Shown: positions 1 to 64,000 of the stretch, piece after piece
Layout of the letters: every line of letters starts with the position of its first letter
Numbering within the stretch: position 1 is the first letter of the stretch
NCBI GenBank assembly: GCA_038883655.1
Contig: JAVZLQ010000003.1
Span: 183,099-247,098, forward strand
DNA length: 64,000 nucleotides
Direction of reading: 5' to 3'
Source: Candidatus Bathyarchaeia archaeon
GTDB lineage: Archaea > Thermoproteota > Bathyarchaeia > Bathyarchaeales > Bathycorpusculaceae
The notes under the pieces: generated by a model
The model's input: only the letters and a program-made list of their open reading frames with translations
What the model was told of the DNA's origin: nothing
Database searches by the model: none
Translations under genes and position numbers: made by a program

Positions 1-1
1 A

Positions 2-2032
2 GCGTTAGGAAACGTTGACAACGAAACAGGTGTAGAAATCGTAGCAGCCGGGTACGGAAAATTCCTAAACTTCATTGAACAAGGATTACTAGTTGTTTTA
101 ATCTGGAATGGAACATCGATGGAAAGGAAGACTGGTTGGTACTGGCCTTTTGAGGCTAATGAAACAAAGTTTTTTGATGTGACAATAGGCGACGTGGACA
201 GAGACAACACGACAGAGATAATTGCCGTGGGCTACAGGAACACCACGTCACTTTATGGAACAGGATTTCATGGAGCAATAACAATATGGAATATTACCGA
301 CGCAAAATTGACGCTTGAAACAAGCCAAGAGTGGCTCATTGGTGGAGGCACAGAAGGGCATTCGGTGGCGGTTGACGATGTAGACGAGGACGGAGATATT
401 GAAATAATTGTTACAGGATACTTCTATGATGACATACTTGGGCATGATTGCGCGATGCTCAGAATATGTACTTGGAATGGTTCAATTTTTATTTGGGAGG
501 CAAGCACCAAATGGTACACGTATTTAGAGACTTACTCGGTTGACGTCGCAATAGGAGATCTAGATTCTGATGGAAGGAAGGAAATTGTTACAATTGGAAG
601 ACAATTTAACGGAGAAAACTACTATGCGCAACTAAGAATATGGTCGTGGGATGGAACTCTCCTAACATTGAAGTTGAGCGTGGAGGGCGGTCTGGTAGGA
701 CCTTTTACGAGTACATCAGGCAAAGCAGTAGCAATACATGATGTAGATAAGGATGGCAAAAAAGAGATAATTGCCGGCTTGGATGTGGCAATACTTTTCG
801 GCTCCACGCCTATTATCACAATTTTCTCGTGGAACGGAAACACTTTGACCACAAAAGACGCAGCAAATTGGAGAGAAGCGTCAAACATCGAAGATGTCAC
901 TTGCGCCGATGTGGACGCTGATGGAAACATCGAAGTACTAACCGCTGGTTACAAATGGCAATTTATGGTTGTTACAGAAAAATCCGAATTAGCAATATGG
1001 AGTGTAAGTAAAGTTGCGAGTGCCCTAACCGTGAATGTAAGCCCGTCAAGCATTGTTATAGGCAGTCAAGTGACAATAAGTGGCAGATTAACAAACGAGG
1101 CGGGTGACACGCCAATACCAAACGCTGAAGTAACAATAGAATTTTCACGTGAACCCCTACCAGTTCTAGTAACGATAGGCAAAGTTATAACAAATGAAAA
1201 TGGAGAATACACGTTCACTTGGATTCCACAAGCAGCTGGAAACTACATGATCCGCGTAAGCTGGAAAGGCGACTACGAACATGAGGCTGCAGCCGCAACA
1301 ACCCCATTGACCGTTGAAAAGGCTTCAAGTATGATAACCCTAACACTTTCAAGTTACACAGCAACAGTCGGGGACAGCATAAGCGTAAGTGGCACATTAT
1401 ATCCAGCCAAACCAGCGGCAATAACCCTCAAATACACAAAGCCAGACAGCTCAATAAGCACAAAAACTGTTTACTCAAACCAGGCGGGAGTTTTCACAGA
1501 CACGTTCACAGCAGATCAAGCTGGACAATGGCAAATAACAGCAAGCTGGAGCGGAGACGACACCTACAAGGCGGCAGAAAGCGCACCAGCACCATTAACA
1601 GTGATAAAAATACAAAGCACACTGTCTATAACAGCCTCACAGTTAACGGTTAACTTAGGCGAAAACATAACAATAAACGGAGCATTAACGCCGGGACAAG
1701 CTGCAAACATAACCTTAACATACACCATGCCAAATGGCACAATCACCACAAAAACTGTACCATCAAACACTACTGGAGCCTTCATAGATACGATTAGGCT
1801 TGATAAAGCGGGAACATGGCAAGTGAAGGCAAAATGGACAGGTGACGCCCAACATACTGCGGCTGAAAGCACACTAATAACGCTAACAGCCCAAGCCGTT
1901 GATACTACAACGCCCATGTTCGCTTTAGGCGGTTTAGGACTTGGAATAATAGCACTAATTTTGGCGGCGATAGCGCTCCTCATGTCTTCCAGAAAACCAA
2001 AAGCGGCGCCACCAACGCAGCCCTCGCAATAA
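2..2032 (+). CDS. Cell-surface protein (5'-partial): FG-GAP-type beta-propeller repeats, three Ig-like tandem domains, C-terminal TM anchor
   Basis: Frame 2 is open from the window edge, and the upstream residues ALGNVDNETGVEIVAAGY form another blade. Repeated Ca-binding-like blades: IGDVDRDNTTEIIAVGY, VDDVDEDGDIEIIVTGY, IGDLDSDGRKEIVTIG, HDVDKDGKKEIIAG, ADVDADGNIEVLTAGY. Three ~95-aa Ig-like repeats follow. The tail is TTTPMFALGGLGLGIIALILAAIALLMSSRKPK. Confidence 0.7.
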   Translation, partial: ALGNVDNETGVEIVAAGYGKFLNFIEQGLLVVLIWNGTSMERKTGWYWPFEANETKFFDVTIGDVDRDNTTEIIAVGYRNTTSLYGTGFHGAITIWNITDAKLTLETSQEWLIGGGTEGHSVAVDDVDEDGDIEIIVTGYFYDDILGHDCAMLRICTWNGSIFIWEASTKWYTYLETYSVDVAIGDLDSDGRKEIVTIGRQFNGENYYAQLRIWSWDGTLLTLKLSVEGGLVGPFTSTSGKAVAIHDVDKDGKKEIIAGLDVAILFGSTPIITIFSWNGNTLTTKDAANWREASNIEDVTCADVDADGNIEVLTAGYKWQFMVVTEKSELAIWSVSKVASALTVNVSPSSIVIGSQVTISGRLTNEAGDTPIPNAEVTIEFSREPLPVLVTIGKVITNENGEYTFTWIPQAAGNYMIRVSWKGDYEHEAAAATTPLTVEKASSMITLTLSSYTATVGDSISVSGTLYPAKPAAITLKYTKPDSSISTKTVYSNQAGVFTDTFTADQAGQWQITASWSGDDTYKAAESAPAPLTVIKIQSTLSITASQLTVNLGENITINGALTPGQAANITLTYTMPNGTITTKTVPSNTTGAFIDTIRLDKAGTWQVKAKWTGDAQHTAAESTLITLTAQAVDTTTPMFALGGLGLGIIALILAAIALLMSSRKPKAAPPTQPSQ
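1022..1888 (+). repeat. Three tandem ~95-aa Ig-like coding repeats inside the surface protein
   Basis: The repeat units all end in a W-x-G-D-x-x-(Y/H)-x-A-A-x-(S/T) pattern followed by PLTV/ITLT: SWKGDYEHEAAAATTPLTV, SWSGDDTYKAAESAPAPLTV, KWTGDAQHTAAESTLITLT. Each starts with a T/S-rich strand plus G-x-x-(V/I)-(T/S)-(I/V)-(S/N)-G. Confidence 0.7.
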
Positions 2033-2070
2033 TAACAAAAGCTGAAAATTCAACTTTTCCCTTTTTCTGT

Positions 2071-3330
2071 TTAACCTACAAGTTTAGTAATGGCATCCGC
2101 CTTTTTCCTATCTTCTGCCAGATACTCAATCATTTCAGCATCCAAATCAAGCCATTTTGTAAGCCCAGCAGCCATGTTAACATTATTCTTGAATATTATC
2201 TTGAGGTAGGGAATTATCTCCTTTGATGCCCTATTTGCGGATATGTGGCATTTCCGCTTAATCTTTTGCCCAATGCTTAGTTGCATCGCACGCTCAGCTT
2301 TGGACCTAGACAACATCTGTATGCGCGTTGGGAATTTGAATGGAATGAATCCACGAGTCTTCGTGTTTTGTCTAGCCATCGCGACACCAGCGGTCATGAA
2401 ATCGATAACATAACGTGTGAAACTCCAATCTTGTGTGGAGCGTATTCTCCCCCTATAAACGTCCGCCATGGAAAGCGCGTCCATAGCCCTTGCCAAATCA
2501 TGAGGGTCGGTTAAGTGTGCTGGAACATTCTCATAAATCCATTCAAAAAGCATATCGATGTCAGCATCAGCCATGTCAACCGCTTGCTTTGCACCACTAC
2601 AAGTGCGCGCATAAATTATCATCCTTAAAACGTTAAAAATAGTGTCTTGCCTATCCCTATAACCAAGCCAAGAAACATCATTATATGTCAGTCTCTTCTT
2701 ACCTTGAGCCAATGCTTGAAGGTCATTAACCGCCGAGCGAACATCACCTTCTGAACGCTGCGCAATAAACTTTAAAGCATCATCGTCAGCTTGTATTCCC
2801 TCGCGGATGCATATACGCTTCAAATGCTTCATGACTTCGCTTGCTGGAGGCTTCTTAAACTCTATTAGTAGGCAGTAGTTGCGGAGATTGGCAAACCTCG
2901 GGTCATAAGCGTTGTTTGCAATCAAAACTATTGGACATTGGGCAGTTTTAACAATGTCTGTTATGGCTTTAACTCCGCCCTTGTCGGCTGTTCCCGTGAT
3001 CCCGTCAAGCTCATCTAAAAGTATAATTCTTTTGCCGCCGAAAAGCGAACCGTACTGCGAAGCTAAACCAGCAAAACGATTAATCGCCTCTTCAGTCCTA
3101 TAGTCGCTTGCGTTTTTCTCAACAAGCTCCATCTTAAAATCAGCGGCAAGAGCCTCAACAGTAACGGTTTTTCCAACACCAGGAGGACCAAAAATGAAGA
3201 CTGCACGCTTTTTGGGTGCACCTTTCTCCCATGATTTTATCCATTCAACAAACGCTTGAATAGCTTCTTTATTTCCAACGATTTCATCTAGGGATTTTGG
3301 CTTGTGCTTAACGGTCCAAGCAGCGTACAA
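2071..3330 (-). CDS. rfcL: Replication factor C large subunit
   Basis: N-terminus WTVKHKPKSLDEIVG, Walker A GPPGVGKT and LLDELDG box. Length 419 aa. Sits directly downstream of rfcS on the same strand. Confidence 0.9.
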   Translation of the reverse strand: MYAAWTVKHKPKSLDEIVGNKEAIQAFVEWIKSWEKGAPKKRAVFIFGPPGVGKTVTVEALAADFKMELVEKNASDYRTEEAINRFAGLASQYGSLFGGKRIILLDELDGITGTADKGGVKAITDIVKTAQCPIVLIANNAYDPRFANLRNYCLLIEFKKPPASEVMKHLKRICIREGIQADDDALKFIAQRSEGDVRSAVNDLQALAQGKKRLTYNDVSWLGYRDRQDTIFNVLRMIIYARTCSGAKQAVDMADADIDMLFEWIYENVPAHLTDPHDLARAMDALSMADVYRGRIRSTQDWSFTRYVIDFMTAGVAMARQNTKTRGFIPFKFPTRIQMLSRSKAERAMQLSIGQKIKRKCHISANRASKEIIPYLKIIFKNNVNMAAGLTKWLDLDAEMIEYLAEDRKKADAITKLVG

Positions 3331-3341
3331 GCGCTTTGCAC

Positions 3342-4322
3342 CTAACTTGCTTTTTTAATTTCGTAACCTGCTTCCACAAGCCTCGCCAACAAAGCACTTA
3401 GCTGGACCTCTTCATCTGCGCCCTCAACAAGCCTATAATCTATATCACCAACGATGTCAGCCAACTTTATTTTCCAAGGTTCTGGAATATCTGCTCTAAA
3501 AATTTCAGTGTGAATTTGCCTAATTATGTCGCTTCCAGCCACACCATACTTTTGAATCATGTCGCGCAGTTGTTTCCTAGCTTCTAAAAAGTCGCCATTA
3601 ATCGCTGTTTCTATCATTTTTTGCACGTCTGCTGGGTGAGCCCTACCAGCAATGGAATAAACAACCTTCGCGTCTACGGGCTTATTAAGCGAGGCGGCCG
3701 CTTGAAGCGTGTTGATAGCCTTTCGCAAATCTCCACCACAAACCTCAAAAATCGCGTCCAACCCATCCTTCAAGAGTTTGACGCCCTCATTTTCCGCTAT
3801 ATGTTTAAGGTATTTGTCATGCTCTTCCCTTGGCAGAAATGTGAAACGGAATGGGGCGCAACGTGACTGTATTGGTTCGATTATTTTTCCGCTGTAGTTG
3901 GCGCATAAAATGAAACGGCATGTTTCAGTGTACCGCTCCATAGTTCGCCTCAAGGCTTGTTGTGCATCAGCAGTCATGTTGTCCGCTTCATCCAAAATCA
4001 TAAGTTTAAATGGTATCTCGCCGATAGATCGCACACGAGCAAACGTTTTAACTGTTTCCCTAACAACGTCTATGCCCCTCTCGTCACTCGCGTTTAATTC
4101 CATGATGTGTTCACGATAGGCTTCGCCATACAAGTCCCTAGCCAAACAAAGCGCAGCAGTCGTCTTTCCAGTACCAGGCGGTCCAGCGAAGATGCAGTGC
4201 GGCACATTTTTGGATTTAACGAAGCTTTTTAACCGCTCAACTATCTCCTTTTGATTAACCATCTCATCCAACGTTTTTGGTCTGTACTTCTCAGCCCACA
4301 TTTCAAAACTCAAAGTTTCCAC
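3342..4322 (-). CDS. rfcS: Replication factor C small subunit
   Basis: WAEKYRPKTLDEMV, GPPGTGKT, LDEADNMT and the SRC motif (QSRCAPFRF). 326 aa. Confidence 0.95.
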   Translation of the reverse strand: METLSFEMWAEKYRPKTLDEMVNQKEIVERLKSFVKSKNVPHCIFAGPPGTGKTTAALCLARDLYGEAYREHIMELNASDERGIDVVRETVKTFARVRSIGEIPFKLMILDEADNMTADAQQALRRTMERYTETCRFILCANYSGKIIEPIQSRCAPFRFTFLPREEHDKYLKHIAENEGVKLLKDGLDAIFEVCGGDLRKAINTLQAAASLNKPVDAKVVYSIAGRAHPADVQKMIETAINGDFLEARKQLRDMIQKYGVAGSDIIRQIHTEIFRADIPEPWKIKLADIVGDIDYRLVEGADEEVQLSALLARLVEAGYEIKKAS

Positions 4323-4376
4323 TCCTCTCCAAACATATTTGACGGAATTGTTAATAAATTTATCAAAAAGGCGCGG

Positions 4377-4756
4377 TTACGTGGATACCACGATTTTGTC
4401 GACGATTAGCGAAGGACACACTATATTACCAAATGTTTTCGGGTCGCCTCCAACAGTAATAACATTATTCAAAGCTTCATATAAGTTTCCAGCAACAGTG
4501 CATGGCTTAATCGGATAGGCAACTTTCCATTTTCTATTTTGAACGCATTGTCAGCGGTTACTGAAAAATCACCAGTTACAGCATTTGAGTGAAAAGCGCC
4601 AATAAGTGAACCTTTTACCAACACGCCATCTTTCAGTTCGCCTATCAAGTCTTCTCCTTTTGCCTCGGCAAAATATGCACCCATTTTTAAAGCATATTGC
4701 ATCGCTTTATCCATTAAGTCTTCTATCTGCGAACCCATGGCGGTCAACTTAAGCAC
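4377..4756 (-). pseudogene. TldD/PmbA-family metalloprotease remnant (large internal deletion plus frameshift)
   Basis: The 95-aa ORF joins a PmbA-like N-terminus (DLMDKAMQYALKMGAYFAEAKGED) directly to the family C-terminus (NAVTGDFSVTADNAFKIENGK). After a 1-nt frame break near 4517 the conserved end continues in another frame (YPIKPCTVAGNLYEALNNVITVGGDPKTFGNIVCPSLIVDKIVVST, stop at 4377-4379). Total is ~125 aa against the ~440 aa I recall for intact members. Confidence 0.55.
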
Positions 4757-4815
4757 TAAATATTTTGTACATGGATTTAAAGCTTAATAAAAGTAAGGGT
4801 TTTCACTTTTTGAAT

Positions 4816-6756
4816 TTATTTTTCTTCCTTTTCAAGAAAGCCCGTCAAGAATATGGCGTATTCGCATGGATGCTCATTTTGAAGCAGAGATTTTATTATT
4901 TTTATTTTCCCTTTTTTGCCGTGACTAACCCTGGAAATAATGTATTCTAGTGTTTTCTTTCGAAGCCCGCATAGCCATGTTTTCTGGCTGGTTTTGACCA
5001 GTTTGTAGTAGGGACAGCTTTTATATTTTAGGGTAAAGCCGCCTTCAAAATATTCTATTTCAACCTCTATACCAAGTTCGCGGTACATATCAATGATTCT
5101 TTCACCAACATCTTTGATGGTCCACGGGTAGTCTTCTGGAAAAAGTGCATCCAACTGCTCTTTTTCAATGGCGAAAGCTTCTTCGATTGAGTTGCATGAC
5201 ATGCCTTCAATGAGTACTTGCATGAGCTTCTTACGAGGTAATGGCTCCAGAACTGGTTTTTCTAAAAGCTTCAGTTTAAAGCTTAGTAGGTTCTGGAATG
5301 TTGCTGTTGAAACTTCGTAGCCTAATTCCTTAAACATGGATTCTATTAGGATGCGTTGGCTGTTCATTACGAGGGGGTCTATCCGCTTAAAAATGATGGT
5401 GAAATGCTCGTCGTCAACAAACCTTACTTCAGCGTCGGACTGCGTCACACTAATGCTTTTGATGATAAAGTTTTTGGAAAGTCTACCAATTTTTTCCTGA
5501 TCTCCCCTGGCAAGCATGCGGATGGCGTTAGAGATGCGAATTCCTGTTGCGCGATATATTTCTTCAAATTTCTGTCTATCGCTTTCGTATACTTTTGCTG
5601 CGAAGGAGTTGAAGAGATCGCGGGGGATTGGAACAACGTCTAGGAATTGTTTTCCTATTATTTGAAAGAGGTTGAGTTCGGCTAGCTGGTCTAAAACACT
5701 TTGGTCTTCCGCACCCACATATTTTATTGTCATGTTCACGTTTGCATGTTCAATTGAATATTGTAAAAGTTTCCACCCACGTGTTGCCAAAATTATTGAA
5801 AATACGGTTACGGCTAGGCGGGCTATCTGGACGGTTGTGACTTGAAAAACTAGTTCTAGCATGTTTTCTTCTTTTTCTGTTAAAACTTTGACTTGCCTAA
5901 ACCAGTTCATTTTTATAAAGGCTGAAAGGATAGCTTTCACGAAGTCTTTTGGCTCTCTTGGAAATTCGCTGATGCCAAGAACAGTTCTAGCATCCTCTAT
6001 GAAGTTACCCAAGTCTGTTACTGGTTCTTCCAAATGTTTCTCAGCCCAGCTCATAAAGGCTGGTCCAACAAGCATCAGCGTGTTTTTAAATAACCCAGGA
6101 GTAACGTTTGCCAGTTCTTTTTCAATCTGCTGTTCTAGAAAATCGCCGAATTCTTTTCTCCTTAATGTGTAAATTTCGGGGCGAATCATCTTTATGACTA
6201 TGTCCTCGCCCATGATTCGTAAGTCAAAATTTACGCCTATGCCCTCCAATATCGTAGCAACTTGAAAGGCAACCATTACGGGTAAACGTTTGAAGACCTT
6301 AGGTCTTAGCACTGCTATGCTGTCGATTTCACTGTATGATGGAATGTCAAAAAGGTTTGTAAGCCCTTTTATCTCTTCTATGACCAGTAGAAACTCTTTA
6401 AAGGTCGATGGCACTTTCCATGCAACGGAACTTTTAAGTATCTCAATTATGTTCTTTGCCTCTGCTTTTTGTTCCCTAATTAGGTCTTCAATTGTTTTGT
6501 TTCCTAGGGCAACTTCTAGGAGGCTGTCAAGGCTCTTCCTACTAATTGATGTTAAGTCAAGCGCCTCTCTCAGTTTAGTTTGCTCATTAATTTTTGCTTT
6601 TATTGTGCAGTCTTCGCAAGAGCCAACTTTATCCACCCTAAGCAGAGTCTCTACAGCTTTCTCGAGAACGCGGCTTTTCGTGCCGTATGTTTTTGCTAGT
6701 TCTTCAAGCATCTCGTTTGTTTTTCTGGTTATTGTTGTGTGAAGATGCACGGACAT
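4816..6756 (-). CDS. Large orphan protein: ribbon-helix-helix-like N-terminus, V4R-like Cys-motif C-terminus (putative ligand-sensing regulator)
   Basis: A long uninterrupted ORF with an ATG start and a TTTAAAA box ~33 nt upstream. The N-terminus HLHTTITRKTNEMLEELAKTYGTKSRVLEKAVETLL fits the strand-helix-helix pattern of CopG/Arc/MetJ. The C-terminus KSCPYYKLV..WLCGLRKKTLEYI..NEHPCEYAIFL resembles the V4R pattern C-P-x-C...C-x-x-x-G...C-E-F. The middle ~500 aa is unrecognised. The CDS is solid but the function call is weak. Confidence 0.5.
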   Translation of the reverse strand: MSVHLHTTITRKTNEMLEELAKTYGTKSRVLEKAVETLLRVDKVGSCEDCTIKAKINEQTKLREALDLTSISRKSLDSLLEVALGNKTIEDLIREQKAEAKNIIEILKSSVAWKVPSTFKEFLLVIEEIKGLTNLFDIPSYSEIDSIAVLRPKVFKRLPVMVAFQVATILEGIGVNFDLRIMGEDIVIKMIRPEIYTLRRKEFGDFLEQQIEKELANVTPGLFKNTLMLVGPAFMSWAEKHLEEPVTDLGNFIEDARTVLGISEFPREPKDFVKAILSAFIKMNWFRQVKVLTEKEENMLELVFQVTTVQIARLAVTVFSIILATRGWKLLQYSIEHANVNMTIKYVGAEDQSVLDQLAELNLFQIIGKQFLDVVPIPRDLFNSFAAKVYESDRQKFEEIYRATGIRISNAIRMLARGDQEKIGRLSKNFIIKSISVTQSDAEVRFVDDEHFTIIFKRIDPLVMNSQRILIESMFKELGYEVSTATFQNLLSFKLKLLEKPVLEPLPRKKLMQVLIEGMSCNSIEEAFAIEKEQLDALFPEDYPWTIKDVGERIIDMYRELGIEVEIEYFEGGFTLKYKSCPYYKLVKTSQKTWLCGLRKKTLEYIISRVSHGKKGKIKIIKSLLQNEHPCEYAIFLTGFLEKEEK

Positions 6757-6797
6757 GACGCTTCACAGGTTATCTTTTGGGTTGGTTGCTTTTAAAC

Positions 6798-6853
6798 ATG
6801 TTCATAAAATGTATTAAATGTACATAAAGAAAGGGGGATGTTGACTTGTCAAC
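6798..6853. promoter_or_regulatory. ATGTNCAT-type motif array plus GTTGAC-TT-GTCAAC palindrome, upstream of the 646-aa gene and at the 3' end of the long GDH
   Basis: ATGTTCAT 6798-6805, ATGTATT 6809-6815, ATGTACAT 6818-6825, ATGTTGAC 6838-6845. Perfect 6+6 palindrome at 6840-6853. Start-to-start spacings are 11, 9 and 20 nt. The array abuts the TTTAAA box of the minus-strand gene. Confidence 0.35.
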
Positions 6854-8627
6854 GTGGCTTTAATGGTGGTACAATAGGGCTGAACGTTGCGCCCTTTCTG
6901 GCTACAAGCGCGTCTGCCACTCTTTTTACGGCCAACATGTAGGCTGCTGTGCGCATGTTCACATTGTACTGTTTTGAGATGTTGAGCACGTCGTAGAAAG
7001 CTTTGGTTATTGTTTCCTTCAGCTTATTCCTAACCTCTTCTTCAGTCCAGTAATAGTTCATTTGGTTTTGCACTTGTTCAAAGTAGCTAACGATTACTCC
7101 ACCGGAGTTGGCGAGAATATCTGGGATTACGAAAACGCCCTTTTTGAACAAAATTTCATCCGCCTCTGGAGTTGTCGGTCCATTAGCTCCTTCTGCAACG
7201 ATTTTAGCTTTTATGTTCGCCGCGTTTTCCTTTGTTATTTGGTTTTCTAATGCCGCTGGAACTAGGATGTCGCATTCCAATTCTAGCAATTGCTCATTTG
7301 TTATAAATGTACTGCCAGGATAGTCAACTACAGAACCAGTTTTCTCCTTGTGAATCAAAACTTTTTCTGGGTCTAAGCCTTCTGGGTTATAAGCGCCACC
7401 TTTTGAGTCTGAAACTGCAATGATTTTGCATCCGATTTCATGTAGTAGGCGCGCCGCATGATAGCCTACATTCCCATAGCCTTGAACCGCAACTGTTGCA
7501 CCTTTGAGGTTTACTCCAAGATGTTTGGCCGCCTCGATGACAGTGTACATCAGCCCCCTTGATGTAGCCTCGCTTCTTCCACGAGAACCGCCCACGTGAA
7601 TGGGTTTTCCCGTTACCACACCGAAGACGGGATAGCCAACTATTTCGCTGTACTCGTCCATTATCCACGCCATCATTTCCGTAGTTGTGTACACGTCTGG
7701 CGCTGGCACATCTGTGAAAGGTCCTATGAACTTCGCTATAGCGCGCACATAGCCTCTTGTCAGGCGCTCAAGCTCAGCCTTTGACATCTCTTTTGGATTG
7801 CACCTAATCCCGCCCTTACCTCCTCCGAGAGGTAAACCCGTTACTGCTGTTTTCCATGTCATCCAAGCGGCTAGGGCTGTAACTTCGTCTAGAGTTAGGT
7901 CTGGATGATATCTTATGCCGCCCTTTGTTGGACCCAAAGCGTCATTGTATTGCACGCGGTATCCGGTGAAAACTTGGATGCTGCCGTCATCCATGACAAC
8001 TGGAATGTTAACGATAAGTGTTCGCATTGGACGCTTCAATATTTCGTGTATGCCTGGGTCTAGGTTCAGTTTTTCGGCAGCCACGTCTAGCTGTTTAAGG
8101 GCGGCTTCGTAAGGGTTTGGCGCGACTGCAATGGGCGCTAACGTATCTACTTTGACAAAAACAGCTGTTTGGAGTTTCTCAATTAGGTTCTTGAGGGTTT
8201 CCTTCGCTACTTCGCCGTTGCCTTCACTGTTTCCATAAAACCATAAGTACGTCTCAATAAGCGCATCCTCCTTCTTAGTAAGGAACGCGCCAGCAGGAGC
8301 CATTTTTGGACTCTCAGAGAAATAGTCAGTGAGAACACGTAACATGTTAAGTTCGTCGCGTGTTAGGGGCAAAAGCTTCTTTATAGGCTCTGGCGCCTTC
8401 ACGTGGACATACTCAGCGTCCATCAGCTTCTTTTGCAATTCTTCAAAGGTTTTTAGAGAATCTTCTATTGGTATGCCGAAGTTTTCAGAGTATGTTGTCA
8501 ACAAGGCATAGTGGGCTGTTGTGTAGCTTTCTATTTTCGCCGTTAACTCCGGTTTCTCGGCGAAGAAGTCCACCATTAGCTTAAGCATTCCTAATTCACG
8601 AGCCGAAAGTTCTACCGAGTTCAACAT
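6849..8627 (-). CDS. gdh: Glutamate dehydrogenase with a ~170-aa N-terminal tandem-repeat extension
   Basis: The core starts at NPYEAALKQLDVAAEKLNLDPG and carries GPTKGGIRYHP, LPLGGGKGGIRCNP and GATVAVQGYGNVG (Rossmann). The likely start is ATG 8627, preceded by GAGGTG. The ORF track starts at TTG 8654. Confidence 0.85.
   Translation of the reverse strand: MLNSVELSARELGMLKLMVDFFAEKPELTAKIESYTTAHYALLTTYSENFGIPIEDSLKTFEELQKKLMDAEYVHVKAPEPIKKLLPLTRDELNMLRVLTDYFSESPKMAPAGAFLTKKEDALIETYLWFYGNSEGNGEVAKETLKNLIEKLQTAVFVKVDTLAPIAVAPNPYEAALKQLDVAAEKLNLDPGIHEILKRPMRTLIVNIPVVMDDGSIQVFTGYRVQYNDALGPTKGGIRYHPDLTLDEVTALAAWMTWKTAVTGLPLGGGKGGIRCNPKEMSKAELERLTRGYVRAIAKFIGPFTDVPAPDVYTTTEMMAWIMDEYSEIVGYPVFGVVTGKPIHVGGSRGRSEATSRGLMYTVIEAAKHLGVNLKGATVAVQGYGNVGYHAARLLHEIGCKIIAVSDSKGGAYNPEGLDPEKVLIHKEKTGSVVDYPGSTFITNEQLLELECDILVPAALENQITKENAANIKAKIVAEGANGPTTPEADEILFKKGVFVIPDILANSGGVIVSYFEQVQNQMNYYWTEEEVRNKLKETITKAFYDVLNISKQYNVNMRTAAYMLAVKRVADALVARKGATFSPIVPPLKPR
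8121..8627 (-). repeat. Tandem duplicated ~85-aa domain encoded at the 5' end of the long GDH
   Basis: Unit 1 is ELSARELGMLKLMVDFFAEKPEL...LLTTYSENFG...SLKTFEELQKKLMDAEYVHVKAPEP. Unit 2 is PLTRDELNMLRVLTDYFSESPKM...LIETYLWFYG...AKETLKNLIEKLQTAVFVKVDTLAP. They are colinear over the whole length. Confidence 0.7.
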
Positions 8628-8659
8628 CTTTTTCACACCTCTGAAGACTAACAAAAGTG

Positions 8660-8707
8660 ATGTTCAACTATAGAAATATTATGTCCATCATGTACATATG
8701 TGTACAA
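8660..8707. promoter_or_regulatory. ATGTNCAT-type motif array in the divergent region between the long GDH and the KaiC-like gene
   Basis: ATGTTCAA 8660-8667, ATGTCCAT 8681-8688, ATGTACAT 8690-8697, ATGTGTACAA 8698-8707. TGTACA recurs at 8691-8696 and 8701-8706, 10 nt apart. Confidence 0.35.
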
Positions 8708-8783
8708 CACGATAAAAAACAAACCAAACCGCAACATAACGTTTTAATAATGCACACAAACTCTTACACACGGTGCACAACCA

Positions 8784-9527
8784 TTGGCAATTAAAAATCA
8801 AGCACTCTATTCAACTGGGATAAAAAGCTTAGATAGACTCCTCGAAGGTGGCTTATTTCTAGGAGAAAATGTTTTATGGGAAGTTGAATCAGGAACCTTC
8901 GCAAGAGAATTTCTTTATTCGTTTATGCGCCAAGGACTATTAGAAGGAAAGCAAGTAATTTACCTAGATTTCATATATCCTCCACAAGCACTTATGATAC
9001 AACTTGAGCCATTAACAAAATCACTTCCAGATGGATGGGAAAAGAAACTTTTAGTATTAGACTGCTTTTCAGAAGCAGCCGGACAAGGCGAACTCATATT
9101 CAGCGACTTTTACGACAAAGCACCACCATGGATTAGAAAAGTTCCAAGCTCCAAAGACCCGGAACGCTTTCACCACTTTTTCGGAAGAATTGAAAGAGAA
9201 TTTGTAACTCCGGGAACAAGACTTGTTTTCAATAGTTTGTCGATTATGGAACACAATTGGGGGAGAGACGCCGTCAAGGCATTTTTCGGACATGTTTGCC
9301 CCGCACTATATGCTTATCAAACTCTCGCTTACTGGACAATGGCGAAGAACGCACATCCCAAAGAGTTTTGCGCAATAATCGAGCACATGACGCAAGTAGT
9401 TATTGACCTTTCAAGACAAGGTGAAAAAAACTTTTTTCAGATAAAAAAAGCTGGCGGAAGATATAATCCGCAAACATATCAGCGGCGAGAGTACACTGTC
9501 AAGGGCTTGCAGATAGACATTTTTTGA
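8784..9527 (+). CDS. KaiC/RecA-superfamily single-domain protein with degenerate Walker A (predicted pseudo-ATPase)
   Basis: STGIKSLDRLLEGGLFLGENVLW matches the KaiC/RadA-like N-terminal pattern (tGi.gLD.lLgGG...G). Where GxxGxGKT is expected the sequence reads VESGTFAR, with no Lys-Thr/Ser. The Walker-B-like strand LLVLDCFS is retained. TTG start. Confidence 0.55.
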   Translation: MAIKNQALYSTGIKSLDRLLEGGLFLGENVLWEVESGTFAREFLYSFMRQGLLEGKQVIYLDFIYPPQALMIQLEPLTKSLPDGWEKKLLVLDCFSEAAGQGELIFSDFYDKAPPWIRKVPSSKDPERFHHFFGRIEREFVTPGTRLVFNSLSIMEHNWGRDAVKAFFGHVCPALYAYQTLAYWTMAKNAHPKEFCAIIEHMTQVVIDLSRQGEKNFFQIKKAGGRYNPQTYQRREYTVKGLQIDIF

Positions 9528-9549
9528 CAGCGTGTGAAAACACGTCTCT

Positions 9550-9604
9550 ATGTACATTCATGTTCATTTTTCACTGTTTCTTAGGGTAATGTTTAAATGT
9601 TGAC
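9550..9604. promoter_or_regulatory. ATGTNCAT-type motif array upstream of the GltB-like gene
   Basis: ATGTACAT 9550-9557, ATGTTCAT 9560-9567 (10-nt spacing), ATGTTTAA 9589-9596, ATGTTGAC 9597-9604. The last octamer is the same as at 6838-6845. Confidence 0.35.
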
Positions 9605-9654
9605 TAAAATTAACCCCTTCATGCCGAAATTTACAAATGTAAAAGGTGAAAGAG

Positions 9655-11262
9655 ATGACTGAACGTGTATTTAGAAACAGTTCTTATCTGAACGGAAAAT
9701 CAACAACCGGAACAACCACACGAGTCAAAGACACAAGCCCAACAAGCGGGATGTGCCCAATATGCATCCGCGACTGTCCAATAATGTGTGAAATTGGACT
9801 TTCAGCCTTCAGAGGAAGAGAAGCCCTATATCCAGAGCCAGTACAATTCGGATACAGCACAGCAGGTGCCCTCAAAGACTTTGGACTGGACTGGTCGCAC
9901 TTCAACATACAAGCTGGACTTTTTGAAGCGTTAGGGATAGAGGAAAATCCTGACGTTGCACTGTTTCCAAACGCAAGCACAGAAACCGTTGTTGCTGGCA
10001 TACCCCTAAAAATACCAGTACTATGTGGCGCTTTCGGCTCAACAGACGTTGCAAGACTGAATTGGGAAGGATTAGCCATAGGCACAGCATTATCAGGCGC
10101 CATAATAATAATCGGAGAAAACGTCTGCGGCATGGACCCAGAAGCACAATTTATAAATGGCAAAGTAACTTACTCGAAAGAATTAAAACGCAGAGTAGAC
10201 TTGTTCAGGAAATTCTGGGACGGAAAATACGGAGACATAGCCGTCCAAACAAACGTTGAAGACCAACGTTTGGGAGTTGACGTCTACGCCATCTCAAAAC
10301 TGGAAGTCAACATCATAGAGAGAAAGTGGGGACAAGGAGCAAAAGCAATCGGAGGCGAAGTCCGCGTAAGAGACTTGCAAAGGGCGATAATGCTAAAGAA
10401 AAGAGGATACATAGTAATTCCAGACCCAGAGGACCCAACAGTACAACAAGCATTCAAAGAAGGAGTCTTCAAATCCTTTGAAAGGCACAGCCGCGTTGGA
10501 ATACCGAAAGAAAAGAACGTGATAGAGGATATAGAATGGCTGCGCGAGCAAGGCGCGAAACACGTGACGCTCAAAACTGGCGCTTACAGACCATCAGCCG
10601 TGGCATACACCCTAAAAATAGCCTCAGAAGCAAAAATTGATGCAGTATACTTTGACGGTGCTGGTGGCGGAACTGGAATGAGCCCTGTTCCAATGATGGA
10701 CGAGATGAGCATACCAACCGTTTACCTAGAAGCGATAGTTCTAAAGTGTGCACAACTGCTGAAAAAGAAGGGCAGATACGTTCCAGACTTGATTATGGCT
10801 GGAGGTTTCATAAACGAAACGCAAATTTTCAAGGCAATAGCCATGAGTAACTTCGGAGACGGGCCATTCGTTAAGGCTGTTCTAATGGGACGCTCACCGT
10901 TAACTGCCGTGATGAAGGCAAACTACTTCAAACAGTTGGCTGAAGAGGGCAAATTGCCGAAAGCTTTCGCAGACAGATTTGGCAACACTCCGGACAAATT
11001 CTTCATCGCAGCGCCAGAGCTGAAAGAAAAGTATGGTGAGCGCTTCAAGGAAATTCCATGGGAAGCAGTTGCGCTTTACACTTACTTGACGGATCGCATA
11101 GGCGTAGGCCTAAAACAACTCTTAGCTGGAAACAGAAAATGGAGGCTGGAGTTAATAAACAGAAATGACCTTATGAGTCTATCAGAAATTGCCGCAAAGG
11201 TAACAGGCATACCGCTACCGCACGAGATTGAAGCAGACGCCATTGAAAGGATATTAGACTAA
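9655..11262 (+). CDS. FMN-dependent glutamate synthase-related protein (GltB domain-2 family, divergent)
   Basis: KWGQGAKAIGGE, FDGAGGGTGMSP and LIMAGGF match the GltS FMN-domain pattern (QGAKPG.GG, G.eGGTGA). N-terminal Cys cluster CPICIRDCPIMC. ATG 9655 follows AGGTGA. The ORF track starts at GTG 9646. Confidence 0.65.
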   Translation: MTERVFRNSSYLNGKSTTGTTTRVKDTSPTSGMCPICIRDCPIMCEIGLSAFRGREALYPEPVQFGYSTAGALKDFGLDWSHFNIQAGLFEALGIEENPDVALFPNASTETVVAGIPLKIPVLCGAFGSTDVARLNWEGLAIGTALSGAIIIIGENVCGMDPEAQFINGKVTYSKELKRRVDLFRKFWDGKYGDIAVQTNVEDQRLGVDVYAISKLEVNIIERKWGQGAKAIGGEVRVRDLQRAIMLKKRGYIVIPDPEDPTVQQAFKEGVFKSFERHSRVGIPKEKNVIEDIEWLREQGAKHVTLKTGAYRPSAVAYTLKIASEAKIDAVYFDGAGGGTGMSPVPMMDEMSIPTVYLEAIVLKCAQLLKKKGRYVPDLIMAGGFINETQIFKAIAMSNFGDGPFVKAVLMGRSPLTAVMKANYFKQLAEEGKLPKAFADRFGNTPDKFFIAAPELKEKYGERFKEIPWEAVALYTYLTDRIGVGLKQLLAGNRKWRLELINRNDLMSLSEIAAKVTGIPLPHEIEADAIERILD

Positions 11263-11332
11263 AACTAACAACCCCCATCCTTTTTTGAAACTCCGAACAG
11301 AACCAAAGTTTTAAAGCCATCAGCAAAGAAAA

Positions 11333-12601
11333 ATGGATGAAGTGGAGAATATGAAAGAACAGCAAACAGCACTTGACGTGGCTCTGGAACAGTTAGAAAT
11401 AGCCGCTGAAAAACTGAACCTAGACCCTGGACTACACGAGATGCTGAAACATCCTAAAAGATCGCTAATTGTTTCCATCACAATAAAAATGGATGATGGA
11501 AACATACGAACATTCAAGGGATGCCGCGTTCAACACTGGGACGCACGCGGACCATTTAAAGGCGGCATACGCTACCACCCGAACGTAACGCTGGAGGAAG
11601 TAACAGCACTTGCCATGTGGATGACCTGGAAATGCGCAGTCGTAGACATTCCATATGGAGGCGCGAAGGGCGGGATATGTTGTAACCCGAAGGAAATGTC
11701 AAAAACTGAGCTTGAAAGACTTACAAGAAGATACACGAGCTTAATTCTTGACTATATCGGACCCTATCGTGATGTACCAGCGCCAGACGTGTATACAGAC
11801 GCACAAACAATGGCGTGGATAATGGACACATACAGCCAATTTAAAGGTTACAGCGTACCAGAATGCGTCACTGGAAAACCAATAAGCGTAGGTGGTTCTG
11901 AGGGAAGAGAAGAAGCCACTTCAAGGGGGGTCGTAATCTGCGCAAGGGAAGCGGCAAAACGTTTAGGCTTAAGATTCAAGGGCGCAACAGTTGCGGTTCA
12001 AGGCTACGGAAACGTCGGGTGGAACGCAGCGAAAATCGCACATGACATGGGATGCAAAATCATTGCGGTTAGCGATTCCGCTGGAGGAATCTATTGTCCA
12101 GACGGTTTAAACCCACGCAAAGTTTACGAACATAAGGCAAAAACTGGCTCAGTAATTAACTATCCAAAATGTAAGAACATATCAAACGAGGAACTGCTTG
12201 AAACAAAATGTGATATCTTAATTCCAGCAGCGCTTGAAAATCAAATAACAAAAGCCAACGCAAACAAGGTAAAAGCAAAAATAATAGTTGAAGGCGCAAA
12301 TGGACCCACAACCCCAGACGCAGACAAAATACTTCAAGAAAAAGGAGTCTTCCTAATCCCAGACATATTGGCAAACGCTGGCGGCGTAACAGCAAGCTAT
12401 TTCGAGTGGGTTCAAAATCTAACAAGAGAACACTGGACACTAGAAGAAGTGAACAGAAAACTCGAAAACATCATGGTGAAGGCATTCAATGACGTTTACA
12501 ACCTAGTGGAAAAAGAAAAAGAGAGCATGCGCACAGCAGCGTTAATGCTCGGCGTCGGAAGAGTAAGCGATGCGATAAAAACGTTAGGGCTATGGCCATA
12601 A
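11333..12601 (+). CDS. gdhA: Glutamate dehydrogenase (canonical length)
   Basis: 422 aa with GPFKGGIRYHP, PYGGAKGGICCNP and GATVAVQGYGNVG. By eye it is about two-thirds identical to the catalytic core of the long GDH. Confidence 0.92.
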   Translation: MDEVENMKEQQTALDVALEQLEIAAEKLNLDPGLHEMLKHPKRSLIVSITIKMDDGNIRTFKGCRVQHWDARGPFKGGIRYHPNVTLEEVTALAMWMTWKCAVVDIPYGGAKGGICCNPKEMSKTELERLTRRYTSLILDYIGPYRDVPAPDVYTDAQTMAWIMDTYSQFKGYSVPECVTGKPISVGGSEGREEATSRGVVICAREAAKRLGLRFKGATVAVQGYGNVGWNAAKIAHDMGCKIIAVSDSAGGIYCPDGLNPRKVYEHKAKTGSVINYPKCKNISNEELLETKCDILIPAALENQITKANANKVKAKIIVEGANGPTTPDADKILQEKGVFLIPDILANAGGVTASYFEWVQNLTREHWTLEEVNRKLENIMVKAFNDVYNLVEKEKESMRTAALMLGVGRVSDAIKTLGLWP

Positions 12602-12739
12602 AAGAAAACTGCTGAACTCGCCTAAACTCAATTATTTCTCCATATAACCTCCACATTTTTAACCTCACAATCTAAATTTTTAAACTACTGCTCTTATATC
12701 CTCTATGCGAATACAGTTCTAGGAAAAGGGAAGGGATAA

Positions 12740-13315
12740 ATGCAAGAAAAATCTTTGCCGAACATTAAAACCTTAGATTTCGAATTTGAAAATCTACCAG
12801 TAAAGGTCATTGCAAACAGGAATTGCCCCGAAATCAAGCTTGTTGGGCTGAATGTTGGACCTTTCGAAGAAGGAAACGTGTATGAAGCCCCGTTTTGGGT
12901 TGCAAAGGAACTGGAAAAGGCGGGAATTGTCCGCTTTCGTGAAGAAGAACTTTTGGATTCAAGAAGGATTTACAAGATTCAGTGGATGGAACGTGTCCAA
13001 ACGCCAAGCCAAATATCGAAGCTTCCAGAGAATTTTTACCCAAAACTGCGCAGGTATTTAGTGGAGCTAAAGAAGGTCTCAGCAAAATCTCCAGAAAAGA
13101 TGAGGGAGTACGAAAAAAGTATGCAAGTGGTACGCGACATGATTAATGCGCGTCTAAAAAAGATTGTTGCGCTGGCAACTGCAAATTTTGGACAAACTGA
13201 GCAGATTTTGAAGAACCTCACATTCGAGGAAAGGCTAATTTATGAACGTTTGCGCAAACTTATTCACGGTTGGAAAGCCAAAATACTGGAGCATGAAGAG
13301 GGGCTGGAAGAATGA
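12740..13315 (+). CDS. gins23: GINS subunit, Gins23-type
   Basis: 191 aa. A small beta-rich N-terminal part (GPFEEGNVYEAPFWVAKELEKAGIVRF) precedes a helical C-terminal part. Its stop overlaps the MCM start (13312-13315). Gins23 upstream of mcm is the arrangement reported for Sulfolobus. Confidence 0.6.
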   Translation: MQEKSLPNIKTLDFEFENLPVKVIANRNCPEIKLVGLNVGPFEEGNVYEAPFWVAKELEKAGIVRFREEELLDSRRIYKIQWMERVQTPSQISKLPENFYPKLRRYLVELKKVSAKSPEKMREYEKSMQVVRDMINARLKKIVALATANFGQTEQILKNLTFEERLIYERLRKLIHGWKAKILEHEEGLEE

Positions 13316-15360
13316 CTGGAGAGTTAGAAGTTATAAATCCTCAAGAGCAGTTCCAAGAATTCTTTAAAACAGAAAAGTACAGACAAAAAATTGCGCAGTT
13401 GGCTGTTGCAGGCAAAACATCACTAATAGTAGATTTTGAAGACCTCCTAATCTTCGACAACAAACTTGCAGAAAAACTACTTGAAAAACCAGACGAGTAC
13501 TTACAATATGCTAATAACGCGGCTTATTCGCAACTTGAAAGTGAAGATCCAGAATACGCCGAAAGGCTCGTAAGCAAACGGGAAACATTAACGGTCAGAA
13601 TCGCTAAGCTGTTAGAAGCAACGCCGCTAAGAAAACTTGGTTCAGACCACATTGGAAAACTTGTGATGATAGAGGGCATCGTAGTACGCTCAACACCAGT
13701 ACGCCCAATGGTTATACGGGCAGCATTCAAATGCAGAAGATGTGGAGAACTATCATTCGAGGATCAAACAGGACAATTCCTAAAAGCACCATTCAAATGC
13801 AGAAACTCAGAATGCGGAGCAAAGGGTCCATTCGACTTCATTCAAGAAGAATCTGCATTCATAGACTCACAAGAACTACGCGTCCAAGAAAGACCAGAAG
13901 ACCTTCCACCAGGTCAGCTTCCAAGAACCTTGCACATTAAGCTTGTCGGGGCAGAAATAGTTGATGTTGCAAGACCTGGAGACCACGTTTCCATCGTTGG
14001 CATAGTTCGTGTTGTTGCTCCCTCACTCCCAAGAGTTGGAAAGCTTCGCACTTTCAGACTTCATTTGGATGCAAATTCTATAGAAGTTTTAGGTAAAGAG
14101 CCTGAAACGGCGCTTCCATCACCAGAAGAAGAGGAAAAAATCTTGGAGCTGGCAAAGGATCCATGGATACATAGGAAGATAATAAATTCAATTGCACCTT
14201 CAATCTATGGTTACGACCACATAAAAGAAGCGATAATGTACCTTCTCTTCGGCGGAGTCCCAAAAAATCTTCCAGACATAACGATAAGGGGCGAAATAAA
14301 CGCCCTTCTAATAGGCGACCCAGGAACAGCCAAATCGCAACTGCTACAGTACGTGGCAAGAGTTGCACCTAGAGGATTATATACTTCTGGACGCGGAACA
14401 ACAGCAGCTGGCTTAACAGCAGCAGTAATACGCGAAAAAGGCGGAGGAATGAGTCTTGAGGCTGGTGCTTTGGTTTTGGCTGATAAGGGAATTGCGTGTA
14501 TTGACGAGATGGATAAGATGCGTCCAGAAGATAGAGTTGCAATTCACGAGGCAATGGAACAGCACACGGTTTCAGTTGCGAAAGGGGGTATTGTGGCAAC
14601 GCTAAACGCTAGAACAGCCATTCTTGCGGCTGCAAACCCCACTTTAGGAAGGTATGTGCCACATCGCACAGTTGCTGAAAACATCTCCTTGCCAGTTACG
14701 ATACTCTCCAGATTTGATTTAATCTTCATTTTGAGGGATGTGCCAAACAAAGAAATGGACAGCAAAATGTCAGAGCACATCCTAGAAATGCACAGAAAAG
14801 GTTCAAGTCCCACCGAACCACCAATACCATTAGATTTGCTACGCAAATACATAAGCTACGCTAGAGGCATAAAGCCAGTTTTAACTAAAGAAGCATTACA
14901 GCGCCTCAGAGACTTCTATTTAGCAATGCGCTCAACAACAGAATCAGAAAGCTCGCCAGTCGCAATTACAGCCCGCCAACTTGAATCACTTGTGCGTATA
15001 GCAGAGGCAAGAGCCCGAGCAGCATTAAGAAAGGAAGTTCTGGCTGAAGACGCAGAAGCTGCAATTGCGATAATGAAACGTTCGCTTGAAGAGGTTGGCA
15101 TAGACGTTTCTTCATTCAAGCTTGACATAGACATAATAATGACTGGAAAACCAAAAAGTGCGAGGGACAAGCTGCAAGTGATAATTTCGAAGCTTATGGA
15201 GATGGAGAAAGAAACAGGAATCGTTGAAAGGGAAGCGCTTATAGATGAATTGGAAAGTAAATACAAGATTCCGCGAGCTGAAGCAGAACGCCTCATAGGG
15301 CAGTTGTTGCGAGAAGGAACAATATACGAGCCTAGAGAAGGTTATCTAAAGAAAACGTAG
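13312..15360 (+). CDS. mcm: MCM replicative helicase
   Basis: Zn motif CRRCG...CRNSECG, Walker A GDPGTAKS, Walker B CIDEMDKM and arginine finger SRFDLIF. 682 aa, with no intein-sized insertion. Confidence 0.95.
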   Translation: MTGELEVINPQEQFQEFFKTEKYRQKIAQLAVAGKTSLIVDFEDLLIFDNKLAEKLLEKPDEYLQYANNAAYSQLESEDPEYAERLVSKRETLTVRIAKLLEATPLRKLGSDHIGKLVMIEGIVVRSTPVRPMVIRAAFKCRRCGELSFEDQTGQFLKAPFKCRNSECGAKGPFDFIQEESAFIDSQELRVQERPEDLPPGQLPRTLHIKLVGAEIVDVARPGDHVSIVGIVRVVAPSLPRVGKLRTFRLHLDANSIEVLGKEPETALPSPEEEEKILELAKDPWIHRKIINSIAPSIYGYDHIKEAIMYLLFGGVPKNLPDITIRGEINALLIGDPGTAKSQLLQYVARVAPRGLYTSGRGTTAAGLTAAVIREKGGGMSLEAGALVLADKGIACIDEMDKMRPEDRVAIHEAMEQHTVSVAKGGIVATLNARTAILAAANPTLGRYVPHRTVAENISLPVTILSRFDLIFILRDVPNKEMDSKMSEHILEMHRKGSSPTEPPIPLDLLRKYISYARGIKPVLTKEALQRLRDFYLAMRSTTESESSPVAITARQLESLVRIAEARARAALRKEVLAEDAEAAIAIMKRSLEEVGIDVSSFKLDIDIIMTGKPKSARDKLQVIISKLMEMEKETGIVEREALIDELESKYKIPRAEAERLIGQLLREGTIYEPREGYLKKT

Positions 15361-15382
15361 CTTATAATTGAAAAAGAAGGTG

Positions 15383-15943
15383 CTAGTGCGCTGCTTCAAC
15401 GTTAGATTCCTTATAATACTGAGCGTTCGCGGTAAACACCGTTATGCCAATTGTGACGCCGATGTCGCTAACTGAAACATGATCTGGGTTAGTTATGTAA
15501 ACTATCATGCTCCAACCAGACCGCAAAATTAAATCATCACTGGCTTGCTGCAAAGCATAGTCTCCAGAAAGCAAGTCCACCACCTTGCCGACGAGTGTGC
15601 CGTTTTCGTGTGGCAAGATGTAGGGCAAGTCCTCGCTGATTGTCTCCAGGGTTTTGTTATAATAAACGTTACTCCATTGGCATTCTTGACCCCTAACGGA
15701 TATCTTATCAATCACAAGGTCACGCCCACCAGTGTTGATTATTAGAAACGCTGCTTCGGAAAATGTTGTTCCATTATGCCATATGTGCAATTTGAATATT
15801 TGAAGACTTTCCTCTTGAACCCGCGTTGTTGTTACGTTGATTGCGTAAAAGGTCACGACTGTTGCTAACAACACCGAGACAACCAGTATTATCAGTGTTG
15901 TAACTACTACGCTTAATCCTCTTTTACTCTTAAACACATGCAT
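15383..15943 (-). CDS. Archaeal type IV pilin-like protein (class III signal peptide)
   Basis: The N-terminus MHVFKSKRG/LSVVVTTLIILVVSVLLATVV has a KRG-LS prepilin-peptidase-type site followed by a hydrophobic helix. The remainder is beta-rich with N-x-S/T sequons. Confidence 0.55.
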   Translation of the reverse strand: MHVFKSKRGLSVVVTTLIILVVSVLLATVVTFYAINVTTTRVQEESLQIFKLHIWHNGTTFSEAAFLIINTGGRDLVIDKISVRGQECQWSNVYYNKTLETISEDLPYILPHENGTLVGKVVDLLSGDYALQQASDDLILRSGWSMIVYITNPDHVSVSDIGVTIGITVFTANAQYYKESNVEAAH

Positions 15944-16129
15944 ACGCTATCCCAACTGAAATTTTTCTGGAAAATTAATGGAAAAGAAAAGTAAGTTTCT
16001 TTGTACGTAACAAAAGCCAACGCAACCTAAAGATTATTATCCGAATATTTGATTAAAACTTAAAACTTCACAGAAATATCTAAAATTAAACTTTGCATAA
16101 ACTGCACAAACGCTTCGGAAAGGACGAAA

Positions 16130-17218
16130 ATGGTAATAATGGTTGTCGTTGGTACACGTCCAGAAATAATAAAGATGGCCCCGCTAATCAGAGAGCTGCA
16201 AAAACAGCGTATGCCTTTGACTTTTGTCCACTGCGGTCAACACTACGACTATAACATGTCGCAGCAATTCATTGAAGAGCTTAAGCTCCCAACGCCAGAC
16301 TATTGTTATAAGGTGAAGGCGTACTCTCAAGGAGTGCAAACCGCAAGAATAATGACTCACATGGAAAAACTAATGAAACAAACCTTGCCATCGCTGGTTC
16401 TCATTGAAGGCGACACAAACGGAGTTCTCGCAACGGCACTGGCATCGGTTAAACTCGGCATACCCGTAGGACACGTAGAAGCTGGACTGCGAAGCTTTGA
16501 TTTGAGAATGCCAGAAGAACATAATAGACGACTAACGGACCACATATCAACATATCTTTTCGCGCCAACAAAAGTTGCAGAATCCAACTTAAAGAGCGAG
16601 AACGTTTGGGGCAAGATCTATGTCACAGGCAACACCGTCATAGACGCTGCAATTCAGCACTTACCAATAGCCGAAAGCAAATCAAAAATTCTAGGGAAAA
16701 TACGCTTCAAGGAATTCGCCTTAGTAACAGCCCACAGGGCAGAAAACGTGGACAACATTGAAGTTCTAAAGAATTTTGTAGACGCCTTCTCAGAAGCGCC
16801 GATACCAATCGTTTATCCCATGCACCCTCGCACACGAAAGAGACTGCGAAAAAACGGGATTTACTCAAAGATTAAAAAGTCCGAAAACGTTCAGGTGTTA
16901 CCGCCGCTTGGATATCTAGACTTTCTTGTTTTAATGAAAAATTGCAAACTAACAATAACAGATTCTGGAGGAATTCAAGAAGAGGCAACAGCGCCTTGCA
17001 TAAGAAAACATGTCCTCGTCATACGCCTTTCAACTGAGCGTCCGGAAGCCGTGAAAGCAGGCTTTGCAGAGGTTATCGGCATAAAAAAGAAAGAAATAGT
17101 CGATGGAATAACGAGAACACTTGAACAGCCAAAACCACTACCGAAACACTCGCCGTACGGAGATGGCAAAGCAGCTGAAAGAATTGCCGAGATAATTAGG
17201 GAGGAAATCGCCCTTTAA
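16130..17218 (+). CDS. wecB: UDP-N-acetylglucosamine 2-epimerase
   Basis: VVGTRPEIIKMAPL, GDTNGVLA, HVEAGLRSFD..MPEEHNR and DSGGIQEEA are typical WecB/MnaA motifs. Confidence 0.88.
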   Translation: MVIMVVVGTRPEIIKMAPLIRELQKQRMPLTFVHCGQHYDYNMSQQFIEELKLPTPDYCYKVKAYSQGVQTARIMTHMEKLMKQTLPSLVLIEGDTNGVLATALASVKLGIPVGHVEAGLRSFDLRMPEEHNRRLTDHISTYLFAPTKVAESNLKSENVWGKIYVTGNTVIDAAIQHLPIAESKSKILGKIRFKEFALVTAHRAENVDNIEVLKNFVDAFSEAPIPIVYPMHPRTRKRLRKNGIYSKIKKSENVQVLPPLGYLDFLVLMKNCKLTITDSGGIQEEATAPCIRKHVLVIRLSTERPEAVKAGFAEVIGIKKKEIVDGITRTLEQPKPLPKHSPYGDGKAAERIAEIIREEIAL

Positions 17219-17222
17219 GGCA

Positions 17223-17996
17223 TTAGGAAATGTAGGTTATTTTCTTGTCTTCTTCCTTCCGCGTTTCCTCAGCTTGCAAAATCCTCTTTTCTTCAATCTT
17301 TTGTAAGCGAGTAATCATCTTCTCCGCCTTCGCAATTTCCTCGTCCAAACCGCTCAAATCTAAATCAACCTTAATCACGGAAAGCAAAACCTCTAGTATG
17401 CTCTTCGCAGCCTTCGGGTCAGGCAAATAACCACGCGTTTCACCTAAAAGGCAGAGAGCAGCAATCTTCTTAAAGCGCGCCAACCCCAATATCAAACCAG
17501 CAGTGCCAACAATAGGGTTTCCAGCTGGGCTCATAATGGCACCAGCTTGCAAAGCCTTGTTCAGTAACTCCGCGTCTGTTGCAGATGCAATAACCTTTGG
17601 CTTGTCCTTTACTTCCATGCGATAGCCGCCAACAGTAATAATAGTTTTCACGTTATACGTTTTCGCAAAATTCAAAATTGTATCAGAAATTTCGTATTGC
17701 CCCTCAATCGTCTGCGCTTGGCTGTCACCTGTGAAAAAGATTAGGTCGCTGCCGCCTTTGCTGTTTTTCCAGAAATAAAATGTTCCACGTAAAAGTCTGA
17801 CGCTTCCCCTCTTATTGACGAGCACAAAGTATGGGAAATGTGGAGAATAGAGATACGCGAACCTTTCAGCCTTTAACTGCCTTATCAAGTAGCGTGTGGC
17901 TATTTTACCAACAAGCCCAAGACCAGGCAAACCCTCTATTAAAATGGGACTGTTTAATTCAACCTTTACAAGTTCCTTAACAAAAGTTTCCTTCAC
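17223..17996 (-). CDS. PAC2-family (proteasome assembly chaperone-like) protein
   Basis: ILIEGLPGLGLVGKIATRYL motif. 257 aa with a coiled C-terminal tail. The GTG start overlaps the Nop10 stop (GTGA). Confidence 0.65.
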   Translation of the reverse strand: MKETFVKELVKVELNSPILIEGLPGLGLVGKIATRYLIRQLKAERFAYLYSPHFPYFVLVNKRGSVRLLRGTFYFWKNSKGGSDLIFFTGDSQAQTIEGQYEISDTILNFAKTYNVKTIITVGGYRMEVKDKPKVIASATDAELLNKALQAGAIMSPAGNPIVGTAGLILGLARFKKIAALCLLGETRGYLPDPKAAKSILEVLLSVIKVDLDLSGLDEEIAKAEKMITRLQKIEEKRILQAEETRKEEDKKITYIS

Positions 17997-18160
17997 TTTC
18001 CGCTACCCTCTTTCAAAAGCATCCTATACTTGAGGTATTTATCATCTGGAGAGAACTTTGGCGGATGTGGCACACGAACCTTTCCACCACAATATGGACA
18101 AGTCTTCTTTTTCAATGTGTAGGCGCCACACCTTTCACACTTTCTTAAAAGCCAGACCAT
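17993..18160 (-). CDS. nop10: H/ACA RNP protein Nop10 (55 aa, below the ORF-track cutoff)
   Basis: My translation of the minus strand gives MVWLLRKCERCGAYTLKKKTCPYCGGKVRVPHPPKFSPDDKYLKYRMLLKEGSGK. It has the Zn ribbon C-x2-C...C-x2-C and the HPxxFSPDDKY signature. Its ATG overlaps the aIF2alpha stop (ATGA). Confidence 0.85.
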   Translation of the reverse strand: MVWLLRKCERCGAYTLKKKTCPYCGGKVRVPHPPKFSPDDKYLKYRMLLKEGSGK

Positions 18161-18963
18161 CACTTCTCCCTCTTAAAAACTCCTTGCCCACCAGCCTTAA
18201 CAACGTTCGAAATAACATTCTCGGCAACTCTCTGAAGCGTGCTTTCCGCATGCCTATAATTTTCCGCCATAACCTCAATGCAGTATCTTGGCGCAGCAAC
18301 AACATAAAACCGCATTTTCGCATCACGCACTTTTTCAGCCTTCTTAGCCTCCAAAAAAGCCTCTTTAATAACCTTAACACCATTCGGCTTCATACATCGA
18401 AGCTCAACTATCCCCTTCACCTTAACCATCGGCACGGGCATCCTTTCCCTCGCAATCTCAACAACAGCCTCAGCGATTTTTTCGGGCACTCCAAGCTTAA
18501 GCAAAAAGCCAGCACCGTCCCTTGCAGCCTTCTCAAAACTTTCGTATAAGCCGTACTCCTTCTCCATCAGCGCCCCCGCTTTCTCATAAACCTCTTCAAT
18601 CGACAAGCCAACCTTTTCCGCCACATTTCTAAGCAAGCCCTCAGCTTTCCGTTCACGCTTCCAAGACAAAATCTTCTCGATTTTCTCTCTTTTCGTAACC
18701 CTCCTCAAGGAAAGGTCTATATGCCCTTTTTCAGCATCAACCCGCAAAACCTTCAAAACAACCTTCTGGTTTTCACGAACAAAATCCCGAATGTTCCGAA
18801 TCCAAGCAGAAGAAATTTCAGAAATATGCAGCAGCCCCTTCTTATTATATTCATCAAGCCTCACATAAGCACCATAATCAGTAACAGACTCAACAGTAGC
18901 TATAACCAAATCCCCAACTTCAGGCCACTCTGGCTTCTTAAAGGACATAATGGCCGCCATCAC
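18160..18963 (-). CDS. eif2a: Translation initiation factor aIF2 alpha
   Basis: An S1 domain (PEVGDLVIATVESVTDYGAYVRLDEYNKKGLLHISE) precedes the helical and alpha-beta domains. 267 aa. Confidence 0.92.
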   Translation of the reverse strand: MMAAIMSFKKPEWPEVGDLVIATVESVTDYGAYVRLDEYNKKGLLHISEISSAWIRNIRDFVRENQKVVLKVLRVDAEKGHIDLSLRRVTKREKIEKILSWKRERKAEGLLRNVAEKVGLSIEEVYEKAGALMEKEYGLYESFEKAARDGAGFLLKLGVPEKIAEAVVEIARERMPVPMVKVKGIVELRCMKPNGVKVIKEAFLEAKKAEKVRDAKMRFYVVAAPRYCIEVMAENYRHAESTLQRVAENVISNVVKAGGQGVFKREK

Positions 18964-18968
18964 CTACT

Positions 18969-19190
18969 TTACTCGAATACCAGCACTATTTCGCCTTTTA
19001 TCACCGCTTTTCCGCCAGAAGGTTCTGCAAGTTCTGTCCCGCAAACGTTACAATTGATCCTGTTCGTGGCATAGCTGAAGATTATTTGTTCATTGCCGCA
19101 TTTAAGGCATTTCACCCTAACGAAGCTGCTCCGCGGCTTTGGAATAAGCTTCTCCCACTCGCTCACACCATAAACCTCCATATTAGGCAA
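18969..19190 (-). CDS. rps27e: Ribosomal protein S27e (eS27)
   Basis: FVRVKCLKCGNEQIIFSYATNRINCNVCG zinc ribbon. 73 aa. Confidence 0.9.
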   Translation of the reverse strand: MPNMEVYGVSEWEKLIPKPRSSFVRVKCLKCGNEQIIFSYATNRINCNVCGTELAEPSGGKAVIKGEIVLVFE

Positions 19191-19458
19191 TTGTCAACTT
19201 TCTGAGGCGCATGCCTTCCCTATGCCTCGTATAACCGCAAACCTTACACTTCAACTTTAAAGTCTGCTTCTTAGTGGTTTTTGAAAATTCTCGCTGAAGA
19301 GGATATTTCTGTCCACCATAACCCTTCTTTTCTCGCTCGTGATGGCGCTCACCCTTAGCAAGGGCCCTTCGCTTCCCAGCCTTATACAACGACACTGCAT
19401 GCAACTGGTGACTCTTACACCTTGGACAGTAAGTTCTAATTTCCTTTGGAACATTCAC
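19183..19458 (-). CDS. rpl44e: Ribosomal protein L44e (eL42)
   Basis: YCPRCKSHQLH...KGYGGQ...LKLKCKVCG. 91 aa. Overlaps rps27e by 8 nt. Confidence 0.9.
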   Translation of the reverse strand: MNVPKEIRTYCPRCKSHQLHAVSLYKAGKRRALAKGERHHEREKKGYGGQKYPLQREFSKTTKKQTLKLKCKVCGYTRHREGMRLRKLTIA

Positions 19459-19500
19459 TTAGACCACACCCAGCTTTGCATAAAGAAAACACACTCACAC

Positions 19501-20067
19501 TTATACTTTTTTAGCTACAAACCCAAGCTCAACCTTCTCAGCCAAACCCTGCTTAACAAGGATATTAGCGTTTTCAACAGGCAAAGACGCGACATCCTCA
19601 GCCTTAAAAGGCCCGTAAGCCTTCATGTCCGCACCAATTATCGCTGGAACATCAACTAAAAAACGCAAAACAACCCTTTTACGCGTGATTTCAACCTCTG
19701 CCTTCGGCAGAAATCCTCGAAGAACACTTTTGATGAAATTTTGGATAGCATCCGCAAAAGGCATAGCTCCACAATAAATTTTCGCCTCCTCAGCCGTTAA
19801 CATATCTTGCGGGATTTTTTCACCTTTTGCCAAAAGCTTAATCGCTTTTCTGTAACGTGTCAAAATTATTTCATTAACCATCTGCTTTACATTAACTAGT
19901 TCACGTTTCAGCAGACTCGCTTTAACGGTTTTCCTATCAAGCATCCGCCCCTCCTCTCTTAGCTTTCGCAGATAATCCGCAACCATAACATAAAAGTCTG
20001 GGGGAAGCCTTTGAAGCTCCTGATTTTTGACCTCGCGCTCCCAAGTTTCATATAAACTCTTGTACAA
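19501..20067 (-). CDS. gins51: GINS subunit, Gins51/Gins15-type
   Basis: A helical N-terminal domain (LYETWEREVKNQELQRLPPDFYVMVADYLRKLREE) precedes a small C-terminal beta domain. It abuts priS with no gap, the pairing reported for Sulfolobus Gins15-PriS. Confidence 0.6.
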   Translation of the reverse strand: MYKSLYETWEREVKNQELQRLPPDFYVMVADYLRKLREEGRMLDRKTVKASLLKRELVNVKQMVNEIILTRYRKAIKLLAKGEKIPQDMLTAEEAKIYCGAMPFADAIQNFIKSVLRGFLPKAEVEITRKRVVLRFLVDVPAIIGADMKAYGPFKAEDVASLPVENANILVKQGLAEKVELGFVAKKV

Positions 20068-21276
20068 TTATGTTACGACCTCCGCCCTATTTTTGCAGAT
20101 AAGCAAAACAGCTGCTGCCGTCGGTAACTCAACAATCTGATTTTTATATGGTCCAAAAGTTTCCTCGCCAATTCTAAACTTTGGCGCATCATAAACCTTT
20201 ACGCCGACAGAGCCGCCCTTGAAGGCTACAGCCATTTTAAACGGGTCAAAATCGTCGATTGCTGAAACTGGAAACTCCACCTTCTTTAAGCCCGTCTTAC
20301 CATTCAAGGTGTCAGCCAACCTAATAAGCCGATGCGTATCCGTCGTCACAACAGTGTCGATACTTACGGATGTCAACTTCACAATATGCCTAATAACCTT
20401 CGCCCAGGTTTGAGGGCCAACACCCCTAACATAGCCCAACGTTCCTGTTCTTTGAAAGTTTTTCAGAATTAAACTTTTATTGCGCATTATCGCGCTTACG
20501 AAGCGTCTTTCAAGCTCCACTTTCAAAAGGTCTTCTTCATTAGCACTTGCAATAAAGTCTTCTATGCCCGTTGCCAGTCGCTTAGGCCAACCAAAGCTAC
20601 GTATAAATTTACGCGAAGACCTCTCCGCCAGTATACTTTCAATGTTTAGGCCCAAGGCTGTAACATAATCAACAATCTCCTTTCGCTCCATTGCATCAAG
20701 CGTTTTAACAGCGTCACTTTCAACGTGAACGTGGTAACCTCTATGTCCAGAAAAGAACGTGTAAATCTCACTTTCTGAAAAGCCAAAATCTTGCTCCAAC
20801 ATCTCCAAAAGCTTAATCGTCTCCTTTTTCGCAGAATCCAAACATTCCTCGCAAGGCCAAGTGTTTACATCAAATTTTTCACTTCCACATATGGGACATC
20901 TTTCTGGAGTAACCCCCTTACCCACGAAACCGCAGTTGCCACATTTCCACTCATCATGAACCTTGTCACACGGCGTTGGTACGTGATCAGCATCTATATC
21001 AAAAATCAAATCCGCGCCAAGCCAACCCTTCATCGCCATATCTGCTTCGGGGTTCCTATAGTAAGCGCATGAAAAGTACGCGTCTTTTGGGGCGAATTCC
21101 CTAAAAAAACGTGTTAGCTCCTCCACGTTTTGGAAGCTTTTGTGGCGGAGCATCTGTCCCTCAAATGATAAGAAGCCGAATTCGCGCTGTTCGATTTTGG
21201 GAACAGAATAGTTTTGGAAAGTATTCTTGCTGTAATATTCTTGGAATATGTACTGCACAAAGTTAATTGACTTCAA
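20068..21276 (-). CDS. priS: DNA primase small (catalytic) subunit PriS
   Basis: Catalytic DLIFDIDADH, Zn knuckle CGNCG...CPICG and SGHRGYHVHV motif. 402 aa. Confidence 0.9.
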   Translation of the reverse strand: MKSINFVQYIFQEYYSKNTFQNYSVPKIEQREFGFLSFEGQMLRHKSFQNVEELTRFFREFAPKDAYFSCAYYRNPEADMAMKGWLGADLIFDIDADHVPTPCDKVHDEWKCGNCGFVGKGVTPERCPICGSEKFDVNTWPCEECLDSAKKETIKLLEMLEQDFGFSESEIYTFFSGHRGYHVHVESDAVKTLDAMERKEIVDYVTALGLNIESILAERSSRKFIRSFGWPKRLATGIEDFIASANEEDLLKVELERRFVSAIMRNKSLILKNFQRTGTLGYVRGVGPQTWAKVIRHIVKLTSVSIDTVVTTDTHRLIRLADTLNGKTGLKKVEFPVSAIDDFDPFKMAVAFKGGSVGVKVYDAPKFRIGEETFGPYKNQIVELPTAAAVLLICKNRAEVVT

Positions 21277-21309
21277 GCTTGCTCAGTTTTAAAGAAACAG
21301 AATTCGGCT

Positions 21310-22527
21310 TTAAACCTTCTTTTTCAGTGTTGTGAAACATATGTTATTCTTGATTTTGCTGCCGATGGCAAAAAGCGCAGAGTGTAGTTTGGTAAGACCT
21401 TTTTTGAACTTTTCCACAAGCATAAATCTTTCAATGCAAATGATTAACAATATATAGAAAAGCATCCACGTTAAGAAGTATAACTCGCCATACGTATCAT
21501 GAAAAGTTAGTGCCGCTTGGCTTCCACTATTAAGTCCTATTATTAGGATGGATGCCACCCGCAAAACATTTACGAAGTATGTTCCAAAAAATCCACAAAT
21601 GAAATATACAGCCTTTCTAAAACTCGAAAATTCTGAACGCTTGAAAAACACGAAAATTATTAGCACATAAAGAATTAAACTGTGAACACCAGAACAAGGC
21701 CAGTCCACAGTCGCACTATAACTAGCACCACCATAACGCACAGTCAAAAGAGGAAGCTTATAACCGGGTCTTGCTGGGTATGGGAAACTCAACACAACAG
21801 TGTAGCCTAGTATGTGGAGTAAAGCGGCTGATAAGGCTGTTGTTGGAAAAGTAATAAGCAGATGCACGGATAACTCCGATGGATAAAGTGTATTAATCAT
21901 ATATGCAGCAGTGATAACACCTAGCAGTGAAATTGAAATGGAAAACGTTTTCAATCCCAGCAGTCCATACGCAAAAATCACAGCTAACGTAAAGGATAAC
22001 CATAAAACAAGGTATTCGATGGACAATGGCCAGTGAAACGTTAAAAGGCTTTCTCGATCTACAGGCTCATTGACTCCCAAGTATTGACCAAGATCAAGAA
22101 TCACTTTAGTGGCACCCGGAATGGCGTTTACAAAAATGATGTACATCGTCGGTATCAGCAAACAAAAAATTCCTATTGCTAAGCGTTTAGTTGGTTTTTT
22201 ACAGAGAATTTGATCTCGGCTAGTTATGAATTCTATAAAGAACAGCCATACAAAAAACAAATAAAACATACGTCCTTTCCACGTTTCTTCAAAGACGAAC
22301 CTTGATGGAACAAAATTTGGCCAAGTTTTCACGTTAAAATATTGGAAACTTTCAATATCAAGGTAATCTATGACAAGCAACAGGGCTACTGGAAGCACTA
22401 GTAACAACAAAAAAACTGTATGAAATGAATATTTCCTCAAATTACTGAAAATTGTATTTTTGAATACTGCTTTCAAATTCGCTAGCCTCAGCGAGTTTAA
22501 TATTTTTAAGGGTATAAAAGCATTCAT
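21310..22527 (-). CDS. Archaeosortase/exosortase-family polytopic membrane protein
   Basis: Multi-TM protein carrying the family's Cys-Arg-His signature in order: VDWPCSGVHSL, then FVNVLRVASIL, then TFHDTYGE. The ATG overlaps the upstream gene's stop (ATGA at 22524-22527). Confidence 0.55.
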   Translation of the reverse strand: MNAFIPLKILNSLRLANLKAVFKNTIFSNLRKYSFHTVFLLLLVLPVALLLVIDYLDIESFQYFNVKTWPNFVPSRFVFEETWKGRMFYLFFVWLFFIEFITSRDQILCKKPTKRLAIGIFCLLIPTMYIIFVNAIPGATKVILDLGQYLGVNEPVDRESLLTFHWPLSIEYLVLWLSFTLAVIFAYGLLGLKTFSISISLLGVITAAYMINTLYPSELSVHLLITFPTTALSAALLHILGYTVVLSFPYPARPGYKLPLLTVRYGGASYSATVDWPCSGVHSLILYVLIIFVFFKRSEFSSFRKAVYFICGFFGTYFVNVLRVASILIIGLNSGSQAALTFHDTYGELYFLTWMLFYILLIICIERFMLVEKFKKGLTKLHSALFAIGSKIKNNICFTTLKKKV

Positions 22528-24281
22528 GACGTGTTAACCGCTTTTTTAAAAATGAGTAAGATGACTTTGATCAAACATAGGTTTCTAAGAGTTACCGATA
22601 GGAATTTGAATGCTGCCATTAAGATTGGGCGATAAAAAGAATCATAGCGAAATCTCATTTTGTCTAAAACGCTTGGTGGAAAAGGCAGGAAAAATTTTTC
22701 AGTCTTTATCAATGTGAACTTTTCCTTTTGCGCTGCTTTTTTAAATTCTGTAACATTCGGTTCAGAGATGTGTTCTGGATACCTAAAACCAAGCGCGTTT
22801 TTTATACGCTCATCAGGAAAACTTACAAAAAGCCATTTTTTAGTTATTCGTAACAATTCGTTAAAACCTATGTTTGGATTTATGGTGTGCTCAAGAACTT
22901 CGCTACAAATCGTGACCTCTGCGATATCTTGTTTAAAGGGCAGATAATTGACGTCGCACACGATTCGCTCAATGCTTGATGCTTTTTTTAAGGACTCCTT
23001 ATCTATGTCGCAACCAACATAATACTCTACATCAAAACCTTTTTCATACAAGTACTGGTTAAATGCGCCCAAACCACATCCAACGTCTGTTAAAACTGAA
23101 ATTTTTTTCCCAACAAACTTTGCCAGCAAGGACTGCAGTTTTTCATACCGTGCTCTATAACACAACTTTGCATCATACGTTTCTGGTCTATAATCTGGAA
23201 CTGTTTCCGTTTTTATCAAAGGTGCAAAAAATTTCCTCAGTTTGAGTTTAGGACCATTTAGAAGCGCTAGCACGAAGGCCCCAACAAATATTAGAAATGT
23301 AAAACCTAAAACCAAAACCATGTATGTTTGTGTTGGTTGGAATTTTTTGAAGATATACAGTTTACAGTTAACCGTATATTCATCGAAGAAATCCGGCTCT
23401 ATCACAGTTTTCTCGCTTCCATTTTGTATCGTGATTTTTCCAATGCCAACATTTGCATATGCTTCTTCTTCATATTTCCATTGCATATCATCCAAACCAA
23501 TTGTTATAGCAATAAATGTGATTTGTTTGCTAAAATCCCTAAACAATGTGGTGCCGAACAACGTTTGGTTATACAAATCTATGTTAAAATTTATCGTTTT
23601 GCCTAAAATGATTTCCTCTTTTGGCGCTATCAGATATGGAAGCCAGTTTCTGTCTCTTGTGATCAGAAGTAGGATCACATGGTTAATCTTACCGCTTAAA
23701 AGCTTGACAGATCCCTCAATTCTAAAGTTTTGTTCAGCAATTTGTTGAAAAGGGCATGCCAGCATAACTTGTTGAAATCTTGAACTTTGACCTTTTGAAG
23801 CTTGAACATGCACGCCAATATACTTGCTTCCGTAAAGATCTACATAATTGAAAAGCGTATAGTTTGCTTCTCCCTCAAACACCTTGACCGCATATGAAGA
23901 CGCTGGATCAATGAACCGCGTTTGGAGGGTAATGTTTGATGAACCCTCATTTGCGACAAGGCAGCATTGCTGTTGGAAAAGAATCCAATTTTCAAAGTCA
24001 AATGGTCGTCCTTCAATTTCATATGGAATTTGTTTAAGAGTTGGACATCCCTCCAATTCCACACGCGATGTTGTGTTAAATATTAGATAGACCTTGTCGG
24101 ATGCTGCGAATGGTGGAACTTCGATATTAACTGGAGAATTTCTAATAACGTTGAACGTGTAATTTTTGGTATTTACGTCTGTTTTTATAAAATCTAATAA
24201 AGTATAAACGATAAGAAAACCGAAAACTGCCGTTAACACAAGAATTGTGTAAAATATTAACTTTAGTTTTGTGCTTGTCAT
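22524..24281 (-). CDS. Bitopic membrane protein: ~320-aa sequon-rich extracytoplasmic domain + cytoplasmic class I SAM methyltransferase
   Basis: TM1 is LIFYTILVLTAVFGFLIVY and TM2 is MVLVLGFTFLIFVGAFVLALL. MTase motif I is VLTDVGCGLGAF, with CDID, then ICSEVLEHT. The preferred start is ATG 24281 (MTSTK), which overlaps the upstream stop as ATGA. The ORF-track start at 24401 adds 40 aa that overlap the upstream gene. Confidence 0.6.
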   Translation of the reverse strand: MTSTKLKLIFYTILVLTAVFGFLIVYTLLDFIKTDVNTKNYTFNVIRNSPVNIEVPPFAASDKVYLIFNTTSRVELEGCPTLKQIPYEIEGRPFDFENWILFQQQCCLVANEGSSNITLQTRFIDPASSYAVKVFEGEANYTLFNYVDLYGSKYIGVHVQASKGQSSRFQQVMLACPFQQIAEQNFRIEGSVKLLSGKINHVILLLITRDRNWLPYLIAPKEEIILGKTINFNIDLYNQTLFGTTLFRDFSKQITFIAITIGLDDMQWKYEEEAYANVGIGKITIQNGSEKTVIEPDFFDEYTVNCKLYIFKKFQPTQTYMVLVLGFTFLIFVGAFVLALLNGPKLKLRKFFAPLIKTETVPDYRPETYDAKLCYRARYEKLQSLLAKFVGKKISVLTDVGCGLGAFNQYLYEKGFDVEYYVGCDIDKESLKKASSIERIVCDVNYLPFKQDIAEVTICSEVLEHTINPNIGFNELLRITKKWLFVSFPDERIKNALGFRYPEHISEPNVTEFKKAAQKEKFTLIKTEKFFLPFPPSVLDKMRFRYDSFYRPILMAAFKFLSVTLRNLCLIKVILLIFKKAVNTS

Positions 24282-25471
24282 GTTTTTACTCTCCTTGTGA
24301 GAGATGCTGTTAGGACAAAGATGTAGAGAATAAATCTTAACATAATGGTTATAGAAAGCGGGAGCATAACACCGATCTGCAGAAAAAGTGGACAGTACCA
24401 TACTAGTGAATGAATTGTATTAACGATTTCAAAGGCTATTAAAGTCATTATTTGTTTATGCTTATTCCAGTTCATTGTGGCAATTGCCAACAGACAAATT
24501 TGAGGAATGTGCACTAGGGGATTGTAAAATGTGGAGAACGCAAGATATGAGAAGATTGCTAATGAGATCAAAGCTAAGGATTCTTTCTTGTCCTTGGCTT
24601 TTCTAGCAAGAAAGCTGATGCCAATAAGAGATGCGAATTGTAAGCTAAGGGATATGTAGGATAGTATGGGAAATTTCCATTCATATCTAAAGTGGTCATA
24701 GTACGTTGGGGCGTACAACGTTGCAAACTGCCAAGAATAGAGTGTGCCATCAAAAGTAGGGTGCATAAAACCTGTATGCCCAAAATATCCATCGATCAGA
24801 GCAAAAATCGATTCGGATGGCCCTCTTAAAAGGTGACTTGTTGCAACAGAAATGTACATTAAAGGGTCTGCTATGAGGTATGGTAATGATATCAACAGCA
24901 TTGTCAAAGCAAAAGAATACATAAGCACCACTTTTCTCTTTAAACCCTTGTAATAAATGATTAGTGGCGGTAAAAGTGCCACTGGATAAAATTTTGAAAG
25001 TGTACCGCATCCGCAAAAAAATCCAGCAAGCCAAGGATTCTCAAAAAAGTACAACGCCAGAAGTGCGAACGTTATTGCAATGGTATCTCCATGAGCAAGG
25101 ATAAGGGTGAAGTATATGACGGAGGGCATCAGAGTGATGATTAACGGTATGCTTAAGGTTCGCTCACGACTTAATTTAGCCACGTTCACGTACATTGTAA
25201 ATATCATAAGAAAGAATGTAAGTGCATTAAAGAATAATAAAATGAAGTTGTAAGCGTAAGAATTAGAAAAAGTGATGTATAGAAAGTAATATGGTAGTCT
25301 AGCTATTGGGGGATAACCCGAACGAAAATCAATAAAAGGTAAGAGGTTGTTTCTCTGTAGAAAGACATCTTCAAAATTAGTTTGAGGGAAAAAACCTAAA
25401 AAAAGCAGTATAACAATTATAGCTGCAAAGGCTGATAATTCCAAGCCGATAAACCGCCGTAATAGAGACAA
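24278..25471 (-). CDS. Polytopic membrane protein, GT-C-fold glycosyltransferase-like (DUF2029/PMT-like)
   Basis: About 10-12 predicted TM segments. An early loop (DFRSGYPPIARLPYYFLY) resembles the first-loop region of GT-C/DUF2029 proteins. TTG start. The family call is from general resemblance only. Confidence 0.4.
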   Translation of the reverse strand: MSLLRRFIGLELSAFAAIIVILLFLGFFPQTNFEDVFLQRNNLLPFIDFRSGYPPIARLPYYFLYITFSNSYAYNFILLFFNALTFFLMIFTMYVNVAKLSRERTLSIPLIITLMPSVIYFTLILAHGDTIAITFALLALYFFENPWLAGFFCGCGTLSKFYPVALLPPLIIYYKGLKRKVVLMYSFALTMLLISLPYLIADPLMYISVATSHLLRGPSESIFALIDGYFGHTGFMHPTFDGTLYSWQFATLYAPTYYDHFRYEWKFPILSYISLSLQFASLIGISFLARKAKDKKESLALISLAIFSYLAFSTFYNPLVHIPQICLLAIATMNWNKHKQIMTLIAFEIVNTIHSLVWYCPLFLQIGVMLPLSITIMLRFILYIFVLTASLTRRVKT

Positions 25472-25609
25472 CCGCGATCACCATGCTTAGATTTTAACTA
25501 AATTTCTTCGGCGTGCTTTTAAAACTATCTTACTGGAAACGCTTGAAAAATTTAATTTTAACAAATTATTATCTCTATAATTCCGATAAATCTTTGAGCG
25601 AGATGGGTG

Positions 25610-26704
25610 ATGAAGAAAAGGAGCGCGGATTATTCGTTTCTGATGCTATCTTTTATATTAGCATGTTTTCCTATGCTTTTTCTTGAAACTGTTTTCTTGG
25701 CATACATCGCCGTAAATAAACGCTATGTTGAGGTTGGAATGGGTTATAATGTTTGGTTTACTATGGATTGGGAAAATGACACTAATTGCATTGACAAACC
25801 TGTATTAGGCTATTATAAGTCTAATAACGTCGTCGTTTTACTTCAACACATAAAATGGTTTGATGAATTAGGCATAGATTTCGTAATTGTGAATTGGCAA
25901 GGAATATATTATAATCCTCCTTGCAACGAAAACGCACAATTATTTTTCCAAGTTCTAGCGAATTATACTGGAAAAAATAAAATTAAAGCGTGTATTTGCG
26001 TCCAAATAACTGGCAACTGGACCGATGAAACAGAAATCTACGATTATGTTTGGGACAATTTCGTAACAAAGTATTATCCAGTTTACCATCACTACCAAGG
26101 CAAACCACTAATACTGTTTTTCTCGGAATGCAGCACAATCTACAACAGCACAGATACACTCAAAAAGGACTCAAGGTTTACGGTCATATCAATGGGAGTT
26201 AAGAGTTACGATGACTGGTTATACAATGCCATTTACTACCCAGAAAGAGCAGATGAAAATCGCTGGTGCGCTGTGAAAAACTGGGAAGGAGACAGCCCGA
26301 GATGTCGCCATATCCCCGTAACGCCAAGATTCGATGAGCGTCACATTGGATATATTTCAGATAGACCTCCATCTATTGGTTATTATGTTGATCCAGAATT
26401 AACATGGTTATATGATGCAGAATGGGAAAAAGCGCTAAAGGCTGTCAAAGAAAACCAAGTTGATGTTATAACAATTTCTTGGTGGAACGAATTTGCAGAG
26501 CGAAGCCAAATAGAACCATGTTATGACGCCACAGCAAAAAGTGCAGACCCATATTTTATTTTTAATAAAACAAAATATTACATAAGCAGGTTGAGAGAAG
26601 AAACTTTGATGCTGGATTATTGGCATTTCAAAGTTTGCGTGGCGATCCTTACACCAACTATCTTTTGGGCGGTACTCATGAGGAAGCGTGTACAGATTAC
26701 TTAG
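25610..26704 (+). CDS. Secreted or anchored glycoside-hydrolase-like protein (GH99-like TIM barrel?)
   Basis: N-terminal TM/signal and a C-terminal TM. VLGYYKSNNVVVLLQHIKWFDELGIDFVIVNW and VITISWWNEFAERSQIEP resemble GH99-type motifs (Y.S.d..v...H......GI....vSWw and SFNEWhEGTqIE). Confidence 0.35.
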   Translation: MKKRSADYSFLMLSFILACFPMLFLETVFLAYIAVNKRYVEVGMGYNVWFTMDWENDTNCIDKPVLGYYKSNNVVVLLQHIKWFDELGIDFVIVNWQGIYYNPPCNENAQLFFQVLANYTGKNKIKACICVQITGNWTDETEIYDYVWDNFVTKYYPVYHHYQGKPLILFFSECSTIYNSTDTLKKDSRFTVISMGVKSYDDWLYNAIYYPERADENRWCAVKNWEGDSPRCRHIPVTPRFDERHIGYISDRPPSIGYYVDPELTWLYDAEWEKALKAVKENQVDVITISWWNEFAERSQIEPCYDATAKSADPYFIFNKTKYYISRLREETLMLDYWHFKVCVAILTPTIFWAVLMRKRVQIT

Positions 26705-26723
26705 AAGCAGAAAACTCTAGAGA

Positions 26724-27749
26724 TTAGTCGAATGTTTTGGCAATAGAATTGAACAAATCTATGTGCGCTTGAACGTAGTGATCCACATTATACTTCCTAG
26801 CATATTCATTTGCTCGCTCATATGTTTGCTTAGAAAAATGCTGCCACAGATTGATATCGTTCTTTAGCGAACGTATTATTTCGACTAGTTGCTCGCTTGA
26901 TCCTTTGGCAAAAGAGAACCCGCCGAGAAGATTAGTGTTCTCTCTAACACCAATGAGGCTAGAGGCTATTGGCACACATCCGTACAATGCGCCTTCAACC
27001 AAAACGAGACCATACGCCTCCGTTGTGTTCAACGATGGAAGGCACACAACATGCGCTTGTTCATATAATCTCTGTAATCTATAATCATCCACATTCTCTT
27101 CAAACATCACATTTCTCAAATGTAAGCGTTCAACCATGTGCTTAAATTTAGCCTTGAGTGGGCCTTCCCCAACCAGAACAAAATTGACATCCCTTAACTC
27201 ATAAGCAGCCTTAATAAGTATGTTTATTCCTTTGAATGCACGAAACTGACCAACAAAAATAACAGTAAATTGCTTTTCATGTCGATCATGCAAATCATAT
27301 TCTTTAGGCAAACTTAACGTAACAGGAGGACGGACAACTTTAACATTTGCCGCCGAAAACAAGTTGGCATATTCTATAGAATGGACAACAATTGCTCGCG
27401 CCCTTTTACAAGCTAAAAATCTATGAAAGCGCGTATACAACTGCGATATACGCTCAGACATCCAGCAGATTTCAGCGTGATGCGTGTATACTATGGCATT
27501 GCCCTTAGTAAGCAAACACACATCTGAAAGGAAAGGAGTTGGACCATGTATATGAACAACATCATAACCCTCATGTTTCTTGAAAGGAATAAAGTTGGGC
27601 TTGAACTCTCCGACCCTGCGTTTCGGAGATTCAACGTCAACATGCCAACCACGCTTACGTAAACCATCAATAAGCACGTCTACAAGCCGGGCAATTCCAC
27701 CCTTATATGGGGGAACATCCGTTGCTATTTCTAGAACATTAAGTGTCAT
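26724..27749 (-). CDS. Glycosyltransferase family 4 (GT-B)
   Basis: N-terminus PPYKGGIARLV, C-terminal EAYGLVLVEGALYGCVPIAS (E-x7-E-like). ATG 27749 or TTG 27755, either one within 4 nt of the radical-SAM stop. Confidence 0.8.
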   Translation of the reverse strand: MTLNVLEIATDVPPYKGGIARLVDVLIDGLRKRGWHVDVESPKRRVGEFKPNFIPFKKHEGYDVVHIHGPTPFLSDVCLLTKGNAIVYTHHAEICWMSERISQLYTRFHRFLACKRARAIVVHSIEYANLFSAANVKVVRPPVTLSLPKEYDLHDRHEKQFTVIFVGQFRAFKGINILIKAAYELRDVNFVLVGEGPLKAKFKHMVERLHLRNVMFEENVDDYRLQRLYEQAHVVCLPSLNTTEAYGLVLVEGALYGCVPIASSLIGVRENTNLLGGFSFAKGSSEQLVEIIRSLKNDINLWQHFSKQTYERANEYARKYNVDHYVQAHIDLFNSIAKTFD

Positions 27750-27751
27750 TT

Positions 27752-28825
27752 TCAAGGCCTAATCAAACTTGTCGGGTGAACCAAGATTGAAGGATATGCC
27801 TCACAGGGAGTCCAACAAAGCCTACATCCCTTAATCTCATTCCTTAATTTCACAGCAGCCGCAGACCTCAACAAAGCATGTATATCGTAGTTAAAATCAC
27901 GGAGGTTACCGATTTTTTTGTCCAAAATGATACACGGATACACATCTCCATAAGGATTCAAAAACAACGAATTATATAACGCCACACAACTCAGTGGCAC
28001 ATGTTCCTCTAACATGTACTTCTGCGCGAGTTTTAGATAAGTTTTTGAAACCAACGCTAACGGAGACTTACTACGCACAGAACGCAATCCGGCGGAAAGA
28101 TCCTCTAAAGCTTTGTCTTTAAATGTGTTACCACTCACTTGTTGATTTGAATCTAAATTATCATATAGATTTCCAGTGTGGTAGATGGTCACCGTTACAT
28201 TTTCCAGAAGCCAACGCAAATCTTTTCTTGCTAATTCGTCAAATAACAATGTTAGAGAACCAGCATTAAATGGAGTAGCAGTATATTCGAACCCTACAGA
28301 TAAATTGTTAAATTCCTTACTGAGCGCATGCAACATTTCAATTGTTTTAACAGCTTTACTAAAGGCTCCATTAATTCCACGCATGTTATCATGCACTTCT
28401 GGAGGCCCATCTAAGCTTACGTTTATAAAGGTAAGCGGCACATCAGCATCAAGCACTTTATAGACGTTTTTTTCTATTAAACACGTATCAAGACCGTTGG
28501 TTGTCAAATTAAGCATTTTGGGATTACAGTTTTCTTTAATTAAATTTGCTATGTCTCCGAGATCATTTCTGAGAAATGGTTCTCCTCCCGTGATGCTGAT
28601 CCACGCTAGTTTTTGAAATTTCTGGAATATAAGGGCTATTTCCTCTACCTTTAGTTCCTTGCTTACTAGCCATGGTTTATCAACATAACGTCTCCACGCG
28701 TTGCACATTTTGCAATGAGAGTTACATTTATAGGTAACAGCGAAATTTAATTTAAAAATCTCGCCCCTTAAATATGAAACAAGTATTTCTGTAAATGAAC
28801 GAAATGCTTCAGTCAGTCTAATCAT
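27752..28825 (-). CDS. Radical SAM protein with C-terminal SPASM/twitch-like Cys domain
   Basis: CNSHCKMC (Cx3Cx2C) near the N-terminus, plus GGEPFL. C-terminal Cys set: CVALYNSLFLNPYGDVYPCIILD...GCRLCWTPCEAY. Confidence 0.8.
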   Translation of the reverse strand: MIRLTEAFRSFTEILVSYLRGEIFKLNFAVTYKCNSHCKMCNAWRRYVDKPWLVSKELKVEEIALIFQKFQKLAWISITGGEPFLRNDLGDIANLIKENCNPKMLNLTTNGLDTCLIEKNVYKVLDADVPLTFINVSLDGPPEVHDNMRGINGAFSKAVKTIEMLHALSKEFNNLSVGFEYTATPFNAGSLTLLFDELARKDLRWLLENVTVTIYHTGNLYDNLDSNQQVSGNTFKDKALEDLSAGLRSVRSKSPLALVSKTYLKLAQKYMLEEHVPLSCVALYNSLFLNPYGDVYPCIILDKKIGNLRDFNYDIHALLRSAAAVKLRNEIKGCRLCWTPCEAYPSILVHPTSLIRP

Positions 28826-28915
28826 ATGGTCACTGCTTTAGATTATACTACTTGCTTATTAAAATTTAGCACGAACATTCCTTTACAAGACTCTTCAGTA
28901 AACATCAACCTAGAG

Positions 28916-29734
28916 CTAAAGCATAGTCCTATGAAGAACAACTTTTGCAAGTATGTAAGAGATGAATTGTTTAATTTCGTTGAACGCCAGTTTTGATTTG
29001 CCTCTCTTACGGTTTACAAATATTATTGGAACCTCACCTAATCTAAATCCCCTAATGTTCGCCTGTCTTACCGTTTCTATCTGTATCTCGTAGGTCTGGC
29101 TGTGCAGATCATCGATTATGCCCTTGACAAGCTTTGTAGAGTAGCACCGAAAACCACTTGTGTAGTCGTAGATCCCAGCCTTTACAACAATTGCCGCAAC
29201 GAAATTAGCAACCTTACTTATCACTCGGCGGATCATACTCCAGTCTACAGTCCCACCGCCGCTACGATACCGGCTGCCAATAACCAGATCATAACCCCTA
29301 TGAAAAGCTGCAACCAAACGCGGGATATCATTTGGATTATGAGAATAATCCGCATCCATAGTTATAATGCACTTGGGAGCGTTAGGCAGAGACAGAAATA
29401 TCCGAAAACCATCGGTTATAGCCGTTCCAAGCCCCAGCTTCTGCGGTCTCACATATAACAAAACGTTTTCATACTTCTCTTGTAAATCTCTAACAATGTT
29501 GGCTGTTCCATCTGGGCTTGAGTCGTCTATGACTAAAATGGAGACATTAAGGTTTAAACTTTCAATTTCTTCGATTAGGTTTTTAATATTAGGGGCTTCA
29601 CAGTACGTCGGAAGGACAACACCCACATCAGAGGCTACACTCAAATCTCCTTCAACATTCTCTATTGAATTCACGTTAACTGAGTAACACTCCTTAACGT
29701 TCATTTTATGTCTCATCGCCAGAATGGTCTTCAT
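28916..29734 (-). CDS. Dolichyl/polyprenyl-phosphate mannose (hexose) synthase-like GT2
   Basis: VVLPTYCEAPNI, LVIDDSSPDGT, MDADYSH and GSRY are typical of DPM1/GtrB-like GT2. The start may be one of the downstream Met codons. Confidence 0.8.
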   Translation of the reverse strand: MKTILAMRHKMNVKECYSVNVNSIENVEGDLSVASDVGVVLPTYCEAPNIKNLIEEIESLNLNVSILVIDDSSPDGTANIVRDLQEKYENVLLYVRPQKLGLGTAITDGFRIFLSLPNAPKCIITMDADYSHNPNDIPRLVAAFHRGYDLVIGSRYRSGGGTVDWSMIRRVISKVANFVAAIVVKAGIYDYTSGFRCYSTKLVKGIIDDLHSQTYEIQIETVRQANIRGFRLGEVPIIFVNRKRGKSKLAFNEIKQFISYILAKVVLHRTML

Positions 29735-29790
29735 TTAAGACGGCGTTCTGTATATAAATCTATCACCAAAAACGGCATTCACGCGCTTGT

Positions 29791-30837
29791 TTAGCACAGC
29801 CGCAGTTTCCTTTTGTAATAACCCAGTGGGTGGCGTATTGTTTTGCAAATCTCGTCAGGGTTTACGCATACTCCATGTGTTTGTAGCGTTTCACATTTTG
29901 GCGGGGTGTAGCGTGTTCTCGAGCCTCTTTCGCCGGCAATATGTTCAACTTGGTATTGAGTCATTCTTTCGTTGAAGTCGGAGAAGTTTCTGAATAAGTC
30001 GATTACGTTTTCGGTTGGCATGCCGACGTTTATCAGGAAGGATGTTAGAGTGAACCTTCCTACATGCGATAAGTGGCGCCCAACAGTGACGGATTCGTAG
30101 AGGGATTTAATGCATGGAGGAAAAGCTTCATTAACAATTGTTTTTGGTAGACCTTCGATTTCTGCTTCGCCTATTTTTTCGATGGATAATTTTCTTATTT
30201 TCTCGGCTATTTCAACAATTTCTATTGGAAACTTTAGTTTATCCTTAACCTCTAGTCGTTTCTCAACATATCTGCGAACCTCTTCGCTTAACAGCCTCGC
30301 GGTTTCGCCCCGCGTAATAAAGACACTTCCCTTAGATAACAAGCGGTTTACGAGTTTCCATTTTTTGTCCCGCAAGTGAATGGTGTTTCTTAAGTAATCG
30401 GCGAAGTTTAAACTAAATTCATATGGTGCAAAGGCAATGTTGTCGATTGGAGATATTTTCCACCCGAAATTTTGAGCAACAGCAAGAAGCTTTTCTCTTG
30501 ATTCGACTTTGAGGTCATTAAAAACCTTTTTTGCTTCTGCAAGGGCGTATCTTTTTTTAATGAAGGAGTTTTCTGTTGCTATTGCCAGAATTATTGCCGT
30601 TGGGAAGGATAAGATTTCTATATCTTCGTTTCGCGAGTCTCCACTAACAATAGCATATAAAACCGCTTCTTCGAGTCTCCCTTGCGCACGTTTGAGAACT
30701 GCATTGAACTGGGGGTCAACTAGTTCTTCAACTTTAAAATCTAGTTCTTTCACGTATTTGCCTGCTTCTTTTAAGAAGGGGTATTTTGCCAAATCATTTT
30801 TTGTGAATTTTGTTGTGGATTGCATTTGTTTGTTCAC
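29791..30837 (-). CDS. priL: DNA primase large subunit PriL
   Basis: FPPCIKSLYESV..GRHLSHVGRFTLTSFLINVG and C-terminal Fe-S cysteines (PPKCETLQTHGVCVNPDEIC). Confidence 0.88.
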   Translation of the reverse strand: MNKQMQSTTKFTKNDLAKYPFLKEAGKYVKELDFKVEELVDPQFNAVLKRAQGRLEEAVLYAIVSGDSRNEDIEILSFPTAIILAIATENSFIKKRYALAEAKKVFNDLKVESREKLLAVAQNFGWKISPIDNIAFAPYEFSLNFADYLRNTIHLRDKKWKLVNRLLSKGSVFITRGETARLLSEEVRRYVEKRLEVKDKLKFPIEIVEIAEKIRKLSIEKIGEAEIEGLPKTIVNEAFPPCIKSLYESVTVGRHLSHVGRFTLTSFLINVGMPTENVIDLFRNFSDFNERMTQYQVEHIAGERGSRTRYTPPKCETLQTHGVCVNPDEICKTIRHPLGYYKRKLRLC

Positions 30838-30838
30838 G

Positions 30839-31594
30839 TTATTCTGTTTCGATTCTTGGCGCCAGATAAAATACTAGTTTGCCTTCTTTTGCTTGTTGAA
30901 AGTCGAGTTTGATGGGCATGTCTTTTGAAAATTCTAATGTCACAACTTCTGATGTCGCGGATGCGGCCTTTATAATTTCGGAAAGGTAGCTTAGGCTGAA
31001 GGTTGCCTTTGATGGTTCTTTAACTTCTAAATCTAGAAGTGCGTCGCTTCCCTTTTGCAGTGTTATTGTGGCGCCCATTAGGTCTCCAGAAGCATTAAAA
31101 ACTAGTTTTTCGCTGTCCGCTTCTATGCGCACATGGTCGCTCACGAGCTGAGCGTCTTCTATTGCTTGGCTTAAGCCGTCGGTTGTCGTTTTGGCTTTTA
31201 CGTTGAAGGTTAGTTTTGGCGTTGGAACTTCCTCTTCAGAAGCCTCCAGTGTCGGCATTGTAAAGTTTCTTGCATACTTGCCAGTTATCTTCACTTGTAA
31301 GCGCCCAGTTTTCTCGTCCGGAGAAAGCTCAACAACCTCGTCTTTGCTTGTTCTCTTTAGCAGTTTTAGCAGTTCGCCTATGTTTATGCACATTTTTGTT
31401 GGTTCCGTGCATTCGTACTCTTCGAAAACCGTTTTTGGCCATTCAAAGTCAACCATTGCAACGCGGGACGGGTCCATAGCCCTCAGCTTTAGGCCTTCTG
31501 GTTCGACTTTGAATGTTGCTTCGTCTACGAGTATGGATATGGCTGTTGCCATGTCCCGTAATAGTTTAGCATCTGAAACTTTGATTCTAAACAT
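30839..31594 (-). CDS. pcn: DNA polymerase sliding clamp PCNA
   Basis: 251 aa with a two-domain repeat pattern. N-terminus MFRIKVSDAKLLRDMATAISILVDEATFKVEPEGLKLRAMDPSRVAMV. Confidence 0.92.
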   Translation of the reverse strand: MFRIKVSDAKLLRDMATAISILVDEATFKVEPEGLKLRAMDPSRVAMVDFEWPKTVFEEYECTEPTKMCINIGELLKLLKRTSKDEVVELSPDEKTGRLQVKITGKYARNFTMPTLEASEEEVPTPKLTFNVKAKTTTDGLSQAIEDAQLVSDHVRIEADSEKLVFNASGDLMGATITLQKGSDALLDLEVKEPSKATFSLSYLSEIIKAASATSEVVTLEFSKDMPIKLDFQQAKEGKLVFYLAPRIETE

Positions 31595-31689
31595 GTTAAT
31601 CCCTTTTCTAATGGTATGTAGTTAGCAATAAAAGGCTTTACCATGCTCTTAAAACTTTGTTTGGAAACGGTGCAGCTTTTTCTTAGTAT

Positions 31690-32040
31690 TTAGCTATATT
31701 CTCTAAACGTGTAGCCGCATTTTGTGCAACGTAAAAATTGTGTTGAGGATTCGTCGGCGCCTCGTGTTTGTACTTGCCAAACGTAGGCTGTGTTATTTCC
31801 ACATTTTGGACATTCAATGCGTACTGTTGGCAACGTCCGCAGTTTCTGCTCTTCTTTTCCTATGACTGCTACAAGTTGCTGAGGTTTGTGTTCTATTACT
31901 TTTGCTACTTTCGGTTCAACCTTTTTTGGTGGAGCCTTCTTGTAACCGCACTTTGGGCAAGCCATTACAATTGACGATTCTTTTCCGCTTTTACTTTTCT
32001 TTGGTACCAGACGAGAACCACACTTGGGACAAAATTCCAT
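31690..32040 (-). CDS. tfs: Transcription elongation/cleavage factor TFS
   Basis: N-terminal Zn ribbon FCPKCG...CPKCG. C-terminal TFIIS-type ribbon CPKCGNNTAYVWQVQTRGADESSTQFLRCTKCG. Confidence 0.88.
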   Translation of the reverse strand: MEFCPKCGSRLVPKKSKSGKESSIVMACPKCGYKKAPPKKVEPKVAKVIEHKPQQLVAVIGKEEQKLRTLPTVRIECPKCGNNTAYVWQVQTRGADESSTQFLRCTKCGYTFREYS

Positions 32041-32121
32041 AGCCTTATTACTCCGCTTTCCGTCTGTTTTTCCTTAACGTGGCTCCTTTTAAACCTTTTC
32101 TTGCTTGAATAAGTATTAGGG

Positions 32122-32727
32122 TTAAACATTACTTATTCCAGATGCTATAAGGTGCGCCACACGTAAAGCCTCGGGAATATTGCTCTGCGTTGAAGTTAGC
32201 TGCAAAATTTTTTCAGCGTCTTCTTTTAATATGCCAGAAACTTGCATGTAGATTTTCTCGCTTTTGTTCCTTGTAGAAACTTCGTGTATTTCGCCAGCGT
32301 TTTGGATTGCTTTCCACCTTTTTTCACTTTTGGGCAGTTTTTTAAGCGCTTCACGGATTTCTTTGAAGCTTGGTTTTTCTTTGGTGACTGCTATTATTGG
32401 GAGGTTTGTTTTTTCAAAAAGCTCTTTTATGTCTATTACGTTAAAGCCTGCAAAGGTTATTCCGTTCAGCATTATGACTCTTAACTGTTTGTAGTGTGGC
32501 GAGTTAAGCACCATGCTTGATATTTTCTCGGTAGCGTCGAAACCGTCCACTTTAACCGTCGTATGCATGACTCCGTCAAGCCAGTATCCACCGCGAAAGA
32601 CAACACCCACAACTGGTACAAGTACCTTTTTATGGGGGATGAACACGCCGTCGTCCACGCCGAGCACACGAATTTCGGGTTTAATTACTCGGAACCGTTT
32701 GCAAAACAAGCTTCTCGCCAGTAACAC
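32122..32727 (-). CDS. UPF0215/DUF99 family protein (endonuclease V-like fold)
   Basis: IRVLGVDDGVF near the N-terminus. ~200 aa. GTG start. Confidence 0.6.
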   Translation of the reverse strand: MLLARSLFCKRFRVIKPEIRVLGVDDGVFIPHKKVLVPVVGVVFRGGYWLDGVMHTTVKVDGFDATEKISSMVLNSPHYKQLRVIMLNGITFAGFNVIDIKELFEKTNLPIIAVTKEKPSFKEIREALKKLPKSEKRWKAIQNAGEIHEVSTRNKSEKIYMQVSGILKEDAEKILQLTSTQSNIPEALRVAHLIASGISNV

Positions 32728-32769
32728 AGTATTGGATAAGGCATTATAAAGTTTAACTAGTAATATTGT

Positions 32770-33183
32770 ATGGAAGTGGGGAGTCTCGTGGAGAAAAAAA
32801 GCAGGATATTTCCGTTTGTCAGAACTTATAAGAGCCTAACAGAAGTTTTAACGGATCATAAGCTTGCATCGTTGGGTGACGTGTACGTGAACTTTGTTTA
32901 TGCGCTGGCGTTGTCAAATAAGAGGCGAGTGCCTTCTGGCGCGAAGGTTAAGGGAAGCATTCTTGCTGAAGCTATTAAGAAGGCAGCTCTGAGGGAGTTC
33001 TTGCCATCGAGAATGGAGCGACATCTACTTGCAGATGCAGCTGAAGCGTTGATAGTTTATGCTTGGCTTCATAATTTTGTAGTGTTAGAAGAAAGCGTCT
33101 CCATCCTAGAGAAGTTCGATGATCCGGTGGAAGGATTTAGCCATTTGCTGATGGAAATAAAGAACAGAATTAGGTTTTCTTAA
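32770..33183 (+). CDS. Small RNase III-like domain protein (putative)
   Basis: HKLASLGDVYVNFVY compares with the RNase III signature ERLEFLGD. LADAAEALIVYAW compares with sDvfEAliGA. Three of the four acidic positions are retained. 137 aa. Confidence 0.35.
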   Translation: MEVGSLVEKKSRIFPFVRTYKSLTEVLTDHKLASLGDVYVNFVYALALSNKRRVPSGAKVKGSILAEAIKKAALREFLPSRMERHLLADAAEALIVYAWLHNFVVLEESVSILEKFDDPVEGFSHLLMEIKNRIRFS

Positions 33184-33454
33184 GGGCTTTCTCCAGTTCA
33201 ACTTTAAACTCTTTATTTATGTTGCGTGCCCTTTCTATAGCTTTTAACAGAGCTTCTTCTGGCTTTACCTTTCCTTTTGTGCGAATATATATTACTGGGT
33301 TTGATGCTAGTGGATGTGGTATGTCATAGCCAGCCAAATCTACATTTTCATCTTCTGATAGTATTTTCTGTAGCATGTTGCACAGCGTATGTCCGATGCC
33401 TTCAACCTCGATTTTAAGCTCGTTTGAAGTGCCCTTTAAGACTTTGATTTTCAA
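33170..33454 (-). CDS. rpoL: RNA polymerase subunit L (Rpo11)
   Basis: ELKIEVEGIGHTLCNMLQKIL...AGYDIPHPL. 94 aa. Confidence 0.88.
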   Translation of the reverse strand: MKIKVLKGTSNELKIEVEGIGHTLCNMLQKILSEDENVDLAGYDIPHPLASNPVIYIRTKGKVKPEEALLKAIERARNINKEFKVELEKALKKT

Positions 33455-34036
33455 TTAGACAACCCCTTTTCCATAATCTAAGGCTGTTTTGCGCTTTTCA
33501 ATTTTTCCACATTTAGGACAGCGCATTGCATTCCGCCATAATCCTAGCATAAAACCACACTGCGAACAGAAGGCGTAAATGACGCCTAAATTTCTGTCTT
33601 TGACGGATAAATGGTAAATCCTATTTTTGTCGCTTATGACTTTTGCTCTCATTATGTCGCCTGGCTTGCAAGCATCATACATCGATTCAACATAGCGCAT
33701 TTGAACATCAGACACGTGAAGAACGCCTGTGAAGAAACCAGAAAGCATTTTGCCTCCGACTTTAAAAATTCGTACAGCTGCATTTTCGTTTTGGACGCTT
33801 GCCACCTGCCCTAAAACTATGCTTCCAACGTTTGGCACTCTCGCGCCGTGTGCCAGCGGGTAAACTGAAACGCGCTTATTGAAAAAATCGAGTAGAGCTC
33901 TTCCAACAACTTTGGCGTATATAACTCCATCTTTAACGTATGTTCCAGCATCTGGAATGAACTCTTCAATAACACCCAGCCGTTCTCCGGGTAATACAAA
34001 TTTGCCGCTTTCTCGATTCTTATCATCAAAGCTCAT
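33455..34036 (-). CDS. csl4: Exosome RNA-binding subunit Csl4
   Basis: N-terminal PGERLGVIEEF, a central S1 domain and a C-terminal Zn ribbon CSQCG...CPKCG. Abuts rpoL. Confidence 0.85.
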   Translation of the reverse strand: MSFDDKNRESGKFVLPGERLGVIEEFIPDAGTYVKDGVIYAKVVGRALLDFFNKRVSVYPLAHGARVPNVGSIVLGQVASVQNENAAVRIFKVGGKMLSGFFTGVLHVSDVQMRYVESMYDACKPGDIMRAKVISDKNRIYHLSVKDRNLGVIYAFCSQCGFMLGLWRNAMRCPKCGKIEKRKTALDYGKGVV

Positions 34037-34145
34037 TTAAATTCCCTTTTTATTACTCCAAATTAAAGTTGCTTTGAAATATTGCGGACGTTAAACGTGA
34101 ACAGCACCAATGTAGTTTATCACACAAGTCAATAAACCTTTTGAT

Positions 34146-34844
34146 TCAGCGTTTCTCGATAACATATAAGTCCACCAAGAAACTATGCTTCTTTCTTGTG
34201 TGGAACGGAAACATGTACGGAATAGTCATCACCATAGAGTATACTGCAATTATCCTTCCGCCTGCGTTTTCAATGAAATCCTTAATAAATAAAGAAGGAG
34301 CTGCTGCAACAAAACCAGATGCCGATGTCTTCACTTTCTTCATGAAATTTTTATCCTTGCAAAGGCTTTTATGAAGCGAATATACCCTTCTGCCTATCGC
34401 TAAAGCTTTTTCCAGAAATTTTGTGTCAGCCTTGCGTTTCTGCACACCAAAAGGCGGATTTTGCAATACCGTGTCGAACTTTCCGCGAACAGCGTTTATG
34501 TCAGCATTAATCCATTGTACCCTATTTTTTAGTTTTAGCTTGACGGAGTTTTCGAAAGCCAACCTTATGGCTGTTTTGTCGATGTCTACGCCCACCACGT
34601 TTTTTGCTCCTAAAAATGCTGCTCCCAGAGCTAGTCGTCCAGTACCGCAACCTACATCCACAACCGTTTTGTTGACAATATCGTCGTAATTGTAGGCTGC
34701 CATGTAAAGCATTGTTGCTGCAACATCTACTGGAATTGTGTATTGTTCAAGGTTTGCTTTTGGGGATGGATGCTGCTGAATCTGGGATAGCAATAGTTCC
34801 AAGTCTAGTTTTCGAACCAGCCTCTTTTGCATAACTCTTCCCAA
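34146..34844 (-). CDS. METTL5-like N6-adenine RNA methyltransferase (COG2263-type)
   Basis: VVDVGCGTGRLALGAAFLGA, VGVDID and VLQNPPFG (NPPF). The start is uncertain because it overlaps the dph2 3' end. Confidence 0.7.
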   Translation of the reverse strand: MGRVMQKRLVRKLDLELLLSQIQQHPSPKANLEQYTIPVDVAATMLYMAAYNYDDIVNKTVVDVGCGTGRLALGAAFLGAKNVVGVDIDKTAIRLAFENSVKLKLKNRVQWINADINAVRGKFDTVLQNPPFGVQKRKADTKFLEKALAIGRRVYSLHKSLCKDKNFMKKVKTSASGFVAAAPSLFIKDFIENAGGRIIAVYSMVMTIPYMFPFHTRKKHSFLVDLYVIEKR

Positions 34845-35806
34845 GATAATTTGCCAACCACAACCAGCGCTTCGTTCACTGTTAACATTGGCTTTTTAAA
34901 TCCGGAAGCATCGTCAAGTGATATCCTTGGACATGCCGTGTTGACGTAGACGTCTATCGTTGGAAACTCCATTAACACTTCTGGAGTGACCTCCCTGACA
35001 GCAAAAAGGCATACGCTTTTGCCCTTCTCCTCAAGCTTCTGCTTTAGATCCACTGCTTTTTCAAACTGTTTTTGTCCCGGCTTCAAACCCACCAAAACAG
35101 CAATGTTTTTCGCTTGTTTGGCTTCTTCTATACTAGCCCACCGCTGCTTTACTACTTTCTCCGCATCCTTGTTGATGGAAAAAGCTGTTTTTTCGTATGG
35201 GTCTGCAGTTATCGTGGGTTTAGATGTTGAAAGGGCAACGCCTATTGCGTGGAAACGTCCGCCGCCCACAAAAAGGAAGGCTTCAACGTCTTTCGCTATT
35301 GACGTTGCATTGCTGTAGTTGCATCCAATCACTTGTCCAGGATAGTTTAGTTGTCCGGCATCGCCTACGATAACGGCTTTTCCAGCATGCAACAGCACAT
35401 CTTTAATGCTGTCAATTGCTTGTACATGCTGCACCGTTGTCGTTAACCCTACCTTGCACCACTTCTCAAGCAACGGCAAAGCTTTTTCTACGGTCTCTTC
35501 GACGCTCACAGTTGCCCTAGCCTCAACGTAAATTGTCGGAACCCGCTCATGTTTTAACATTCTAGAATGTCCATAATGAATTAGGAGGTCAGCGCCTAGA
35601 CTTTCCGCGTCAACCGTTGCCAAGTCGCATGCTCCATAACATGGGTCTGCGGAAATGATTGGCAATGCTCCAGCCTTTTCAATTACTTTTGCAAGTCGTG
35701 GAGCTTCTGGTTTTAGGCCTTCTGGAAGCTGAACCAAAACACGTTTCGCCCCGAGCCTTTGTATTTCCCGCTTTATTCTTTCCTCTTCAAGGTCAAAGAG
35801 TCTCAT
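34805..35806 (-). CDS. dph2: Diphthamide synthesis enzyme Dph2 (2-(3-amino-3-carboxypropyl)histidine synthase)
   Basis: RVLVQLPEGLK, SADPCYGACD and a three-domain length of 333 aa. Confidence 0.88.
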   Translation of the reverse strand: MRLFDLEEERIKREIQRLGAKRVLVQLPEGLKPEAPRLAKVIEKAGALPIISADPCYGACDLATVDAESLGADLLIHYGHSRMLKHERVPTIYVEARATVSVEETVEKALPLLEKWCKVGLTTTVQHVQAIDSIKDVLLHAGKAVIVGDAGQLNYPGQVIGCNYSNATSIAKDVEAFLFVGGGRFHAIGVALSTSKPTITADPYEKTAFSINKDAEKVVKQRWASIEEAKQAKNIAVLVGLKPGQKQFEKAVDLKQKLEEKGKSVCLFAVREVTPEVLMEFPTIDVYVNTACPRISLDDASGFKKPMLTVNEALVVVGKLSWEELCKRGWFEN

Positions 35807-35856
35807 TTAATCAGACCCTTAAACTTGAAAAACAAGGTTGAAGAGATCACCATCTC

Positions 35857-38319
35857 TTATTCTGTTTCTTCATCCCACCGGGGCGTCCATTCCCATTCAC
35901 GTTTGGGTTTTCGCTGTGGGCGCCCGAGGTTTCTCTCCTTTTGTTCCGCAAGCTGCTCAAGGATTATCTTTTGCTCTATGCTTGCAACAAGCTTTTTGGT
36001 GGCAACAACAGCGTCCGCGTTTACTGAGATGCTATCGATTCCAGCCCTTACTAGGAATTCTGTGAAGTCTGGAAGGTTTGATGGCCCTTCTCCACATATC
36101 GACACTGTGCAGCCATTAGCGTGTGCCACTTTGATTAGGTGGGCGATTATTCTTTTTACTGCCGGGTCTCTTTCGTCAAAATATCCCATCTGTCCTAAGC
36201 GTTCAGAGTCCCTGTCAATCATCAGTATGCCCTGCGTCATGTCATTTGAACCTATTGAAAAGCCATCGCAAAGTTTTGAAAACTCGTCTGCAAGTATCGC
36301 GATAGAAGGTGTCTCAGCCATGAACCAAACTTGGAAGTCTCTTGACCTTTCTAAGCCTTCTTCGCGCATAATTTCGAGGCATTTCTTGGCTTCCCATAAC
36401 GTGCGAACAACTGGAAGCATAACCCAGACGTTCTTGAGTCCCCATTCCTTTCTGCACTTGTTTATTGCTTGACATTCAAGCCTAAACGCCTTTTCGTACC
36501 ATGGGCTTATGTAGCGGCTGCAGCCTCTCCATCCAAGCATCGGATTCGCTTCGACAATTTCATATTTTTCGCCGCCCTTCAACTCCCTATACTCGTTGGT
36601 TTTGAAGTCGCTGAAGCGGACAACCACTGGACGTGGCTGTATGGCTCTCGCGACTGTGGCGATTCCTTCTGCAAGTTTGTCAACAAACTTTTGTGATTGC
36701 CCAGTTTCAACTAGGTACAGTGGATGTTCGCCTATGTAGCTGGCTAATATGAACTCTATGCGCATTAGTCCAATGCCTTCGAAGGGCAAGTCTTTGTATT
36801 CCTCGATTTTTTCTGGGACGCCCAAATTCATGTATATTTTTGTTGCAGTTACCGGCACTGAATAGACGATTCCTCCACCAGTAGAAGTAGTTGGTGAGGC
36901 AGTCGCAGTAGATGATGAAAGCTGCTCTGTCAGTGTTGGCAGGACACCTTCATAAACGACGCCGCTTCTGGCGTCCACGGTGTACTCTTTACCAGTAACC
37001 ATAAGTTTTGTGGCTTTCTCTGTTCCAACAACGCATGGTATGCCAAGCTCTCGGCTGACTATAGCTGCGTGGCATGTTACTCCGCCCTTGTCTGTTACTA
37101 TTGCGCCTGCAAGCTTCATGAATGGCACATAATCTGGATTAGTCATATCCGTTACAAGAATGTCTCCCTTTTGCATTATCTTTGCCGCTTCTTGCGGGTT
37201 CAAAACCACTTTTGCCACACCCACACCAAAACCTCTCTTTCCCGCAGCTATACCCCTAACAACGACCTTAAGCATCTCAGCAGGCTTTTCCACAACCTCT
37301 TTTTCTGGAAGCTGCGCCGCCTTCACGCTCCAAACCGTTTCAGGTCTCGACTGTACAATGAAGACGTTGTTTGGGAATGGCAGGTCGCTGTCAATTGCCC
37401 ATTCTATATCTTGGGCTTTTCCATAGTGCTGCTCTATCCGTTTTGCAAGTTCTGCCAACTTAAGTATTTCCTCGTCGTTCAGGCATGGTTGCTCCTGTTT
37501 TTCTGGAGGAACTTCAACGTGAACTGTTTTGCCAGTTTTTGGGTCACGTACGTATTGGACGATTTTCTTTGCGATGTGCTTCTCAATAACTTTTAATGTC
37601 CTTTTATCAACAATAAAGTCGTCTGGGGTCACAGCGCCAGAGACAACAGCTTCGCCTAACCCGTAGTTGCCCTCGATAACTATCTGATTTGGGTCGCCAG
37701 TAACGGGGTTTATGGTGAACATGACGCCGGCTACTTTAGAGTTAACCATTTTCTGGATGCCAACGCTTATGAAGACTTTTTCATGGGCGAAGCCTTTCTC
37801 TGAACGGTAAAAGATTGCACGTGGCGTGAAGAGACTTGACCAGCATTTCAGGGTTTTTTCCACAACCTCATCGGCGCCCCTAACATTAAGGTATGTCTCT
37901 TGTTGACCAGCGAAGGACGCATCAGGAAGATCTTCGGCTGTGGCGCTTGACCTGACGGCAACAAAAACGTCTTTCATGTTAAGCCGTCTGCACAATTCTT
38001 CGTAGGCTATTCTGATGGCGCTTTCAATTTCCTTCGGTACAGGTGTTGCCTCTATTAATTCACGAATCTTTTTTGAAGCTATCTCGTATTGTTTCGGATC
38101 ACTTGGGTTTGTAACGGTCTCTTGTATTATCTCATATATTTTTGCGGCTATTCCCGTCTCTTCGATGAAGCGCTTGTAGGCATAGGCGGTAACGGCGAAG
38201 CCTGGCGGAACTGGTATGCCTGCGCTGATCATTTCGCCTAAATTGGCGTTTTTGCCGCCTACGGATGGTACGTCTGTTTTCCTAAGGTTTTCGAACCATA
38301 TCACTAAATCTTTCTTCAT
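35857..38319 (-). CDS. ppsA: Phosphoenolpyruvate synthase
   Basis: VGGKNANLGEM, phospho-His region GGVTCHAAIVSRELGIPCVVG and the C-terminal PEP-utilizer TIM barrel (GSNDMTQ). I prefer ATG 38319 (MKKDLVIWFENL) over 38361, which would overlap rpl10e by 41 nt. Confidence 0.93.
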   Translation of the reverse strand: MKKDLVIWFENLRKTDVPSVGGKNANLGEMISAGIPVPPGFAVTAYAYKRFIEETGIAAKIYEIIQETVTNPSDPKQYEIASKKIRELIEATPVPKEIESAIRIAYEELCRRLNMKDVFVAVRSSATAEDLPDASFAGQQETYLNVRGADEVVEKTLKCWSSLFTPRAIFYRSEKGFAHEKVFISVGIQKMVNSKVAGVMFTINPVTGDPNQIVIEGNYGLGEAVVSGAVTPDDFIVDKRTLKVIEKHIAKKIVQYVRDPKTGKTVHVEVPPEKQEQPCLNDEEILKLAELAKRIEQHYGKAQDIEWAIDSDLPFPNNVFIVQSRPETVWSVKAAQLPEKEVVEKPAEMLKVVVRGIAAGKRGFGVGVAKVVLNPQEAAKIMQKGDILVTDMTNPDYVPFMKLAGAIVTDKGGVTCHAAIVSRELGIPCVVGTEKATKLMVTGKEYTVDARSGVVYEGVLPTLTEQLSSSTATASPTTSTGGGIVYSVPVTATKIYMNLGVPEKIEEYKDLPFEGIGLMRIEFILASYIGEHPLYLVETGQSQKFVDKLAEGIATVARAIQPRPVVVRFSDFKTNEYRELKGGEKYEIVEANPMLGWRGCSRYISPWYEKAFRLECQAINKCRKEWGLKNVWVMLPVVRTLWEAKKCLEIMREEGLERSRDFQVWFMAETPSIAILADEFSKLCDGFSIGSNDMTQGILMIDRDSERLGQMGYFDERDPAVKRIIAHLIKVAHANGCTVSICGEGPSNLPDFTEFLVRAGIDSISVNADAVVATKKLVASIEQKIILEQLAEQKERNLGRPQRKPKREWEWTPRWDEETE

Positions 38320-38320
38320 T

Positions 38321-38839
38321 TCAGTCAATGTTTTTCGCCTCTTCTTTCTGGGCTTTTTCAATTACTATTCTACATGGTATTGGAAGCTTTGCGCTTCCTC
38401 GCCTTAAGGCTTCTTTTGCAACTTCAAGTCCATCTGCGTTAACACAAACGGTGATTATTGTTTGTTTAGGTTCAACGCGAGCTGCAGTTCCTATGGGTTT
38501 TCCAAAGGCTCTGCGCATGCCGTCCTGAAGGCGGTCTGCATGAGCACCAAAAATCATTTTATTTTCTCTAAGTATTACGTGTGGATACGGATGAACTTGT
38601 AATCGATAATTGTCTGAAAGCTTCTCCATGAGAAGACGATTTGTAGCCACACGTGCCGCTTCAAGGGCGTTGTGGCGGATTTGGGCTTTTTCAAGTGCTA
38701 TAAGTTTGGCTTCATATTCGAATTGAGCTTTTGTATTTCCCATGGTGAATTTTGTTATTTTCGGCTGAGGGAAACCCTTTACAAACTCTCTCCTAGTGTA
38801 GGGTTGCCCCTTTACTTCTCTGTAGTTTTTTGCGCGCAT
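38321..38839 (-). CDS. rpl10e: Ribosomal protein L10e (uL16)
   Basis: YTRREFVKGFPQPKI...AARVATNRLL...RMRRAFGKPIG. 172 aa. Confidence 0.92.
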   Translation of the reverse strand: MRAKNYREVKGQPYTRREFVKGFPQPKITKFTMGNTKAQFEYEAKLIALEKAQIRHNALEAARVATNRLLMEKLSDNYRLQVHPYPHVILRENKMIFGAHADRLQDGMRRAFGKPIGTAARVEPKQTIITVCVNADGLEVAKEALRRGSAKLPIPCRIVIEKAQKEEAKNID

Positions 38840-38943
38840 ACGGTTTCCCCTTCAGCATACCAGAACCGTTGTATTTAAACGATTTGTTGATGAAATGTTT
38901 TGATTAAGGTTATGAATTTAAAATATTGTTTCTAAATTAACGA

Positions 38944-39459
38944 CTACAATTTTTTGCCTTTCAGCCATATTTTTGCAAGCTCATCATAGTTTGGAAAAAC
39001 CTTTTTCAAAATGGGGATATACATTCGTATTTCGTCATCTGTTAAATACTGAAACTGATACTCGCCCATGTACGGTGCAGGTTCACCATCCCTCGTTTCA
39101 AATTCAATGTGCATGAATGGATCTCCACGCTTAATGGTGATTGGACAACGGTCGTTGCTTAGATTTACAAGTTCTAAGGCAAGTCGCCCAACAAAACCGC
39201 TATGAACCTTTGCAGCGTTAAGGAAGGATAACCCCATTCGTCCATACTTGCTTTTCGCTGTTAAATGAGCAACGTAGTTTGGCGGGGTGAAAACTATTTC
39301 GTATGATATCAGGTTTTTGTGCTCTAGATAGTGAAGCGTTGTCTCCTCCTTCACTGTTAGTATGTAGCTGTCCCCGTCTAACAAATTGTAATCGTATGGA
39401 TAGATACACTTGTAGTTCTCAATGAGTTCCTTTAACTTGTCCTTGCCCAGTATGCACAT
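38944..39459 (-). CDS. dcd: dCTP deaminase/dUTPase-superfamily protein
   Basis: SKYGRMGLSF...VHSGFVGRLALELVNLSNDRCPITIKRGDPFMHIEF...YMGEYQFQ matches the Dcd pattern (rSs.aR.Gl...idpGf.G.itLEl.N..., Y.G.YqgQ). Confidence 0.7.
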   Translation of the reverse strand: MCILGKDKLKELIENYKCIYPYDYNLLDGDSYILTVKEETTLHYLEHKNLISYEIVFTPPNYVAHLTAKSKYGRMGLSFLNAAKVHSGFVGRLALELVNLSNDRCPITIKRGDPFMHIEFETRDGEPAPYMGEYQFQYLTDDEIRMYIPILKKVFPNYDELAKIWLKGKKL

Positions 39460-39512
39460 TTTGAAGCCTCAAATTTTCTAGCAATAGTAAAGGTTACACG
39501 TTATAAGTTTTT

Positions 39513-40133
39513 TCATACCTGCCACTCTGCGTCGAAAAGCACCACCTTTTCAAAGAACGGCAAATTAAGCTCTGCAATAATCTTTGCCTTCATCCCAACG
39601 CCCTTAAACTTTTGCATTGTCTCATCGATCCCCGAAAGGTTTGACTGCATCAAGAGCACACGACCAGAAACTTTCAAGTATCTTGGTGCATCGCAGATGA
39701 AGCGGTCAATCACTCGTCTACCATTTAACCCGCCACACCACGCATACTCAATCCAAGAGAGTTTTCCTGTGTTTCTTGTGGGCAAGTAAGGTGCATTAAA
39801 AATGATTAGATCGAAAAGCCTTTTCATCTTTAATGGCGCGAACAAGTTTCCTTGAACAAGCATTATTTTATCCGCAACCTTGTTTCGTATCGCGTTTTCT
39901 TTTGCACAACGAATAGCGTGTGGATTTATGTCAACAGCGATCACCTTGGAAGCCCTTATCGCGGCTATTATTCCTAAAATGCCGCATCCCGTGCCCATGT
40001 CAAGAACAACATCGCCATTTTTGACCTCTAAATTTTCTGCAAAAAGAAACGAATCTTCCGCGGGTTCGTAAACATTTTCATAAACATAAAAGATTTTGTT
40101 CGCGAAAAACACGGTTTTATGTTGCAAGTGCAT
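39513..40133 (-). CDS. HemK/Mtq2-like protein-glutamine N5 methyltransferase
   Basis: VLDMGTGCGILGI, AVDINPHA and FNAPYLP (an NPPY variant). 206 aa. Confidence 0.7.
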   Translation of the reverse strand: MHLQHKTVFFANKIFYVYENVYEPAEDSFLFAENLEVKNGDVVLDMGTGCGILGIIAAIRASKVIAVDINPHAIRCAKENAIRNKVADKIMLVQGNLFAPLKMKRLFDLIIFNAPYLPTRNTGKLSWIEYAWCGGLNGRRVIDRFICDAPRYLKVSGRVLLMQSNLSGIDETMQKFKGVGMKAKIIAELNLPFFEKVVLFDAEWQV

Positions 40134-40947
40134 TGGCTAATTCTCCGAAATCTTCTGGTGCAAGTTCTCTAACCCGTTTGTCAAAAAGTGCAGAGGATTC
40201 CAGAACATTTTCGAACTTGTTGGTTATTGCAAAACTTGTGCTTCTAATGAACGATGATATCACATTTCTAACTTTTCTGTTGCGGCGATTGAAAAGATAT
40301 TGCGTGAGTTTTTGGAGGAGTTTTTCATTCTTCACCGTAAAGGGATGCTGTTTTTTAGGCTTTAGCCGCACAATGACGGAGTCTACCTCTGGTTGTGGAT
40401 AAAACATCCAGCTAGGAATTTCGTCTAAAAGCTCCACTTCGGCGTTGTAATATGTTATAACTGTTAACCACCCGTATTCCTCGCTTCCGATCTTGGCGAC
40501 GAGGTGGTGAGCAAACTCTTTCTGAAGAACCAGAACTGCACATTCGAAGTTTTTGTTAAAAAGCCATGGAAGCAGTTGTGAGGAAATGTTGTATGGTGGA
40601 ACGGAAGCAACTTTATTAAATTGGGGAACTGGAACTTTGAGAATGTCGCCTTCAATAATCTCCACGTTTGTGTGCGCTTTAAGTTGTCCACGGAGAACTT
40701 TCAAAAGTTTCGAGTCGAACTCAACAGCCAACACCTTTTCGCATCTTTCAGCCAGAAATTTTGTGAGAAAACCTAGGCCAGCGCCAATGTCTAATACTGC
40801 GTCGTTTTTCGTTAAGCAGGCGTGTTCTGCAATTAATTGGAAAGTTGATTGGTTAACCATAAAATTTTGTCCAAGACGCTTTTTCGGAGTAATTCGATAC
40901 TTTCGAAGTAGAAACTTCGTTTCTTCTAAAAGGCTCATCTCAACCAT
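40117..40947 (-). CDS. rsmA: 16S rRNA (adenine-N6,N6)-dimethyltransferase KsgA/Dim1
   Basis: KKRLGQNFMVN, VLDIGAGLGFLT and VASVPPYNISS. Confidence 0.9.
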   Translation of the reverse strand: MVEMSLLEETKFLLRKYRITPKKRLGQNFMVNQSTFQLIAEHACLTKNDAVLDIGAGLGFLTKFLAERCEKVLAVEFDSKLLKVLRGQLKAHTNVEIIEGDILKVPVPQFNKVASVPPYNISSQLLPWLFNKNFECAVLVLQKEFAHHLVAKIGSEEYGWLTVITYYNAEVELLDEIPSWMFYPQPEVDSVIVRLKPKKQHPFTVKNEKLLQKLTQYLFNRRNRKVRNVISSFIRSTSFAITNKFENVLESSALFDKRVRELAPEDFGELANALAT

Positions 40948-40958
40948 TAACCACTATT

Positions 40959-41528
40959 TTACTGCGCTCTTGTGAACAACTGATATTTAGTTTCGCCCGC
41001 AAGCTCCTCCAAAATCCTCTTCGTAATCAGCTTTACAGGATTAGGCAGCTCTGTGCGCTTTTGCAAATCCTCAAAACTTTCAAAAGGCTTCTTTTCACGC
41101 TCATTTATTACTTGCCACATGTACTTTTTGCCTATGCCCGGAATAAGTTCCAAAGCATGCATTCGCGGCGTGATAGCCCGTGCCGTGTTAAAAAAGTTGA
41201 CAAACCACTTTTCCCTATTCAACACTATTCTGCTCACTACCGATGGAAGTTCCATTTTTGCCGCTGCGGTCAAATCCTCATAGCGCACACGTCCAATAAT
41301 GTAAGTTATTTCCTCCCTGGATTCCTTTCCCACGTAAACGCGGTCATGAGCCTTCAAAACAACCCCCTCTTTAACAAGCGCCTCCAAAAGGGTAAAAAAC
41401 TCCTCACCAATCAACTGAACTAGAGCTCCCGCTCTATAACCAGCCCTTCCAGTCACGCGCACTCCGGGTCTGCCATGTGGAAGGAAGTCTAGTACATAGG
41501 CGAATTCTTCGTATCTTTTCTCCATCAT
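40959..41528 (-). CDS. DUF655 family RNA/nucleotide-binding protein
   Basis: EEFAYVLDFLPHGRPG N-terminus and a C-terminal HhH-like LELIPGIGKK. It occupies the conserved position between rpoF and ksgA. Confidence 0.7.
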   Translation of the reverse strand: MMEKRYEEFAYVLDFLPHGRPGVRVTGRAGYRAGALVQLIGEEFFTLLEALVKEGVVLKAHDRVYVGKESREEITYIIGRVRYEDLTAAAKMELPSVVSRIVLNREKWFVNFFNTARAITPRMHALELIPGIGKKYMWQVINEREKKPFESFEDLQKRTELPNPVKLITKRILEELAGETKYQLFTRAQ

Positions 41529-41581
41529 AGCTGCCTTTACCCTTTTCTTAACTCTTTAAAATTATGGTATAATCGCCTATT

Positions 41582-41914
41582 TCATTTTCGATACTCGTTC
41601 AAAAGACCAATTATAGCTTCTAACTTTGAAGTTTCAATGATTTTGCGTCCTCCAGCGAGGAAAACTCTAAGTTCTTCAACGCTTTTTGGAGCGCAGTTGA
41701 CCACTTGAACAGCCTCATCCTCCTCAAGACCAAACTCGCTAACAAGCTTTTCCACAAGCTTTTCAGCTACGTCAGCGTCAATCTTCGAGAATTTAGAAAC
41801 ATAATCATATGTGCGACGTTGGAACTGGTCGAGGTTTTCTTCGCCCATGGACTCTAATATTTTCTTAACTTGCGGAATTGTAAGCTTTTTCTCGGTCACT
41901 GCACGCTTTGACAA
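41582..41914 (-). CDS. rpoF: RNA polymerase subunit F (Rpo4)
   Basis: 110-aa helical protein (LTIPQVKKILESMGEENLDQFQRRTYDYV) in the conserved L21e-RpoF-DUF655-KsgA order. Confidence 0.75.
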   Translation of the reverse strand: MSKRAVTEKKLTIPQVKKILESMGEENLDQFQRRTYDYVSKFSKIDADVAEKLVEKLVSEFGLEEDEAVQVVNCAPKSVEELRVFLAGGRKIIETSKLEAIIGLLNEYRK

Positions 41915-41917
41915 GGC

Positions 41918-42214
41918 CTAATCACCCTTGTATGGCTCTAAATGTTCGGGTCGAACAATAATTTCCTTGACAGCGTCGCCTTGCGTCACGCTTATGACGT
42001 AGCTTCGCCCTCGTTTTTCGACAACCGCACCAACTTTACCATGATAACGCCTATGCGGCATTCCTTTTTGTACGCTCGGGTCAAGTTTGATTACTACGCG
42101 GGCGCCGGGCTGGTATTCGTGCAGTAATTTGCTTATCTTTATTTTCCCCTTTTCTCTGGGTTCTTTTCTGAGGAGTTTCCGTGTTCCTGCACGATAGCCC
42201 TTTGATTTTCTCAT
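41918..42214 (-). CDS. rpl21e: Ribosomal protein L21e (eL21)
   Basis: KGYRAGTRKLLRK...GMPHRRYHGKVG. 98 aa. Confidence 0.9.
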   Translation of the reverse strand: MRKSKGYRAGTRKLLRKEPREKGKIKISKLLHEYQPGARVVIKLDPSVQKGMPHRRYHGKVGAVVEKRGRSYVISVTQGDAVKEIIVRPEHLEPYKGD

Positions 42215-42230
42215 TTTTCCACCTTTACCA

Positions 42231-43565
42231 TCAATACTTCATAATTACATTTAAAACATCAAGTTTTATAGGCTTCGCTTTGTTTTTGAGAATTTCAGAG
42301 ACGCTTGGCGTTGTTCTTCCTTCATCTCCAGTCACCAGTTCCTTAACATAGAGCCCCCCTTGGCATTTTATCTTCATCTCAATTCTTTTAGGCGACAACT
42401 TCTTTACTTTAACCTCGTATATGTACTTTTCCCGTGTTAAATCAGCCCGCCTATGCAAAACACGTATTGGCGTGCGCTGCTTAATGATGGTGTTTGCCAA
42501 CTTTTCTTCAAGCATCTTTAACTCGTCATCAGCAACATCATTCTCAAACTCCACTACGACACGGTACTCCTTTTGAGAAGCCTCGCCTTTCTTCAATTTC
42601 CGCATAACAGACTTATCCACAAACCGCAAATCAGATATCAGAATTTTCCCTTCAGCACGCTTGTTCACAGCGGCTTCCAGCTTTTTAAGGTCTATAAACC
42701 TCTTTTTGGGCTGCGCTATTTCTATCACGAACGGTCTACCCTTACCCAACATTCTAGCGTCAATGTCTTCTCTCCCAGAGGCATGGAACGACGCCTTTAC
42801 GCCACCAGTTTCTTCCAAAAATGGTTTCTCAATAAGTTCTTCAACAGATTCCGCATACATTTTACCAGTCCAATTACATTTTTCGCACCCTTTTCCCAGG
42901 CATCTTGAACACAACCATTTTGACTGTGGAATTCCTCTAACCAGTTTTTTGTAGTTTCCGGCAATGTAAAGTGGATTGATTTGGAGGCGTATATCCGCTG
43001 TTATCGGGTTTATTATAACAACAATGTCCGGTTTAGAATAATCAATGTTTTTACCAGTGAGTTCAGCAAGTTTTTTACCGTAAAGCCTTCCGAATTCGCT
43101 TCGCATGTTCTCGCCATATCTAATGTTAAATTCAGCCTTAAACTCGTCTTCCCGCTCTTCCATGTGAACTGGTAACCCAATTCCCACTAAAAAGCTACGA
43201 TATTCATAATTGTCAAGGTTTTCAGCAACTTTTTGCGCGGTGCCTTCGATTTCTTGAAATTTATTTTCGCATAAGAAACATTTTTTTGGCGAGTCCTTGC
43301 GTGGAACTCGCCTTTTTATTTTGTGAAGTATTTCTGCTGATTTTTGGAAAAACCCGTTTGTTGCAAGAACCTTTAAAATTCTTACACCTTCCCCGCTCTT
43401 TGAGAGTATCAAATCATGCGCTTTTAAAGTTAAGGCTAATTTAATAACTCTACCCCTCTCATCATTTTCCATATTATATCCTAAGAGGGCGAATTGTCTT
43501 CCTAAACAATGGTCGCATAAAGGATATTTTTGGAGCATCTCTAACGCTTTTTCCAAAAAATCCAT
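42231..43565 (-). CDS. pus10: tRNA pseudouridine synthase Pus10
   Basis: N-terminal Zn CDHCLGRQFA...CFLC, a second ribbon CSRCLGKGCEKC, and a THUMP-like plus catalytic region (ASGREDIDARMLGKGRPF). Confidence 0.85.
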   Translation of the reverse strand: MDFLEKALEMLQKYPLCDHCLGRQFALLGYNMENDERGRVIKLALTLKAHDLILSKSGEGVRILKVLATNGFFQKSAEILHKIKRRVPRKDSPKKCFLCENKFQEIEGTAQKVAENLDNYEYRSFLVGIGLPVHMEEREDEFKAEFNIRYGENMRSEFGRLYGKKLAELTGKNIDYSKPDIVVIINPITADIRLQINPLYIAGNYKKLVRGIPQSKWLCSRCLGKGCEKCNWTGKMYAESVEELIEKPFLEETGGVKASFHASGREDIDARMLGKGRPFVIEIAQPKKRFIDLKKLEAAVNKRAEGKILISDLRFVDKSVMRKLKKGEASQKEYRVVVEFENDVADDELKMLEEKLANTIIKQRTPIRVLHRRADLTREKYIYEVKVKKLSPKRIEMKIKCQGGLYVKELVTGDEGRTTPSVSEILKNKAKPIKLDVLNVIMKY

Positions 43566-43595
43566 GACAAACCCTTTTCTCGCTTAATGACTTAA

Positions 43596-44930
43596 TCACT
43601 TAAAGTCCATTGGTAAGCCTTTGCCGAAGAAGGGTAATCTCTTTTTACGCCTTAAAGTTTTCATCATGCGCCGCATCAAAGAATACTGCTTCAACAGTTC
43701 TTTTACCTCTTTTTCGCTTGTTCCAGAACCCCTGGCGACCCGTCTAATTCTTGAAGCATTGAAAATTTTCGGGTTCTCCTTCTCCTCTTTCGTCATGGAC
43801 TGAATCATGACACGCCACTTTTCAAGACGATCTTCAGCCATGTTAAGCATTTCTTCTGGTACGTCATAAGACATTCCAGGAAGCATTTTCAACAGTTTAC
43901 GGAAAGCACCCATGCCCTTAACCGCTTCGAACTGCTCGTACATATCTGTCAACGTGAATTTGCCGCTTAGAATTGCCTTTGCCTTCTTTTCTGGAACCTT
44001 AATCTCAGCCTCGCGGACTTTTTCCAGAAGAGTTTCTAGATCACCCATTCCCAAGAGTCTTCCAACAAACCTTGATGGAATGAATGGTTCTATGTCCTCT
44101 ATCTTTTCGCCAGTACTAATGAACTTGATCGGTGCGCCGGTGGCAGCAACCGCCGACAGCGCGCCCCCGCCCCTCGCGGAACCATCAAGCTTTGTTACTA
44201 AAATCGAGCCTATTGGTGTTGCTTGGTTGAAGGCTTGTGCTTGCACCATAGCTTGTTGTCCTATTGTTCCGTCAACAACAAGCATGATTTCGTCGGGTTT
44301 AATGCTCCTTTCAAGCATTATCATTTCCTTTATGAGTTCTTGCTCTTCTTTGTGCCGTCCAGCAGTGTCGATTATTATGATGTCGCGGTCGTTAAACTGC
44401 TTTAAGCCTTCAAGGGCTATTTTTACAGGATCTTTAGCGCTTGGGTTGCCATACAAGGGAACATTAATCCTATTCGCCAGTTGTTGCAGTTGGGCAAAGG
44501 CGCCTGGACGATATGTGTCCACGCAAATTAACGCTGGTTTTAAGCCCCTCTTCTGGAAGTATCTTGCGAGTTTCGCCGCGGCGGTTGTTTTGCCGGAACC
44601 TTGTATGCCAACAAGCATTATCACTTTTCTTTTGCCAGGTTCAATTTTGACTGGTGCTGGTTTTTCTCCGAGAAAGCGCGTCAATTCCTCGTATACAACT
44701 TTTATGATGTGCTCGCGTCTGGAAATGCCTGGGGGCAACTTTTCCTTCAATGCCCTTTCTTCTATTCGCCTTGAAATTTCTAGGACAAGCTTAACGTTTA
44801 CATCCGCTTGGAGAAGAGCTCTCTGCACGTCGCGGACAAGCTCTTTAACAGTAGCCTCGTCGACAACGGATGCTCTGAAAACCTTTCTTAACGCATCGTA
44901 AAGAGATGAACCCAAACGTTCTAGGGCCAT
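43596..44930 (-). CDS. srp54: Signal recognition particle protein SRP54
   Basis: GIQGSGKTT, DTAGRH and TKLDG, with a Met-rich M domain. The true start is ATG 44930 (MALERLGSSL). The 66-aa upstream extension in the ORF track has no family resemblance. Confidence 0.95.
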   Translation of the reverse strand: MALERLGSSLYDALRKVFRASVVDEATVKELVRDVQRALLQADVNVKLVLEISRRIEERALKEKLPPGISRREHIIKVVYEELTRFLGEKPAPVKIEPGKRKVIMLVGIQGSGKTTAAAKLARYFQKRGLKPALICVDTYRPGAFAQLQQLANRINVPLYGNPSAKDPVKIALEGLKQFNDRDIIIIDTAGRHKEEQELIKEMIMLERSIKPDEIMLVVDGTIGQQAMVQAQAFNQATPIGSILVTKLDGSARGGGALSAVAATGAPIKFISTGEKIEDIEPFIPSRFVGRLLGMGDLETLLEKVREAEIKVPEKKAKAILSGKFTLTDMYEQFEAVKGMGAFRKLLKMLPGMSYDVPEEMLNMAEDRLEKWRVMIQSMTKEEKENPKIFNASRIRRVARGSGTSEKEVKELLKQYSLMRRMMKTLRRKKRLPFFGKGLPMDFK

Positions 44931-45023
44931 TGTTTTCTCCAGATTAAAAGTGTTTACGTCCTTAAATATGTATTCCATAAACTTTTTACATACGTCATCC
45001 AAAAAAGACTTGGAGGAAAATGC

Positions 45024-45770
45024 TTGGAAGATGTAAAAATTGTTGAGAAGAAGGAAATTCCGTTTGGTTGCACCATGCTTTTTGGTTTTCCAGACGTTGG
45101 GCTCGTAGGCGTCATAGCAGCCTCGCACTTAATTTCTGAGCTTAACAACCTTAAAGAAATAGCGTACGTCGATTCAAAGCTTTTACCGCCACTTATAGTT
45201 TTGCATGAGGGCTTGCCACATTCGCCCATAAGAATTTTTGGAAACCACAATATCCTTTTGGCTGTTTCGGAGACAGCCATACCAGCGGACACTATTTACC
45301 CAATAATGTACGCCTTAATAGATTGGGGTAAAAGCAAAAATGTTAAAATGATGATTTCGCTCAGTGGCATACCCGTCCAAGAAAGACAAGACGTTGAGGA
45401 ACTGAAAGTTTTTGCCGCTGCATCAAACGCTGAAGTGCTAAAGATGGTTCAAGAGCAAGGCATAGAAATATTGAAAGAAGGCTATATGGTTGGTCCACAA
45501 GCAATTATGCTGCAGCGTTGCGCGAGCATAGGGGTACCAGCCATAACGCTGCTTGCCCAATGCTTCTTTAACTACCCAGACCCAGAGGCGGCTGCAGAAG
45601 TATTAAAAGGATTAACGAAGATTATCGGGTTGAAGGTGGATGTTTCAAAGCTTCTGGAGAAAGGCGAAGAAATTCGTTTGAAAGCAAGAGATGTTATGCG
45701 GCGAACTCAACAAGAACTTTCAAAAATGAAGAAGACGCAAGAGTACGACATGCCACTATACATAACCTAG
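45024..45770 (+). CDS. PAC2-family (proteasome assembly chaperone-like) protein, second paralog
   Basis: MLFGFPDVGLVGVIAASHL motif and a coiled C-terminal tail. TTG start. The first in-frame ATG would fall right at the motif. Confidence 0.6.
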   Translation: MEDVKIVEKKEIPFGCTMLFGFPDVGLVGVIAASHLISELNNLKEIAYVDSKLLPPLIVLHEGLPHSPIRIFGNHNILLAVSETAIPADTIYPIMYALIDWGKSKNVKMMISLSGIPVQERQDVEELKVFAAASNAEVLKMVQEQGIEILKEGYMVGPQAIMLQRCASIGVPAITLLAQCFFNYPDPEAAAEVLKGLTKIIGLKVDVSKLLEKGEEIRLKARDVMRRTQQELSKMKKTQEYDMPLYIT

Positions 45771-45780
45771 GGTGGGCAGG

Positions 45781-46224
45781 ATGGCTGAAAGGAGAAGACG
45801 TTCAATCTTTGATTTGATTGACGAATACTTTGAGAACTTAGAAGAATCCGTTAGACGTTTAAGAGAAGCCCTAATGGAAAAGCCAAGCTGGGACAGAAAA
45901 GCCTGCACAATAGAGCCGCTCCGCGACATTTCCGTGACGCCAACAGATGTCATCGTAACTGTTGATTTGCCATATACGGAAGAGAATACCATTCGCGTTA
46001 AACCATTAGGTAAGAACGCTATTGAAATATCGGCAAAAATGCGGCGGAAAGTAAGTTTTGACGATTTCGGCATAACCCATTATAAAGGTGAGTTTCAAAC
46101 ATTCCATTGTCAAACACGAATTCCAGTACCAGTTTACATGGATAAAATGGAAATACGTTTTAAGAAGGGCATACTTGAAATACGCTTGCCGCGTAAACAT
46201 GAATACGAAATTCCAATAGAATAA
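45781..46224 (+). CDS. hsp20: Small heat-shock protein (Hsp20/alpha-crystallin family)
   Basis: Alpha-crystallin-like strands DVIVTVDLPYTEENTIRVKP...FQTFHCQTRIPVPV...KKGILEIRLPRK. ATG 45781 follows GGTGG. Confidence 0.75.
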   Translation: MAERRRRSIFDLIDEYFENLEESVRRLREALMEKPSWDRKACTIEPLRDISVTPTDVIVTVDLPYTEENTIRVKPLGKNAIEISAKMRRKVSFDDFGITHYKGEFQTFHCQTRIPVPVYMDKMEIRFKKGILEIRLPRKHEYEIPIE

Positions 46225-46235
46225 ACCAGTAACAA

Positions 46236-46288
46236 GCCTCAGGAGCTCATTTCGTCACAAATCAGACGGCTCTTCTCGCATCATCGGC
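46236..46288 (-). ncRNA. Candidate C/D-box sRNA
   Basis: The minus strand reads GAGCC-G-AUGAUGC(C)-GAGAAGAGCCGU(12 nt)-CUGA(D')-UUU-GUGACGA(C')-AAUGAGCUC(9 nt)-CUGA(D)-GGCUU. The terminal 5-bp stem is GAGCC/GGCUU. TTATTTTA lies ~26 nt upstream. Weak points are one deviation in each of C and C', and a short second guide. Confidence 0.4.
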
Positions 46289-46382
46289 TCCAAAAGAAGC
46301 TTACGTAAACCTCTAAAATAAGCTTAATGGAAAGTTTTAACAATAAAAACAAACAAATCTAAAAGGGCAAAGAGGAAAAACT

Positions 46383-46583
46383 TTGACAACAGAGAAGGCC
46401 ATTCACTTTTCGATGTTCCTCCTGTTACTTGTTGGTTTGTGTGGAATTAGCGCATGGGCAAGCCACACATACCTAAGCAACAACTTGATATTGGAGGTCG
46501 CGGGCATCGCATTAAGTTGGGGGATAATCCTCCTAATCCTATATTTGGGCTTCAAAAAGCTTGATTGGAGCTGGTGGAGCTAG
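46383..46583 (+). CDS. Small two-TM membrane protein (hypothetical)
   Basis: A TTG start lies 7 nt after GAGGA. Two hydrophobic helices: FSMFLLLLVGLCGISAWA and VAGIALSWGIILLILYLGF. No family recognised. Confidence 0.3.
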   Translation: MTTEKAIHFSMFLLLLVGLCGISAWASHTYLSNNLILEVAGIALSWGIILLILYLGFKKLDWSWWS

Positions 46584-46602
46584 AACTAAGCGTCACCCCA
46601 CG

Positions 46603-47025
46603 CTACTTTGTTCTTACAATTTTAATTTTGCCAAGTATCCGCCAAAATTCCACTTCAACACCGGGAGCGATTTTCGCTTTCAAATCCTCCTCTTCGGGGT
46701 AGGGCGCATCTAAATACTCGTAAGTTTCTAAATCCATAATTTGGACACTTGAAGGTGTAACAGCAAAAACTTGTCCGCTTCTTTTTTCGATTATTGGCAC
46801 CTCAGCGTTTGCGTCAACTGGTTTAACCACACTTCTTTTGACGCCGTCAAAAATTCCAACAGCAACTATTCGCGCCTTAGCTGATCCATGTTTTCCAGGC
46901 TTTGATTTTGTTATGTCTACTATGCGGCAGGGCTCACCGTCAACTATTAGGTATCCACCAACTCTAAGGCTTCCAACATCAACAGGTTTACTCATTCGCT
47001 CACCAACACTGCTTTTATCTTCCAT
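46603..47025 (-). CDS. eif5a: Translation initiation factor 5A (aIF5A)
   Basis: Hypusine loop SKPGKHGSAKARIV. 140 aa. Confidence 0.92.
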   Translation of the reverse strand: MEDKSSVGERMSKPVDVGSLRVGGYLIVDGEPCRIVDITKSKPGKHGSAKARIVAVGIFDGVKRSVVKPVDANAEVPIIEKRSGQVFAVTPSSVQIMDLETYEYLDAPYPEEEDLKAKIAPGVEVEFWRILGKIKIVRTK

Positions 47026-47092
47026 CTACAGCATTTTAAACAACATCCATATATAGATTAAGGTGCCGCTTAATAATAAAAGGTGAACCTAT

Positions 47093-47929
47093 TTGCTGAA
47101 AAGCGTAGGATTAGTAGCTAGATTCGACAAGAAAAGAGCCTTAAGGCTTGCAGAAGACTTAGCTGAATATCTTGCAAAAAGGGATGTAGAGGTGCAAGTG
47201 GAAGACAGCCTCGCGGAGAAAGTTAGCATTAAAGGAAAGACGGTACCTCTAGAAGGAATGAAGGCTGACCTCATAGTTACAATAGGCGGAGACGGAACAA
47301 TTCTAAGAACGTGTGTCGCAATTCCAAAGCCAGAACCACCTATACTAGCGATAAACATGGGCGTGAGAGGTTTCCTAACAGAAGTTGAACCAAAACAAGC
47401 ATTTAACGCCATAGACAAATGCCTAAAAGGAGAATTTACAATTGAAAAATGCATGAAGTTGTCGATAACCGCAAATGGCGAAAAATTTCCAGAAGCACTA
47501 AACGAGGTTCTGGTATCAGCAGATGAACCAGCAAAACTTCTCTACGCAGAAATTCTCAAAGACGAAAAACCAGTGCTCAACATCCAAGCCGACGGCGTAA
47601 TGATCGCAACACAAACTGGTTCCACGGGATATTCTCTATCCGCTGGGGGGCCCGTTTTAGATCCAGATTTGGATGCTTTTGTTTTAACGCCGGTTTGTCC
47701 TTTAAGCATATTTCACCCGATTGTTTTCCCTGCTAACTCAAGCCTTACGGTTAATGTTGTTAGACCCAAAAAGACGCTTGTCGTTGTGGATGGACATTAT
47801 CGTAGAACGTTAAGTGGTGGAGTTATAAGCATAAGGGTAACGCGTTCCAGTAATGAGACCCGTTTTGTGAGATTTAGGGAAGACTTTTACCACCGCCTAA
47901 AAAGCAGGTTGCTTTTCAAGGGAAGCTAA
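47093..47929 (+). CDS. ppnK: NAD kinase
   Basis: TIGGDGTILR, NMGVRGFL and TGSTGYSLSAGGP. The TTG start lies 8 nt after AGGTGA. Confidence 0.88.
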   Translation: MLKSVGLVARFDKKRALRLAEDLAEYLAKRDVEVQVEDSLAEKVSIKGKTVPLEGMKADLIVTIGGDGTILRTCVAIPKPEPPILAINMGVRGFLTEVEPKQAFNAIDKCLKGEFTIEKCMKLSITANGEKFPEALNEVLVSADEPAKLLYAEILKDEKPVLNIQADGVMIATQTGSTGYSLSAGGPVLDPDLDAFVLTPVCPLSIFHPIVFPANSSLTVNVVRPKKTLVVVDGHYRRTLSGGVISIRVTRSSNETRFVRFREDFYHRLKSRLLFKGS

Positions 47930-48471
47930 TGAAAAGCCAAGTTGAAGCTAAACGCGTCATAGTTTTGGACACATCTGCTTTCGCGGTTGGTTTTGACCCT
48001 TTTTCAGTGAACGAAATGCAGTACACTGTACCATTAGTGAGAGAAGAGGTGAAAGGGAACGCGTTTGCGAAGGTTAGGTTGAAAACAGCAATAGAACAAG
48101 GAAAGGTTGTAGTGAAGAAACCTGAAAAACCATTTTTGGATGCGGTGAGTGCTTCCGCCACCGCCATTGGCGATAAGGTTTTACTTTCAGAAACGGACTT
48201 GCAAGTTTTGGCTTTAGCCCTTCAACTAAAAAGCGAAGGCTATAATCCGGTAATCGCCTCAGACGATTATTCCATACAGAATGTGGCAAATCGCATGGAA
48301 ATAGCGTTCACTTCATTAGCAACTTTTGGCATACGCTTTCAACTGGAGTGGGTAAGATATTGCCCAGCATGTTACAGAAAATACCAAGCAGATTATAAAC
48401 TCAAAAGATGCGCAGTGTGCGGAACAGAATTGAAAAGAAAGCCTTTAAGGAAGAGGTATCTTAAACCATAA
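47929..48471 (+). CDS. nob1: Nob1-like endonuclease (PIN domain + Zn ribbon)
   Basis: VLDTSAF, ASDDYSIQNVA and a C-terminal CPACYRKY...CAVCG. Confidence 0.75.
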   Translation: MKSQVEAKRVIVLDTSAFAVGFDPFSVNEMQYTVPLVREEVKGNAFAKVRLKTAIEQGKVVVKKPEKPFLDAVSASATAIGDKVLLSETDLQVLALALQLKSEGYNPVIASDDYSIQNVANRMEIAFTSLATFGIRFQLEWVRYCPACYRKYQADYKLKRCAVCGTELKRKPLRKRYLKP

Positions 48472-48487
48472 AAGTTAACGATTTGCT

Positions 48488-49075
48488 GTGGAATTAAAAA
48501 TGGCCTATGTTGAAAAGAAAACACTTTACTTCAAAGAGGCAGGGGCAAAAAACACAGATGCTTTGCTGGAATTTGTTAAAGCGTATGTGAAGCGGGAAGA
48601 CATAAAGGACATAGTTGTAGCCTCAACAACAGGTGAAACTGGAGCGAGAGCAGCCAAAATCTTCAAGGGATACAATCTAGTTGTGGTTACGCATCATTTT
48701 GGTTTCCGAGAACCAGGAAAAACAGAACTACAAGAGGAATTCGAAAGGGAAATAACAGCTAACGGTGCAAAGATTTTCACAGGCATTCATGCGCTAAGCG
48801 GTGTGGAACGCGCAATACGTAGGGATTTTGGAACACTTGCACCCTTAGAGCTCATCGCCAACGTGCTTAGGCTAATGGGGGAGGGAACGAAAGTTTGTGT
48901 GGAAATAACATTAATGGCAGCAGATGCTGGCTTAATACCCGTTGACAGAGACATCGTTGCAATCGCTGGAACTGGCAAAGGCGTAGACACCGCATTACGC
49001 ATAAAACCAGCTAATACGGCAAGGTTCTTTGATTTAAAAATTAGGGAGGTAATAGCAAAACCACAAAATTTTTGA
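48488..49075 (+). CDS. Pyruvate kinase C-terminal (alpha/beta) domain-like protein
   Basis: VVASTTGETGARAAKIF...VVVTHHFGF resembles the stand-alone archaeal PK_C-like proteins. The start is either GTG 48488 or ATG 48500. Confidence 0.4.
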   Translation: MELKMAYVEKKTLYFKEAGAKNTDALLEFVKAYVKREDIKDIVVASTTGETGARAAKIFKGYNLVVVTHHFGFREPGKTELQEEFEREITANGAKIFTGIHALSGVERAIRRDFGTLAPLELIANVLRLMGEGTKVCVEITLMAADAGLIPVDRDIVAIAGTGKGVDTALRIKPANTARFFDLKIREVIAKPQNF

Positions 49076-49161
49076 ATTCATATATGAAAAACGCATTTGC
49101 TCATAATTTTTGTTTATTAGCAACACAATAATAAAAGTCGGAAATACATTGAGAGGACAAC

Positions 49162-50466
49162 GTGCCAATGAATCTTGGAGAGAGAATTAAGGAAGAGTTT
49201 TCCTTTGTTAAGGGAAACTATCTAATATTAATAATAAGTTGGATTTTGATGGATTTTGCTTCAGAGCTGCCTGGCACGTATTACTCGGACTACGTAATTC
49301 AGCTTGGAGGAAGCCCAACGGTTCTAGGTTTAATAACGTTCGCTTCCTTTCTAACATTAGCAGTCGTCCAGTTTCCGGGCGGATATTTCGCAGATAAGTA
49401 TGGAAGACGCAAGCTGATATCGACCTTAACCTTTGGAGTTGCACTTTCCTTTGTCTTTTACGCCGTTGCACCTAGTTGGCATTTTATTTTAGTTGGGGCG
49501 GTTATAGCGAACCTATGCCTACTCTATCAGCCCGCTTTAAACGCAATGATGGCTGATTCCGTCCCAAGAGAAAAGCGAGGAATAGGATTCGCCATTCTAA
49601 ATTTGATAATGAGCGTTTCAACTACTCCTGCTCCAGCAGTGGCTTTAGCCCTGGTGGCTAATTTTGGTTCGATTATGGGGATGCGCGTAGCTTACACCAC
49701 AGTTACTGTTTTTTATTTGGCAGCTGCAATTGTGCGTTTAAAGTTAAGGGAAAGTTTAGCAGACGCTGAAAAAATGGATGTAAAAGAAGCTTTACGTTCT
49801 TACCCAACGGCATTAAGAGAAGGAATAAAAGTCTGGCAAAAAGTGCCAAAATCAATGTTGTTTTTATTTTTATCCGAATTGATTATACGGTTATCTTCTG
49901 CAATGACCCAGACGCTATTTCTGGTTTACACTTTTAACGTTCTCCAAATAGGAGGAACACCACACCCAGAATTGTATCCTCCAGCTTCAGACCCGGCACT
50001 TCAACTGGCACGCATAAGATGGGGTTATGTAATGATAACCTTGTTCATTTGCATGATCATTCTTGCCTTTCCCTCCGGAAAACTTCTCGACAAAGTTGGA
50101 CGCAAAAAACCATTGATTCTATCACATGTTCTAAGCATTCCAGCAATTCTACTCTTTATCTTTGGAAACTATTACACTATTTTCATTGCCATGCCACTCG
50201 TTGGATTTAGCATGCTTCTCGGCTTTTCATCTTACCAAAGTCTCTTCGCCGATCTCGTACCTCAGGCACAGCGTGGAAAGATAACTGGTTCTATGAATTT
50301 TTTCTCTTATATATGTATGGCATTAGGCGGAGCAATAGGCGGACTACTGTATGACTCCATCTCTCCAATGCTTCCATTTATATTGATGGCAATTCTTGCT
50401 ATTCCATCCACAGCCTTAATTATATTTCGTGTACGCGAACCTAAACCGGAGGAAAGAGAAGTTTAA
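49162..50466 (+). CDS. MFS transporter
   Basis: About 12 TM segments. Loop 2-3 motif GGYFADKYGRRK and a second-half counterpart GKLLDKVGRKK. Confidence 0.8.
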   Translation: MPMNLGERIKEEFSFVKGNYLILIISWILMDFASELPGTYYSDYVIQLGGSPTVLGLITFASFLTLAVVQFPGGYFADKYGRRKLISTLTFGVALSFVFYAVAPSWHFILVGAVIANLCLLYQPALNAMMADSVPREKRGIGFAILNLIMSVSTTPAPAVALALVANFGSIMGMRVAYTTVTVFYLAAAIVRLKLRESLADAEKMDVKEALRSYPTALREGIKVWQKVPKSMLFLFLSELIIRLSSAMTQTLFLVYTFNVLQIGGTPHPELYPPASDPALQLARIRWGYVMITLFICMIILAFPSGKLLDKVGRKKPLILSHVLSIPAILLFIFGNYYTIFIAMPLVGFSMLLGFSSYQSLFADLVPQAQRGKITGSMNFFSYICMALGGAIGGLLYDSISPMLPFILMAILAIPSTALIIFRVREPKPEEREV

Positions 50467-50501
50467 TTTTATTCTTGTATAAATCAGTGAACGTGAGAAA
50501 A

Positions 50502-51274
50502 ATGAAGGTTGATGAGAAACAAATTCAAAATATGGTAAAGGAATGGTTTGCAAGGATGGCGCGCCAAGAGTGGCGCCGTTTACAGGGATCCATATCATCA
50601 AATAGAGTTTAATGTTACCATGCATCTCCTTAAGAAATATCTGCCCAAAGAAGGTTTAGTGTTAGATGCTGGCGGAGGCCCCGGCAGATACACAATCGAA
50701 CTAGCAAAACAAGGATAATAGTGTATTTTTATTAGATATTGTTCTAGAGATGCTTAAACTCGCTAAAGGACATGTGAAAAGGACAGGAGTGCAGGATAGG
50801 GTTAAAACAGTTCGTTGATGGTTCTGTTGATGACTTATCCATGTTTGATGATGAAACTTTTGATGCTGTTCTTTGTTTGGGAGCTTTGGGGCATATACTA
50901 ACGCAAAGAGAAGGGAAAAGGCATCCATGGAACTTATCGTGTTGCAAAAAGTGGCGCACCAATCTTTGTTTCCGTCATTAGCCGCATCGGATTACTCAAA
51001 TCTATACTCATAAAATTTCCACATGAAATGCAATGTGCAGAACATCACTGGGAAGTCGGCGACTACGTTCCTGGATGCAAGAAAAGGCTTTACCGTCGCG
51101 CACTGACTTTTACAGAGGAGTTATGTGATCTCCATATCATGAAAAAGAAACTAATAGGCTTTTTAAGGATCAAGAAAATGGAAAATTGGATGGACATTTT
51201 GCTTAAACTTGTACTCATCCATCAGTTGTTGGAAGCTCCGAACATTTTCTATTAGTGTGCAGAAAAAGTCTTAA
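50502..51274 (+). pseudogene. Decayed class I SAM-dependent methyltransferase
   Basis: Family-typical segments are scattered over all three frames and separated by stops. They are MKVDEKQIQNMVKEWFARMARQEW / DPYHQIEFNVTMHLLKKYLPKEGLVLDAGGGPGRYTIELAKQG** / SVFLLDIVLEMLKLAKGHVKRTGVQDRVKTVR* / GSVDDLSMFDDETFDAVLCLGALGHIL / RVAKSGAPIFVSVISRIGLL...GDYVPG / GFTVAH*. Confidence 0.7.
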
Positions 51275-51699
51275 ACTTCTTCGCTTTCTCTTTTGCTAAA
51301 ATATATTATGTCACGATGCTCCACATAGCCAAGTTTCTTGAAAAGCCTTTTCGACGCAATATTGTAATCTTCAATCAAAGCGCAGATAATTTTGATTCCA
51401 CGTTTCCGAAGCACCTTCTCAGATTCAACAATTAAAACCTGCGCAATACCACGAAATCTATACTCTGGGTCGACGGCTAAACGATTTATCCAACCCTTCC
51501 TTAAATCACAGCTTATTATGACTACGCCAACCAGTTTGTCACCTTCATAGGCCCCTAAGAAAAAATTAGGGTTAGCTTTCATCTGTGCGGCAATCGCTTC
51601 CTTGCTGTCTCTTCCTTTTGGCTTGTATGGTAGTTTTGCCCTTGACCAGAGTTTTACTATTTCCTCATAATCCTTTATTGTAAGCCTTCGGATTTCCAT
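51271..51699 (-). CDS. GNAT-family N-acetyltransferase
   Basis: Acetyl-CoA motif A RLAVDPEYRFRGIAQVLI. 142 aa. Confidence 0.8.
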   Translation of the reverse strand: MEIRRLTIKDYEEIVKLWSRAKLPYKPKGRDSKEAIAAQMKANPNFFLGAYEGDKLVGVVIISCDLRKGWINRLAVDPEYRFRGIAQVLIVESEKVLRKRGIKIICALIEDYNIASKRLFKKLGYVEHRDIIYFSKRESEEV

Positions 51700-51711
51700 G
51701 TACGCACAACT

Positions 51712-53049
51712 TTACCCTTCTTTCTCTACCTCTTTGACATTGTCTTCTATTATGTCCATTGCCGCGTCAACAAGTTCCCTTGTAATGTTTAGTGGAGGAG
51801 CCACCCTAATCGTAGAAACTCCGCATGTGATTACTGCAACTCCGCGTTTCCATGAACGCATCATAATTTCAGAGGCTTTCTTTGAAGATGGCTTTTTGTT
51901 CTCCTTGCTTTCCACAATTTCCATGCCTATCATTAAGCCCTTCCCTCTAACATCGCCAACAATCTCGCTTCTTTCTTTGAGCTCCTCAAGCCTCTTCGTT
52001 ATATATGCGCCTTGTTTTGTTGCATTTTCCAAAAGTTTCTCTTCCTTAATCACGTCGATAACGGCGCTAGCTGCAACACACGATAACGGATTGCCGCCGA
52101 AAGTACTTGCATGGGAACCACCAACCCAATCCATTATTTTTTCCTTTGCAATTGTCGCACCCAAAGGCAGTCCGGAAGCCAATGCCTTCGCGCTGCACAA
52201 AATGTCAGGTTCGACGTTCCAGTGTTCGATTGCGAACCATTTGCCAGTTCTACCCATGCCAGATTGAACTTCATCATCAATTAGTAAAATGCCATACTTG
52301 TCCGCGAGCTTCTTTAATCGCTGGAAGTATTCTGGTGGTGGAACAACGTACCCGCCTTCACCTTGAATCGGCTCAAACATTATCGCTGCAACTTCTTCTG
52401 GCGGCACATACTTTTGTAGAACAAGTTCATCTATGAAATCCACACACCAGTAATGACATTCTGGATGCGATAACTTGAAGGGACAACGGTAACAGTATGG
52501 ATAGGGTACATGAGTCACGCCCGGTACCATTGGAAAGAAATAGCGTCTCTGTGGAAGTTTGCTGGCGGTGAAGGATAAAGCGCCCATGGTGCGCCCATGA
52601 AACGCGCCAATAAAACCTATGAACAGTGGTTTGCGCGTATGCCATTTCGCAAGTTTAATAGCCGCTTCAATTGCCTCTGTTCCACTATTTCCAAAAAAGA
52701 TTTTTTTGTTAAAGTTGCCAGGCGTGATGCTGGCAAGTTTTTCTGCTAGATCTACGACTTCGCTGTAATAAAAGTCTGTGTTTGAATAGTGTAAAAATCG
52801 GTCACATTGGTTTTTGATTGCTGAAATCACTTTAGGATGATTATGTCCAACATTGAGGCAAGCAAGTCCAGAGTTGAAGTCTATGTATTCGTTTCCATCA
52901 ACATCTCTTACCGTGCATCCCTTTCCAGATTCAACCACAAGCGGGTAAAACCGCACATAAGAAGGCGAAATGAAACGCTCGTCCCTTTTCAATAGTTCTC
53001 TTGCTTTTGGTCCCGGTGGTGTAACAACAATTTTTGGATACGAGTTCAT
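51712..53049 (-). CDS. Class III PLP aminotransferase (4-aminobutyrate/ornithine-type)
   Basis: GNSGTEAIEAAIKLA, LLIDDEVQSGMGRTG and SAKALASGLPLGA (PLP lysine in SAK). 445 aa. Confidence 0.88.
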   Translation of the reverse strand: MNSYPKIVVTPPGPKARELLKRDERFISPSYVRFYPLVVESGKGCTVRDVDGNEYIDFNSGLACLNVGHNHPKVISAIKNQCDRFLHYSNTDFYYSEVVDLAEKLASITPGNFNKKIFFGNSGTEAIEAAIKLAKWHTRKPLFIGFIGAFHGRTMGALSFTASKLPQRRYFFPMVPGVTHVPYPYCYRCPFKLSHPECHYWCVDFIDELVLQKYVPPEEVAAIMFEPIQGEGGYVVPPPEYFQRLKKLADKYGILLIDDEVQSGMGRTGKWFAIEHWNVEPDILCSAKALASGLPLGATIAKEKIMDWVGGSHASTFGGNPLSCVAASAVIDVIKEEKLLENATKQGAYITKRLEELKERSEIVGDVRGKGLMIGMEIVESKENKKPSSKKASEIMMRSWKRGVAVITCGVSTIRVAPPLNITRELVDAAMDIIEDNVKEVEKEG

Positions 53050-53201
53050 CTCAATTCCTCGCGGGATTCACTACTAGAAAATTAGCTTTTATATATAATT
53101 ACCTATAAAGTTTCAGCAAAAGGCATAATGAAATTTAAAGAAATGGATTATACACTAACCAATGTTTGCTAGTAATTGCTAAAGTCTTTATCGTTACACT
53201 T

Positions 53202-53537
53202 TTATGGTCTGGCTACGGTAATCTCGATCGCTGATACGTTTGCCTTTTGTCCTTCGGCTCTAGTTACTTCTTCGGTTGTTATATTAATGCCTTGAAGCTG
53301 TAAGTCTTTAACGAATGCTCTCCTCAGCAGCTCTACAGTGTCGACAGCTCGGCTGATTGCACGTCCCCTGGCTTTGACTGTTAGTTTTTTGGCGCCAGAG
53401 TTGAAGAAAGTGAGACAGGCAACTACATAGTTCATTATTGGTTTTTTGCCGATTAACACGACGTTTTCGTTTGTCTGTACAGCCTTTGTGTTTTTTGCTT
53501 TTTCTGTAGTTTGCTTCTTCTGTTTCTCTTCCGCCAT
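53202..53537 (-). CDS. albA: DNA/RNA-binding protein Alba with a Lys-rich N-terminal tail
   Basis: NVVLIGKKPIMNYVVACLTFFNSGAKKLTVKARGRAISRAVDTVELLR core, preceded by MAEEKQKKQTTEKAKNTKAVQTNE. Confidence 0.88.
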   Translation of the reverse strand: MAEEKQKKQTTEKAKNTKAVQTNENVVLIGKKPIMNYVVACLTFFNSGAKKLTVKARGRAISRAVDTVELLRRAFVKDLQLQGINITTEEVTRAEGQKANVSAIEITVARP

Positions 53538-53607
53538 TTTACATCATCCTTCCTTCTGCGTTGACGATGTTTTGCGATGGTGGATTATATCATAAACACG
53601 GAGACTC

Positions 53608-54534
53608 TTATATTTTTCCGTATGGTGTAGAATCAGACGTACTGTTTGCCACCATTTTACGGTAGTACTCCCAGTCTTCATCAACCCACTTCTGGATTCT
53701 CTCAATATCCTCTTCCTTCAAATTGCGAAATCTGCCCTGTAAGGCAAGGTATTCTTTTACTGGTTTACGCTTAGATTTGTCAAGCAGCCTATCACTTGGA
53801 GGATTAAGTTTAAAACTTCCATACTCGATTTCAAATAGTGCCCACATTCCCGTGAGAACGGCAAGCCTTCCCATTTCAACAGTTTTGCTTGAATCATAGC
53901 GCCAACCAGTAGGACATGGCGCAAGTATGTGAATGTATTTTGTACCTTTAATTTCCTTTGCCTTTCTGAGCTTATTAATAAGGTCTAGCGGGTAAGAAGG
54001 ACATGCCGTCGCAACATAAGGTATCCTGTGGGCAGCCATAATTAACGCCATATCCTTTTTCCGTTCCCTCTTTCCAGAAGGCGTGGTTGTTGTCCAAGCG
54101 CCATAAGGGGTTGCTCCACTACGTTGCATCCCGGTGTTACCATAGGCTTCATTATCATAGCATATGTAAATGAAGTTTGTTTCTCTTTCCGCCGCGCCAG
54201 ATAACGCTTGAATTCCAATATCGACGGTCCCACCATCTCCGGCCCAACCAACAACAGTAATGTCTTCGAGCTTTCTTTGCCGTAGAGCCGCAATTATCCC
54301 AGAGGCTGCAGCAGCCGTAGACTCGAACAGTATGTTTTGTAAAGGAACATTAATGGATGTATATGGATATGGTCCTTGAATAACTGTCGTGCAGCACGCT
54401 GGAACAACTAGGATAACTTTGTTCCCAAGCGCCTTGAAAAGTAGCCGAAGCGAAATTGACGGGCCACATCCTGCACAAGCTGCATGCCCCTTAAGCAAGT
54501 ATTCTTCTTTTGAGAGCTCTTTTATTGTGACCAC
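53608..54534 (-). CDS. porB: 2-oxoacid (pyruvate/2-ketoisovalerate):ferredoxin oxidoreductase beta subunit
   Basis: TPP-binding GDGGTVDIG...YDNEAYGNTG. N-terminal CAGCG. Confidence 0.88.
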   Translation of the reverse strand: MVTIKELSKEEYLLKGHAACAGCGPSISLRLLFKALGNKVILVVPACCTTVIQGPYPYTSINVPLQNILFESTAAAASGIIAALRQRKLEDITVVGWAGDGGTVDIGIQALSGAAERETNFIYICYDNEAYGNTGMQRSGATPYGAWTTTTPSGKRERKKDMALIMAAHRIPYVATACPSYPLDLINKLRKAKEIKGTKYIHILAPCPTGWRYDSSKTVEMGRLAVLTGMWALFEIEYGSFKLNPPSDRLLDKSKRKPVKEYLALQGRFRNLKEEDIERIQKWVDEDWEYYRKMVANSTSDSTPYGKI

Positions 54535-54540
54535 CGTTTT

Positions 54541-55719
54541 TCACTCCCTCAAATCAACCCATTCAGTTTCTTTTTCCATTTTGCCATCACGCATCCACTT
54601 CATCGCTTTTTTAATAACCTTCTCAATTGTTTTGTATGTTACGTCTCTCCCACCCAGACCAGCAATGAAACCGGCAACTGGTGGATGGTCTTTTTGGTTT
54701 AAGATTGATGCTTTAATTTCTGTTGCCAGGAAGCCTTCCATTCCGAAGGATATGTGACGATCTATTGTTACAAGCATCTGCGCTTGCCTTGAAAGCCTTA
54801 TGACCTCTTCAATTGGGAAAGGGCGATAAACACGGATTCTTGCCGCTCCAACTTTCAGCCCTTCATTACGTAAATGGTCCACAGCGATTTTTGCTTCGCT
54901 CCCCATTGTTCCCATGGTGAAGAGGATTAAGTCGGCATCTTCACAAAGGTATTTTTCGATTAGTCCGCCATAACGAAAACCGAAACGTTTGGCGTATTCT
55001 TCGTCAATTTTTGGGATAAGCTTTTTTGCGTTTTCCATTGCCTCCTGAATCATGTAACGGAATTCCATGTACCATTCAGGTGAAACCAGATTTGCATGTG
55101 AAATTGGGTTGTTAACATCTAGCGTCCAGCCAGACTTGTAAGGTGGTAGAAAATCATCAATTTCCTTTTGATCTGGGATTTTTACGGGCATGTATGTGTG
55201 TGAAAGGATAAAGCCTTCAAGGCAAATCATAGCTGGCAGGAAAACGTGCTCATCTTCACAAAGCCTGTACGCTTGAATTATTGTATCAAAAACCTCTTGG
55301 TTGTCAGCACAGTAAAACTGTATCCAACCAGTATCACGCTGAGAAAGGGAGTCGCTAAAGTCAGGCCAGATGCTCCATGGCGCGCCCATCGCACGATTAA
55401 CAACAGCCATAACCACTGGTAGGCGTGAACCGGAAGCCCAATGTAAAGCTTCATGCATTAACGCCAGCCCATGGGCAGATGTTGCAGTAAAAGTTCGTAC
55501 GCCAGCAGCGGCTGCGGCTATGCACGCGACCATAGCGCTGTGTTCGGACTCAACGCGGATGTATTCCGCGTCCATCTCCCCGCTTTCAACGAATTCTGCG
55601 ATTTTCTCAACAACTGTTGTCTGCGGTGTTATGGGATAGGCAGCAACTACTTTGACGCGCGCTGCTTTCGCAGCGTAGCCAGCAATATGATTTGCCGTGT
55701 CAATTAGCATTTGCGCCAT
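54541..55719 (-). CDS. porA: 2-oxoacid:ferredoxin oxidoreductase alpha subunit
   Basis: AAYPITPQT and ESEHSAM motifs. I prefer ATG 55719 (MAQMLIDT), which lies just after the delta-subunit stop. Confidence 0.88.
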   Translation of the reverse strand: MAQMLIDTANHIAGYAAKAARVKVVAAYPITPQTTVVEKIAEFVESGEMDAEYIRVESEHSAMVACIAAAAAGVRTFTATSAHGLALMHEALHWASGSRLPVVMAVVNRAMGAPWSIWPDFSDSLSQRDTGWIQFYCADNQEVFDTIIQAYRLCEDEHVFLPAMICLEGFILSHTYMPVKIPDQKEIDDFLPPYKSGWTLDVNNPISHANLVSPEWYMEFRYMIQEAMENAKKLIPKIDEEYAKRFGFRYGGLIEKYLCEDADLILFTMGTMGSEAKIAVDHLRNEGLKVGAARIRVYRPFPIEEVIRLSRQAQMLVTIDRHISFGMEGFLATEIKASILNQKDHPPVAGFIAGLGGRDVTYKTIEKVIKKAMKWMRDGKMEKETEWVDLRE

Positions 55720-55721
55720 CT

Positions 55722-56006
55722 TTATACCTCCTCCCTCTGCATTGTTATCGCTTTTACTGGGCATTCATTAGCGCATATTCCACAGCCCTTGCAGTAATCA
55801 TAATCTATTACCGGAGTATCATCATCCTGTCGCGATATGGCTGCGTCTGGACAATAAATCCAACAAAGTGCACAGCGTGTACACTTAGCGTAGTCAATTT
55901 TTGGGCGAAACGTTCTCCAAGACCCGGTTTTTCCCATGCTGCCCACAGTGGGGATTGATAAGGGTGTCAAAGGCATTTCTTTCATGGTTTTAGGAATTCT
56001 ATACAT
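55722..56006 (-). CDS. porD: 2-oxoacid:ferredoxin oxidoreductase delta subunit (2x[4Fe-4S])
   Basis: CTRCALCWIYCP and CKGCGICANECP. Confidence 0.85.
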   Translation of the reverse strand: MYRIPKTMKEMPLTPLSIPTVGSMGKTGSWRTFRPKIDYAKCTRCALCWIYCPDAAISRQDDDTPVIDYDYCKGCGICANECPVKAITMQREEV

Positions 56007-56012
56007 GTGATT

Positions 56013-56570
56013 TCACCATCCTTTTATGAGGCGGTTATAGGCAAGTTCTGCTGCTTGCGCGTTCTTTTCGCCAGCAGCCCCAGTCCACGTCTCTTTTATA
56101 ACTTTTAAGATACTTTGCAGTTTAACTTCACCAGTCGCCCTCGCAAATGCTCCCACAATTGCGGAATTAACAACTGGTAGCCCGGCAACAAGAAGGTTTA
56201 ATTCCAGCGCAATGCCAGTTGCATCAACTGTTGCCATTCGCCAGCCTTTAATTTCTACTTCCTCTGGTTTTTTTGTGGTGTTCATTACGATTATCCCGTC
56301 TTTTTTCAGTCCTTCTGTTATGTCGACAAACTTGTGGATTGCTGGGTCAAGTACGATAACGTAGTCTGGATTGTAAATTTGACTATGAATAAGTATCGGC
56401 TCGTCACTTATTCTTGCAAATGCCTTGACTGGGGCGCCGCGTCTTTCAGCGCCGAAATATGGGAAAGCTTGAACCCATTTCCCTTCAACAAAAGCCGCAT
56501 GTGCCAACAACTCCGCAGCAGTAACGCCTCCTTGCCCACCTCGCCCATGAATACGTATTTCTTTGAGCAA
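56013..56570 (-). CDS. porG: 2-oxoacid:ferredoxin oxidoreductase gamma subunit
   Basis: IRIHGRGGQGGVTAAELLA...FGAERRGAP. Gene order is gamma-delta-alpha-beta. Confidence 0.85.
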   Translation of the reverse strand: MLKEIRIHGRGGQGGVTAAELLAHAAFVEGKWVQAFPYFGAERRGAPVKAFARISDEPILIHSQIYNPDYVIVLDPAIHKFVDITEGLKKDGIIVMNTTKKPEEVEIKGWRMATVDATGIALELNLLVAGLPVVNSAIVGAFARATGEVKLQSILKVIKETWTGAAGEKNAQAAELAYNRLIKGW

Positions 56571-56628
56571 CGCCTCTCCCTTCTATTTGAGAGTGAAATT
56601 GGACTGCTTCGCTCTTATTAGTGTTAGC

Positions 56629-58455
56629 TTAAACTAGCGCCAAAATTAACATAAGAAGCGCGCCGCTAGTTGCAAAAATTGGAATCACCACGGCTTTTGC
56701 TCTTTTAAGGGTCTTATCTATTAAAAGGCACAGCTTTGCTAGCGAGCTTTCCCCAATAACTCTGATATCAGAAACAGTTATTGCACGGGAAGCAACGGTG
56801 GCACGTTCCATGTTGCCTAAGGCTTTTTTTGTTGCTTCTGTTATGTATGCAATTAGCTTTTCGTGGTCTATAACTTCGCCCACTGGGTGGTAACCGCGTT
56901 CATTTAAGACTATAGCGTTTACAGAGTGTGTGTCAGTTGTGAAAACTTCGCTTTCGTCAACACCGATTAAACGAAGCGCAGAAAGTATTTTTTCTCGCAA
57001 CCCAGAGATCATATTATTACCGTCGATAACCACATAAGCGGTTTTCTGTTTGCCAACTCTAACGGTAACAACCGTGATGCCACCTTGCCCAATGCCATCC
57101 ATAAGGCTAAACTCGCTTGGAAAGACTGTGGCAGCGCCAACTTCAAAGGGTAAACGCTTCAAGGAAACGGCCTTTTCAAGGCAGGATGAAGCAACATTCT
57201 TCAGTGAAGCAACCATTTCGTCCATGTCCAACGTTCCATCAATGCTGTTGTGCGCATTAATAATAACACAGTGTTCTAGCCCTAGTTTTTTAGCCTCTTG
57301 GCGCACTATAGCACCCAATTCTTGGGGGAAATCTTCTGTTGTTTTTGGTGCAAGTGTGAAAGCAATAAAAGCCGTTTTCCCGAAAATTTGGCAACATGCA
57401 GTTGCTTTGTCATCGCTAACTTTGATAAACGGGGAAGCCCTGTCCTCAAATACGTTAAAGTGTACGTTTTCAGCTATGCTTCTTATCGTTTTTTCATTTT
57501 GACGTTGAGAGGCTAGGTCAAACTCGTGACCGAGCAAGCCATGCGGAACGCAAACGGTGCACCCGAGCATTTCTTCCAAAGATTTCTTTATCATAAAGGG
57601 GAGAAGACTGCTTCCCACATTTTTGAAAGGTCCAGGGTGAACACAAGGCACAACCACAAGCGATTTAGGTTCTTTAGAGCGGAATTCGATTAAATCGACT
57701 TTGACATCCCGGTTTTCGCCTAGTTCCTCCAAGATTCTCTCAAATGGTTCGTTCAAATTTGTAATCCAATTAAGCAAAAAAGCCTTAAAAATCGATAAGC
57801 CCGAAAGCCCAATTACTTTAACTCCAACCTTGTTTATTAAATGGGTAAAGAGTATACTTGAAGTGATGCTGATTGCCACTGCTGGTACTAGAAAAATAAT
57901 GGAAGGAAATAGTGTAGAAGCGTCTGTCAACGTCCATATCAACATAAATAGAAAGTAACACGAAAGTGGGTTAAGCAGCGATGCCATGAAAAGTTTCTTG
58001 GTGTTTGAGGGTGATGTGGAGAGAAGCACGGTTAGGCGAAACATCATTGCAGCAGAAAAACCTAAAAGGCATAGTTTAACTCCCCAAAGTTTACCCAAAA
58101 AAGGAGAGGACACGCTGCCGAGAAAGATGAAGAAAAGCCAGACGCCCCAACTGAATATGGATAACCCCGTTGTTCTCCTCACGTCATAGATAATGTCACC
58201 CCTTAAAATTAACGTACTATTGGCATAGTCAAAAATCATAGTCATAAAAAGCAACAAAGCACCCAGAAGCAAACCCCATAACAAGCTAACCGGGAAGGGG
58301 AAAAGGACTAAAGTGAAAAGTTTTCCTACAACAACGCATAATAAAGCCAGAATAAGAACCATCGTACTGTAAGCTGGAAGTTTGAATAGTGAGGAGTAAT
58401 GTTTAACGGCGCCGTCCATGAAATTGTTGAGAGCTTGGAAGGATTTGCCCGCCAC
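56629..58455 (-). CDS. Large membrane protein, DUF2070-like
   Basis: The N-terminal half is polytopic and the C-terminal ~350 aa is soluble (PCVHPGPFKNVGSS, CVPHGLLGHE), ending in a terminal TM. The size and layout resemble the archaeal DUF2070 family as I recall it. GTG start. Confidence 0.4.
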   Translation of the reverse strand: MAGKSFQALNNFMDGAVKHYSSLFKLPAYSTMVLILALLCVVVGKLFTLVLFPFPVSLLWGLLLGALLLFMTMIFDYANSTLILRGDIIYDVRRTTGLSIFSWGVWLFFIFLGSVSSPFLGKLWGVKLCLLGFSAAMMFRLTVLLSTSPSNTKKLFMASLLNPLSCYFLFMLIWTLTDASTLFPSIIFLVPAVAISITSSILFTHLINKVGVKVIGLSGLSIFKAFLLNWITNLNEPFERILEELGENRDVKVDLIEFRSKEPKSLVVVPCVHPGPFKNVGSSLLPFMIKKSLEEMLGCTVCVPHGLLGHEFDLASQRQNEKTIRSIAENVHFNVFEDRASPFIKVSDDKATACCQIFGKTAFIAFTLAPKTTEDFPQELGAIVRQEAKKLGLEHCVIINAHNSIDGTLDMDEMVASLKNVASSCLEKAVSLKRLPFEVGAATVFPSEFSLMDGIGQGGITVVTVRVGKQKTAYVVIDGNNMISGLREKILSALRLIGVDESEVFTTDTHSVNAIVLNERGYHPVGEVIDHEKLIAYITEATKKALGNMERATVASRAITVSDIRVIGESSLAKLCLLIDKTLKRAKAVVIPIFATSGALLMLILALV

Positions 58456-58635
58456 ATGTACCCTCTCGGTAAGTCTTCAATGAGAAGCTCACTCGCATAT
58501 TAAAATGTCGCAAGTCTCTGCAGAAAGGATCCTAATGAAATTTAGGACAACCTCCTAAATAATCGGTAAAAGAGACGCAAGCCAATTTTACATAAAACTG
58601 GAAACAGAGAGGCAACGTTAAAGCATTACGGATGA

Positions 58636-59004
58636 TTGTATACATTAAAAAGCCATGGTTTGCCGAAGAGCAACGGTTTTATCTTCAAAGCGACTACTAT
58701 GCATTTTGCGAACTGCATGCCGGAACAAGAAATTCCGCCAACAATATTCCATATGCTCGAAAAGAATTTGGGTAAAAAAATACGTGTAATCTTAGACCCC
58801 TCCTATGGTTTTGAAGGGGTGCTCGCAGCGGTTACACGCGAGCCTTCTGGCATATGGCTCTCAGATGCAGAGGCCATAATACTGCGTTCAACAATCGCGC
58901 AACCAATACCACAAGTTGCTGGTAGAGAGGAAAGAAGCGAGATATTTGTCCATTTAAACTCTGTTCAGAGAATAGAAGTTTTACACGCGCCTTCAAGGCG
59001 TTAG
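58636..59004 (+). CDS. Hypothetical protein, possibly Sm/LSm-like fold
   Basis: LEKNLGKKIRVILDPSYGFEGVLAAVTREPSGIWLSDAEAI resembles an Sm1 motif, and EIFVHLNSVQRIEVL resembles an Sm2-like strand. The start is uncertain: TTG 58636, ATG 58699 or ATG 58717. Confidence 0.3.
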   Translation: MYTLKSHGLPKSNGFIFKATTMHFANCMPEQEIPPTIFHMLEKNLGKKIRVILDPSYGFEGVLAAVTREPSGIWLSDAEAIILRSTIAQPIPQVAGREERSEIFVHLNSVQRIEVLHAPSRR

Positions 59005-59012
59005 ACAAAATG

Positions 59013-59180
59013 TTAGAAGAAGACGTTTGCTAATATGCAGATTATTATTAGGGTTATTGCTAAGCCAACAAGAAGTTCTGGCCTAACTTTTACGCCCTCC
59101 GTTTCCTCTTCAAAAAAGCGCAGTAATCCCGCACTTGCTGCAGGCATGGGCGCTGAACGTTCCTTCTTTTTCTTGCTCAT
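59013..59180 (-). CDS. secG: Preprotein translocase subunit Sec61beta (55 aa, below the ORF-track cutoff)
   Basis: My translation gives MSKKKKERSAPMPAASAGLLRFFEEETEGVKVRPELLVGLAITLIIICILANVFF. It has the family signature AGLLRFF-acidic-G-x-K-x-P followed by a single C-terminal TM. Confidence 0.8.
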   Translation of the reverse strand: MSKKKKERSAPMPAASAGLLRFFEEETEGVKVRPELLVGLAITLIIICILANVFF

Positions 59181-59291
59181 TGCGGACACCTTTTAATTCG
59201 ATATTTCAACATTCGGCATTATTAATGTTATGTTTATTTCGAAAGAGTTTTTATTTCTGAATAGCCGATATTGTGGTGCAAGGTGTCGTCG

Positions 59292-60608
59292 ATGGAGATG
59301 TACCGCAAAGAATATGATTACGTGTTTGATTTGTTGCAGAGGCACCACAAATGGTTTAAAGAATGTATTCCGCTAATAGCAAGCGAAAACATCCCAAGCC
59401 CAGCGGTTAGGGAAGCTCTAACAACAGACTTTGGAAATCGCTACGCTGAAGGTTGGCCTGGAGAGCGCGTTTATGCTGGATGCCGCTTCATAGACCAAGT
59501 AGAGTTCAAGTGCATCGAGCTTATGAAAAAACTGTTTAGGGCAGAATTTGTTGATGTTCGCCCAATTTCCGGAGTTGTTGCAAACCTTGTTGTTTATACA
59601 GCGTTTACCGAGCCTGGCGACACCATGATGGCGTTGTCAATACCATGTGGAGGGCACATTACGATGGGAAAAAAGGAGCTTGGCGGGACAGCTGGTGCCG
59701 TTCACGGTTTGATTGTGGAGTATTTGCCGCTTGACTACAAAGAGTTGAATATTGACGTGGACAAGGCAAAAAGTAGAATTGAAAAACTTGCGGCGGAAGG
59801 AAAACCACCAAAGCTTGTCATGTTCGGCGCAAGCGTTTTCCCATTCCCACATCCAGTAAAAGAATTGGCTGACGCAATAAGGGCTGTTGGTGGAACTGTT
59901 GGCTATGACGCGGCGCACGTTGCTGGACTAATTGCGGGAGGACAATTCCAAGATCCTTTGAGAGAAGGTGCAGACGTCGTCAGCTTAAGCACACACAAAA
60001 CATTTTTCGGTCCTCAGCATGGCGGGGTTTTATCTTGGGAAAAATACGCAGATAAGCTAAAGCGGGCAACATTTCCAGGAATGGTTAGCAACCACCACTT
60101 ACATGCGGTTGCGGGTGTAACAATTGCGTGCGCAGAAATGTTGGAGTTTGGAAGGGAATATGCAAGTCAAATAATTAAAAATGCTAAGGCGTTAGCACAA
60201 GCACTATACGAGAGAGGATTCAACGTTTTGGCAGAGCATAAGGGTTTCACGGAATCCCACGTAATCCTAATAGACATAACAAAGCATGGAGACGGTGGAA
60301 CAATCGAAGAGACCCTTGAAAAGGCAAACATAATTATTAACAGGAATTTGTTGCCGTGGGACATTAAAGAAGGTAGGCACTTCATGCACCCGGGTGGAAT
60401 AAGGCTTGGTGTTTCAGAGGTTACAAGGCTTGGGATGAAAGAGTCGGAAATGACGGAAATAGCGGAGTTCATAAAGCGCGTAGTAATTGACAAGGAAGAA
60501 CCAGAAAAAGTAAGAGGGGACGTAGCGGAGTTTAGGAAAGATTATCAAAAGGTTCATTACTGTTTTGAGAACAGCACGGAAGCATATGAGTATATAAAAA
60601 TCCGCTAA
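59292..60608 (+). CDS. glyA: Serine hydroxymethyltransferase
   Basis: LIASENIPSPAVREAL, GNRYAEGWPG and the PLP site STHKTFFGPQHG. I prefer ATG 59292 over the upstream TTG. Confidence 0.93.
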   Translation: MEMYRKEYDYVFDLLQRHHKWFKECIPLIASENIPSPAVREALTTDFGNRYAEGWPGERVYAGCRFIDQVEFKCIELMKKLFRAEFVDVRPISGVVANLVVYTAFTEPGDTMMALSIPCGGHITMGKKELGGTAGAVHGLIVEYLPLDYKELNIDVDKAKSRIEKLAAEGKPPKLVMFGASVFPFPHPVKELADAIRAVGGTVGYDAAHVAGLIAGGQFQDPLREGADVVSLSTHKTFFGPQHGGVLSWEKYADKLKRATFPGMVSNHHLHAVAGVTIACAEMLEFGREYASQIIKNAKALAQALYERGFNVLAEHKGFTESHVILIDITKHGDGGTIEETLEKANIIINRNLLPWDIKEGRHFMHPGGIRLGVSEVTRLGMKESEMTEIAEFIKRVVIDKEEPEKVRGDVAEFRKDYQKVHYCFENSTEAYEYIKIR

Positions 60609-60665
60609 ATATTGAAGTTTAAACGGTTGTGATAAGGGTAAATAAAAATTAAGCAAGCGATAACA

Positions 60666-61097
60666 TTGGAACTGGCAGTGTGGACTATTGGACACAGCAA
60701 TCGTTCCATAAACGTTTTTCTTGAACTTTTAAGAGAGCATGAAATCCAAGTTTTAGTGGACATTCGCAGTTTTCCAACATCAAAAATTGAACACTTCAAA
60801 AGGGAAAACATGGAAAAGTGGCTTCCGGAAAACGGAATAGAATATGTTTGGTTGGGAAAGGAGTTGGGCGGATACCGCAAAGGCGGCTATAAAAGGCATA
60901 CGCGAACCAAACTTTTCAGAGAAGGCGTAAAGAAACTTCTAGATATAGCTGCCCAGAAAAGGGCATGCATAATGTGCATGGAGACAAACCCAAAATACTG
61001 CCATAGAAGGTTCATTGCCGCACACTTAGAGAGGAAAGGAGTGAAAGTAGTTCACATAATTTCGAAGGGCCAGCAAAGCCTTATACGCATGGTTTAA
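60666..61097 (+). CDS. DUF488 family protein
   Basis: VWTIGHSNRSINVFLELLREHEIQVLVDIRSFP...CMETNPKYCHRRFIA. TTG start. Confidence 0.75.
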   Translation: MELAVWTIGHSNRSINVFLELLREHEIQVLVDIRSFPTSKIEHFKRENMEKWLPENGIEYVWLGKELGGYRKGGYKRHTRTKLFREGVKKLLDIAAQKRACIMCMETNPKYCHRRFIAAHLERKGVKVVHIISKGQQSLIRMV

Positions 61098-61142
61098 GGT
61101 TTTAAAACAGCAAAGGCAGATACTGTTTCAGCTGGGAAGGAT

Positions 61143-61430
61143 ATGCGCATACTTGAATTTCAAGAGCTAATGCGACGCTTATATTTTCACAGAGACTCAC
61201 GGAGAGGCATAGAGAAGACTTTTGAATGGTTAGTGGAGGAGGTTGCAGAACTAGGAGAAGCATTAAAAGCCAACGATAAAAAGGCTTTAGAAAATGAGTT
61301 TGCAGATGTTATTGCATGGCTTGCTTCACTTGCAAACATTGCCAACATAAACCTTGAAAAAGCAGCCCTCAGCAAATACGATAATAAATGTCCAAAGTGT
61401 GGGCAAGCACCATGCCAATGCACTTTTTAG
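61143..61430 (+). CDS. MazG-like nucleotide pyrophosphohydrolase
   Basis: LVEEVAELGEAL...EFADVIAWLASLAN (EExxE...ExxD pattern) with a C-terminal CPKCGQAPCQC knuckle. Confidence 0.75.
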   Translation: MRILEFQELMRRLYFHRDSRRGIEKTFEWLVEEVAELGEALKANDKKALENEFADVIAWLASLANIANINLEKAALSKYDNKCPKCGQAPCQCTF

Positions 61431-61440
61431 GCGACTAGCG

Positions 61441-61704
61441 TCAAATTAGACGTTTCTGTCCTAAACCAGTAAGCGTCCAAACATTTGGTTTGCTTCGTTT
61501 ACGCTCAACTATCCCTTCAACTTCTAAAAGCCTCAAATGATGCATAACAACATTGTAGTGCATCCCTGTTTGCTCAGCAAGCGTTTTCGCGTCGGTTGAA
61601 CCTTTATCTAAAGCGTTCAGTATCTTTGTTCTTGCAAGAAGCCCACGTTTAATATTTTTTACCTCCGTCAAGTATGCTTTGGGGTGATAGGGTTCCTTTA
61701 ACAT
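61441..61704 (-). CDS. Winged-helix (ArsR-like) transcriptional regulator
   Basis: 87 aa. ILNALDKGSTDAKTLAEQTGMHYNVVMHHLRLLEVEGIVERK is a typical HTH plus wing. Confidence 0.65.
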   Translation of the reverse strand: MLKEPYHPKAYLTEVKNIKRGLLARTKILNALDKGSTDAKTLAEQTGMHYNVVMHHLRLLEVEGIVERKRSKPNVWTLTGLGQKRLI

Positions 61705-61743
61705 ATCATCATATTTTATGTTCGTGAAGCTTGAAAAATTTTC

Positions 61744-64000
61744 TTAAGAAAAGTCCGTCAAGCTTATTTGCCTCGGTTTTTTGCTCTCGAATAAAGAGTT
61801 AATTTCCTCTTTAACTAGTAAGATTCTCTGAGCATAATACTGCGGTAGTCTATATTTCTCAACCAAGCTTTGCGCTGCCTCAAAGTATTTTTCGATGCCG
61901 CCGCGGTAAACAGTTAGAGTTAATTGTCCTCCACAATGAGCGCAAACACCGCGTAGTGGAATACGACGGTAACGTTTGTTGCAGGATTTGCATCTTACGC
62001 CTTGCGTGGAGAATGCGCGCATATTTCCAGCTATATCACGCATAAAATGTTTAGTTAGCACTTTCAGGGCTACTTTTCTAGCGTTTACCGCCTCAACTTT
62101 CTCGGCAAGTTCAAGCTGACTGTTCAGCTTATCAATCATGGTCTTAAGTCGTTTATAGGCGCTTTCGGGGTTTCCATGATTTATGTTTGAAACTGGAGTT
62201 GTGAACTTAAAGCCTTCAAACTGCGCCTCTGTTCCAAGTCTATGTCCAACGAGGTCTATGATGCCGCTTACCTGTTTGGGCTCGGTTCCATTCCAGGTTT
62301 TCTCATAAAATTCTAAGGGATATTCGCTTGCAACATCAAAGTCGTGGGCTTGCCTTTGAACTTCAGCCGTGTTAACAATAGGTACTAGCAGCAGTGGAGC
62401 GTCCATTATTCCACCTATCTGTGATGGCAAGTATTCGCAGGAAAAGTTGATTAGCGTATCCAACACAAGCATCAAGGAGTCCTCATCGCCGTCGCAGTCT
62501 CTTCGCTTTGCAGAGTGCCATATGGGATGCGCATAACAAACGTTTAAGTTTGTAAAGCCAATGATGCGCCCCAAAATTCCAACAGACGTATGAGGCGCCA
62601 AGCCGACAACAAGATGCCCTACGAGTTCTTCCACTTGCTTTATGTTGTAGTATGGGGCAAGCCCGTAAACTTTGGTTAAAAGCTCATCGATAAAGTTTGC
62701 AACTCGAACGAGGTATTCACCACACTTCAGCGGGATAATAACATCTTGCACTTTCAGCTCGCAAACTTGTTCATCGCTTGTTAGCGGTGCACCAAACATG
62801 TCATGCGTGTAACCTATTTGCCTAAGCTTTTCATGGGGAACACCAATTTCAGAAGGTTTAAAGTGCGTCAAAGGCGCGTTTGTAATGTCGAAGCGTATTG
62901 TTCCATCCTTGTAAACGGACAAGTCATACTTTGCCCGAAGAACGCCTTTCTCGATTATTTCCGGAGTTTTTGTTTCATTTGTTAGGCCTTTTACGCCTTT
63001 CAAAACTTTAGGAATGGAGACTCCGATGTTGGCACAAGCTTTTTCAAGAATTTCTTTGAAGTTGAAAACTTGCTTTTGGTAAGCTTTAGTTGGAACTTTA
63101 CAGACTGGGCACTTGTCTTCCTTCGAGTTTCTGCCGCATTTCGGGCAAACCCTCTCAAGAATTGTCTCTACTCCGCAACTGGGGCACTTTACTCTGAAGG
63201 TAATGGAGTTGCATGCCGGACATTTGCGTTTAACAATTTCTACTGAGTAAGGCTCCTTTTTTGCTGCCTCTATAATATCCCTTTGAGAACCGCCGCCCAG
63301 ACCAACTGGAAACAGAACGTGGACAAGCGGTTTCATTTCTCTCCTTTTCGCCTTTTCTGGACGCCCCATCCTCGCTCCAACAAAAGTGAGAGCTTTATCC
63401 CTTATCTCAAACCCTGAAAGCACGCTAACCACCTTGGTAATGTGCTTGTCAGATGGCAAATCCACATCTTCCGTCGAGCCGTAACGCAAACAAACAGCAA
63501 AAGCATGCGCATCTTCACCTTCGATAACAATCTTATCGCCAAGGACCCTGTGAGGCAAATAAACTGCCTCTAGAGCACGTTTAACATGCGGATCGTTATC
63601 GCCAACGATTTCTTGGACCAACCCGTTCTCATACCTCACCTTTGAACGGGCAAGCCACGCCCTAATCACCTTAACATCCTCAACCGAAGCGAGATTAGAC
63701 CAGAAAAACGTAAACGCTGGATGCAAAGGCACATGTAAAACTAATGAAAGGTCAATAGCCTCTTTTACCGTGGGTTTTTTGGCAAAGGGCTCCTTCAAAA
63801 ATGCGTTAAGCCTATCGACGGGGATACAAACGGCCTTAGAAGCCTCCTCAACGTCCCCATTAAACTTTTCAATAATTGCCCGTTTTAAGTCTTCGACCCA
63901 CCATTCTTCAACATATCCCGAGGGCAAAAGCGCCTTATTATTGTATAAGAAGTCTCCAAAGCTGATCAAAATATCTCCAAGAAACAGAACCTTTGAAACT
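61744..64000 (-). CDS. polC: DNA polymerase II (PolD) large subunit DP2, 5'-truncated by the window edge
   Basis: Zn modules CPACNS..CPSCG..CPKCG..CPVC and C-terminal CKSCNKRYRRIPLRGVCAHCGG. HPIWHSAKRRDCDGDEDS catalytic-core-like segment. The frame stays open to nt 63999 (..VSKVLFLGDILISFGDF), so the N-terminal part lies outside the window. Confidence 0.9.
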   Translation of the reverse strand, partial: VSKVLFLGDILISFGDFLYNNKALLPSGYVEEWWVEDLKRAIIEKFNGDVEEASKAVCIPVDRLNAFLKEPFAKKPTVKEAIDLSLVLHVPLHPAFTFFWSNLASVEDVKVIRAWLARSKVRYENGLVQEIVGDNDPHVKRALEAVYLPHRVLGDKIVIEGEDAHAFAVCLRYGSTEDVDLPSDKHITKVVSVLSGFEIRDKALTFVGARMGRPEKAKRREMKPLVHVLFPVGLGGGSQRDIIEAAKKEPYSVEIVKRKCPACNSITFRVKCPSCGVETILERVCPKCGRNSKEDKCPVCKVPTKAYQKQVFNFKEILEKACANIGVSIPKVLKGVKGLTNETKTPEIIEKGVLRAKYDLSVYKDGTIRFDITNAPLTHFKPSEIGVPHEKLRQIGYTHDMFGAPLTSDEQVCELKVQDVIIPLKCGEYLVRVANFIDELLTKVYGLAPYYNIKQVEELVGHLVVGLAPHTSVGILGRIIGFTNLNVCYAHPIWHSAKRRDCDGDEDSLMLVLDTLINFSCEYLPSQIGGIMDAPLLLVPIVNTAEVQRQAHDFDVASEYPLEFYEKTWNGTEPKQVSGIIDLVGHRLGTEAQFEGFKFTTPVSNINHGNPESAYKRLKTMIDKLNSQLELAEKVEAVNARKVALKVLTKHFMRDIAGNMRAFSTQGVRCKSCNKRYRRIPLRGVCAHCGGQLTLTVYRGGIEKYFEAAQSLVEKYRLPQYYAQRILLVKEEINSLFESKKPRQISLTDFS

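Follow-up and report, generated by a model that had tools for sequence, protein, structure and literature searches.

Genes of the block

The window analyzed here is a 64-kb stretch of DNA. Five adjacent genes form a block at positions 4816-12601. They encode X646 (4816-6756, reverse strand; MEM3695287.1, 'hypothetical protein' at NCBI), which has 646 aa and is a putative one-component transcription regulator; GDH-L, an extended glutamate dehydrogenase (GDH); iKaiC, a KaiC-like protein; a GltS-like protein; and GDH2, a second GDH. A sequence-only reading had assigned the five genes to these kinds, and each assignment held gene by gene, except that X646 had been called an orphan. In fact, a search returned 486 homologous proteins at E ≤ 0.001; among the 120 best matches listed, identity to X646 is 71-93%. 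Across Bathyarchaeia and Asgard, the identity is 49-93%, with the Asgard homologues at ~50%.

GDH-L (6849-8627, reverse strand) is 592 aa long. Its core (aa 170-575) is of the hexameric Thermococcus type and is preceded by an N-terminal extension of ~169 aa. The open reading frame (6849-8654) runs to a TTG at 8654, and translation probably begins at the ATG at 8627, which has a GGTG Shine-Dalgarno-like element in front of it. Homologues are 583-596 aa long and have the same ML..VEL motif at their start. The core aligns end to end with the hexameric GDHs of Thermococcales (PDB 1bvu, 1gtm, and 1euz; E = 8e-167 against Thermococcus 1bvu), and the ELFV domains begin at ~aa 200 in the 592-aa numbering. 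GDH-L differs from these enzymes in the extension, which is a tandem duplicated domain (8133-8609, reverse strand) with repeat 1 at aa 7-81 (8385-8609) and repeat 2 at aa 88-165 (8133-8366). The duplication, suspected in the sequence-only reading, is evident from the comparison of the two repeats with hhalign (P 98%, E = 1.7e-13). No relative of the repeat was found in Pfam or PDB. All 65 long GDHs have the extension, those of Asgard included (43-47% identity). GDH-L probably has a catabolic role.

iKaiC (8784-9527, forward strand) is a 247-aa protein with a KaiC/RecA fold, and its family profile matches KaiC structures (E = 8e-9). The Walker A motif is destroyed: SGTGKT of KaiC is aligned with ESGTFAR, corresponding to the substitutions G>F, K>A, and T>R. 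The loss of the P-loop lysine had been noticed earlier, and the lysine is missing from 60 of 60 homologues as well. In addition, the FEE of KaiC, which we take to be the catalytic glutamates, is FIY in iKaiC. The first 70 residues match Pfam PAXNEB above its cut-off, while no match to the MEDS or DUF835 family was seen. Makarova et al. in 2017 are said to have described archaeal KaiC-like proteins as 'signal transduction hubs' (cited in PMC5847659). Inactivated KaiC domains (iKaiC, MEDS, DUF835; Elp4/PAXNEB) are recurrent signaling modules in archaea (PMC5847659). iKaiC resembles them in its fold, in its destroyed ATPase motifs, and in its genomic linkage to a regulator, but it is a stand-alone protein and is strictly paired with an extended GDH.

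Counted from the ATG at 9655, the GltS-like gene (9655-11262, forward strand) encodes 535 aa; the open reading frame starts with GTG at 9646. The protein carries a Cys motif, CPICIRDCPIMC, in its N-terminal part. It matches part of the Pfam Glu_synthase FMN domain, with 38.6 bits (cut-off 20.4) and 111 of 369 profile positions covered, and NCBIfam and PDB gave no match. This is in line with its earlier description as a divergent GltB-type FMN protein. In the called loci, no gene for a glutamine-amidotransferase or GXGXG partner was seen next to it, and glutamate synthesis by this protein would be conjectural. GDH2 (11333-12601, forward strand) is, as had been proposed, a canonical GDH of 422 aa.

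Conservation of the trio

Neighborhoods and boxes were compared over ~10 kb on either side of each related locus. The conserved unit is a trio, in which the dead KaiC gene is divergent from the long GDH gene and the latter is followed by the gene for the 646-aa protein. In Bathyarchaeia, the three genes are adjacent in 55 of 55 GDH-L loci and 51 of 51 iKaiC loci with enough flanking sequence. The same is true for all nine Asgard loci with enough flank. Across all these loci, the genes around the trio differ. iKaiC is always divergent from GDH-L and is 57-91% identical across the aligned loci. The neighborhood comparison suggested in the sequence-only reading thus supports the co-localization of X646, GDH-L, and the pseudo-KaiC in both phyla, but the GltS-like gene joins them in Bathyarchaeia only.

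All five genes are adjacent in 35-38 of 46 Bathyarchaeia loci. The GltS-like gene is present in 38 of the 46 and in none of the nine Asgard loci, where a Pat-like acyl-CoA-synthetase/GNAT gene comes after the trio in its place. GDH2 is missing from the locus in 11 of 46 Bathyarchaeia and in 9 of 9 Asgard cases. The unit had been taken to comprise five genes, and this has to be narrowed to the invariant core of three. In keeping with the sequence-only reading, which knew of no description of the gene set, no account of this unit was found in the literature.

Operator boxes and promoters

Of the four intergenic regions in the block, three carry phased arrays of ATGTACAT-type boxes, as had been reported from the sequence. 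The fourth, at 11263-11332, has no boxes. In the window, ATGTWCAT has 12 strand-matches against 3.8 expected, a number reached by none of 100 shuffles. Paired boxes are found only at 6799-6824, 8661-8706, and 9551-9566; those at 22139 and 24852 each stand alone within an open reading frame. Over 1.33 Mb of related loci, 127 of 127 paired arrays are within the intergenic regions of the block. With the synteny, this shared operator, kept across phyla, supports the earlier proposal that the genes are functionally linked.

The control region between GDH-L and iKaiC (8661-8749) contains four boxes and two TATA boxes. The TATA box of GDH-L, TTTCTATA, is at 8669-8676 on the reverse strand, with box 4 (8661-8666) just downstream. 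Boxes 3, 2, and 1 (8682-8687, 8691-8696, and 8701-8706) are spaced by 9-10 bp. The TATA box of iKaiC, TTTTAATA, is at 8742-8749. In the GDH-L promoter, TGTACA/TGAACA boxes stand ~10 bp apart upstream and downstream of the TATA box, an arrangement kept in both phyla. A strict pattern of three boxes, TATA, and a fourth box was found in 58 of 66 distinct related upstream regions; the remaining eight have the same layout by eye, and both Bathyarchaeia and Asgard are represented.

The X646 promoter/operator (6790-6824, reverse strand) has a TATA-like GTTTAAAA at 6790-6797. Its boxes abut TATA/BRE in a 10-bp register: TGAACA at 6799-6804, a degenerate box at 6809-6814, and TGTACA at 6819-6824. In related Bathyarchaeia, TGAACA abuts TTTAAAA and TGTACA is ~20 bp upstream; the Asgard promoters have TGTACA boxes on both sides of TATA. 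The GltS-like promoter (9551-9598, forward strand) has TGTACA at 9551-9556 and TGTTCA at 9561-9566, and the TATA-like TTTAAAT (9592-9598) is 25 bp downstream. Nearly all GltS-like genes of Bathyarchaeia have this two-box pair upstream, among them the relocated copies of two loci (L058 and L071). The GltS-like gene is a member of the box-carrying set in Bathyarchaeia only.

The block is flanked by replication genes, RFC-S/L at 2071-4322 and GINS-MCM at 12740-15360, and the same holds for most Bathyarchaeia loci. Because of these RFC, GINS, and MCM genes, the arrays could be regarded as replication-origin elements. This reading is already disfavored, and we consider it extremely improbable: Asgard loci hold arrays without flanking replication genes, the arrays keep a fixed distance from the TATA box of particular genes and accompany the GltS-like gene when it is relocated, and no Orc1/Cdc6 gene was seen beside them.

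GDH2 adjoins the block but is outside the box-carrying set. None of the loci examined has paired boxes at GDH2, and one (L040) has a single TGTTCA. An oligo-T tract follows the GltS-like gene, and GDH2 then has a TATA box of its own. These features make GDH2 a neighbor rather than a member. They also weigh against the switch proposed in the sequence-only reading, in which the GltS-like enzyme and one GDH would serve assimilatory and the other GDH catabolic glutamate flux and the dead KaiC would be a scaffold. The frequent adjacency of the five genes in Bathyarchaeia favors such a switch, and the GltS-like boxes are placed differently relative to TATA than those of GDH-L, so that opposite regulation would be possible. 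However, both the GltS-like gene and GDH2 are absent from all Asgard loci and from several Bathyarchaeia loci that keep the trio, and the partial FMN-domain match of the GltS-like protein comes with no neighboring amidotransferase or GXGXG partner in the called loci. The switch found no direct support and is quite unlikely.

X646 and the proposed control of GDH-L

X646 starts with an RHH-like region (aa 1-40) and an invariant CxxC (C47 and C50), followed by a helical region. Four alpha-beta-beta-alpha-beta-beta modules (aa 119-190, 269-346, 420-497, and 547-637) are seen in the AF2 model (pLDDT 71, pTM 0.40). At normal thresholds, X646 has no sequence match in Pfam, NCBIfam, or PDB, and no NrpR-like domain was found. 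Sub-threshold matches lie where an RHH-like N-terminus and a V4R-like C-terminus had been predicted: RHH_3 at aa 6-40 (E 0.004-0.02; 15-17 bits, cut-off 21.6) and MetOD1 at aa 555-635 (E 0.0036-0.015). RHH_3 is detected at E ≤ 0.1 in just 2 of 33 family members. Since X646 misses the Pfam RHH cut-offs, its membership in the RHH family is putative.

The N-terminal profile aligns with a manually entered CopG sequence in the full strand-helix-helix register (hhalign, P 66%, pairwise E = 5.7e-5). In the AF2 model, an unstructured strand region is followed by helices at 11-24 and 27-40; the strand itself is not formed. The strand residues H4, H6, T7, T8, and I9 are invariant, in parallel with box sequences that stay conserved in both phyla. 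'CopG family antitoxin' is among the automatic JGI names. RHH dimers bind tandem short subsites, as in MetJ, omega, CopG, and Arc. X646 would share with these repressors the short N-terminal strand-helix-helix and partly palindromic boxes about one helical turn apart, which overlap the promoter and are also present at the regulator's own. It differs from them in ~600 extra residues, comprising the helical region and the modules, and in the archaeal BRE/TATA promoters.

The C-terminal module (aa 547-637; 4846-5118, reverse strand) is V4R/MetOD1-like and has invariant C581, C596, H629, C631, and E632. Foldseek with X646 gave nothing at E ≤ 0.001, and this module gave weak H-NOX and Bet3 matches (E 0.09-0.5). 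MetOD1, found in response regulators of methanogens, is related to V4R/H-NOX and bears a cluster of three conserved Cys; bacterial sensors of this group include the phenol sensors PoxR, MopR, and DmpR (PMC5847659). The three invariant Cys with His/Glu fit this group, but X646 scores under the Pfam cut-off and has the module fused to an RHH-like region instead of AAA+/HTH or a receiver domain. The other three modules have no detectable sequence relatives.

With its RHH-like N-terminus and V4R/MetOD1-like C-terminus, X646 is the most plausible binder of the box operator. It is moderately likely that the trio is a self-contained regulatory unit and that X646 is a CopG-like, autoregulated one-component regulator of the probably catabolic GDH. 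Its N-terminus would bind the hexamers TGTACA or TGAACA/TGTTCA, probably with one dimer per box, and the spacing of about one helical turn would permit cooperative binding. Archaeal regulators bound over or downstream of BRE/TATA repress, and from upstream sites they can activate (SurR, TrmBL1, and Ptr2). At the GDH-L promoter, three boxes abut BRE/TATA and the fourth is directly downstream of TATA; their occupancy would block TBP/TFB/RNA polymerase, and GDH-L would thereby be repressed. A box abutting or flanking TATA at the promoter of X646 likewise suggests autorepression. The boxes ~15-35 bp upstream of TATA at the iKaiC promoter and, in Bathyarchaeia, the GltS-like promoter would fit activation or looping. 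The four modules, the last with its Cys3 site, may respond to a ligand or partner that reflects conditions at the glutamate/2-oxoglutarate node. Only geometry and gene content underlie these proposals on the sign of regulation and on the ligand. The same boxes kept by the trio in Bathyarchaeia and Asgard offer a testable gene-control circuit in not-yet-cultivated lineages.

Two known systems act near this node. NrpR is a 2-oxoglutarate-responsive repressor of methanogen nitrogen genes, and it controls glnA, nif, and amt, not GDH. X646 would resemble it as an archaeal repressor whose operators overlap promoters, but the protein family and operator are different. In Bacillus subtilis, RocG-GltC is an example of 'trigger enzyme' control, GltC being a LysR-type regulator. 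There, too, a catabolic GDH is coupled with a transcription factor controlling a glutamate-synthase-type gene. The proteins are unrelated, the coupling proposed here comes from synteny and the shared operator only, and the GDH tandem domain and the dead KaiC are extra.

The dead KaiC and the GDH-L tandem domain appear to be obligate partners, probably an adaptor/sensor and its docking site. Control might be mainly post-translational, with the tandem domain forming a complex with iKaiC and X646 that sets the activity, and with the boxes only keeping the proteins proportionate. The strict co-occurrence, the conservation of iKaiC, and the ubiquity of the extension among long GDHs speak for it, as does the recurrence of inactivated KaiC domains as archaeal signaling modules (PMC5847659). 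However, any contacts are conjectural, hhalign detected no common domain between the GDH extension and X646, and the way the boxes are placed at TATA speaks for real transcriptional control. This arrangement is improbable as the explanation, and it is compatible with X646 as the regulator rather than exclusive of it.

Another regulator encoded elsewhere, such as a global nitrogen/carbon regulator, might bind the boxes; in that case, X646 would be a partner of GDH-L/iKaiC that does not itself bind DNA (scaffold, chaperone, or enzyme), and its N-terminus would merely resemble RHH. The sub-threshold RHH matches and the lack of structural or PDB relatives leave room for this, and a 6-bp palindrome repeated every 10 bp can also suit helix-turn-helix dimers. 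We regard it as unlikely. Paired arrays that, over 1.33 Mb of related loci, are confined to the block and are present at the X646 promoter in every lineage form the pattern of a local autoregulator. Distant relatives of X646 have the N-terminal ~190 aa in common, and three of them carry receiver domains, suggesting that this region behaves as a signaling output module. The paralogue P0128 has the same N-terminal strand (RLHTTIS) and repeats the arrangement with a related box: in two closely related contigs, paired ATGTGCAT boxes lie upstream of its own gene and of a neighboring HdrA-like gene, with five matches against 0.33 expected (0 of 200 shuffles).

Composition and conservation of the gene block

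The gene order of the block was determined from the ORF listing and from Pfam and NCBIfam scans. On the minus strand, the genes for the large (2071-3330) and small (3342-4322) subunits of RFC and a PmbA/TldD remnant (4380-4715) are followed by X646 (4816-6756), encoding a 646-aa putative DNA-binding sensor protein, and GDH-L (6849-8627), encoding an N-terminally extended glutamate dehydrogenase (GDH) of 592 aa. The plus strand carries iKaiC (8784-9527; a KaiC-like protein of 247 aa), GltS-like (9655-11262; a 535-aa protein related to Glu_synthase) and GDH2 (11333-12601; a GDH of 422 aa), and then GINS (12740-13315) and MCM (13312-15360). Three of the window proteins have exact matches at NCBI (MEM3695287.1, MEM3695289.1 and MEM3695291.1). 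No RNA family of Rfam was matched within 4300-12800.

The mechanical ORF starts of GDH-L (TTG at 8654) and GltS-like (GTG at 9646) are probably wrong; ATG at 8627 and ATG at 9655, each located after GGTG, fit the homologue lengths of 592 and 535 aa, respectively. A PmbA-TldD pair is present 3' of X646 in some related loci (L003 and L005). The window keeps only a deletion remnant, in which PmbA codons 1-24 (4644-4715) are fused to TldD residues ~390-481 (4380-4654) in two frames.

A scan with one genome per species yielded 76 loci, from Bathyarchaeia and from Asgard archaea labelled Promethearchaeota, Hermodarchaeota and Thorarchaeota. Further proteins, which NCBI labels Hodarchaeota, Odinarchaeota and Jordarchaeaceae, came from a later protein search. 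Counted by tblastn with the window proteins, GDH-L is directly upstream of X646 in 55/55 bathyarchaeial and 9/9 Asgard loci, and a KaiC-like gene is divergent from GDH-L in 51/51 and 9/9. The GltS-like gene is observed in 38 of 46 bathyarchaeial loci and GDH2 in 35 of 46; both are missing from the Asgard loci (0/9 each). The flanks of the block vary: RFC and GINS-MCM are found in most Bathyarchaeia, the block is inverted in some, and the neighbors are unrelated in others. Since the adjacency of iKaiC, GDH-L and X646 (the trio) is constant while the flanking genes change, the conserved unit is the trio, not the five genes. The sequence-only reading had proposed all five as one unit; this stands for the trio, conserved in Bathyarchaeia and Asgard archaea, but not for GltS-like and GDH2.

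In several genomes GINS-MCM is located directly 3' of X646, indicating that the block is inverted or moved relative to the replication genes; L001, L023, L024, L038 and L040 are among the loci of this comparison. The locus L068 from an uncultured member of Bathyarchaeia (49% identity) keeps the trio in a rearranged form: its GDH-L is encoded on the other strand, and its KaiC-like gene runs in the same direction as X646. Boxes, the candidate operators described below, remain upstream of its GDH-L.

Hexamer boxes at the promoters

The boxes are hexamers of the TGTACA, TGAACA or TGTTCA type. In the 64 kb, paired boxes are found solely in three intergenic regions of the block: upstream of X646 (6799/6809/6819), between GDH-L and iKaiC (8661 and 8682/8691/8701) and upstream of GltS-like (9551/9561). 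The region upstream of GDH2 has no box, in agreement with the earlier claim of motif arrays in three of the four intergenic regions. The pattern ATGTWCAT matches the window 12 times against 3.8 expected, and 0/100 shuffles reach 12. ATGTACAT at 22139 and 24852 was rejected as a further operator, being present as single copies inside ORFs, and so was a single TGTACA at 4766, 3' of X646, which is not conserved in other loci.

The arrangement is conserved across the related loci. In every lineage, the region divergent between GDH-L and the KaiC-like gene contains three boxes (TGTACA or TGAACA/TGGACA) at 9-10 bp spacing, next to the BRE/TATA of GDH-L (TTTCTATA; TTTGAATA in Asgard archaea), with a fourth box, TGAACA, directly downstream. 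This strict pattern is present in 58 of the 66 distinct upstream regions, and the remaining eight deviate slightly. At the X646 promoter of Bathyarchaeia, TTTAAAA is abutted by a TGAACA box and a TGTACA box is located ~20 bp upstream; in Asgard archaea, the TATA box is flanked by TGTACA boxes. The GltS-like gene has two boxes ~25 bp upstream of TATA in nearly all Bathyarchaeia, and these are kept where the gene has been relocated (L058 and L071). Upstream of GDH2 there is an oligo-T tract, and the gene has a separate TATA box. No paired boxes precede it in any locus examined, and L040 has a single TGTTCA there.

In 1.33 Mb of related loci, 127/127 paired arrays are within these intergenic regions of the block, and the flanking genes in one Asgard locus have no paired boxes. 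The reading of the arrays as a replication origin was rejected, because Asgard loci keep the arrays without flanking replication genes.

X646 as a putative regulator

X646 was labelled an orphan in the sequence-only reading. This label is refuted by 486 homologous proteins at E <= 0.001, of which the best 120 are 71-93% identical to X646; Asgard homologues are ~50% identical. The full-length family collapses to one representative at 50% clustering. More distant relatives of ~500 aa have only the N-terminal part in common.

X646 has no Pfam, NCBIfam or PDB match at normal thresholds. Its aa 6-40 match Pfam RHH_3 with 15-17.5 bits, under the cut-off of 21.6, and just 2 of 33 family members reach E <= 0.1. 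With manually entered template sequences, hhalign aligned the N-terminal profile to the entire strand-helix-helix of CopG (P 66%, E 5.7e-5) and, with P 30%, to the NikR N-terminus. In the AF2 model, helices cover residues 11-24 and 27-40, and residues 1-10 are unstructured in the monomer. G25 is invariant, even in distant relatives. The modelled N-terminus thus shows the RHH trait of two helices joined at a conserved Gly after a strand that would form only in the dimer.

At the C-terminus, aa 555-635 match MetOD1 with 17.8 bits (E 0.0036), under the cut-off of 23.8, and the V4R family profile itself does not match X646. MetOD1 is related to V4R and H-NOX, and a cluster of three conserved cysteines is common to MetOD1 and V4R (PMC5847659). 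The three-conserved-cysteine trait is present in the C-terminus of X646: C581, C596 and C631 do not vary among 58 sequences of two phyla, nor do H629 and E632. A Foldseek search with the X646 model recurrently found H-NOX (E 0.09-0.2, prob 0.84-0.94) and Bet3 (prob 0.9) structures, at an overall E of 0.09-0.5, and no match in PDB at E <= 0.001. H-NOX and Bet3 belong to the same fold group as V4R. The proposal of an RHH-like N-terminus and a V4R-like C-terminus is retained in so far as weak RHH_3 and MetOD1 matches are located at the proposed places, but both are below their cut-offs.

An invariant CxxC is located directly after the RHH-like region (aa 47-50; 6607-6618 in the window). This motif and the C-terminal cysteine cluster could jointly provide a site for a metal or for redox chemistry. 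The CxxC is also found in the paralogues P0123, P0125, P0128 and P0137.

The AF2 model built with 19 close homologues was too poor for use (pLDDT 49). After addition of Asgard sequences, the model (pLDDT 71, pTM 0.40) shows a helical region followed by four alpha-beta-beta-alpha-beta-beta modules at 119-190, 269-346, 420-497 and 547-637. Despite the similarity of these modules, hhalign found no internal repeats at the sequence level.

The first ~190 residues of X646 are also found in the distant relatives. In three of these (P0151, P0153 and P0163) the C-terminal part is a receiver domain, and this identifies the shared N-terminal region as a signalling output module; it would add an undescribed output domain to the archaeal-type two-component systems. 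The paralogue P0128 (493 aa) shares the strand RLHTTIS and the GSCDDC motif with X646 but lacks the C-terminal module. Its gene, found on two metagenome contigs (L082:4366-6405 and L083:119-6854), is divergent from receiver-domain and histidine-kinase genes and is 5' of HdrA-like and MvhD/FlpD-like genes. Paired ATGTGCAT boxes, 19 bp apart, are present upstream of both the P0128 gene and the HdrA-like gene; the locus has 5 matches against 0.33 expected, and 0/200 shuffles reach 5. This matches the arrangement of X646, with a related box at the promoter of the regulator itself and at that of its neighbor. As the two contigs are closely related, P0128 is counted as a single additional case.

The box arrays and the paralogue arrangement point indirectly to X646 as a predicted sequence-specific binder of repeated operator subsites, and the best reading is a putative autoregulated one-component regulator. 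X646 would bind the phased hexamer boxes and control GDH-L, the KaiC-like gene and, in Bathyarchaeia, the GltS-like gene. At archaeal promoters, repression is expected from boxes that cover BRE and from those located directly downstream of TATA, and activation is possible from boxes at 15-35 bp on its upstream side. By this rule GDH-L and X646 itself would be repressed, and the KaiC-like and GltS-like genes may be activated.

Partner proteins and putative sensing

Both GDH-L and GDH2 contain ELFV_dehydrog_N and ELFV_dehydrog (Pfam E 1e-57 to 1e-88), and the core of GDH-L aligns end-to-end with the Thermococcus GDH 1bvu (E 8e-167). The NCBIfam model GdhA_Arch gave 644 and 577 for the two, under the equivalog cut-off of 750. 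Both are thus predicted glutamate dehydrogenases of the ELFV type, and GDH2 is canonical, as had been proposed. In GDH-L, a genuine duplication in tandem makes up the first ~169 residues (hhalign P 98%, E 1.7e-13), which bears out the earlier claim of a duplicated N-terminal domain. This extension has no Pfam match and no relative in the PDB profile search; a homologue search recovered 13 fragments only, every one in a GDH context, and hhalign found it unrelated to every segment of X646.

The iKaiC family profile matches KaiC structures over aa 5-102 (E 8e-9); iKaiC itself scores 23.8 against Pfam KaiC, just under the cut-off of 26.6, and 36.5 against PAXNEB (cut-off 28). KaiC SGTGKT aligns with ESGTFAR and FEE with FIY, and the Walker A lysine is missing in 60/60 homologues, so that the earlier description of a KaiC/RecA-fold protein without its P-loop lysine holds. 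Judged by the loss of Walker A GxxGxGK[ST] and the catalytic glutamates, the 247-aa protein is an inactivated KaiC with KaiC fold homology, not an ATPase.

The GltS-like protein matches Pfam Glu_synthase with 38.6 bits (cut-off 20.4), at profile positions 186-296 of 369 only, less than one third of the model. It has no NCBIfam match and no sequence relative in PDB, and the gene tables of the called loci contain neither glutamine amidotransferase nor GXGXG domains. It had been called a divergent GltB-type FMN protein; the family match is above cut-off, but the domain is partial and the partner domains are missing. The protein is a candidate glutamate synthase relative, and its glutamate synthase activity is at most putative.

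The strict pairing of the extended GDH with the inactivated KaiC suggests that both have a putative part in sensing. A tentative and rather improbable extension is that GDH-L, iKaiC and X646 form a physical sensing complex, a "trigger-enzyme" circuit that follows the principle of the archaeal KaiC hubs. GDH-L would dock on an iKaiC ring through its tandem N-terminal domain, and the substrate or cofactor state of the enzyme would be passed to the RHH regulator. For Bathyarchaeia and Asgard archaea to have it in common, such a circuit would have to be sufficiently ancient or mobile, and in Asgard archaea a Pat-like protein acetyltransferase would extend it. Should the three proteins interact, gene expression would be tied to the state of an enzyme in a new way, in the closest lineage to eukaryotes.

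Each part is of a known kind: the repressor logic is that of RHH proteins, the sensor resembles V4R, and inactivated KaiC proteins have precedents. What is new is the architecture, the trio and the operator. Public records name both X646 and the KaiC-like protein "hypothetical". Literature text searches found no description of the gene set, consistent with the earlier statement, nor of TGTACA with GDH promoters or of extended Asgard GDHs. Because so few members of Bathyarchaeia and of the Asgard archaea have been cultivated, the control of their transcription has hardly been explored. The module offers a defined candidate regulator-operator pair with clear geometry at archaeal promoters and a candidate function for a protein family annotated as hypothetical. 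It also draws attention to an uncharacterized tandem domain in an enzyme central to amino-acid fermentation, and supplies a further example, strictly conserved, of a link between an inactivated KaiC and metabolism.

The gene context fits a catabolic role of GDH-L rather than an established switch between assimilatory and catabolic glutamate flux, which had been proposed earlier: the enzyme is of the Thermococcus type, an aminotransferase gene is present in one locus, and a Pat-like acyl-CoA-synthetase/GNAT gene follows X646 in 10 of the 11 Asgard loci with downstream sequence. At L080 (10155-12926), no paired boxes were seen upstream of this gene. Its product, of 923 aa, combines an NDP-forming acyl-CoA synthetase with a GNAT acetyltransferase in one chain, as do bacterial Pat/YfiQ protein acetyltransferases. 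The loci listed for the fusion gene are L059, L060, L062-L065, L067, L069, L073, L075 and L079.

Follow-up and report, generated by a model that had tools for sequence, protein, structure and literature searches.

An orphan two-unit N-terminal module on a hexamer-type glutamate dehydrogenase of Bathyarchaeia

In a 64,000-nucleotide stretch of Bathyarchaeia DNA (the window), we analyzed a gene whose product joins a known enzyme, glutamate dehydrogenase (GDH), to a new part, an orphan N-terminal module of two repeat units. Sequence comparison indicates that the core of this extended enzyme (ext-GDH) is catalytically complete and that its 170-aa module is specific to Bathyarchaeia, translated and strongly selected. 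We propose, with a probability of roughly 0.4, that the module serves as an accessory domain for docking or regulation that acts outside catalysis and is not a DNA binder.

Results

The extension is part of the reading frame

The complete ext-GDH coding sequence lies at 6849..8627 on the minus strand and specifies 592 aa and a stop codon. The longest ORF (6849..8654, minus strand) would start at a TTG and give 601 aa. The ATG at 8627-8625 is the likely start, with a Shine-Dalgarno-like GAGGTG (8636..8641, minus strand) 8 nt upstream of it; most orthologous loci have a GGAGG/GGTG-type motif 5-10 nt upstream of the ext-GDH start. The segment singled out by the first-pass annotation, 8121-8627, corresponds to codons 1-169 of this ORF.

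We considered whether the extension could be an annotation artefact, i.e., a separate upstream gene or an untranslated leader, with the real GDH beginning near the core. Three loci from one population (L001-L003) do encode the extension on its own, in a 185-aa ORF with a truncated GDH ORF behind it, but relative to all other sequences this split results from a 2-nt deletion just after NPYEAAL, and the fusion is uninterrupted in ~55 other species-level genomes. Translation from an internal Met near the catalytic core, which the first-pass annotation had named as the outcome that would overturn its proposal, finds no usable start codon: M109 and M201 of ext-GDH have no in-frame ATG between them, and the canonical GDH start position (residue ~168) offers no start codon of any type. 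The dN/dS of the extension is 0.01-0.10, close to that of the core, and the extension's ATG is preceded by the promoter, a TATA-like element and the SD-like motif. The comparative data effectively refute an artefact, and we regard it as extremely improbable. Because the fusion is in frame, the start and the SD-like motif are conserved, dN/dS is low and an internal ATG is absent, these comparisons indicate that the extension is translated and under strong selection.

The core is a Thermococcales-like, hexamer-type enzyme

The GDH core (6849..8117, minus strand; residues 171-592) comprises the dimerization and NAD(P)-binding domains, as identified by Pfam, NCBIfam and PDB comparisons. ELFV_dehydrog_N (PF02812, E=2.8e-58) is followed by ELFV_dehydrog (PF00208, E=5.2e-86), which is the domain order of a small hexameric GDH, and both matches are far above their gathering scores. 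The translation contains the motifs GPTKGGIRYH, WMTWKTAV, GGGKGG, GYGNVG and ANSGGV, and column identity is 0.90-0.99 over the GPTKGGIRYH, GGGKGG, ANSGGV and GYGNVG blocks. The roles of these residues are known from the GDH structures of C. symbiosum and P. furiosus: we take GGGKGG to hold the catalytic Lys, KGG(I/V)R and AN(A/S)GGV to bind the glutamate gamma-carboxylate through their Lys and Ser, respectively, and GxGxxG to mark the dinucleotide fold. The GGGKGG Lys, the gamma-carboxylate ligands and GxGxxG are all present in ext-GDH.

The closest PDB matches of the core were the Thermococcales enzymes 1bvu (8e-167) and 1gtm (1.2e-163). Residues 170-577 of ext-GDH align end to end with the ~47-kDa hexameric GDHs of this group (P. 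furiosus 1gtm, T. litoralis 1bvu, T. profundus 1euz), which have the same domain order and the same catalytic, substrate and cofactor motifs. From the match to these hexameric enzymes, with E down to 8e-167, we infer that ext-GDH also forms a hexamer. Alignments of the PDB GDHs (415-424 aa) begin at residue 3-5 of these enzymes and at residue 170-172 of ext-GDH. The enzymes thus aligned begin only 2-4 residues before the start of the core and have no N-terminal domain, whereas the Bathyarchaeia enzyme has 170 additional residues; at 592 aa it departs from the ~410-450-aa subunit without an N-terminal domain. Both Pfam domains and the end-to-end alignment bear out the first-pass description of a core of standard length behind a ~170-aa extension, and the solved structures agree with its remark that hexameric GDHs normally have no such appendage. 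Among NCBIfam families, GdhA_Arch (NF040817) scored highest for ext-GDH, at 643.8 bits, below its equivalog cut-off of 750 bits; the paralog GDH2 reached 576.9 bits.

GDH2 (11333-12601, plus strand) is 422 aa long and 65% identical to the ext-GDH core. It lacks the extension, as had been noted, and there is no room for one since the upstream gene, which encodes a glutamate-synthase-like (GltS-like) FMN protein (9646-11262, plus strand; ORF list, Pfam and synteny), ends at 11262. Relative to GDH2, the ext-GDH core has clade-fixed substitutions that cluster at residues 518-526, where EQVQN replaces EWVQN; the Thermococcales GDHs also have EWVQN. This region is presumably near the insertion point of the animal GDH antenna.

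The extension is a tandem duplication with a conserved patch

Unit 1 (8376..8627, minus strand; residues 1-84) and unit 2 with its linker (8118..8375, minus strand; residues 85-170) were delimited by BLASTP, joint alignment, hhalign and AlphaFold. BLASTP aligned the two units over 82 columns with 33% identity (E=9e-9), and hhalign aligned their profiles, built from 55 sequences, over 76 columns with 97.7% probability (E=1.6e-12). A joint alignment of several species revealed invariant columns common to both units (E11, D20, F22, P26, G51 and L64). The two colinear ~85-aa units proposed at first pass are thereby substantiated, and sequence similarity of this kind indicates that the module arose via internal duplication of a ~85-aa unit.

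Each unit is predicted to be a small four-helix bundle with flanking short strands. In the AlphaFold model of unit 1 (pLDDT 76-81), a short strand precedes helices 9-22, 26-33, 38-50 and 54-70, and another strand follows; for unit 2, helices are predicted at 90-102, 119-131 and 138-155, with a low-confidence loop at 103-118. The short strands are present only in the joint model of both units (pLDDT 75.9, pTM 0.74). In the prediction, the two units come together as one compact, pseudo-dimeric body linked to the core via a TLAP-containing linker. The TLAP motif is conserved between unit 2 and the core, and T162 and L163 were invariant in 30 diverse sequences.

We found in-frame ext-GDH orthologs of 586-596 aa, with a conserved N-terminus, in ~55 species-level Bathyarchaeia genomes. 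When the extension alone was the query in a word-indexed search, only fragments came back, so that this search under-counts the family; with the full-length query we obtained >120 full-length clusters at 90% identity. Column identity was 0.82 for unit 1, 0.71 for unit 2 and 0.85 for the GDH core. It rose to 0.94 for residues 21-40 of unit 1, which holds the most conserved stretch of the extension, FFAEKPELTAKIESYTTAHY, and a near-invariant polar/aromatic patch (K25, P26, E27, T29, E33, S34, Y35, T36, H39 and Y40). Such a patch is as expected of a ligand pocket, and the pseudo-dimeric helical module could be an allosteric sensor that binds a metabolite (an amino acid, a nucleotide or a 2-oxoacid) and signals to the core. 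Parallels would be animal GDH, with its antenna and its ADP, GTP and Leu sites, and the large GDHs with their ACT-like domains. Also consistent with a sensor are the clade-fixed core substitutions at 518-526, presumably near the antenna site, and the retention of the extension in a divergent subclade that has no candidate partner genes nearby (see below). However, the extension has no similarity to the ligand-binding folds ACT, PAS, GAF or CBS, and small all-alpha bundles are uncommon as metabolite sensors. We consider an allosteric sensor rather unlikely.

The hosts of ext-GDH include, by their record titles, MAGs that we take to come from hot springs, peat and soil. Since the hosts span hot-spring and peat/soil genomes, the extension does not appear to be a thermoadaptation, which argues against a purely thermostabilizing role.

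No known domain was recognized in the extension

The first-pass annotation had recognized no domain in the repeats, and none emerged from Pfam, NCBIfam, PADLOC, PDB, HMMER or Foldseek. Pfam gave no match to residues 1-178 at E up to 0.1, with neither ACT nor any other known domain in residues 1-170; at E up to 10, in 13 members, there was no reproducible match to the extension and no HTH family. Nothing reproducible was obtained for the extension with NCBIfam or PADLOC, and the best match in a PDB sequence profile search, an M13 peptidase (E 0.022), was judged not credible. Searched exhaustively with an HMMER profile of the extension, 1.84 billion representative proteins yielded 13 matches at E<=0.001 and no credible remote homolog: 12 of the 13 look like family members or fragments (six were inspected, and three more had also appeared in another search), and the thirteenth, a TPR-repeat protein at E 6e-4, was judged spurious. 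With Foldseek, neither the two-unit model (searched in PDB and BFVD) nor the unit 1 model (searched in PDB) had a match with E<0.3. No profile search assigned the repeats to a well-known GDH-associated domain, the other result that would have counted against the initial proposal, and in the papers searched we found no description of an N-terminal extension on an archaeal or Bathyarchaeia GDH. The extension is an orphan domain.

No independent stand-alone copy of the repeat was confirmed. The sole confirmed separate ORF is the product of the 2-nt deletion described above, and the other short matches that we inspected, all on short contigs, were taken to be contig-end fragments or chimeras. With hhalign and hmmsearch, we found no paralogous copies of the units in the p646, KaiC-like and GltS-like proteins encoded nearby, in the GDH core, in all ORFs of the window or in 1137 ORFs of related loci.

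Two neighboring genes are co-conserved with ext-GDH

The gene for p646 (646 aa; 4816..6756, minus strand), defined by synteny and weak Pfam matches, begins 92 nt after the ext-GDH stop codon. Its product has an RHH-like N-terminus (RHH_3, E 0.019) and a Cys-containing, MetOD1-like C-terminus (MetOD1 in 11 of 14 members, best E 1.7e-4). Among its 487 homologs, the best 120 carried either no name or "hypothetical protein", and their organism labels were without exception Bathyarchaeia. On the other side, a divergent gene (8784..9527, plus strand; Pfam, NCBIfam and synteny) encodes a 247-aa KaiC/PAXNEB-like protein of the RecA fold, with Pfam matches to PAXNEB (3.9e-9) and the KaiC-type ATPase (3.4e-5) and a weak NCBIfam match to KaiC_arch. 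The Walker A position reads ESGTFAREF, without GK[ST]. This gene and ext-GDH have a conserved control region in common.

Nearly all loci whose flanks are long enough preserve the order KaiC-like gene, ext-GDH, p646, among them five (L033, L043, L050, L062 and L063) in which the GltS-like gene and GDH2 have been relocated. In the divergent subclade L052-L054 the extension is retained with neither p646 nor the KaiC-like gene nearby, so that adjacency to these genes is not obligatory; there, ext-GDH is found with AOR, ferredoxin and two Lrp/AsnC regulators. We detected no profile similarity of the extension to the p646, KaiC-like or GltS-like protein using hhalign.

GDH2 lies within ~3 kb of ext-GDH in most loci, which would suit a structural or assembly role in which the module caps the hexamer, builds higher-order assemblies or drives the formation of hetero-oligomers with GDH2, comparable to the GdhA/GdhB hetero-hexamer of Thermus thermophilus. 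The predicted pseudo-dimeric packing suggests a self-associating ancestral unit, and the invariant TLAP linker suggests fixed packing rather than a free tether. However, the five rearranged loci and L052-L054 have the extension without a nearby GDH2, conservation of surface-type polar residues goes beyond the need of a spacer or cap, and the combination of thermophilic and mesophilic habitats indicates that the module is not simply a stability device. A structural role is, in our judgment, improbable.

Operator-like motifs and the case against DNA binding

Alignment of 64 distinct upstream sequences revealed a conserved promoter/operator-like block of ext-GDH (8661..8706, minus strand). In transcriptional order it contains TGTACA (8706-8701), TGTACA (8696-8691), TGGACA (8687-8682), a TATA-like TTTCTATA (8676-8669) and TGAACA (8666-8661), all on the minus strand. 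A 25-nt pattern of the block is unique in the window, where 0.01 chance matches are expected. A second TGTWCA pair, TGTACATTCATGTTCA (9551-9566, plus strand), followed by a TATA-like TTTAAAT (9592-9598, plus strand), precedes the glutamate-synthase-like gene and GDH2, and 51 distinct upstream regions share the consensus ATGTtCA-N3-ATGTTCA ... TTTAAAT. TGTWCA pairs are found in the promoters of both ext-GDH and the GltS-like gene.

Conserved operator-like motifs at its own promoter would accord with a GDH that itself binds TGTWCA as a PutA-like moonlighting protein, with the units as degenerate HTH domains of the tetra-helical LuxR/GerE or the tandem winged-helix ScpB/MukE type. Modules of these two types resemble the units in size (~65-85 aa), in their four helices and in occurring in pairs, and the leading L(S/T)xxELxML motif of the extension recalls LuxR-type helix 1. 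HTH proteins were enriched among the weak Foldseek matches: unit 1 matched DesR (66 columns, rmsd 3.6, prob 0.57), the EsrB DNA-binding domain (TM 0.63 normalized by target, 22% identity), Lrp/AsnC and sigma region 4, and the two-unit model matched ScpB, MarR, MntR and RepE. PADLOC added one weak match to JetB (MukE-like; E 0.007). None of these signals was significant, however: all Foldseek E-values were >=0.3 (best 0.3 and 0.69), TM normalized by query was <=0.49, and the Pfam searches at E up to 10 had found no HTH family. A tandem winged-helix module of the KITE group (ScpB/MukE/JetB), to which the weak ScpB matches and the JetB match had pointed, was rejected because JetB was matched by only 2 of 30 members. 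Furthermore, the extension is acidic rather than basic, with a pI of 4.7-5.4 in 55 of 55 orthologs and a net charge of about -7 in the window protein, these being bulk values rather than a map of the surface; this acidity argues against DNA binding by the extension. The RHH-like p646 is the more obvious operator binder. We consider DNA binding by the module very unlikely.

Discussion

The roles suggested at first pass were allosteric control, partner docking and altered oligomerization; the acidic pI, the range of habitats and the conserved synteny narrow these choices only slightly. We favor a docking or regulatory role for the module. Six copies would decorate the GDH hexamer, each offering an acidic surface with the near-invariant polar/aromatic patch of unit 1. 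This patch may bind a protein partner and so couple the activity or state of GDH to the regulation of glutamate metabolism. Because of the conserved synteny, the prime candidates are the products of the co-conserved neighbors, p646 downstream, which could be a partner or a regulator, and the divergent KaiC-like protein. Such an arrangement would be functionally analogous to the "trigger enzymes", e.g., B. subtilis RocG acting on GltC. Three observations count against docking: the extension has no detectable homology to any characterized interaction domain, it persists in L052-L054 without a neighboring p646 or KaiC-like gene, and it lacks profile similarity to the p646, KaiC-like and GltS-like proteins. 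Small-molecule binding or self-assembly would account for these data about equally well.

The docking proposal can be taken further. The six acidic modules of the hexamer might capture or release the putative regulator p646, possibly together with the KaiC-like protein, according to glutamate/2-oxoglutarate status and so switch a TGTWCA regulon that would include ext-GDH's own promoter and the glutamate-synthase-like/GDH2 operon. We regard this as a long shot; if true, an orphan fold would underlie a circuit from enzyme to transcription factor that has not been described before. No extra domain is present in RocG, and PutA binds DNA through a bona fide RHH domain. The analogy to RocG/GltC and PutA is conceptual only: in each, a catabolic dehydrogenase, of glutamate or proline, has a second role in the transcriptional control of the corresponding biosynthetic or catabolic genes, and ext-GDH stands beside a putative RHH regulator and has TGTWCA in common with the glutamate-synthase-like operon. 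Unlike RocG, ext-GDH has an extra domain and, unlike the RHH of PutA, this domain is acidic and has no recognized DNA-binding fold. The action of RocG on GltC is described elsewhere (PMC6794564).

Additions to GDH are found in other lineages. The animal antenna is a ~48-residue insertion in the NAD domain that confers allosteric regulation. Like the module, it is a lineage-specific addition to a hexameric GDH, but it is not an N-terminal tandem domain and has no sequence relationship to the extension. The large GDHs are tetramers whose flanks span hundreds of residues and contain ACT-like and other domains. Theirs is a different catalytic subfamily (ext-GDH scored 16.4 bits against PF05088, over residues 471-547 only, where the cut-off is 22.8), whereas the module is 170 aa, all-alpha, unrelated in sequence and placed on a small-type core. 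In these enzymes (L-GDH180/L-GDH115), e.g., that of Mycobacterium smegmatis, the GDH core is flanked by extra, presumably regulatory, N-terminal domains (PMC8175468).

Public annotation of ext-GDHs stops at "glutamate dehydrogenase", and 29% of the polypeptide has no annotation. GDH is among the best-studied enzymes, and its regulation differs markedly between lineages, from the animal antenna, the large-GDH flanks and RocG/GltC to the GdhA/GdhB hetero-hexamer of Thermus thermophilus. To these, ext-GDH adds another lineage-specific solution, a conserved orphan two-unit helical module that a large clade of Bathyarchaeia has on an otherwise textbook hexameric GDH, and its conserved neighbors and operator-like motifs lead to concrete, testable hypotheses on partner and regulon. 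The module should at least be defined as a new domain family. In sediments, peat and hot springs, Bathyarchaeia, an uncultured and globally abundant class, break down protein and organic matter anaerobically; the extension is as conserved as the core and therefore must matter to glutamate handling in these archaea.

Gene structure, duplication and distribution of the extended GDH

The longest reading of the gene for ext-GDH, a glutamate dehydrogenase (GDH) with an N-terminal extension, occupies 6849..8654 on the minus strand and opens with TTG. An ATG at 8627-8625, preceded by GAGGTG at 8-nt spacing, is a start common to all orthologs and gives a 592-aa product. The first-pass annotation had placed two colinear repeats at 8121-8627 (codons 1-169) ahead of a standard GDH core, and both elements were confirmed. 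Aligned with each other, unit 1 (residues 1-84) and unit 2 (residues 85-170) are colinear and 33% identical (E = 9e-9), and they have invariant columns in common in a joint alignment from several species; profile-profile comparison of 55-sequence alignments gave a probability of 97.7% (E = 1.6e-12, 76 columns). Residues 171-592 form a complete glutamate dehydrogenase with both Pfam domains (ELFV_dehydrog_N, E = 2.8e-58; ELFV_dehydrog, E = 5.2e-86). The top NCBIfam model was GdhA_Arch at 643.8 bits, below the 750-bit equivalog cut-off, and the nearest solved structures were the hexameric GDHs of Thermococcus litoralis, Pyrococcus furiosus and T. profundus (E 8e-167 to 1e-160). Residue 170 aligns to residues 3-4 of these Thermococcales structures, and the translation preserves the motifs for catalysis, substrate and cofactor: GPTKGGIRYH, WMTWKTAV, GGGKGG, GYGNVG and ANSGGV. 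The neighbouring paralog GDH2 (11333-12601, plus strand; 422 aa, 65% identity to the core) indeed lacks the extension, because its gene abuts the upstream gene. At thirty positions, ext-GDH cores and GDH2 orthologs are each fixed for a different residue. These positions include clusters at residues 335-337 and 518-526 (7050-7076 region, minus strand), the latter close to the antenna insertion site of animal GDH; here the near-universal SYFEWVQN reads SYFEQVQN.

Scanning one genome per GTDB species, we found 63 ext-GDH loci, all but one labelled Bathyarchaeia or Bathyarchaeota (62/63; the exception is a 3-kb contig binned elsewhere). Wherever the contig allows, extension and GDH form a single in-frame product (586-596 aa), with two exceptions, both frameshifted sequences. 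A full-length protein search returned at least 120 clusters at 90% identity (547-631 aa, nearly all of at least 575 aa); among the clusters listed, all named ones are annotated as GDH, and the only domains recorded are PF02812 and PF00208, with PF02826 in some, likewise within the core. The N-terminus ML(N/S/T)xxELSxREL is conserved among orthologs, and their start is preceded, at a distance of 5-10 nt, by a motif of the GGAGG/GGTG type. Mean column identity across 55 distinct orthologs was 0.85 in the core, against 0.82 in unit 1 and 0.71 in unit 2; the stretch 21-40 reached 0.94, comparable to the catalytic motifs. Nei-Gojobori dN/dS was 0.01-0.10 for both units and 0.01-0.07 for the core. 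Between M109 and M201 the reading frame contains no ATG, and the canonical GDH start position has no start codon of any type. Given the fusion, the conservation, the dN/dS values and the missing start codons, translation from an internal Met near the core, which had been named as a finding that would refute the observation, is very unlikely. We conclude that the extension is translated and selectively constrained, and that it is an annotation artefact is scarcely credible. We take the orthologs, from the titles of their records, to come from MAGs of hot springs, peat and soil, which argues against a purely thermostabilising role.

In one population, recovered in three samples (L001-L003; L001 4040-4170), a 2-nt deletion directly after NPYEAAL splits the gene in two: the extension becomes an ORF of its own (185 aa), and the GDH ORF is truncated at its N-terminus (381-392 aa). 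The remainder is intact (80% identity), and the gene may have decayed recently into a pseudogene or may still work in split form. In an MFD assembly (L058, 8001-8565) the extension ORF is broken after 135 aa, probably by an assembly frameshift.

Domain identity and predicted fold of the extension

The extension is an orphan domain. No match was found in Pfam, where 13 members were searched with the E-value limit relaxed to 10, in NCBIfam or in a PDB sequence profile search, and no reproducible one in PADLOC, where a single match to the MukE-like JetB recurred in only 2/30 family members and was dropped. A HMMER profile run exhaustively against 1.84 billion representative proteins gave 13 matches: 12 resemble family members or fragments; the 13th, a TPR-repeat protein, was judged spurious. 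None of these searches assigned a known GDH-associated domain. Foldseek against PDB and BFVD gave no significant match either (best E 0.3, 0.69 and 0.45), so the failure of the first-pass annotation to recognise the repeats stands.

AlphaFold2 with the family alignment modelled the 170-aa module with a mean pLDDT of 75.9 and a pTM of 0.74. Predicted in unit 1 are strand 4-6, helices 9-22, 26-33, 38-50 and 54-70, and strand 73-77; in unit 2, strand 85-87 and helices 90-102, 119-131 and 138-155. Loop 103-118 and linker 157-170 are of low confidence. Unit 1 modelled alone keeps its helices and loses its strands (pLDDT 81.2), which, together with the pTM, suggests that the units pack as a compact all-alpha intramolecular pseudo-dimer. 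The weak Foldseek lists are enriched in helix-turn-helix proteins (LuxR-type DesR/EsrB, Lrp/AsnC, sigma region 4, ScpB, MarR and RepE) and would fit a DNA-binding module. This resemblance is topological and unproven, and since no match is significant, the JetB match was hardly reproduced and the module is acidic in all orthologs (pI 4.7-5.4), DNA binding is unlikely; we regard it as a distant prospect.

Conserved neighbours and operator-like motifs

Two neighbours show conserved synteny: a divergent gene for a KaiC/PAXNEB(Elp4)-like RecA-fold protein (8784-9527, plus strand) and p646 (4816-6756, minus strand), encoding 646 aa and starting ~90-100 nt after the ext-GDH stop. The order KaiC-like/ext-GDH/p646 is strongly conserved, even at loci where the glutamate-synthase-like gene and GDH2 are no longer adjacent. 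The Walker A motif of the KaiC-like protein appears degenerate (ESGTFAREF, lacking GK[ST]), which makes ATPase activity improbable. p646 has 487 homologs; the 120 listed are unnamed or 'hypothetical protein', and Bathyarchaeia is the only organism label given; mean column identity is 77%. Its N-terminus is RHH-like with invariant Cys47/Cys50, its C-terminus weakly MetOD1-like (11/14 members) with invariant Cys581/596/631, and PDB holds no sequence relatives.

Pfam coverage of the 538-aa glutamate-synthase-like protein (9646-11262, plus strand) is limited to the FMN-domain region of PF01645 (E 9.8e-10), and NCBIfam has no model that matches it; this archaeal GltB-like enzyme, encoded alongside two GDHs, is poorly annotated. 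It carries an N-terminal cysteine motif, CPICIRDCPIMCE. GDH2 is followed directly by GINS (Sld5/Psf2-like) and MCM genes (12740-15360, plus strand), a linkage kept in most related loci that supports an archaeal origin of the window.

Upstream of ext-GDH, and shared with the KaiC-like gene, conservation marks a promoter/operator-like block (8661-8706, minus strand) with the consensus TGTaCA-N4-TGTACAT-N-ATG-N-ACATAA-N3-TTTCTATA-N-TTGAACAT. Four TGNACA hexamers with ~10-bp phasing surround the TATA-like TTTCTATA, about 45 nt upstream of the ATG. The pattern occurs once within the window and is kept in nearly all loci with KaiC-like and p646 neighbours. A related half-site pair, TGTACATTCATGTTCA, followed by TTTAAAT, precedes the glutamate-synthase-like/GDH2 operon (9551-9598); its consensus, ATGTtCA-N3-ATGTTCA then TTTAAAT, is conserved in 51 distinct upstream regions (about 50 loci). 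The half-site family at both promoters suggests, from sequence, that one regulator may control both units as a glutamate-metabolism regulon.

Proposed role of the module

ext-GDH joins a catalytically complete core to a translated, selected and duplicated orphan module, which we infer to serve docking or regulation as an accessory domain. Docking (probability about 0.4) is favoured by the acidic surface, by a polar/aromatic patch in unit 1 that is near-invariant, by the synteny and by the operators common to both promoters: through this patch the module would bind a protein partner, with p646 and the KaiC-like protein as prime candidates. In a divergent subclade (L052-L054) the extension is retained at 58% identity, and p646, the KaiC-like gene and the operator block are missing from the neighbourhood. 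The context there is amino-acid-fermentation-like (e.g. L053 3735-12704), with aldehyde:ferredoxin oxidoreductase, a 4Fe-4S ferredoxin, two divergent Lrp/AsnC regulators and ZnuABC. The extension can thus persist without the candidate partners next to it, which keeps alive a small-molecule allosteric sensor, a tentative option at perhaps one chance in four, and, somewhat less likely still, an assembly or hetero-oligomerisation device.

In function, docking would recall trigger enzymes, of which RocG with its target GltC is an example (PMC6794564); RocG itself carries no extra domain. The core belongs with the small hexameric GDHs, from which the appendage sets ext-GDH apart. Large GDH (PMC8175468) is excluded: PF05088 is below threshold, ACT-like flanks are lacking and the architecture differs. 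The antenna of animal GDH is an internal insertion and unrelated. No paper found in our literature search mentions an N-terminal extension on archaeal GDH. Rather than a new class of system, ext-GDH is a familiar enzyme to which one lineage has added an orphan accessory domain, unannotated in public databases, which should moderately surprise specialists in GDH or archaeal metabolism and offers them concrete, testable hypotheses.

Follow-up and report, generated by a model that had tools for sequence, protein, structure and literature searches.

A sortase-family gene and a GT-C/ectodomain/methyltransferase module at the end of a probable Bathyarchaeia cell-surface glycosylation island

We analysed a 64-kb stretch of DNA from Candidatus Bathyarchaeia archaeon (hereafter, the window), in which three consecutive minus-strand genes occupy positions 21310-25471. 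These genes, their domains and a nearby promoter-like element are listed below in the direction of transcription.

25491-25497, minus: TTAAAAT, TATA-box-like, ~23 nt 5' of the TTG of the GT-C gene, read by eye
24278-25471, minus: gene 1, GT-C (predicted), 397 aa, TTG start
22524-24281, minus: gene 2, middle protein, 585 aa
23247-24281, minus: N-terminal half of gene 2 (aa 1-345), with TM1, an all-beta ectodomain of ~275 aa, LYxFxKF(H/Q)PT, TM2 and a short basic stretch
22524-23246, minus: C-terminal half of gene 2 (aa 346-585), a predicted cytoplasmic class-I SAM-dependent methyltransferase
21310-22527, minus: gene 3, sortase (predicted), 405 aa
21499-21696, minus: putative catalytic region of gene 3, with Cys278 (21694-21696), Arg323 (21559-21561) and His343 (21499-21501)

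As the earlier note had read them, the open reading frames and junction sequences showed an ATGA at 24281-24278 (genes 1 and 2) and at 22527-22524 (genes 2 and 3), in which the stop TGA and the next ATG have three bases in common. The ATG of gene 2 at 24281 was nested in a longer ORF extending to 24401, and we took 24281 as the start because an AAGGAG was present just 5' of it (24296-24291) and the product exactly matched an NCBI protein of 585 aa. The TTG of gene 1 at 25471 was consistent with the conserved N-termini of its homologs ('MSLLRRF'); the NCBI annotation of this gene is 9 codons shorter. Exact 4-nt overlaps were found in 4 of the 43 same-strand neighbouring pairs of the window, any overlap in 8 and a distance of 10 nt or less in 12. 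Given this base rate, the overlaps are compatible with the operon proposed previously, yet not unusual for the genome. Co-transcription of the three genes is very likely, and TTAAAAT is a possible promoter candidate for a leaderless operon transcript.

The GT-C-like identity suggested for gene 1 was borne out by its fold, its acidic motif and the presence of GT87 in its homologs. Specifically, the top 10 Foldseek matches of its AF2 model (pLDDT 79.9, pTM 0.83) in the PDB all had the GT-C fold, and included GPI-MT-I (9wno, TM-score 0.60), ALG3, ALG6, PIG-U, ArnT, STT3, ALG9 and PimE; a profile search against PDB sequences gave no match. The protein presented an acidic pair after TM1 (F-E34-D35-V-F) and an invariant GYPP. 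Pfam GT87 was carried by most homologs, while the gene 1 protein itself fell short of the cut-off of 25 with 18.2 bits. According to the model, gene 1 is a GT-C-fold membrane glycosyltransferase, predicted to be GT87/PIG-M-like by fold. It would probably transfer a hexose, most likely mannose (a sugar identity that we infer), from a dolichyl-phosphate sugar at the outer side of the membrane.

The AF2 model of gene 2 contained a helix (2-34), strands (36-311) and another helix (318-341), and the LYxFxKF(H/Q)PT motif was conserved. Two clear TM helices flank the ectodomain and there is a further hydrophobic C-terminal segment, so the term 'bitopic' applied by the earlier note does not strictly hold. 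The SAM-methyltransferase identity given to this protein did hold, as revealed by Pfam (Methyltransf_11, 43.1 bits, cut-off 21.2), Foldseek (BioC, RebM, AtmM and similar enzymes, E 1e-9 to 1e-7) and the alignment (motif I VGCGLG, invariant CSEVLEH and KNALGFRYPEHISEPN). The ectodomain half was found in only 13 representative clusters among 1.84 billion proteins, most of them stand-alone proteins of ~340 aa. At related loci (designated by L numbers), it formed a stand-alone gene of ~340 aa in L084, L085, L087 and L088, and the methyltransferase was encoded by its own gene of ~240 aa in L084, L085 and L088; these split genes matched the two halves of gene 2 with E 1e-55 to 1e-72. The ectodomain-methyltransferase fusion is lineage-specific. 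Since the stop and start of the GT-C and ectodomain genes overlapped or abutted in nine loci (L080-L088), and L065 carried a single ORF in which GT-C and ectodomain were fused, genes 1 and 2 are an obligate pair and constitute one functional unit. Gene 2 would act as the two-TM beta-sandwich partner of gene 1, fused in the lineage of the window to a cytoplasmic methyltransferase; we found no described counterpart of a beta-sandwich ectodomain partner of a GT-C. The methyltransferase would probably O-methylate one of the sugars of the glycan on its lipid carrier, prior to flipping, a target suggested by comparison with AglP in Haloferax. The sugar and methylation specificities are proposed from distant family resemblance only.

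Regarding gene 3, the ordered Cys/Arg/His signature that had pointed to an archaeosortase-like protein was located in WPCSGVHSL (aa 276), NVLRV (aa 320) and FHDTYGE (aa 342), and Cys278, Arg323 and His343 were invariant in a family alignment of 26 sequences with 32-95% identity. The protein had at least 7 hydrophobic segments by hydropathy, a family-specific TWKGR motif at aa 82 and homologs in more than 120 clusters. It passed the TIGR04178 signature (52.9 bits, cut-off 23) and Pfam PF09721 (Exosortase_EpsH; 35.1, cut-off 25.7) but remained under the cut-off of every curated exosortase/archaeosortase subfamily model, including thaumarchaeosortase, the nearest one (58.8 bits, cut-off 250), ArtC (33.1, cut-off 100) and 8TM_EpsH (24.9, cut-off 105.6), and the ArtA model gave no match at E<=1. 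The archaeosortase assignment therefore stood at the superfamily level and did not extend to any curated subfamily. Gene 3 is an exosortase/archaeosortase-family protein with its triad intact, from a clade that is specific to Bathyarchaeia and spans the class. By analogy, it would act by thioester transpeptidation and cut a C-terminal 'motif-TM-basic' signal off secreted proteins. For the family as a whole, the most promising candidates for substrates would be proteins ending in (I/V)PE(G/S)(L/F)-TM-RKR and PGF-pre-PGF-domain proteins. The PGF-pre-PGF model was passed by a cluster of neighbours of Bathyarchaeia sortases (c11), the PE[GS] tails matched no curated CTERM model, and PE[GS]-CTERM genes were found neither in the 64-kb window nor in the module-bearing loci L080-L088.

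Gene 2, immediately upstream of the sortase gene, might itself be the substrate. KF(H/Q)PT-TM2-basic would then be an internal tripartite signal, and its cleavage would free or lipid-anchor the ectodomain and split off the methyltransferase. The layout of the protein (ectodomain, motif, TM, basic stretch, cytoplasmic domain) fits this idea, as do the stand-alone ectodomain proteins, which finish precisely with the motif, a TM and a short basic tail, and there is a precedent in a Haloferax ArtA substrate whose signal became internal through gene fusion to a downstream cytoplasmic domain (PMC6098224). However, the Thermosphaera and L085 loci retained KFQP(S/T) on contigs without a sortase, and in L087 the motif was degenerate; KF(H/Q)PT is unlike the PE[GS] signal associated with the Bathyarchaeia sortase family; and cleavage would not free the ectodomain, because a second TM helix sits at the N-terminus of the ectodomain protein. 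We regard this explanation as highly improbable.

The three genes are located between the genes for the two primase subunits, together with the following neighbours.

20068-21276, minus: PriS, primase small subunit (Pfam DNA_primase_S), island boundary and conserved downstream neighbour of the sortase
25607-26704, plus, divergent: GH99-like (endo-alpha-mannosidase-like) ecto-enzyme, with a hydrophobic segment at the N-terminus and a TM plus RKR tail at the C-terminus
26724-27755, minus: GT4 glycosyltransferase, cytoplasmic, nucleotide-sugar type (Pfam Glycos_transf_1/Glyco_transf_4)
27752-28825, minus: radical-SAM/SPASM protein (Pfam Radical_SAM and SPASM), with a 4-nt overlap with the GT4 gene
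28916-29734, minus: GT2, Dol-P-Man synthase-like polyprenyl-phosphate hexose synthase (PDB 5mlz, Pyrococcus Dol-P-Man synthase, E 6.6e-29)
29791-30837, minus: PriL, primase large subunit (Pfam DNA_primase_lrg), the other island boundary

This island comprised 8.4 kb (21.3-29.7 kb) with a GC content lower than its surroundings and a dip over 22-26 kb; positions 21310-25471 are the promoter-distal end of a cell-surface glycosylation island. The GH99-like protein scored 29.3 bits with Pfam GH99 (below the cut-off of 33) and matched PDB 4acy (E 3e-4), and its orthologs adjoined the module in L001, L080, L082 and L088. A GT4 gene directly preceded the one for the GT-C at almost every related locus (L080, L083, L084, L085, L086, L087 and L088). 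The radical-SAM/SPASM gene was a lineage-specific extra of the island, present among the related loci in L001 only. Orthologs of the GT2 (56-67% identity) adjoined PriL in many Bathyarchaeia loci, and this enzyme is a probable donor supplier for the GT-C. The GT4, the GT2 and the GH99-like ecto-enzyme would belong to the same pathway as genes 1 and 2.

We then considered sortase synteny in 79 species-level loci, which are non-independent observations because all come from one class (Bathyarchaeia) and their PriS/PriL gene order is conserved by descent. PriS/Gins51 were found beside the sortase in ~25 of these loci, with GT2/PriL on the other side, and PriL was present in 16, at 4.5-8.9 kb from PriS. 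The trio or parts of it recurred beside the sortase in related Bathyarchaeia (L001, L002/L083, L080 and L082) and, rearranged, in L086, L088 and L065. The two outcomes that the earlier note had named as speaking against it, failure in all exosortase/archaeosortase HMMs and absence of synteny in other genomes, were thus not what we observed.

The same note had proposed a different maturation module for C-terminally sorted surface proteins, for example with glycan or methyl modification coupled to sorting. Read as a dedicated module, the GT-C and the methyltransferase would modify sortase substrates or the transfer acceptor as an integral part of sorting, and the trio would be a new type of archaeosortase system. 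The 4-nt overlaps of the window and the 35-nt overlap of L083 agree with this proposal. So do the retention of the trio at sortase identities down to ~46-53% (L002/L083, L080, L082), the general enrichment of GT-C genes beside the Bathyarchaeia sortase family, and the persistence of unit and sortase in one island in the rearranged loci, which extends to at least three sortase subclades (the group of the window, L086 and L088, plus L065). In contrast, the GT-C/ectodomain(/methyltransferase) unit was present at only 3 of the 79 sortase loci, the other 76 carrying different GT-C families, and it also occurred on sampled contigs free of sortase (L084 from Thermosphaera, L085, L087 and L081). In L087, the unit adjoined a SlaA-like S-layer gene. 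Moreover, the GT-C/ectodomain junction was always conserved, whereas the sortase was placed with a 4-nt or a 35-nt overlap, after a gap of 86-96 bp or on the opposite strand, as in L088, where each of the seven island genes had a counterpart (28-58% identity). The GT-C family beside the sortase differed by clade, which agrees better with glycan diversity than with a fixed sorting step. Nor do partners other than PssA/PssD by themselves define a new kind of system, because ~90% of bacterial EpsH homologs have EPS genes nearby, group-1 GTs among them (PMC1569441), and exosortase genes among glycosyltransferases are already the norm there. A dedicated module hence appears rather unlikely to us.

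Conversely, the sortase and its neighbours might have no functional relationship, the sortase being an ancestral neighbour of PriS next to which a horizontally acquired glycosylation cassette landed, with incidental co-transcription. Sortase-PriS-Gins51 adjacency was the most widespread context, and the GC dip over 22-26 kb, the variable island content and the tight gene packing common in the genome are all compatible with such an origin. However, GT-C, GT2, GT4, PE[GS]-CTERM and PGF-pre-PGF genes were strongly concentrated within ~7 genes of the sortase compared to farther positions of the same loci. Specifically, GT-C genes (with the Pfam families PMT_2, DUF2079, PIG-M/GT87 and DUF6541) accounted for ~9% of the genes within 4 positions of the sortase and 0.5% of those at 8 or more positions, and PE[GS]-CTERM genes for 3-4.5% within 7 positions and 0 of 222 beyond. 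Bacterial exosortases in EPS loci show the same, well-established pattern (PMC1569441). We therefore find an unrelated cassette quite unlikely. Altogether, it seems reasonably probable that the three genes take part in the same broad process, the assembly of a glycosylated protein surface, and are co-transcribed without forming a dedicated three-component sorting machine, the sortase being a long-term resident of the island whichever GT-C accompanies it. The conserved feature is its residence in a variable PriS-PriL glycosylation island, where genes for GT-Cs from several families cluster around it, together with those for secreted proteins bearing an uncurated PE[G/S]-TM-basic tail. In kind, this is an ordinary cell-envelope operon; its sortase represents an uncharacterised subfamily, and its GT-C/ectodomain/methyltransferase module is undescribed.

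Among known sortase systems, thaumarchaeosortase (NCBIfam TIGR04297) gave the highest score of the curated subfamilies in each of the Bathyarchaeia clades examined. Several members covered its model nearly end to end with a shared Cys/Arg/His order, and its hosts (Nitrososphaeria) and Bathyarchaeia are both TACK/Thermoproteota archaea. Nevertheless, the Bathyarchaeia sortases are not members of this subfamily, because they scored 54-73 bits against a cut-off of 250. The TIGRFAMs annotation treats PEFG-CTERM as the cognate signal of thaumarchaeosortase, and the candidate PE(G/S)(L/F) signal of Bathyarchaeia resembles PEFG. PEFG-CTERM proteins occur in Nitrosopumilus (PMC6593220). The ArtA/PGF-CTERM system of Haloferax and methanogens shares the superfamily, the triad, a tripartite C-terminal signal and, by analogy, a mechanism proposed to be thioester transpeptidation with a membrane lipid as acceptor. 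PGF-pre-PGF-domain proteins adjoin Bathyarchaeia sortases. The ArtA system differs in its artA-pssA-pssD synteny (PMC7157517), whereas the sortase of the window has glycosylation genes as partners and no pssA or pssD in its neighbourhood. Similarly, bacterial PEP-CTERM/exosortase (EpsH) systems have a sortase-family gene embedded among glycosyltransferases with substrate genes scattered nearby, and gene 3 passed their Pfam model but not that of 8TM_EpsH. Their neighbours are Wzx, Wzy and chain-length proteins, while GT-C enzymes and a Dol-P-hexose synthase accompany the sortase of the window. The host of the latter is an archaeon, which has one membrane only and lacks machinery for EPS export.

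With respect to glycosylation, gene 1 resembles GT-C mannosyltransferases of the GT87/PIG-M/ALG3 type (PimE, GPI-MT-I) in its fold (TM-score up to 0.60), in the acidic pair after TM1 and in the Dol-P-Man-synthase-like GT2 of its island, and departs from them in a sequence identity of just 11-15% and a Pfam GT87 score under the cut-off. The methyltransferase of gene 2 may be likened to AglP, a methyltransferase of N-glycan assembly in Haloferax volcanii, which is also a class-I SAM-dependent enzyme within a glycosylation cluster and acts cytoplasmically on a lipid-linked glycan sugar (PMC2913515). Unlike AglP, which is soluble and stand-alone, it is predicted to be membrane-tethered through its fusion to the GT-C partner protein.

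The trio occupied one end of an 8.4-kb block bounded by the primase genes PriS and PriL, with the following features:

20068-21276: PriS, island boundary
21310-22527, minus strand: gene 3, ORF of 405 aa, sortase-like protein
22524-24281, minus strand: gene 2, ORF of 585 aa, the middle protein
24278-25471, minus strand: gene 1, ORF of 397 aa, GT-C protein
29791-30837: PriL, island boundary

The three minus-strand ORFs lay at the positions reported in the earlier note and, as it had described, both junctions carried an ATGA stop/start overlap (24281-24278 and 22527-22524). The operon proposed from these overlaps is compatible with the arrangement, but such overlaps are unremarkable in the window because 4 of its 43 same-strand gene pairs overlap by exactly 4 nt and 12 of the 43 are within 10 nt of each other. 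The TTG start of gene 1 at 25471 agreed with the 'MSLLRRF' N-termini conserved among its homologs. The gene 2 ATG at 24281 was an internal Met in a longer ORF extending to 24401; an AAGGAG was located 9 nt upstream of this ATG, and the 585-aa product had an exact match in NCBI, a protein encoded on a Bathyarchaeia contig of 291,734 bp. Reading by eye, we placed a putative TATA-like element (TTAAAAT) about 23 nt upstream of gene 1, and from the sequence we infer the transcript structure of the trio.

The predicted structure of gene 1 (AF2 model, pTM 0.83) displayed a GT-C transmembrane architecture. Its ten best PDB matches were all of the GT-C fold, with TM-scores of about 0.35-0.60, and its structural matches included GPI mannosyltransferase I (TM 0.60), ALG3, ALG6, PIG-U, ArnT, STT3, ALG9 and PimE. 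An F-(D/E)-D-x-F acidic motif straight after TM1 was near-invariant in 26 homologs (E34-D35 in gene 1), and a GYPP motif was invariant in the family. Gene 1 scored 18.2 bits against GT87 (Pfam PF09594), below the gathering cut-off of 25; precomputed annotations assigned PF09594 to most of its homologs (32-77% identity). The family comprised 30 homolog clusters, and a profile search with it against PDB sequences returned nothing at E<=10.

From its N-terminus, the middle protein comprised TM1, an ectodomain (aa 36-311) made entirely of beta structure, TM2 (aa 318-341) and a class I SAM-dependent methyltransferase, which made up its C-terminal half. The latter passed Pfam Methyltransf_11 (43.1 bits, cut-off 21.2) and three more models, and its motif I VGCGLG (VGCGxG) was invariant in the alignment. 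Foldseek matched it to BioC and RebM (E about 1e-9) and also to AtmM, and its structural neighbours were small-molecule/sugar O-methyltransferases. The fold search with the ectodomain gave low-TM jelly-roll matches alone (birnavirus VP2), which were uninformative. There were 14 homolog clusters of the middle protein, and when 1.84 billion representative proteins were searched exhaustively, only 13 clusters had the ectodomain, mostly as a stand-alone protein. Three loci (L084, L085 and L088) encoded the middle protein as two genes, in which a product of ~340 aa matched positions 8-341 and a ~240-aa methyltransferase matched positions 352-582 (E 1e-55 to 1e-72). A kinship between the ectodomain and the PGF-pre-PGF-type proteins of cluster c11, encoded near Bathyarchaeia sortases, was considered and rejected (hmmsearch empty, hhalign probability 0.2%).

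Gene 3 was identified by its sequence as a member of the exosortase/archaeosortase superfamily. It passed the NCBIfam TIGR04178 signature (52.9 bits, cut-off 23) and Pfam PF09721 (Exosortase_EpsH; 35.1 bits, cut-off 25.7). Residues C278, R323 and H343 were invariant in a 26-sequence alignment (32-95% identity) that kept the Cys-Arg-His order, and so was an N-terminal TWKGR motif across the same relatives. A crude Kyte-Doolittle hydropathy scan detected at least seven hydrophobic segments, as in a polytopic protein with about 6-8 or more TM segments. The archaeosortase-like assignment proposed earlier thus stood at the superfamily level, but every ArtA-ArtF and thaumarchaeosortase cut-off was missed. 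Gene 3 reached 33.1 bits against ArtC (cut-off 100), its relatives at most 22 bits against ArtF (cut-off 150), and the ArtA, ArtB, ArtD and ArtE models gave no match at E<=1. Judged by model scores, the nearest curated family is thaumarchaeosortase (TIGR04297), from which membership fails by a wide margin (58.8 bits against a cut-off of 250, with the match confined to residues 269-378); other Bathyarchaeia sortase clades scored 54-73 bits against the same cut-off. PEFG-CTERM proteins are known from Nitrosopumilus (PMC6593220). In the TIGRFAMs annotation, such proteins are the presumed cognate targets of thaumarchaeosortase, a name absent from the papers searched. The sortase family comprised more than 120 homolog clusters, and its profile search against PDB sequences was empty at E<=10; there is no solved exosortase-family structure for sequence comparison. 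A second sortase paralog, 40% identical, was present in the sister genome of the window organism (L046:5857-6876, in the same MAG as L001, JAWBOE01). This paralog adjoins genes resembling cysE/cysK, and a PE[GS]-CTERM protein is encoded at a distance of three genes. The window's species probably has at least two sortases, and their targets possibly differ.

The gene content of the window was archaeal (MCM, Gins51, PriS, PriL, PCNA, aIF2-alpha, L44e, RFC and PolD), and near-identical and related DNA came from Bathyarchaeia MAGs. Two glutamate-dehydrogenase-family genes were located within 5 kb of each other (6849-8654, minus strand, and 11333-12601, plus strand), the former with an extra N-terminal region of ~200 aa without a Pfam match. 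Besides the trio, the 8.4-kb block encoded a GT2, a radical-SAM/SPASM protein, a GT4 and a divergent GH99-like ecto-enzyme. The best solved relative of the GT2 was the Pyrococcus Dol-P-Man synthase (E 6.6e-29). GC content was 0.36 over 22-26 kb versus 0.42-0.44 in the flanking sequence; since scanning the window for tRNAs and Rfam families gave no match, the low-GC island showed no integration hallmark. The radical-SAM/SPASM gene (27752-28825, minus strand) shared 4 nt with the GT4 gene downstream of it and, among related loci, was found only in L001. The GH99-like gene (25607-26704, plus strand) scored 29.3 bits against Pfam GH99, below the cut-off of 33, and matched PDB 4acy in two segments (E 3e-4); its ortholog in L088 carried PF16317 unmarked. 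By these profile matches, the protein is GH99-like only and falls short of GH99 membership. A C-terminal TM helix with a basic tail was seen in the window protein and in its counterparts at L080:5860-6723 and L088:10056-11060, and the three tails shared no motif before the helix except a Trp; this tail may simply anchor the protein in the membrane, or it may be a sortase signal.

Across Bathyarchaeia, the PriS-PriL interval appeared as a glycosylation island of variable content, 4.5-8.9 kb long. It was seen in the window (21300-29750) and in L014, L043, L045, L051, L052, L057, L059, L060, L063, L064, L065, L070, L080 and L088, usually with a Dol-P-Man-synthase-like GT2 toward PriL and the sortase close to PriS/Gins51. 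L088 contained an ortholog of each of the seven island genes (28-58% identity), which indicates that the unit formed by genes 1 and 2 has long shared the PriS-PriL island with a sortase while arrangements changed.

Synteny was analyzed in 79 species-level sortase loci, with related loci annotated by a simple longest-ORF picker. By tblastn and profile searches, the gene 1/gene 2 unit was found in 3 of these 79 loci (L001, from the same species, L002 and L065), which nearly all come from Bathyarchaeia, a single archaeal class, and are phylogenetically non-independent; many contigs were short, so that absence means absence from that contig. The commonest sortase neighbours among the 79 loci were GT2 (31), PriS/Gins51 (~25) and PriL (16). 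Unbiased neighbour clustering revealed large proteins of GT-C type from several Pfam families (PMT_2, DUF2079, PIG-M/GT87 and DUF6541), genes for GT2, GT4 and epimerases, and LPG_synthase_TM proteins. GT-C genes represented ~9% of the genes at most four positions from the sortase versus 0.5% at eight positions or more, an internal control that supports the clustering of surface genes around the sortase.

In every unit locus compared, the GT-C and ectodomain genes abutted or overlapped, and the position of the sortase varied. It followed the unit with an overlap of 4 nt in the window and 35 nt in L083, or after a gap of 86-96 bp in L080 and L082, and in L086 and L088 it was encoded on the other strand. 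Unit and sortase thus co-reside in related loci, as the earlier note would predict, but the unit-bearing contigs L081, L084 (Thermosphaera sp.), L085 and L087 carried no sortase. With this variable position and a unit present in 3 of 79 sortase loci, the idea of a specific three-gene maturation module put forward in that note is weaker than the operon alone suggests. A more specific coupling between unit and sortase may nevertheless exist, since at least three sortase subclades have members that share the island with the unit.

Several unit loci showed further particularities. A single 743-aa ORF at L065:12854-15094 (minus strand) matched two profiles, that of the GT-C (184 bits) and that of the ectodomain (32 bits), and by these scores it is a GT-C-ectodomain fusion, the complement of the window's ectodomain-methyltransferase fusion. 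The crenarchaeote-like contig L087 (447-9026) encoded a GT4-GT87-ectodomain set beside a 1156-aa SlaA-like S-layer gene, with neither methyltransferase nor sortase on the contig; this neighbourhood hints that the unit decorates the S-layer protein. In the Thermosphaera sp. locus L084 (JAXSQB010000084), a gene for an Rce1-like/CPBP intramembrane protease (6538-7017) was located 1 kb downstream of the split GT87-ectodomain-methyltransferase module. Myxosortase belongs among the CPBP proteases (PMC11980579), and the L084 protein might play a comparable part in C-terminal processing, or its position might be a coincidence.

Family-level neighbours pointed to two groups of putative sortase substrates. 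Cluster c3 contained secreted proteins of ~265 aa ending in (I/V)PE(G/S)(L/F)-TM-RKR, and genes for PE[GS]-TM-RKR proteins were found at most five genes from the sortase in 23 of the 79 loci. PE[GS]-tail genes accounted for 3-4.5% of the genes up to seven positions from the sortase and, as an internal control, for 0 of 222 beyond. Cluster c11 was a PGF-pre-PGF-domain family (TIGR04213, 40.2 bits versus a cut-off of 28) whose members end in a TM segment followed by basic residues. A c11-type protein of ~259 aa was encoded at position -1, on the opposite strand and divergent from the sortase, in 12 loci (L004, L009, L012, L013, L017, L021, L023-L025, L030, L039 and L041), with a 'PxPWW'-TM-basic C-terminus. 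These proteins are candidates for a second substrate class, with a motif unlike PE[GS]. The PE[GS]-CTERM tail HMM gave no match in the window or in the unit-bearing loci L080-L088, and the resulting lack of a PE[GS] gene as substrate for this sortase leaves leeway for the more specific coupling. At 119-2032 (plus strand), 20 kb from the sortase, the window encoded a surface protein of 637 aa that contained FG-GAP, Big_3_5 and PKD domains. Its C-terminus, 'TTTPMFALGGLGLGIIALILAAIALLM-SSRKPK', in which a P-x-F motif (PMF) preceded a TM helix and the last residues were basic, resembled PGF/PEF-type sorting signals and matched no curated CTERM model; this protein could be a substrate of the window sortase. 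When the PE[GS], c11, GH99-like and 637-aa protein tails were compared with curated CTERM sorting-domain models, none scored above cut-off, the sole match being a sub-threshold one to Loki-CTERM (17.8 bits versus 19.9).

Taken as a family, the conserved functional unit is GT4 plus GT-C plus ectodomain partner, with or without a methyltransferase. The two independent fusions (ectodomain-methyltransferase and GT-C-ectodomain) speak for its proteins acting as a complex, and they argue for a physical trans-membrane assembly in which cytoplasmic sugar methylation would be coupled to glycosyl transfer on the outer face. In the simplest reading, the unit would act with the GH99-like enzyme and the GT2 resembling Dol-P-Man synthase to assemble and trim a mannose-containing, O-methylated surface glycan, the sugar specificity and methylation target being those suggested by the relatives of the island enzymes. 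The sortase is best taken as a separate, older island resident. We also considered a GPI-like glycolipid anchoring pathway as the explanation for the pairing of the sortase clade with these island genes. This idea draws on the GT-C relatives, which include GPI mannosyltransferase I and PIG-U, and on the Cys-transpeptidase analogy. The gene classes involved would be GT-C, Dol-P-Man-synthase-like GT2 and flippase-like LPG_synthase_TM proteins; the island enzymes would assemble a glycolipid, methyl-mannosylated in the window, and the sortase, as GPI transamidase does, would move C-terminally cleaved surface proteins to this glycolipid rather than to a plain phospholipid headgroup. We regard such a pathway as very improbable, and favour the surface-glycan reading.

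For the abundant, uncultured Bathyarchaeia, hardly anything is known about the cell envelope. What is new here is an uncurated sortase clade with an apparently uncurated signal, together with an undescribed GT-C/partner/methyltransferase unit, which is rare; the parts are familiar. The Bathyarchaeia-wide sortase clade lies outside every curated subfamily model, and its candidate signal, (I/V)PE(G/S)(L/F)-TM-RKR, matches no curated model. These results extend the exosortase/archaeosortase picture to one more archaeal class without overturning current understanding. The PriS-PriL glycosylation island resembles bacterial surface-glycan diversity loci, and its proposed methylation step can be likened to AglP in Haloferax (PMC2913515). 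In bacteria, the sortase-family gene EpsH is as a rule embedded in a glycosylation locus (PMC1569441). ArtA, in contrast to the island sortase among its glycosylation genes, is linked to PssA/PssD (PMC7157517), the partnership named in the earlier note. For these reasons, we take the trio to be one allele of an envelope-biogenesis island that varies in content, which is a better description than a sorting machine of three dedicated proteins.
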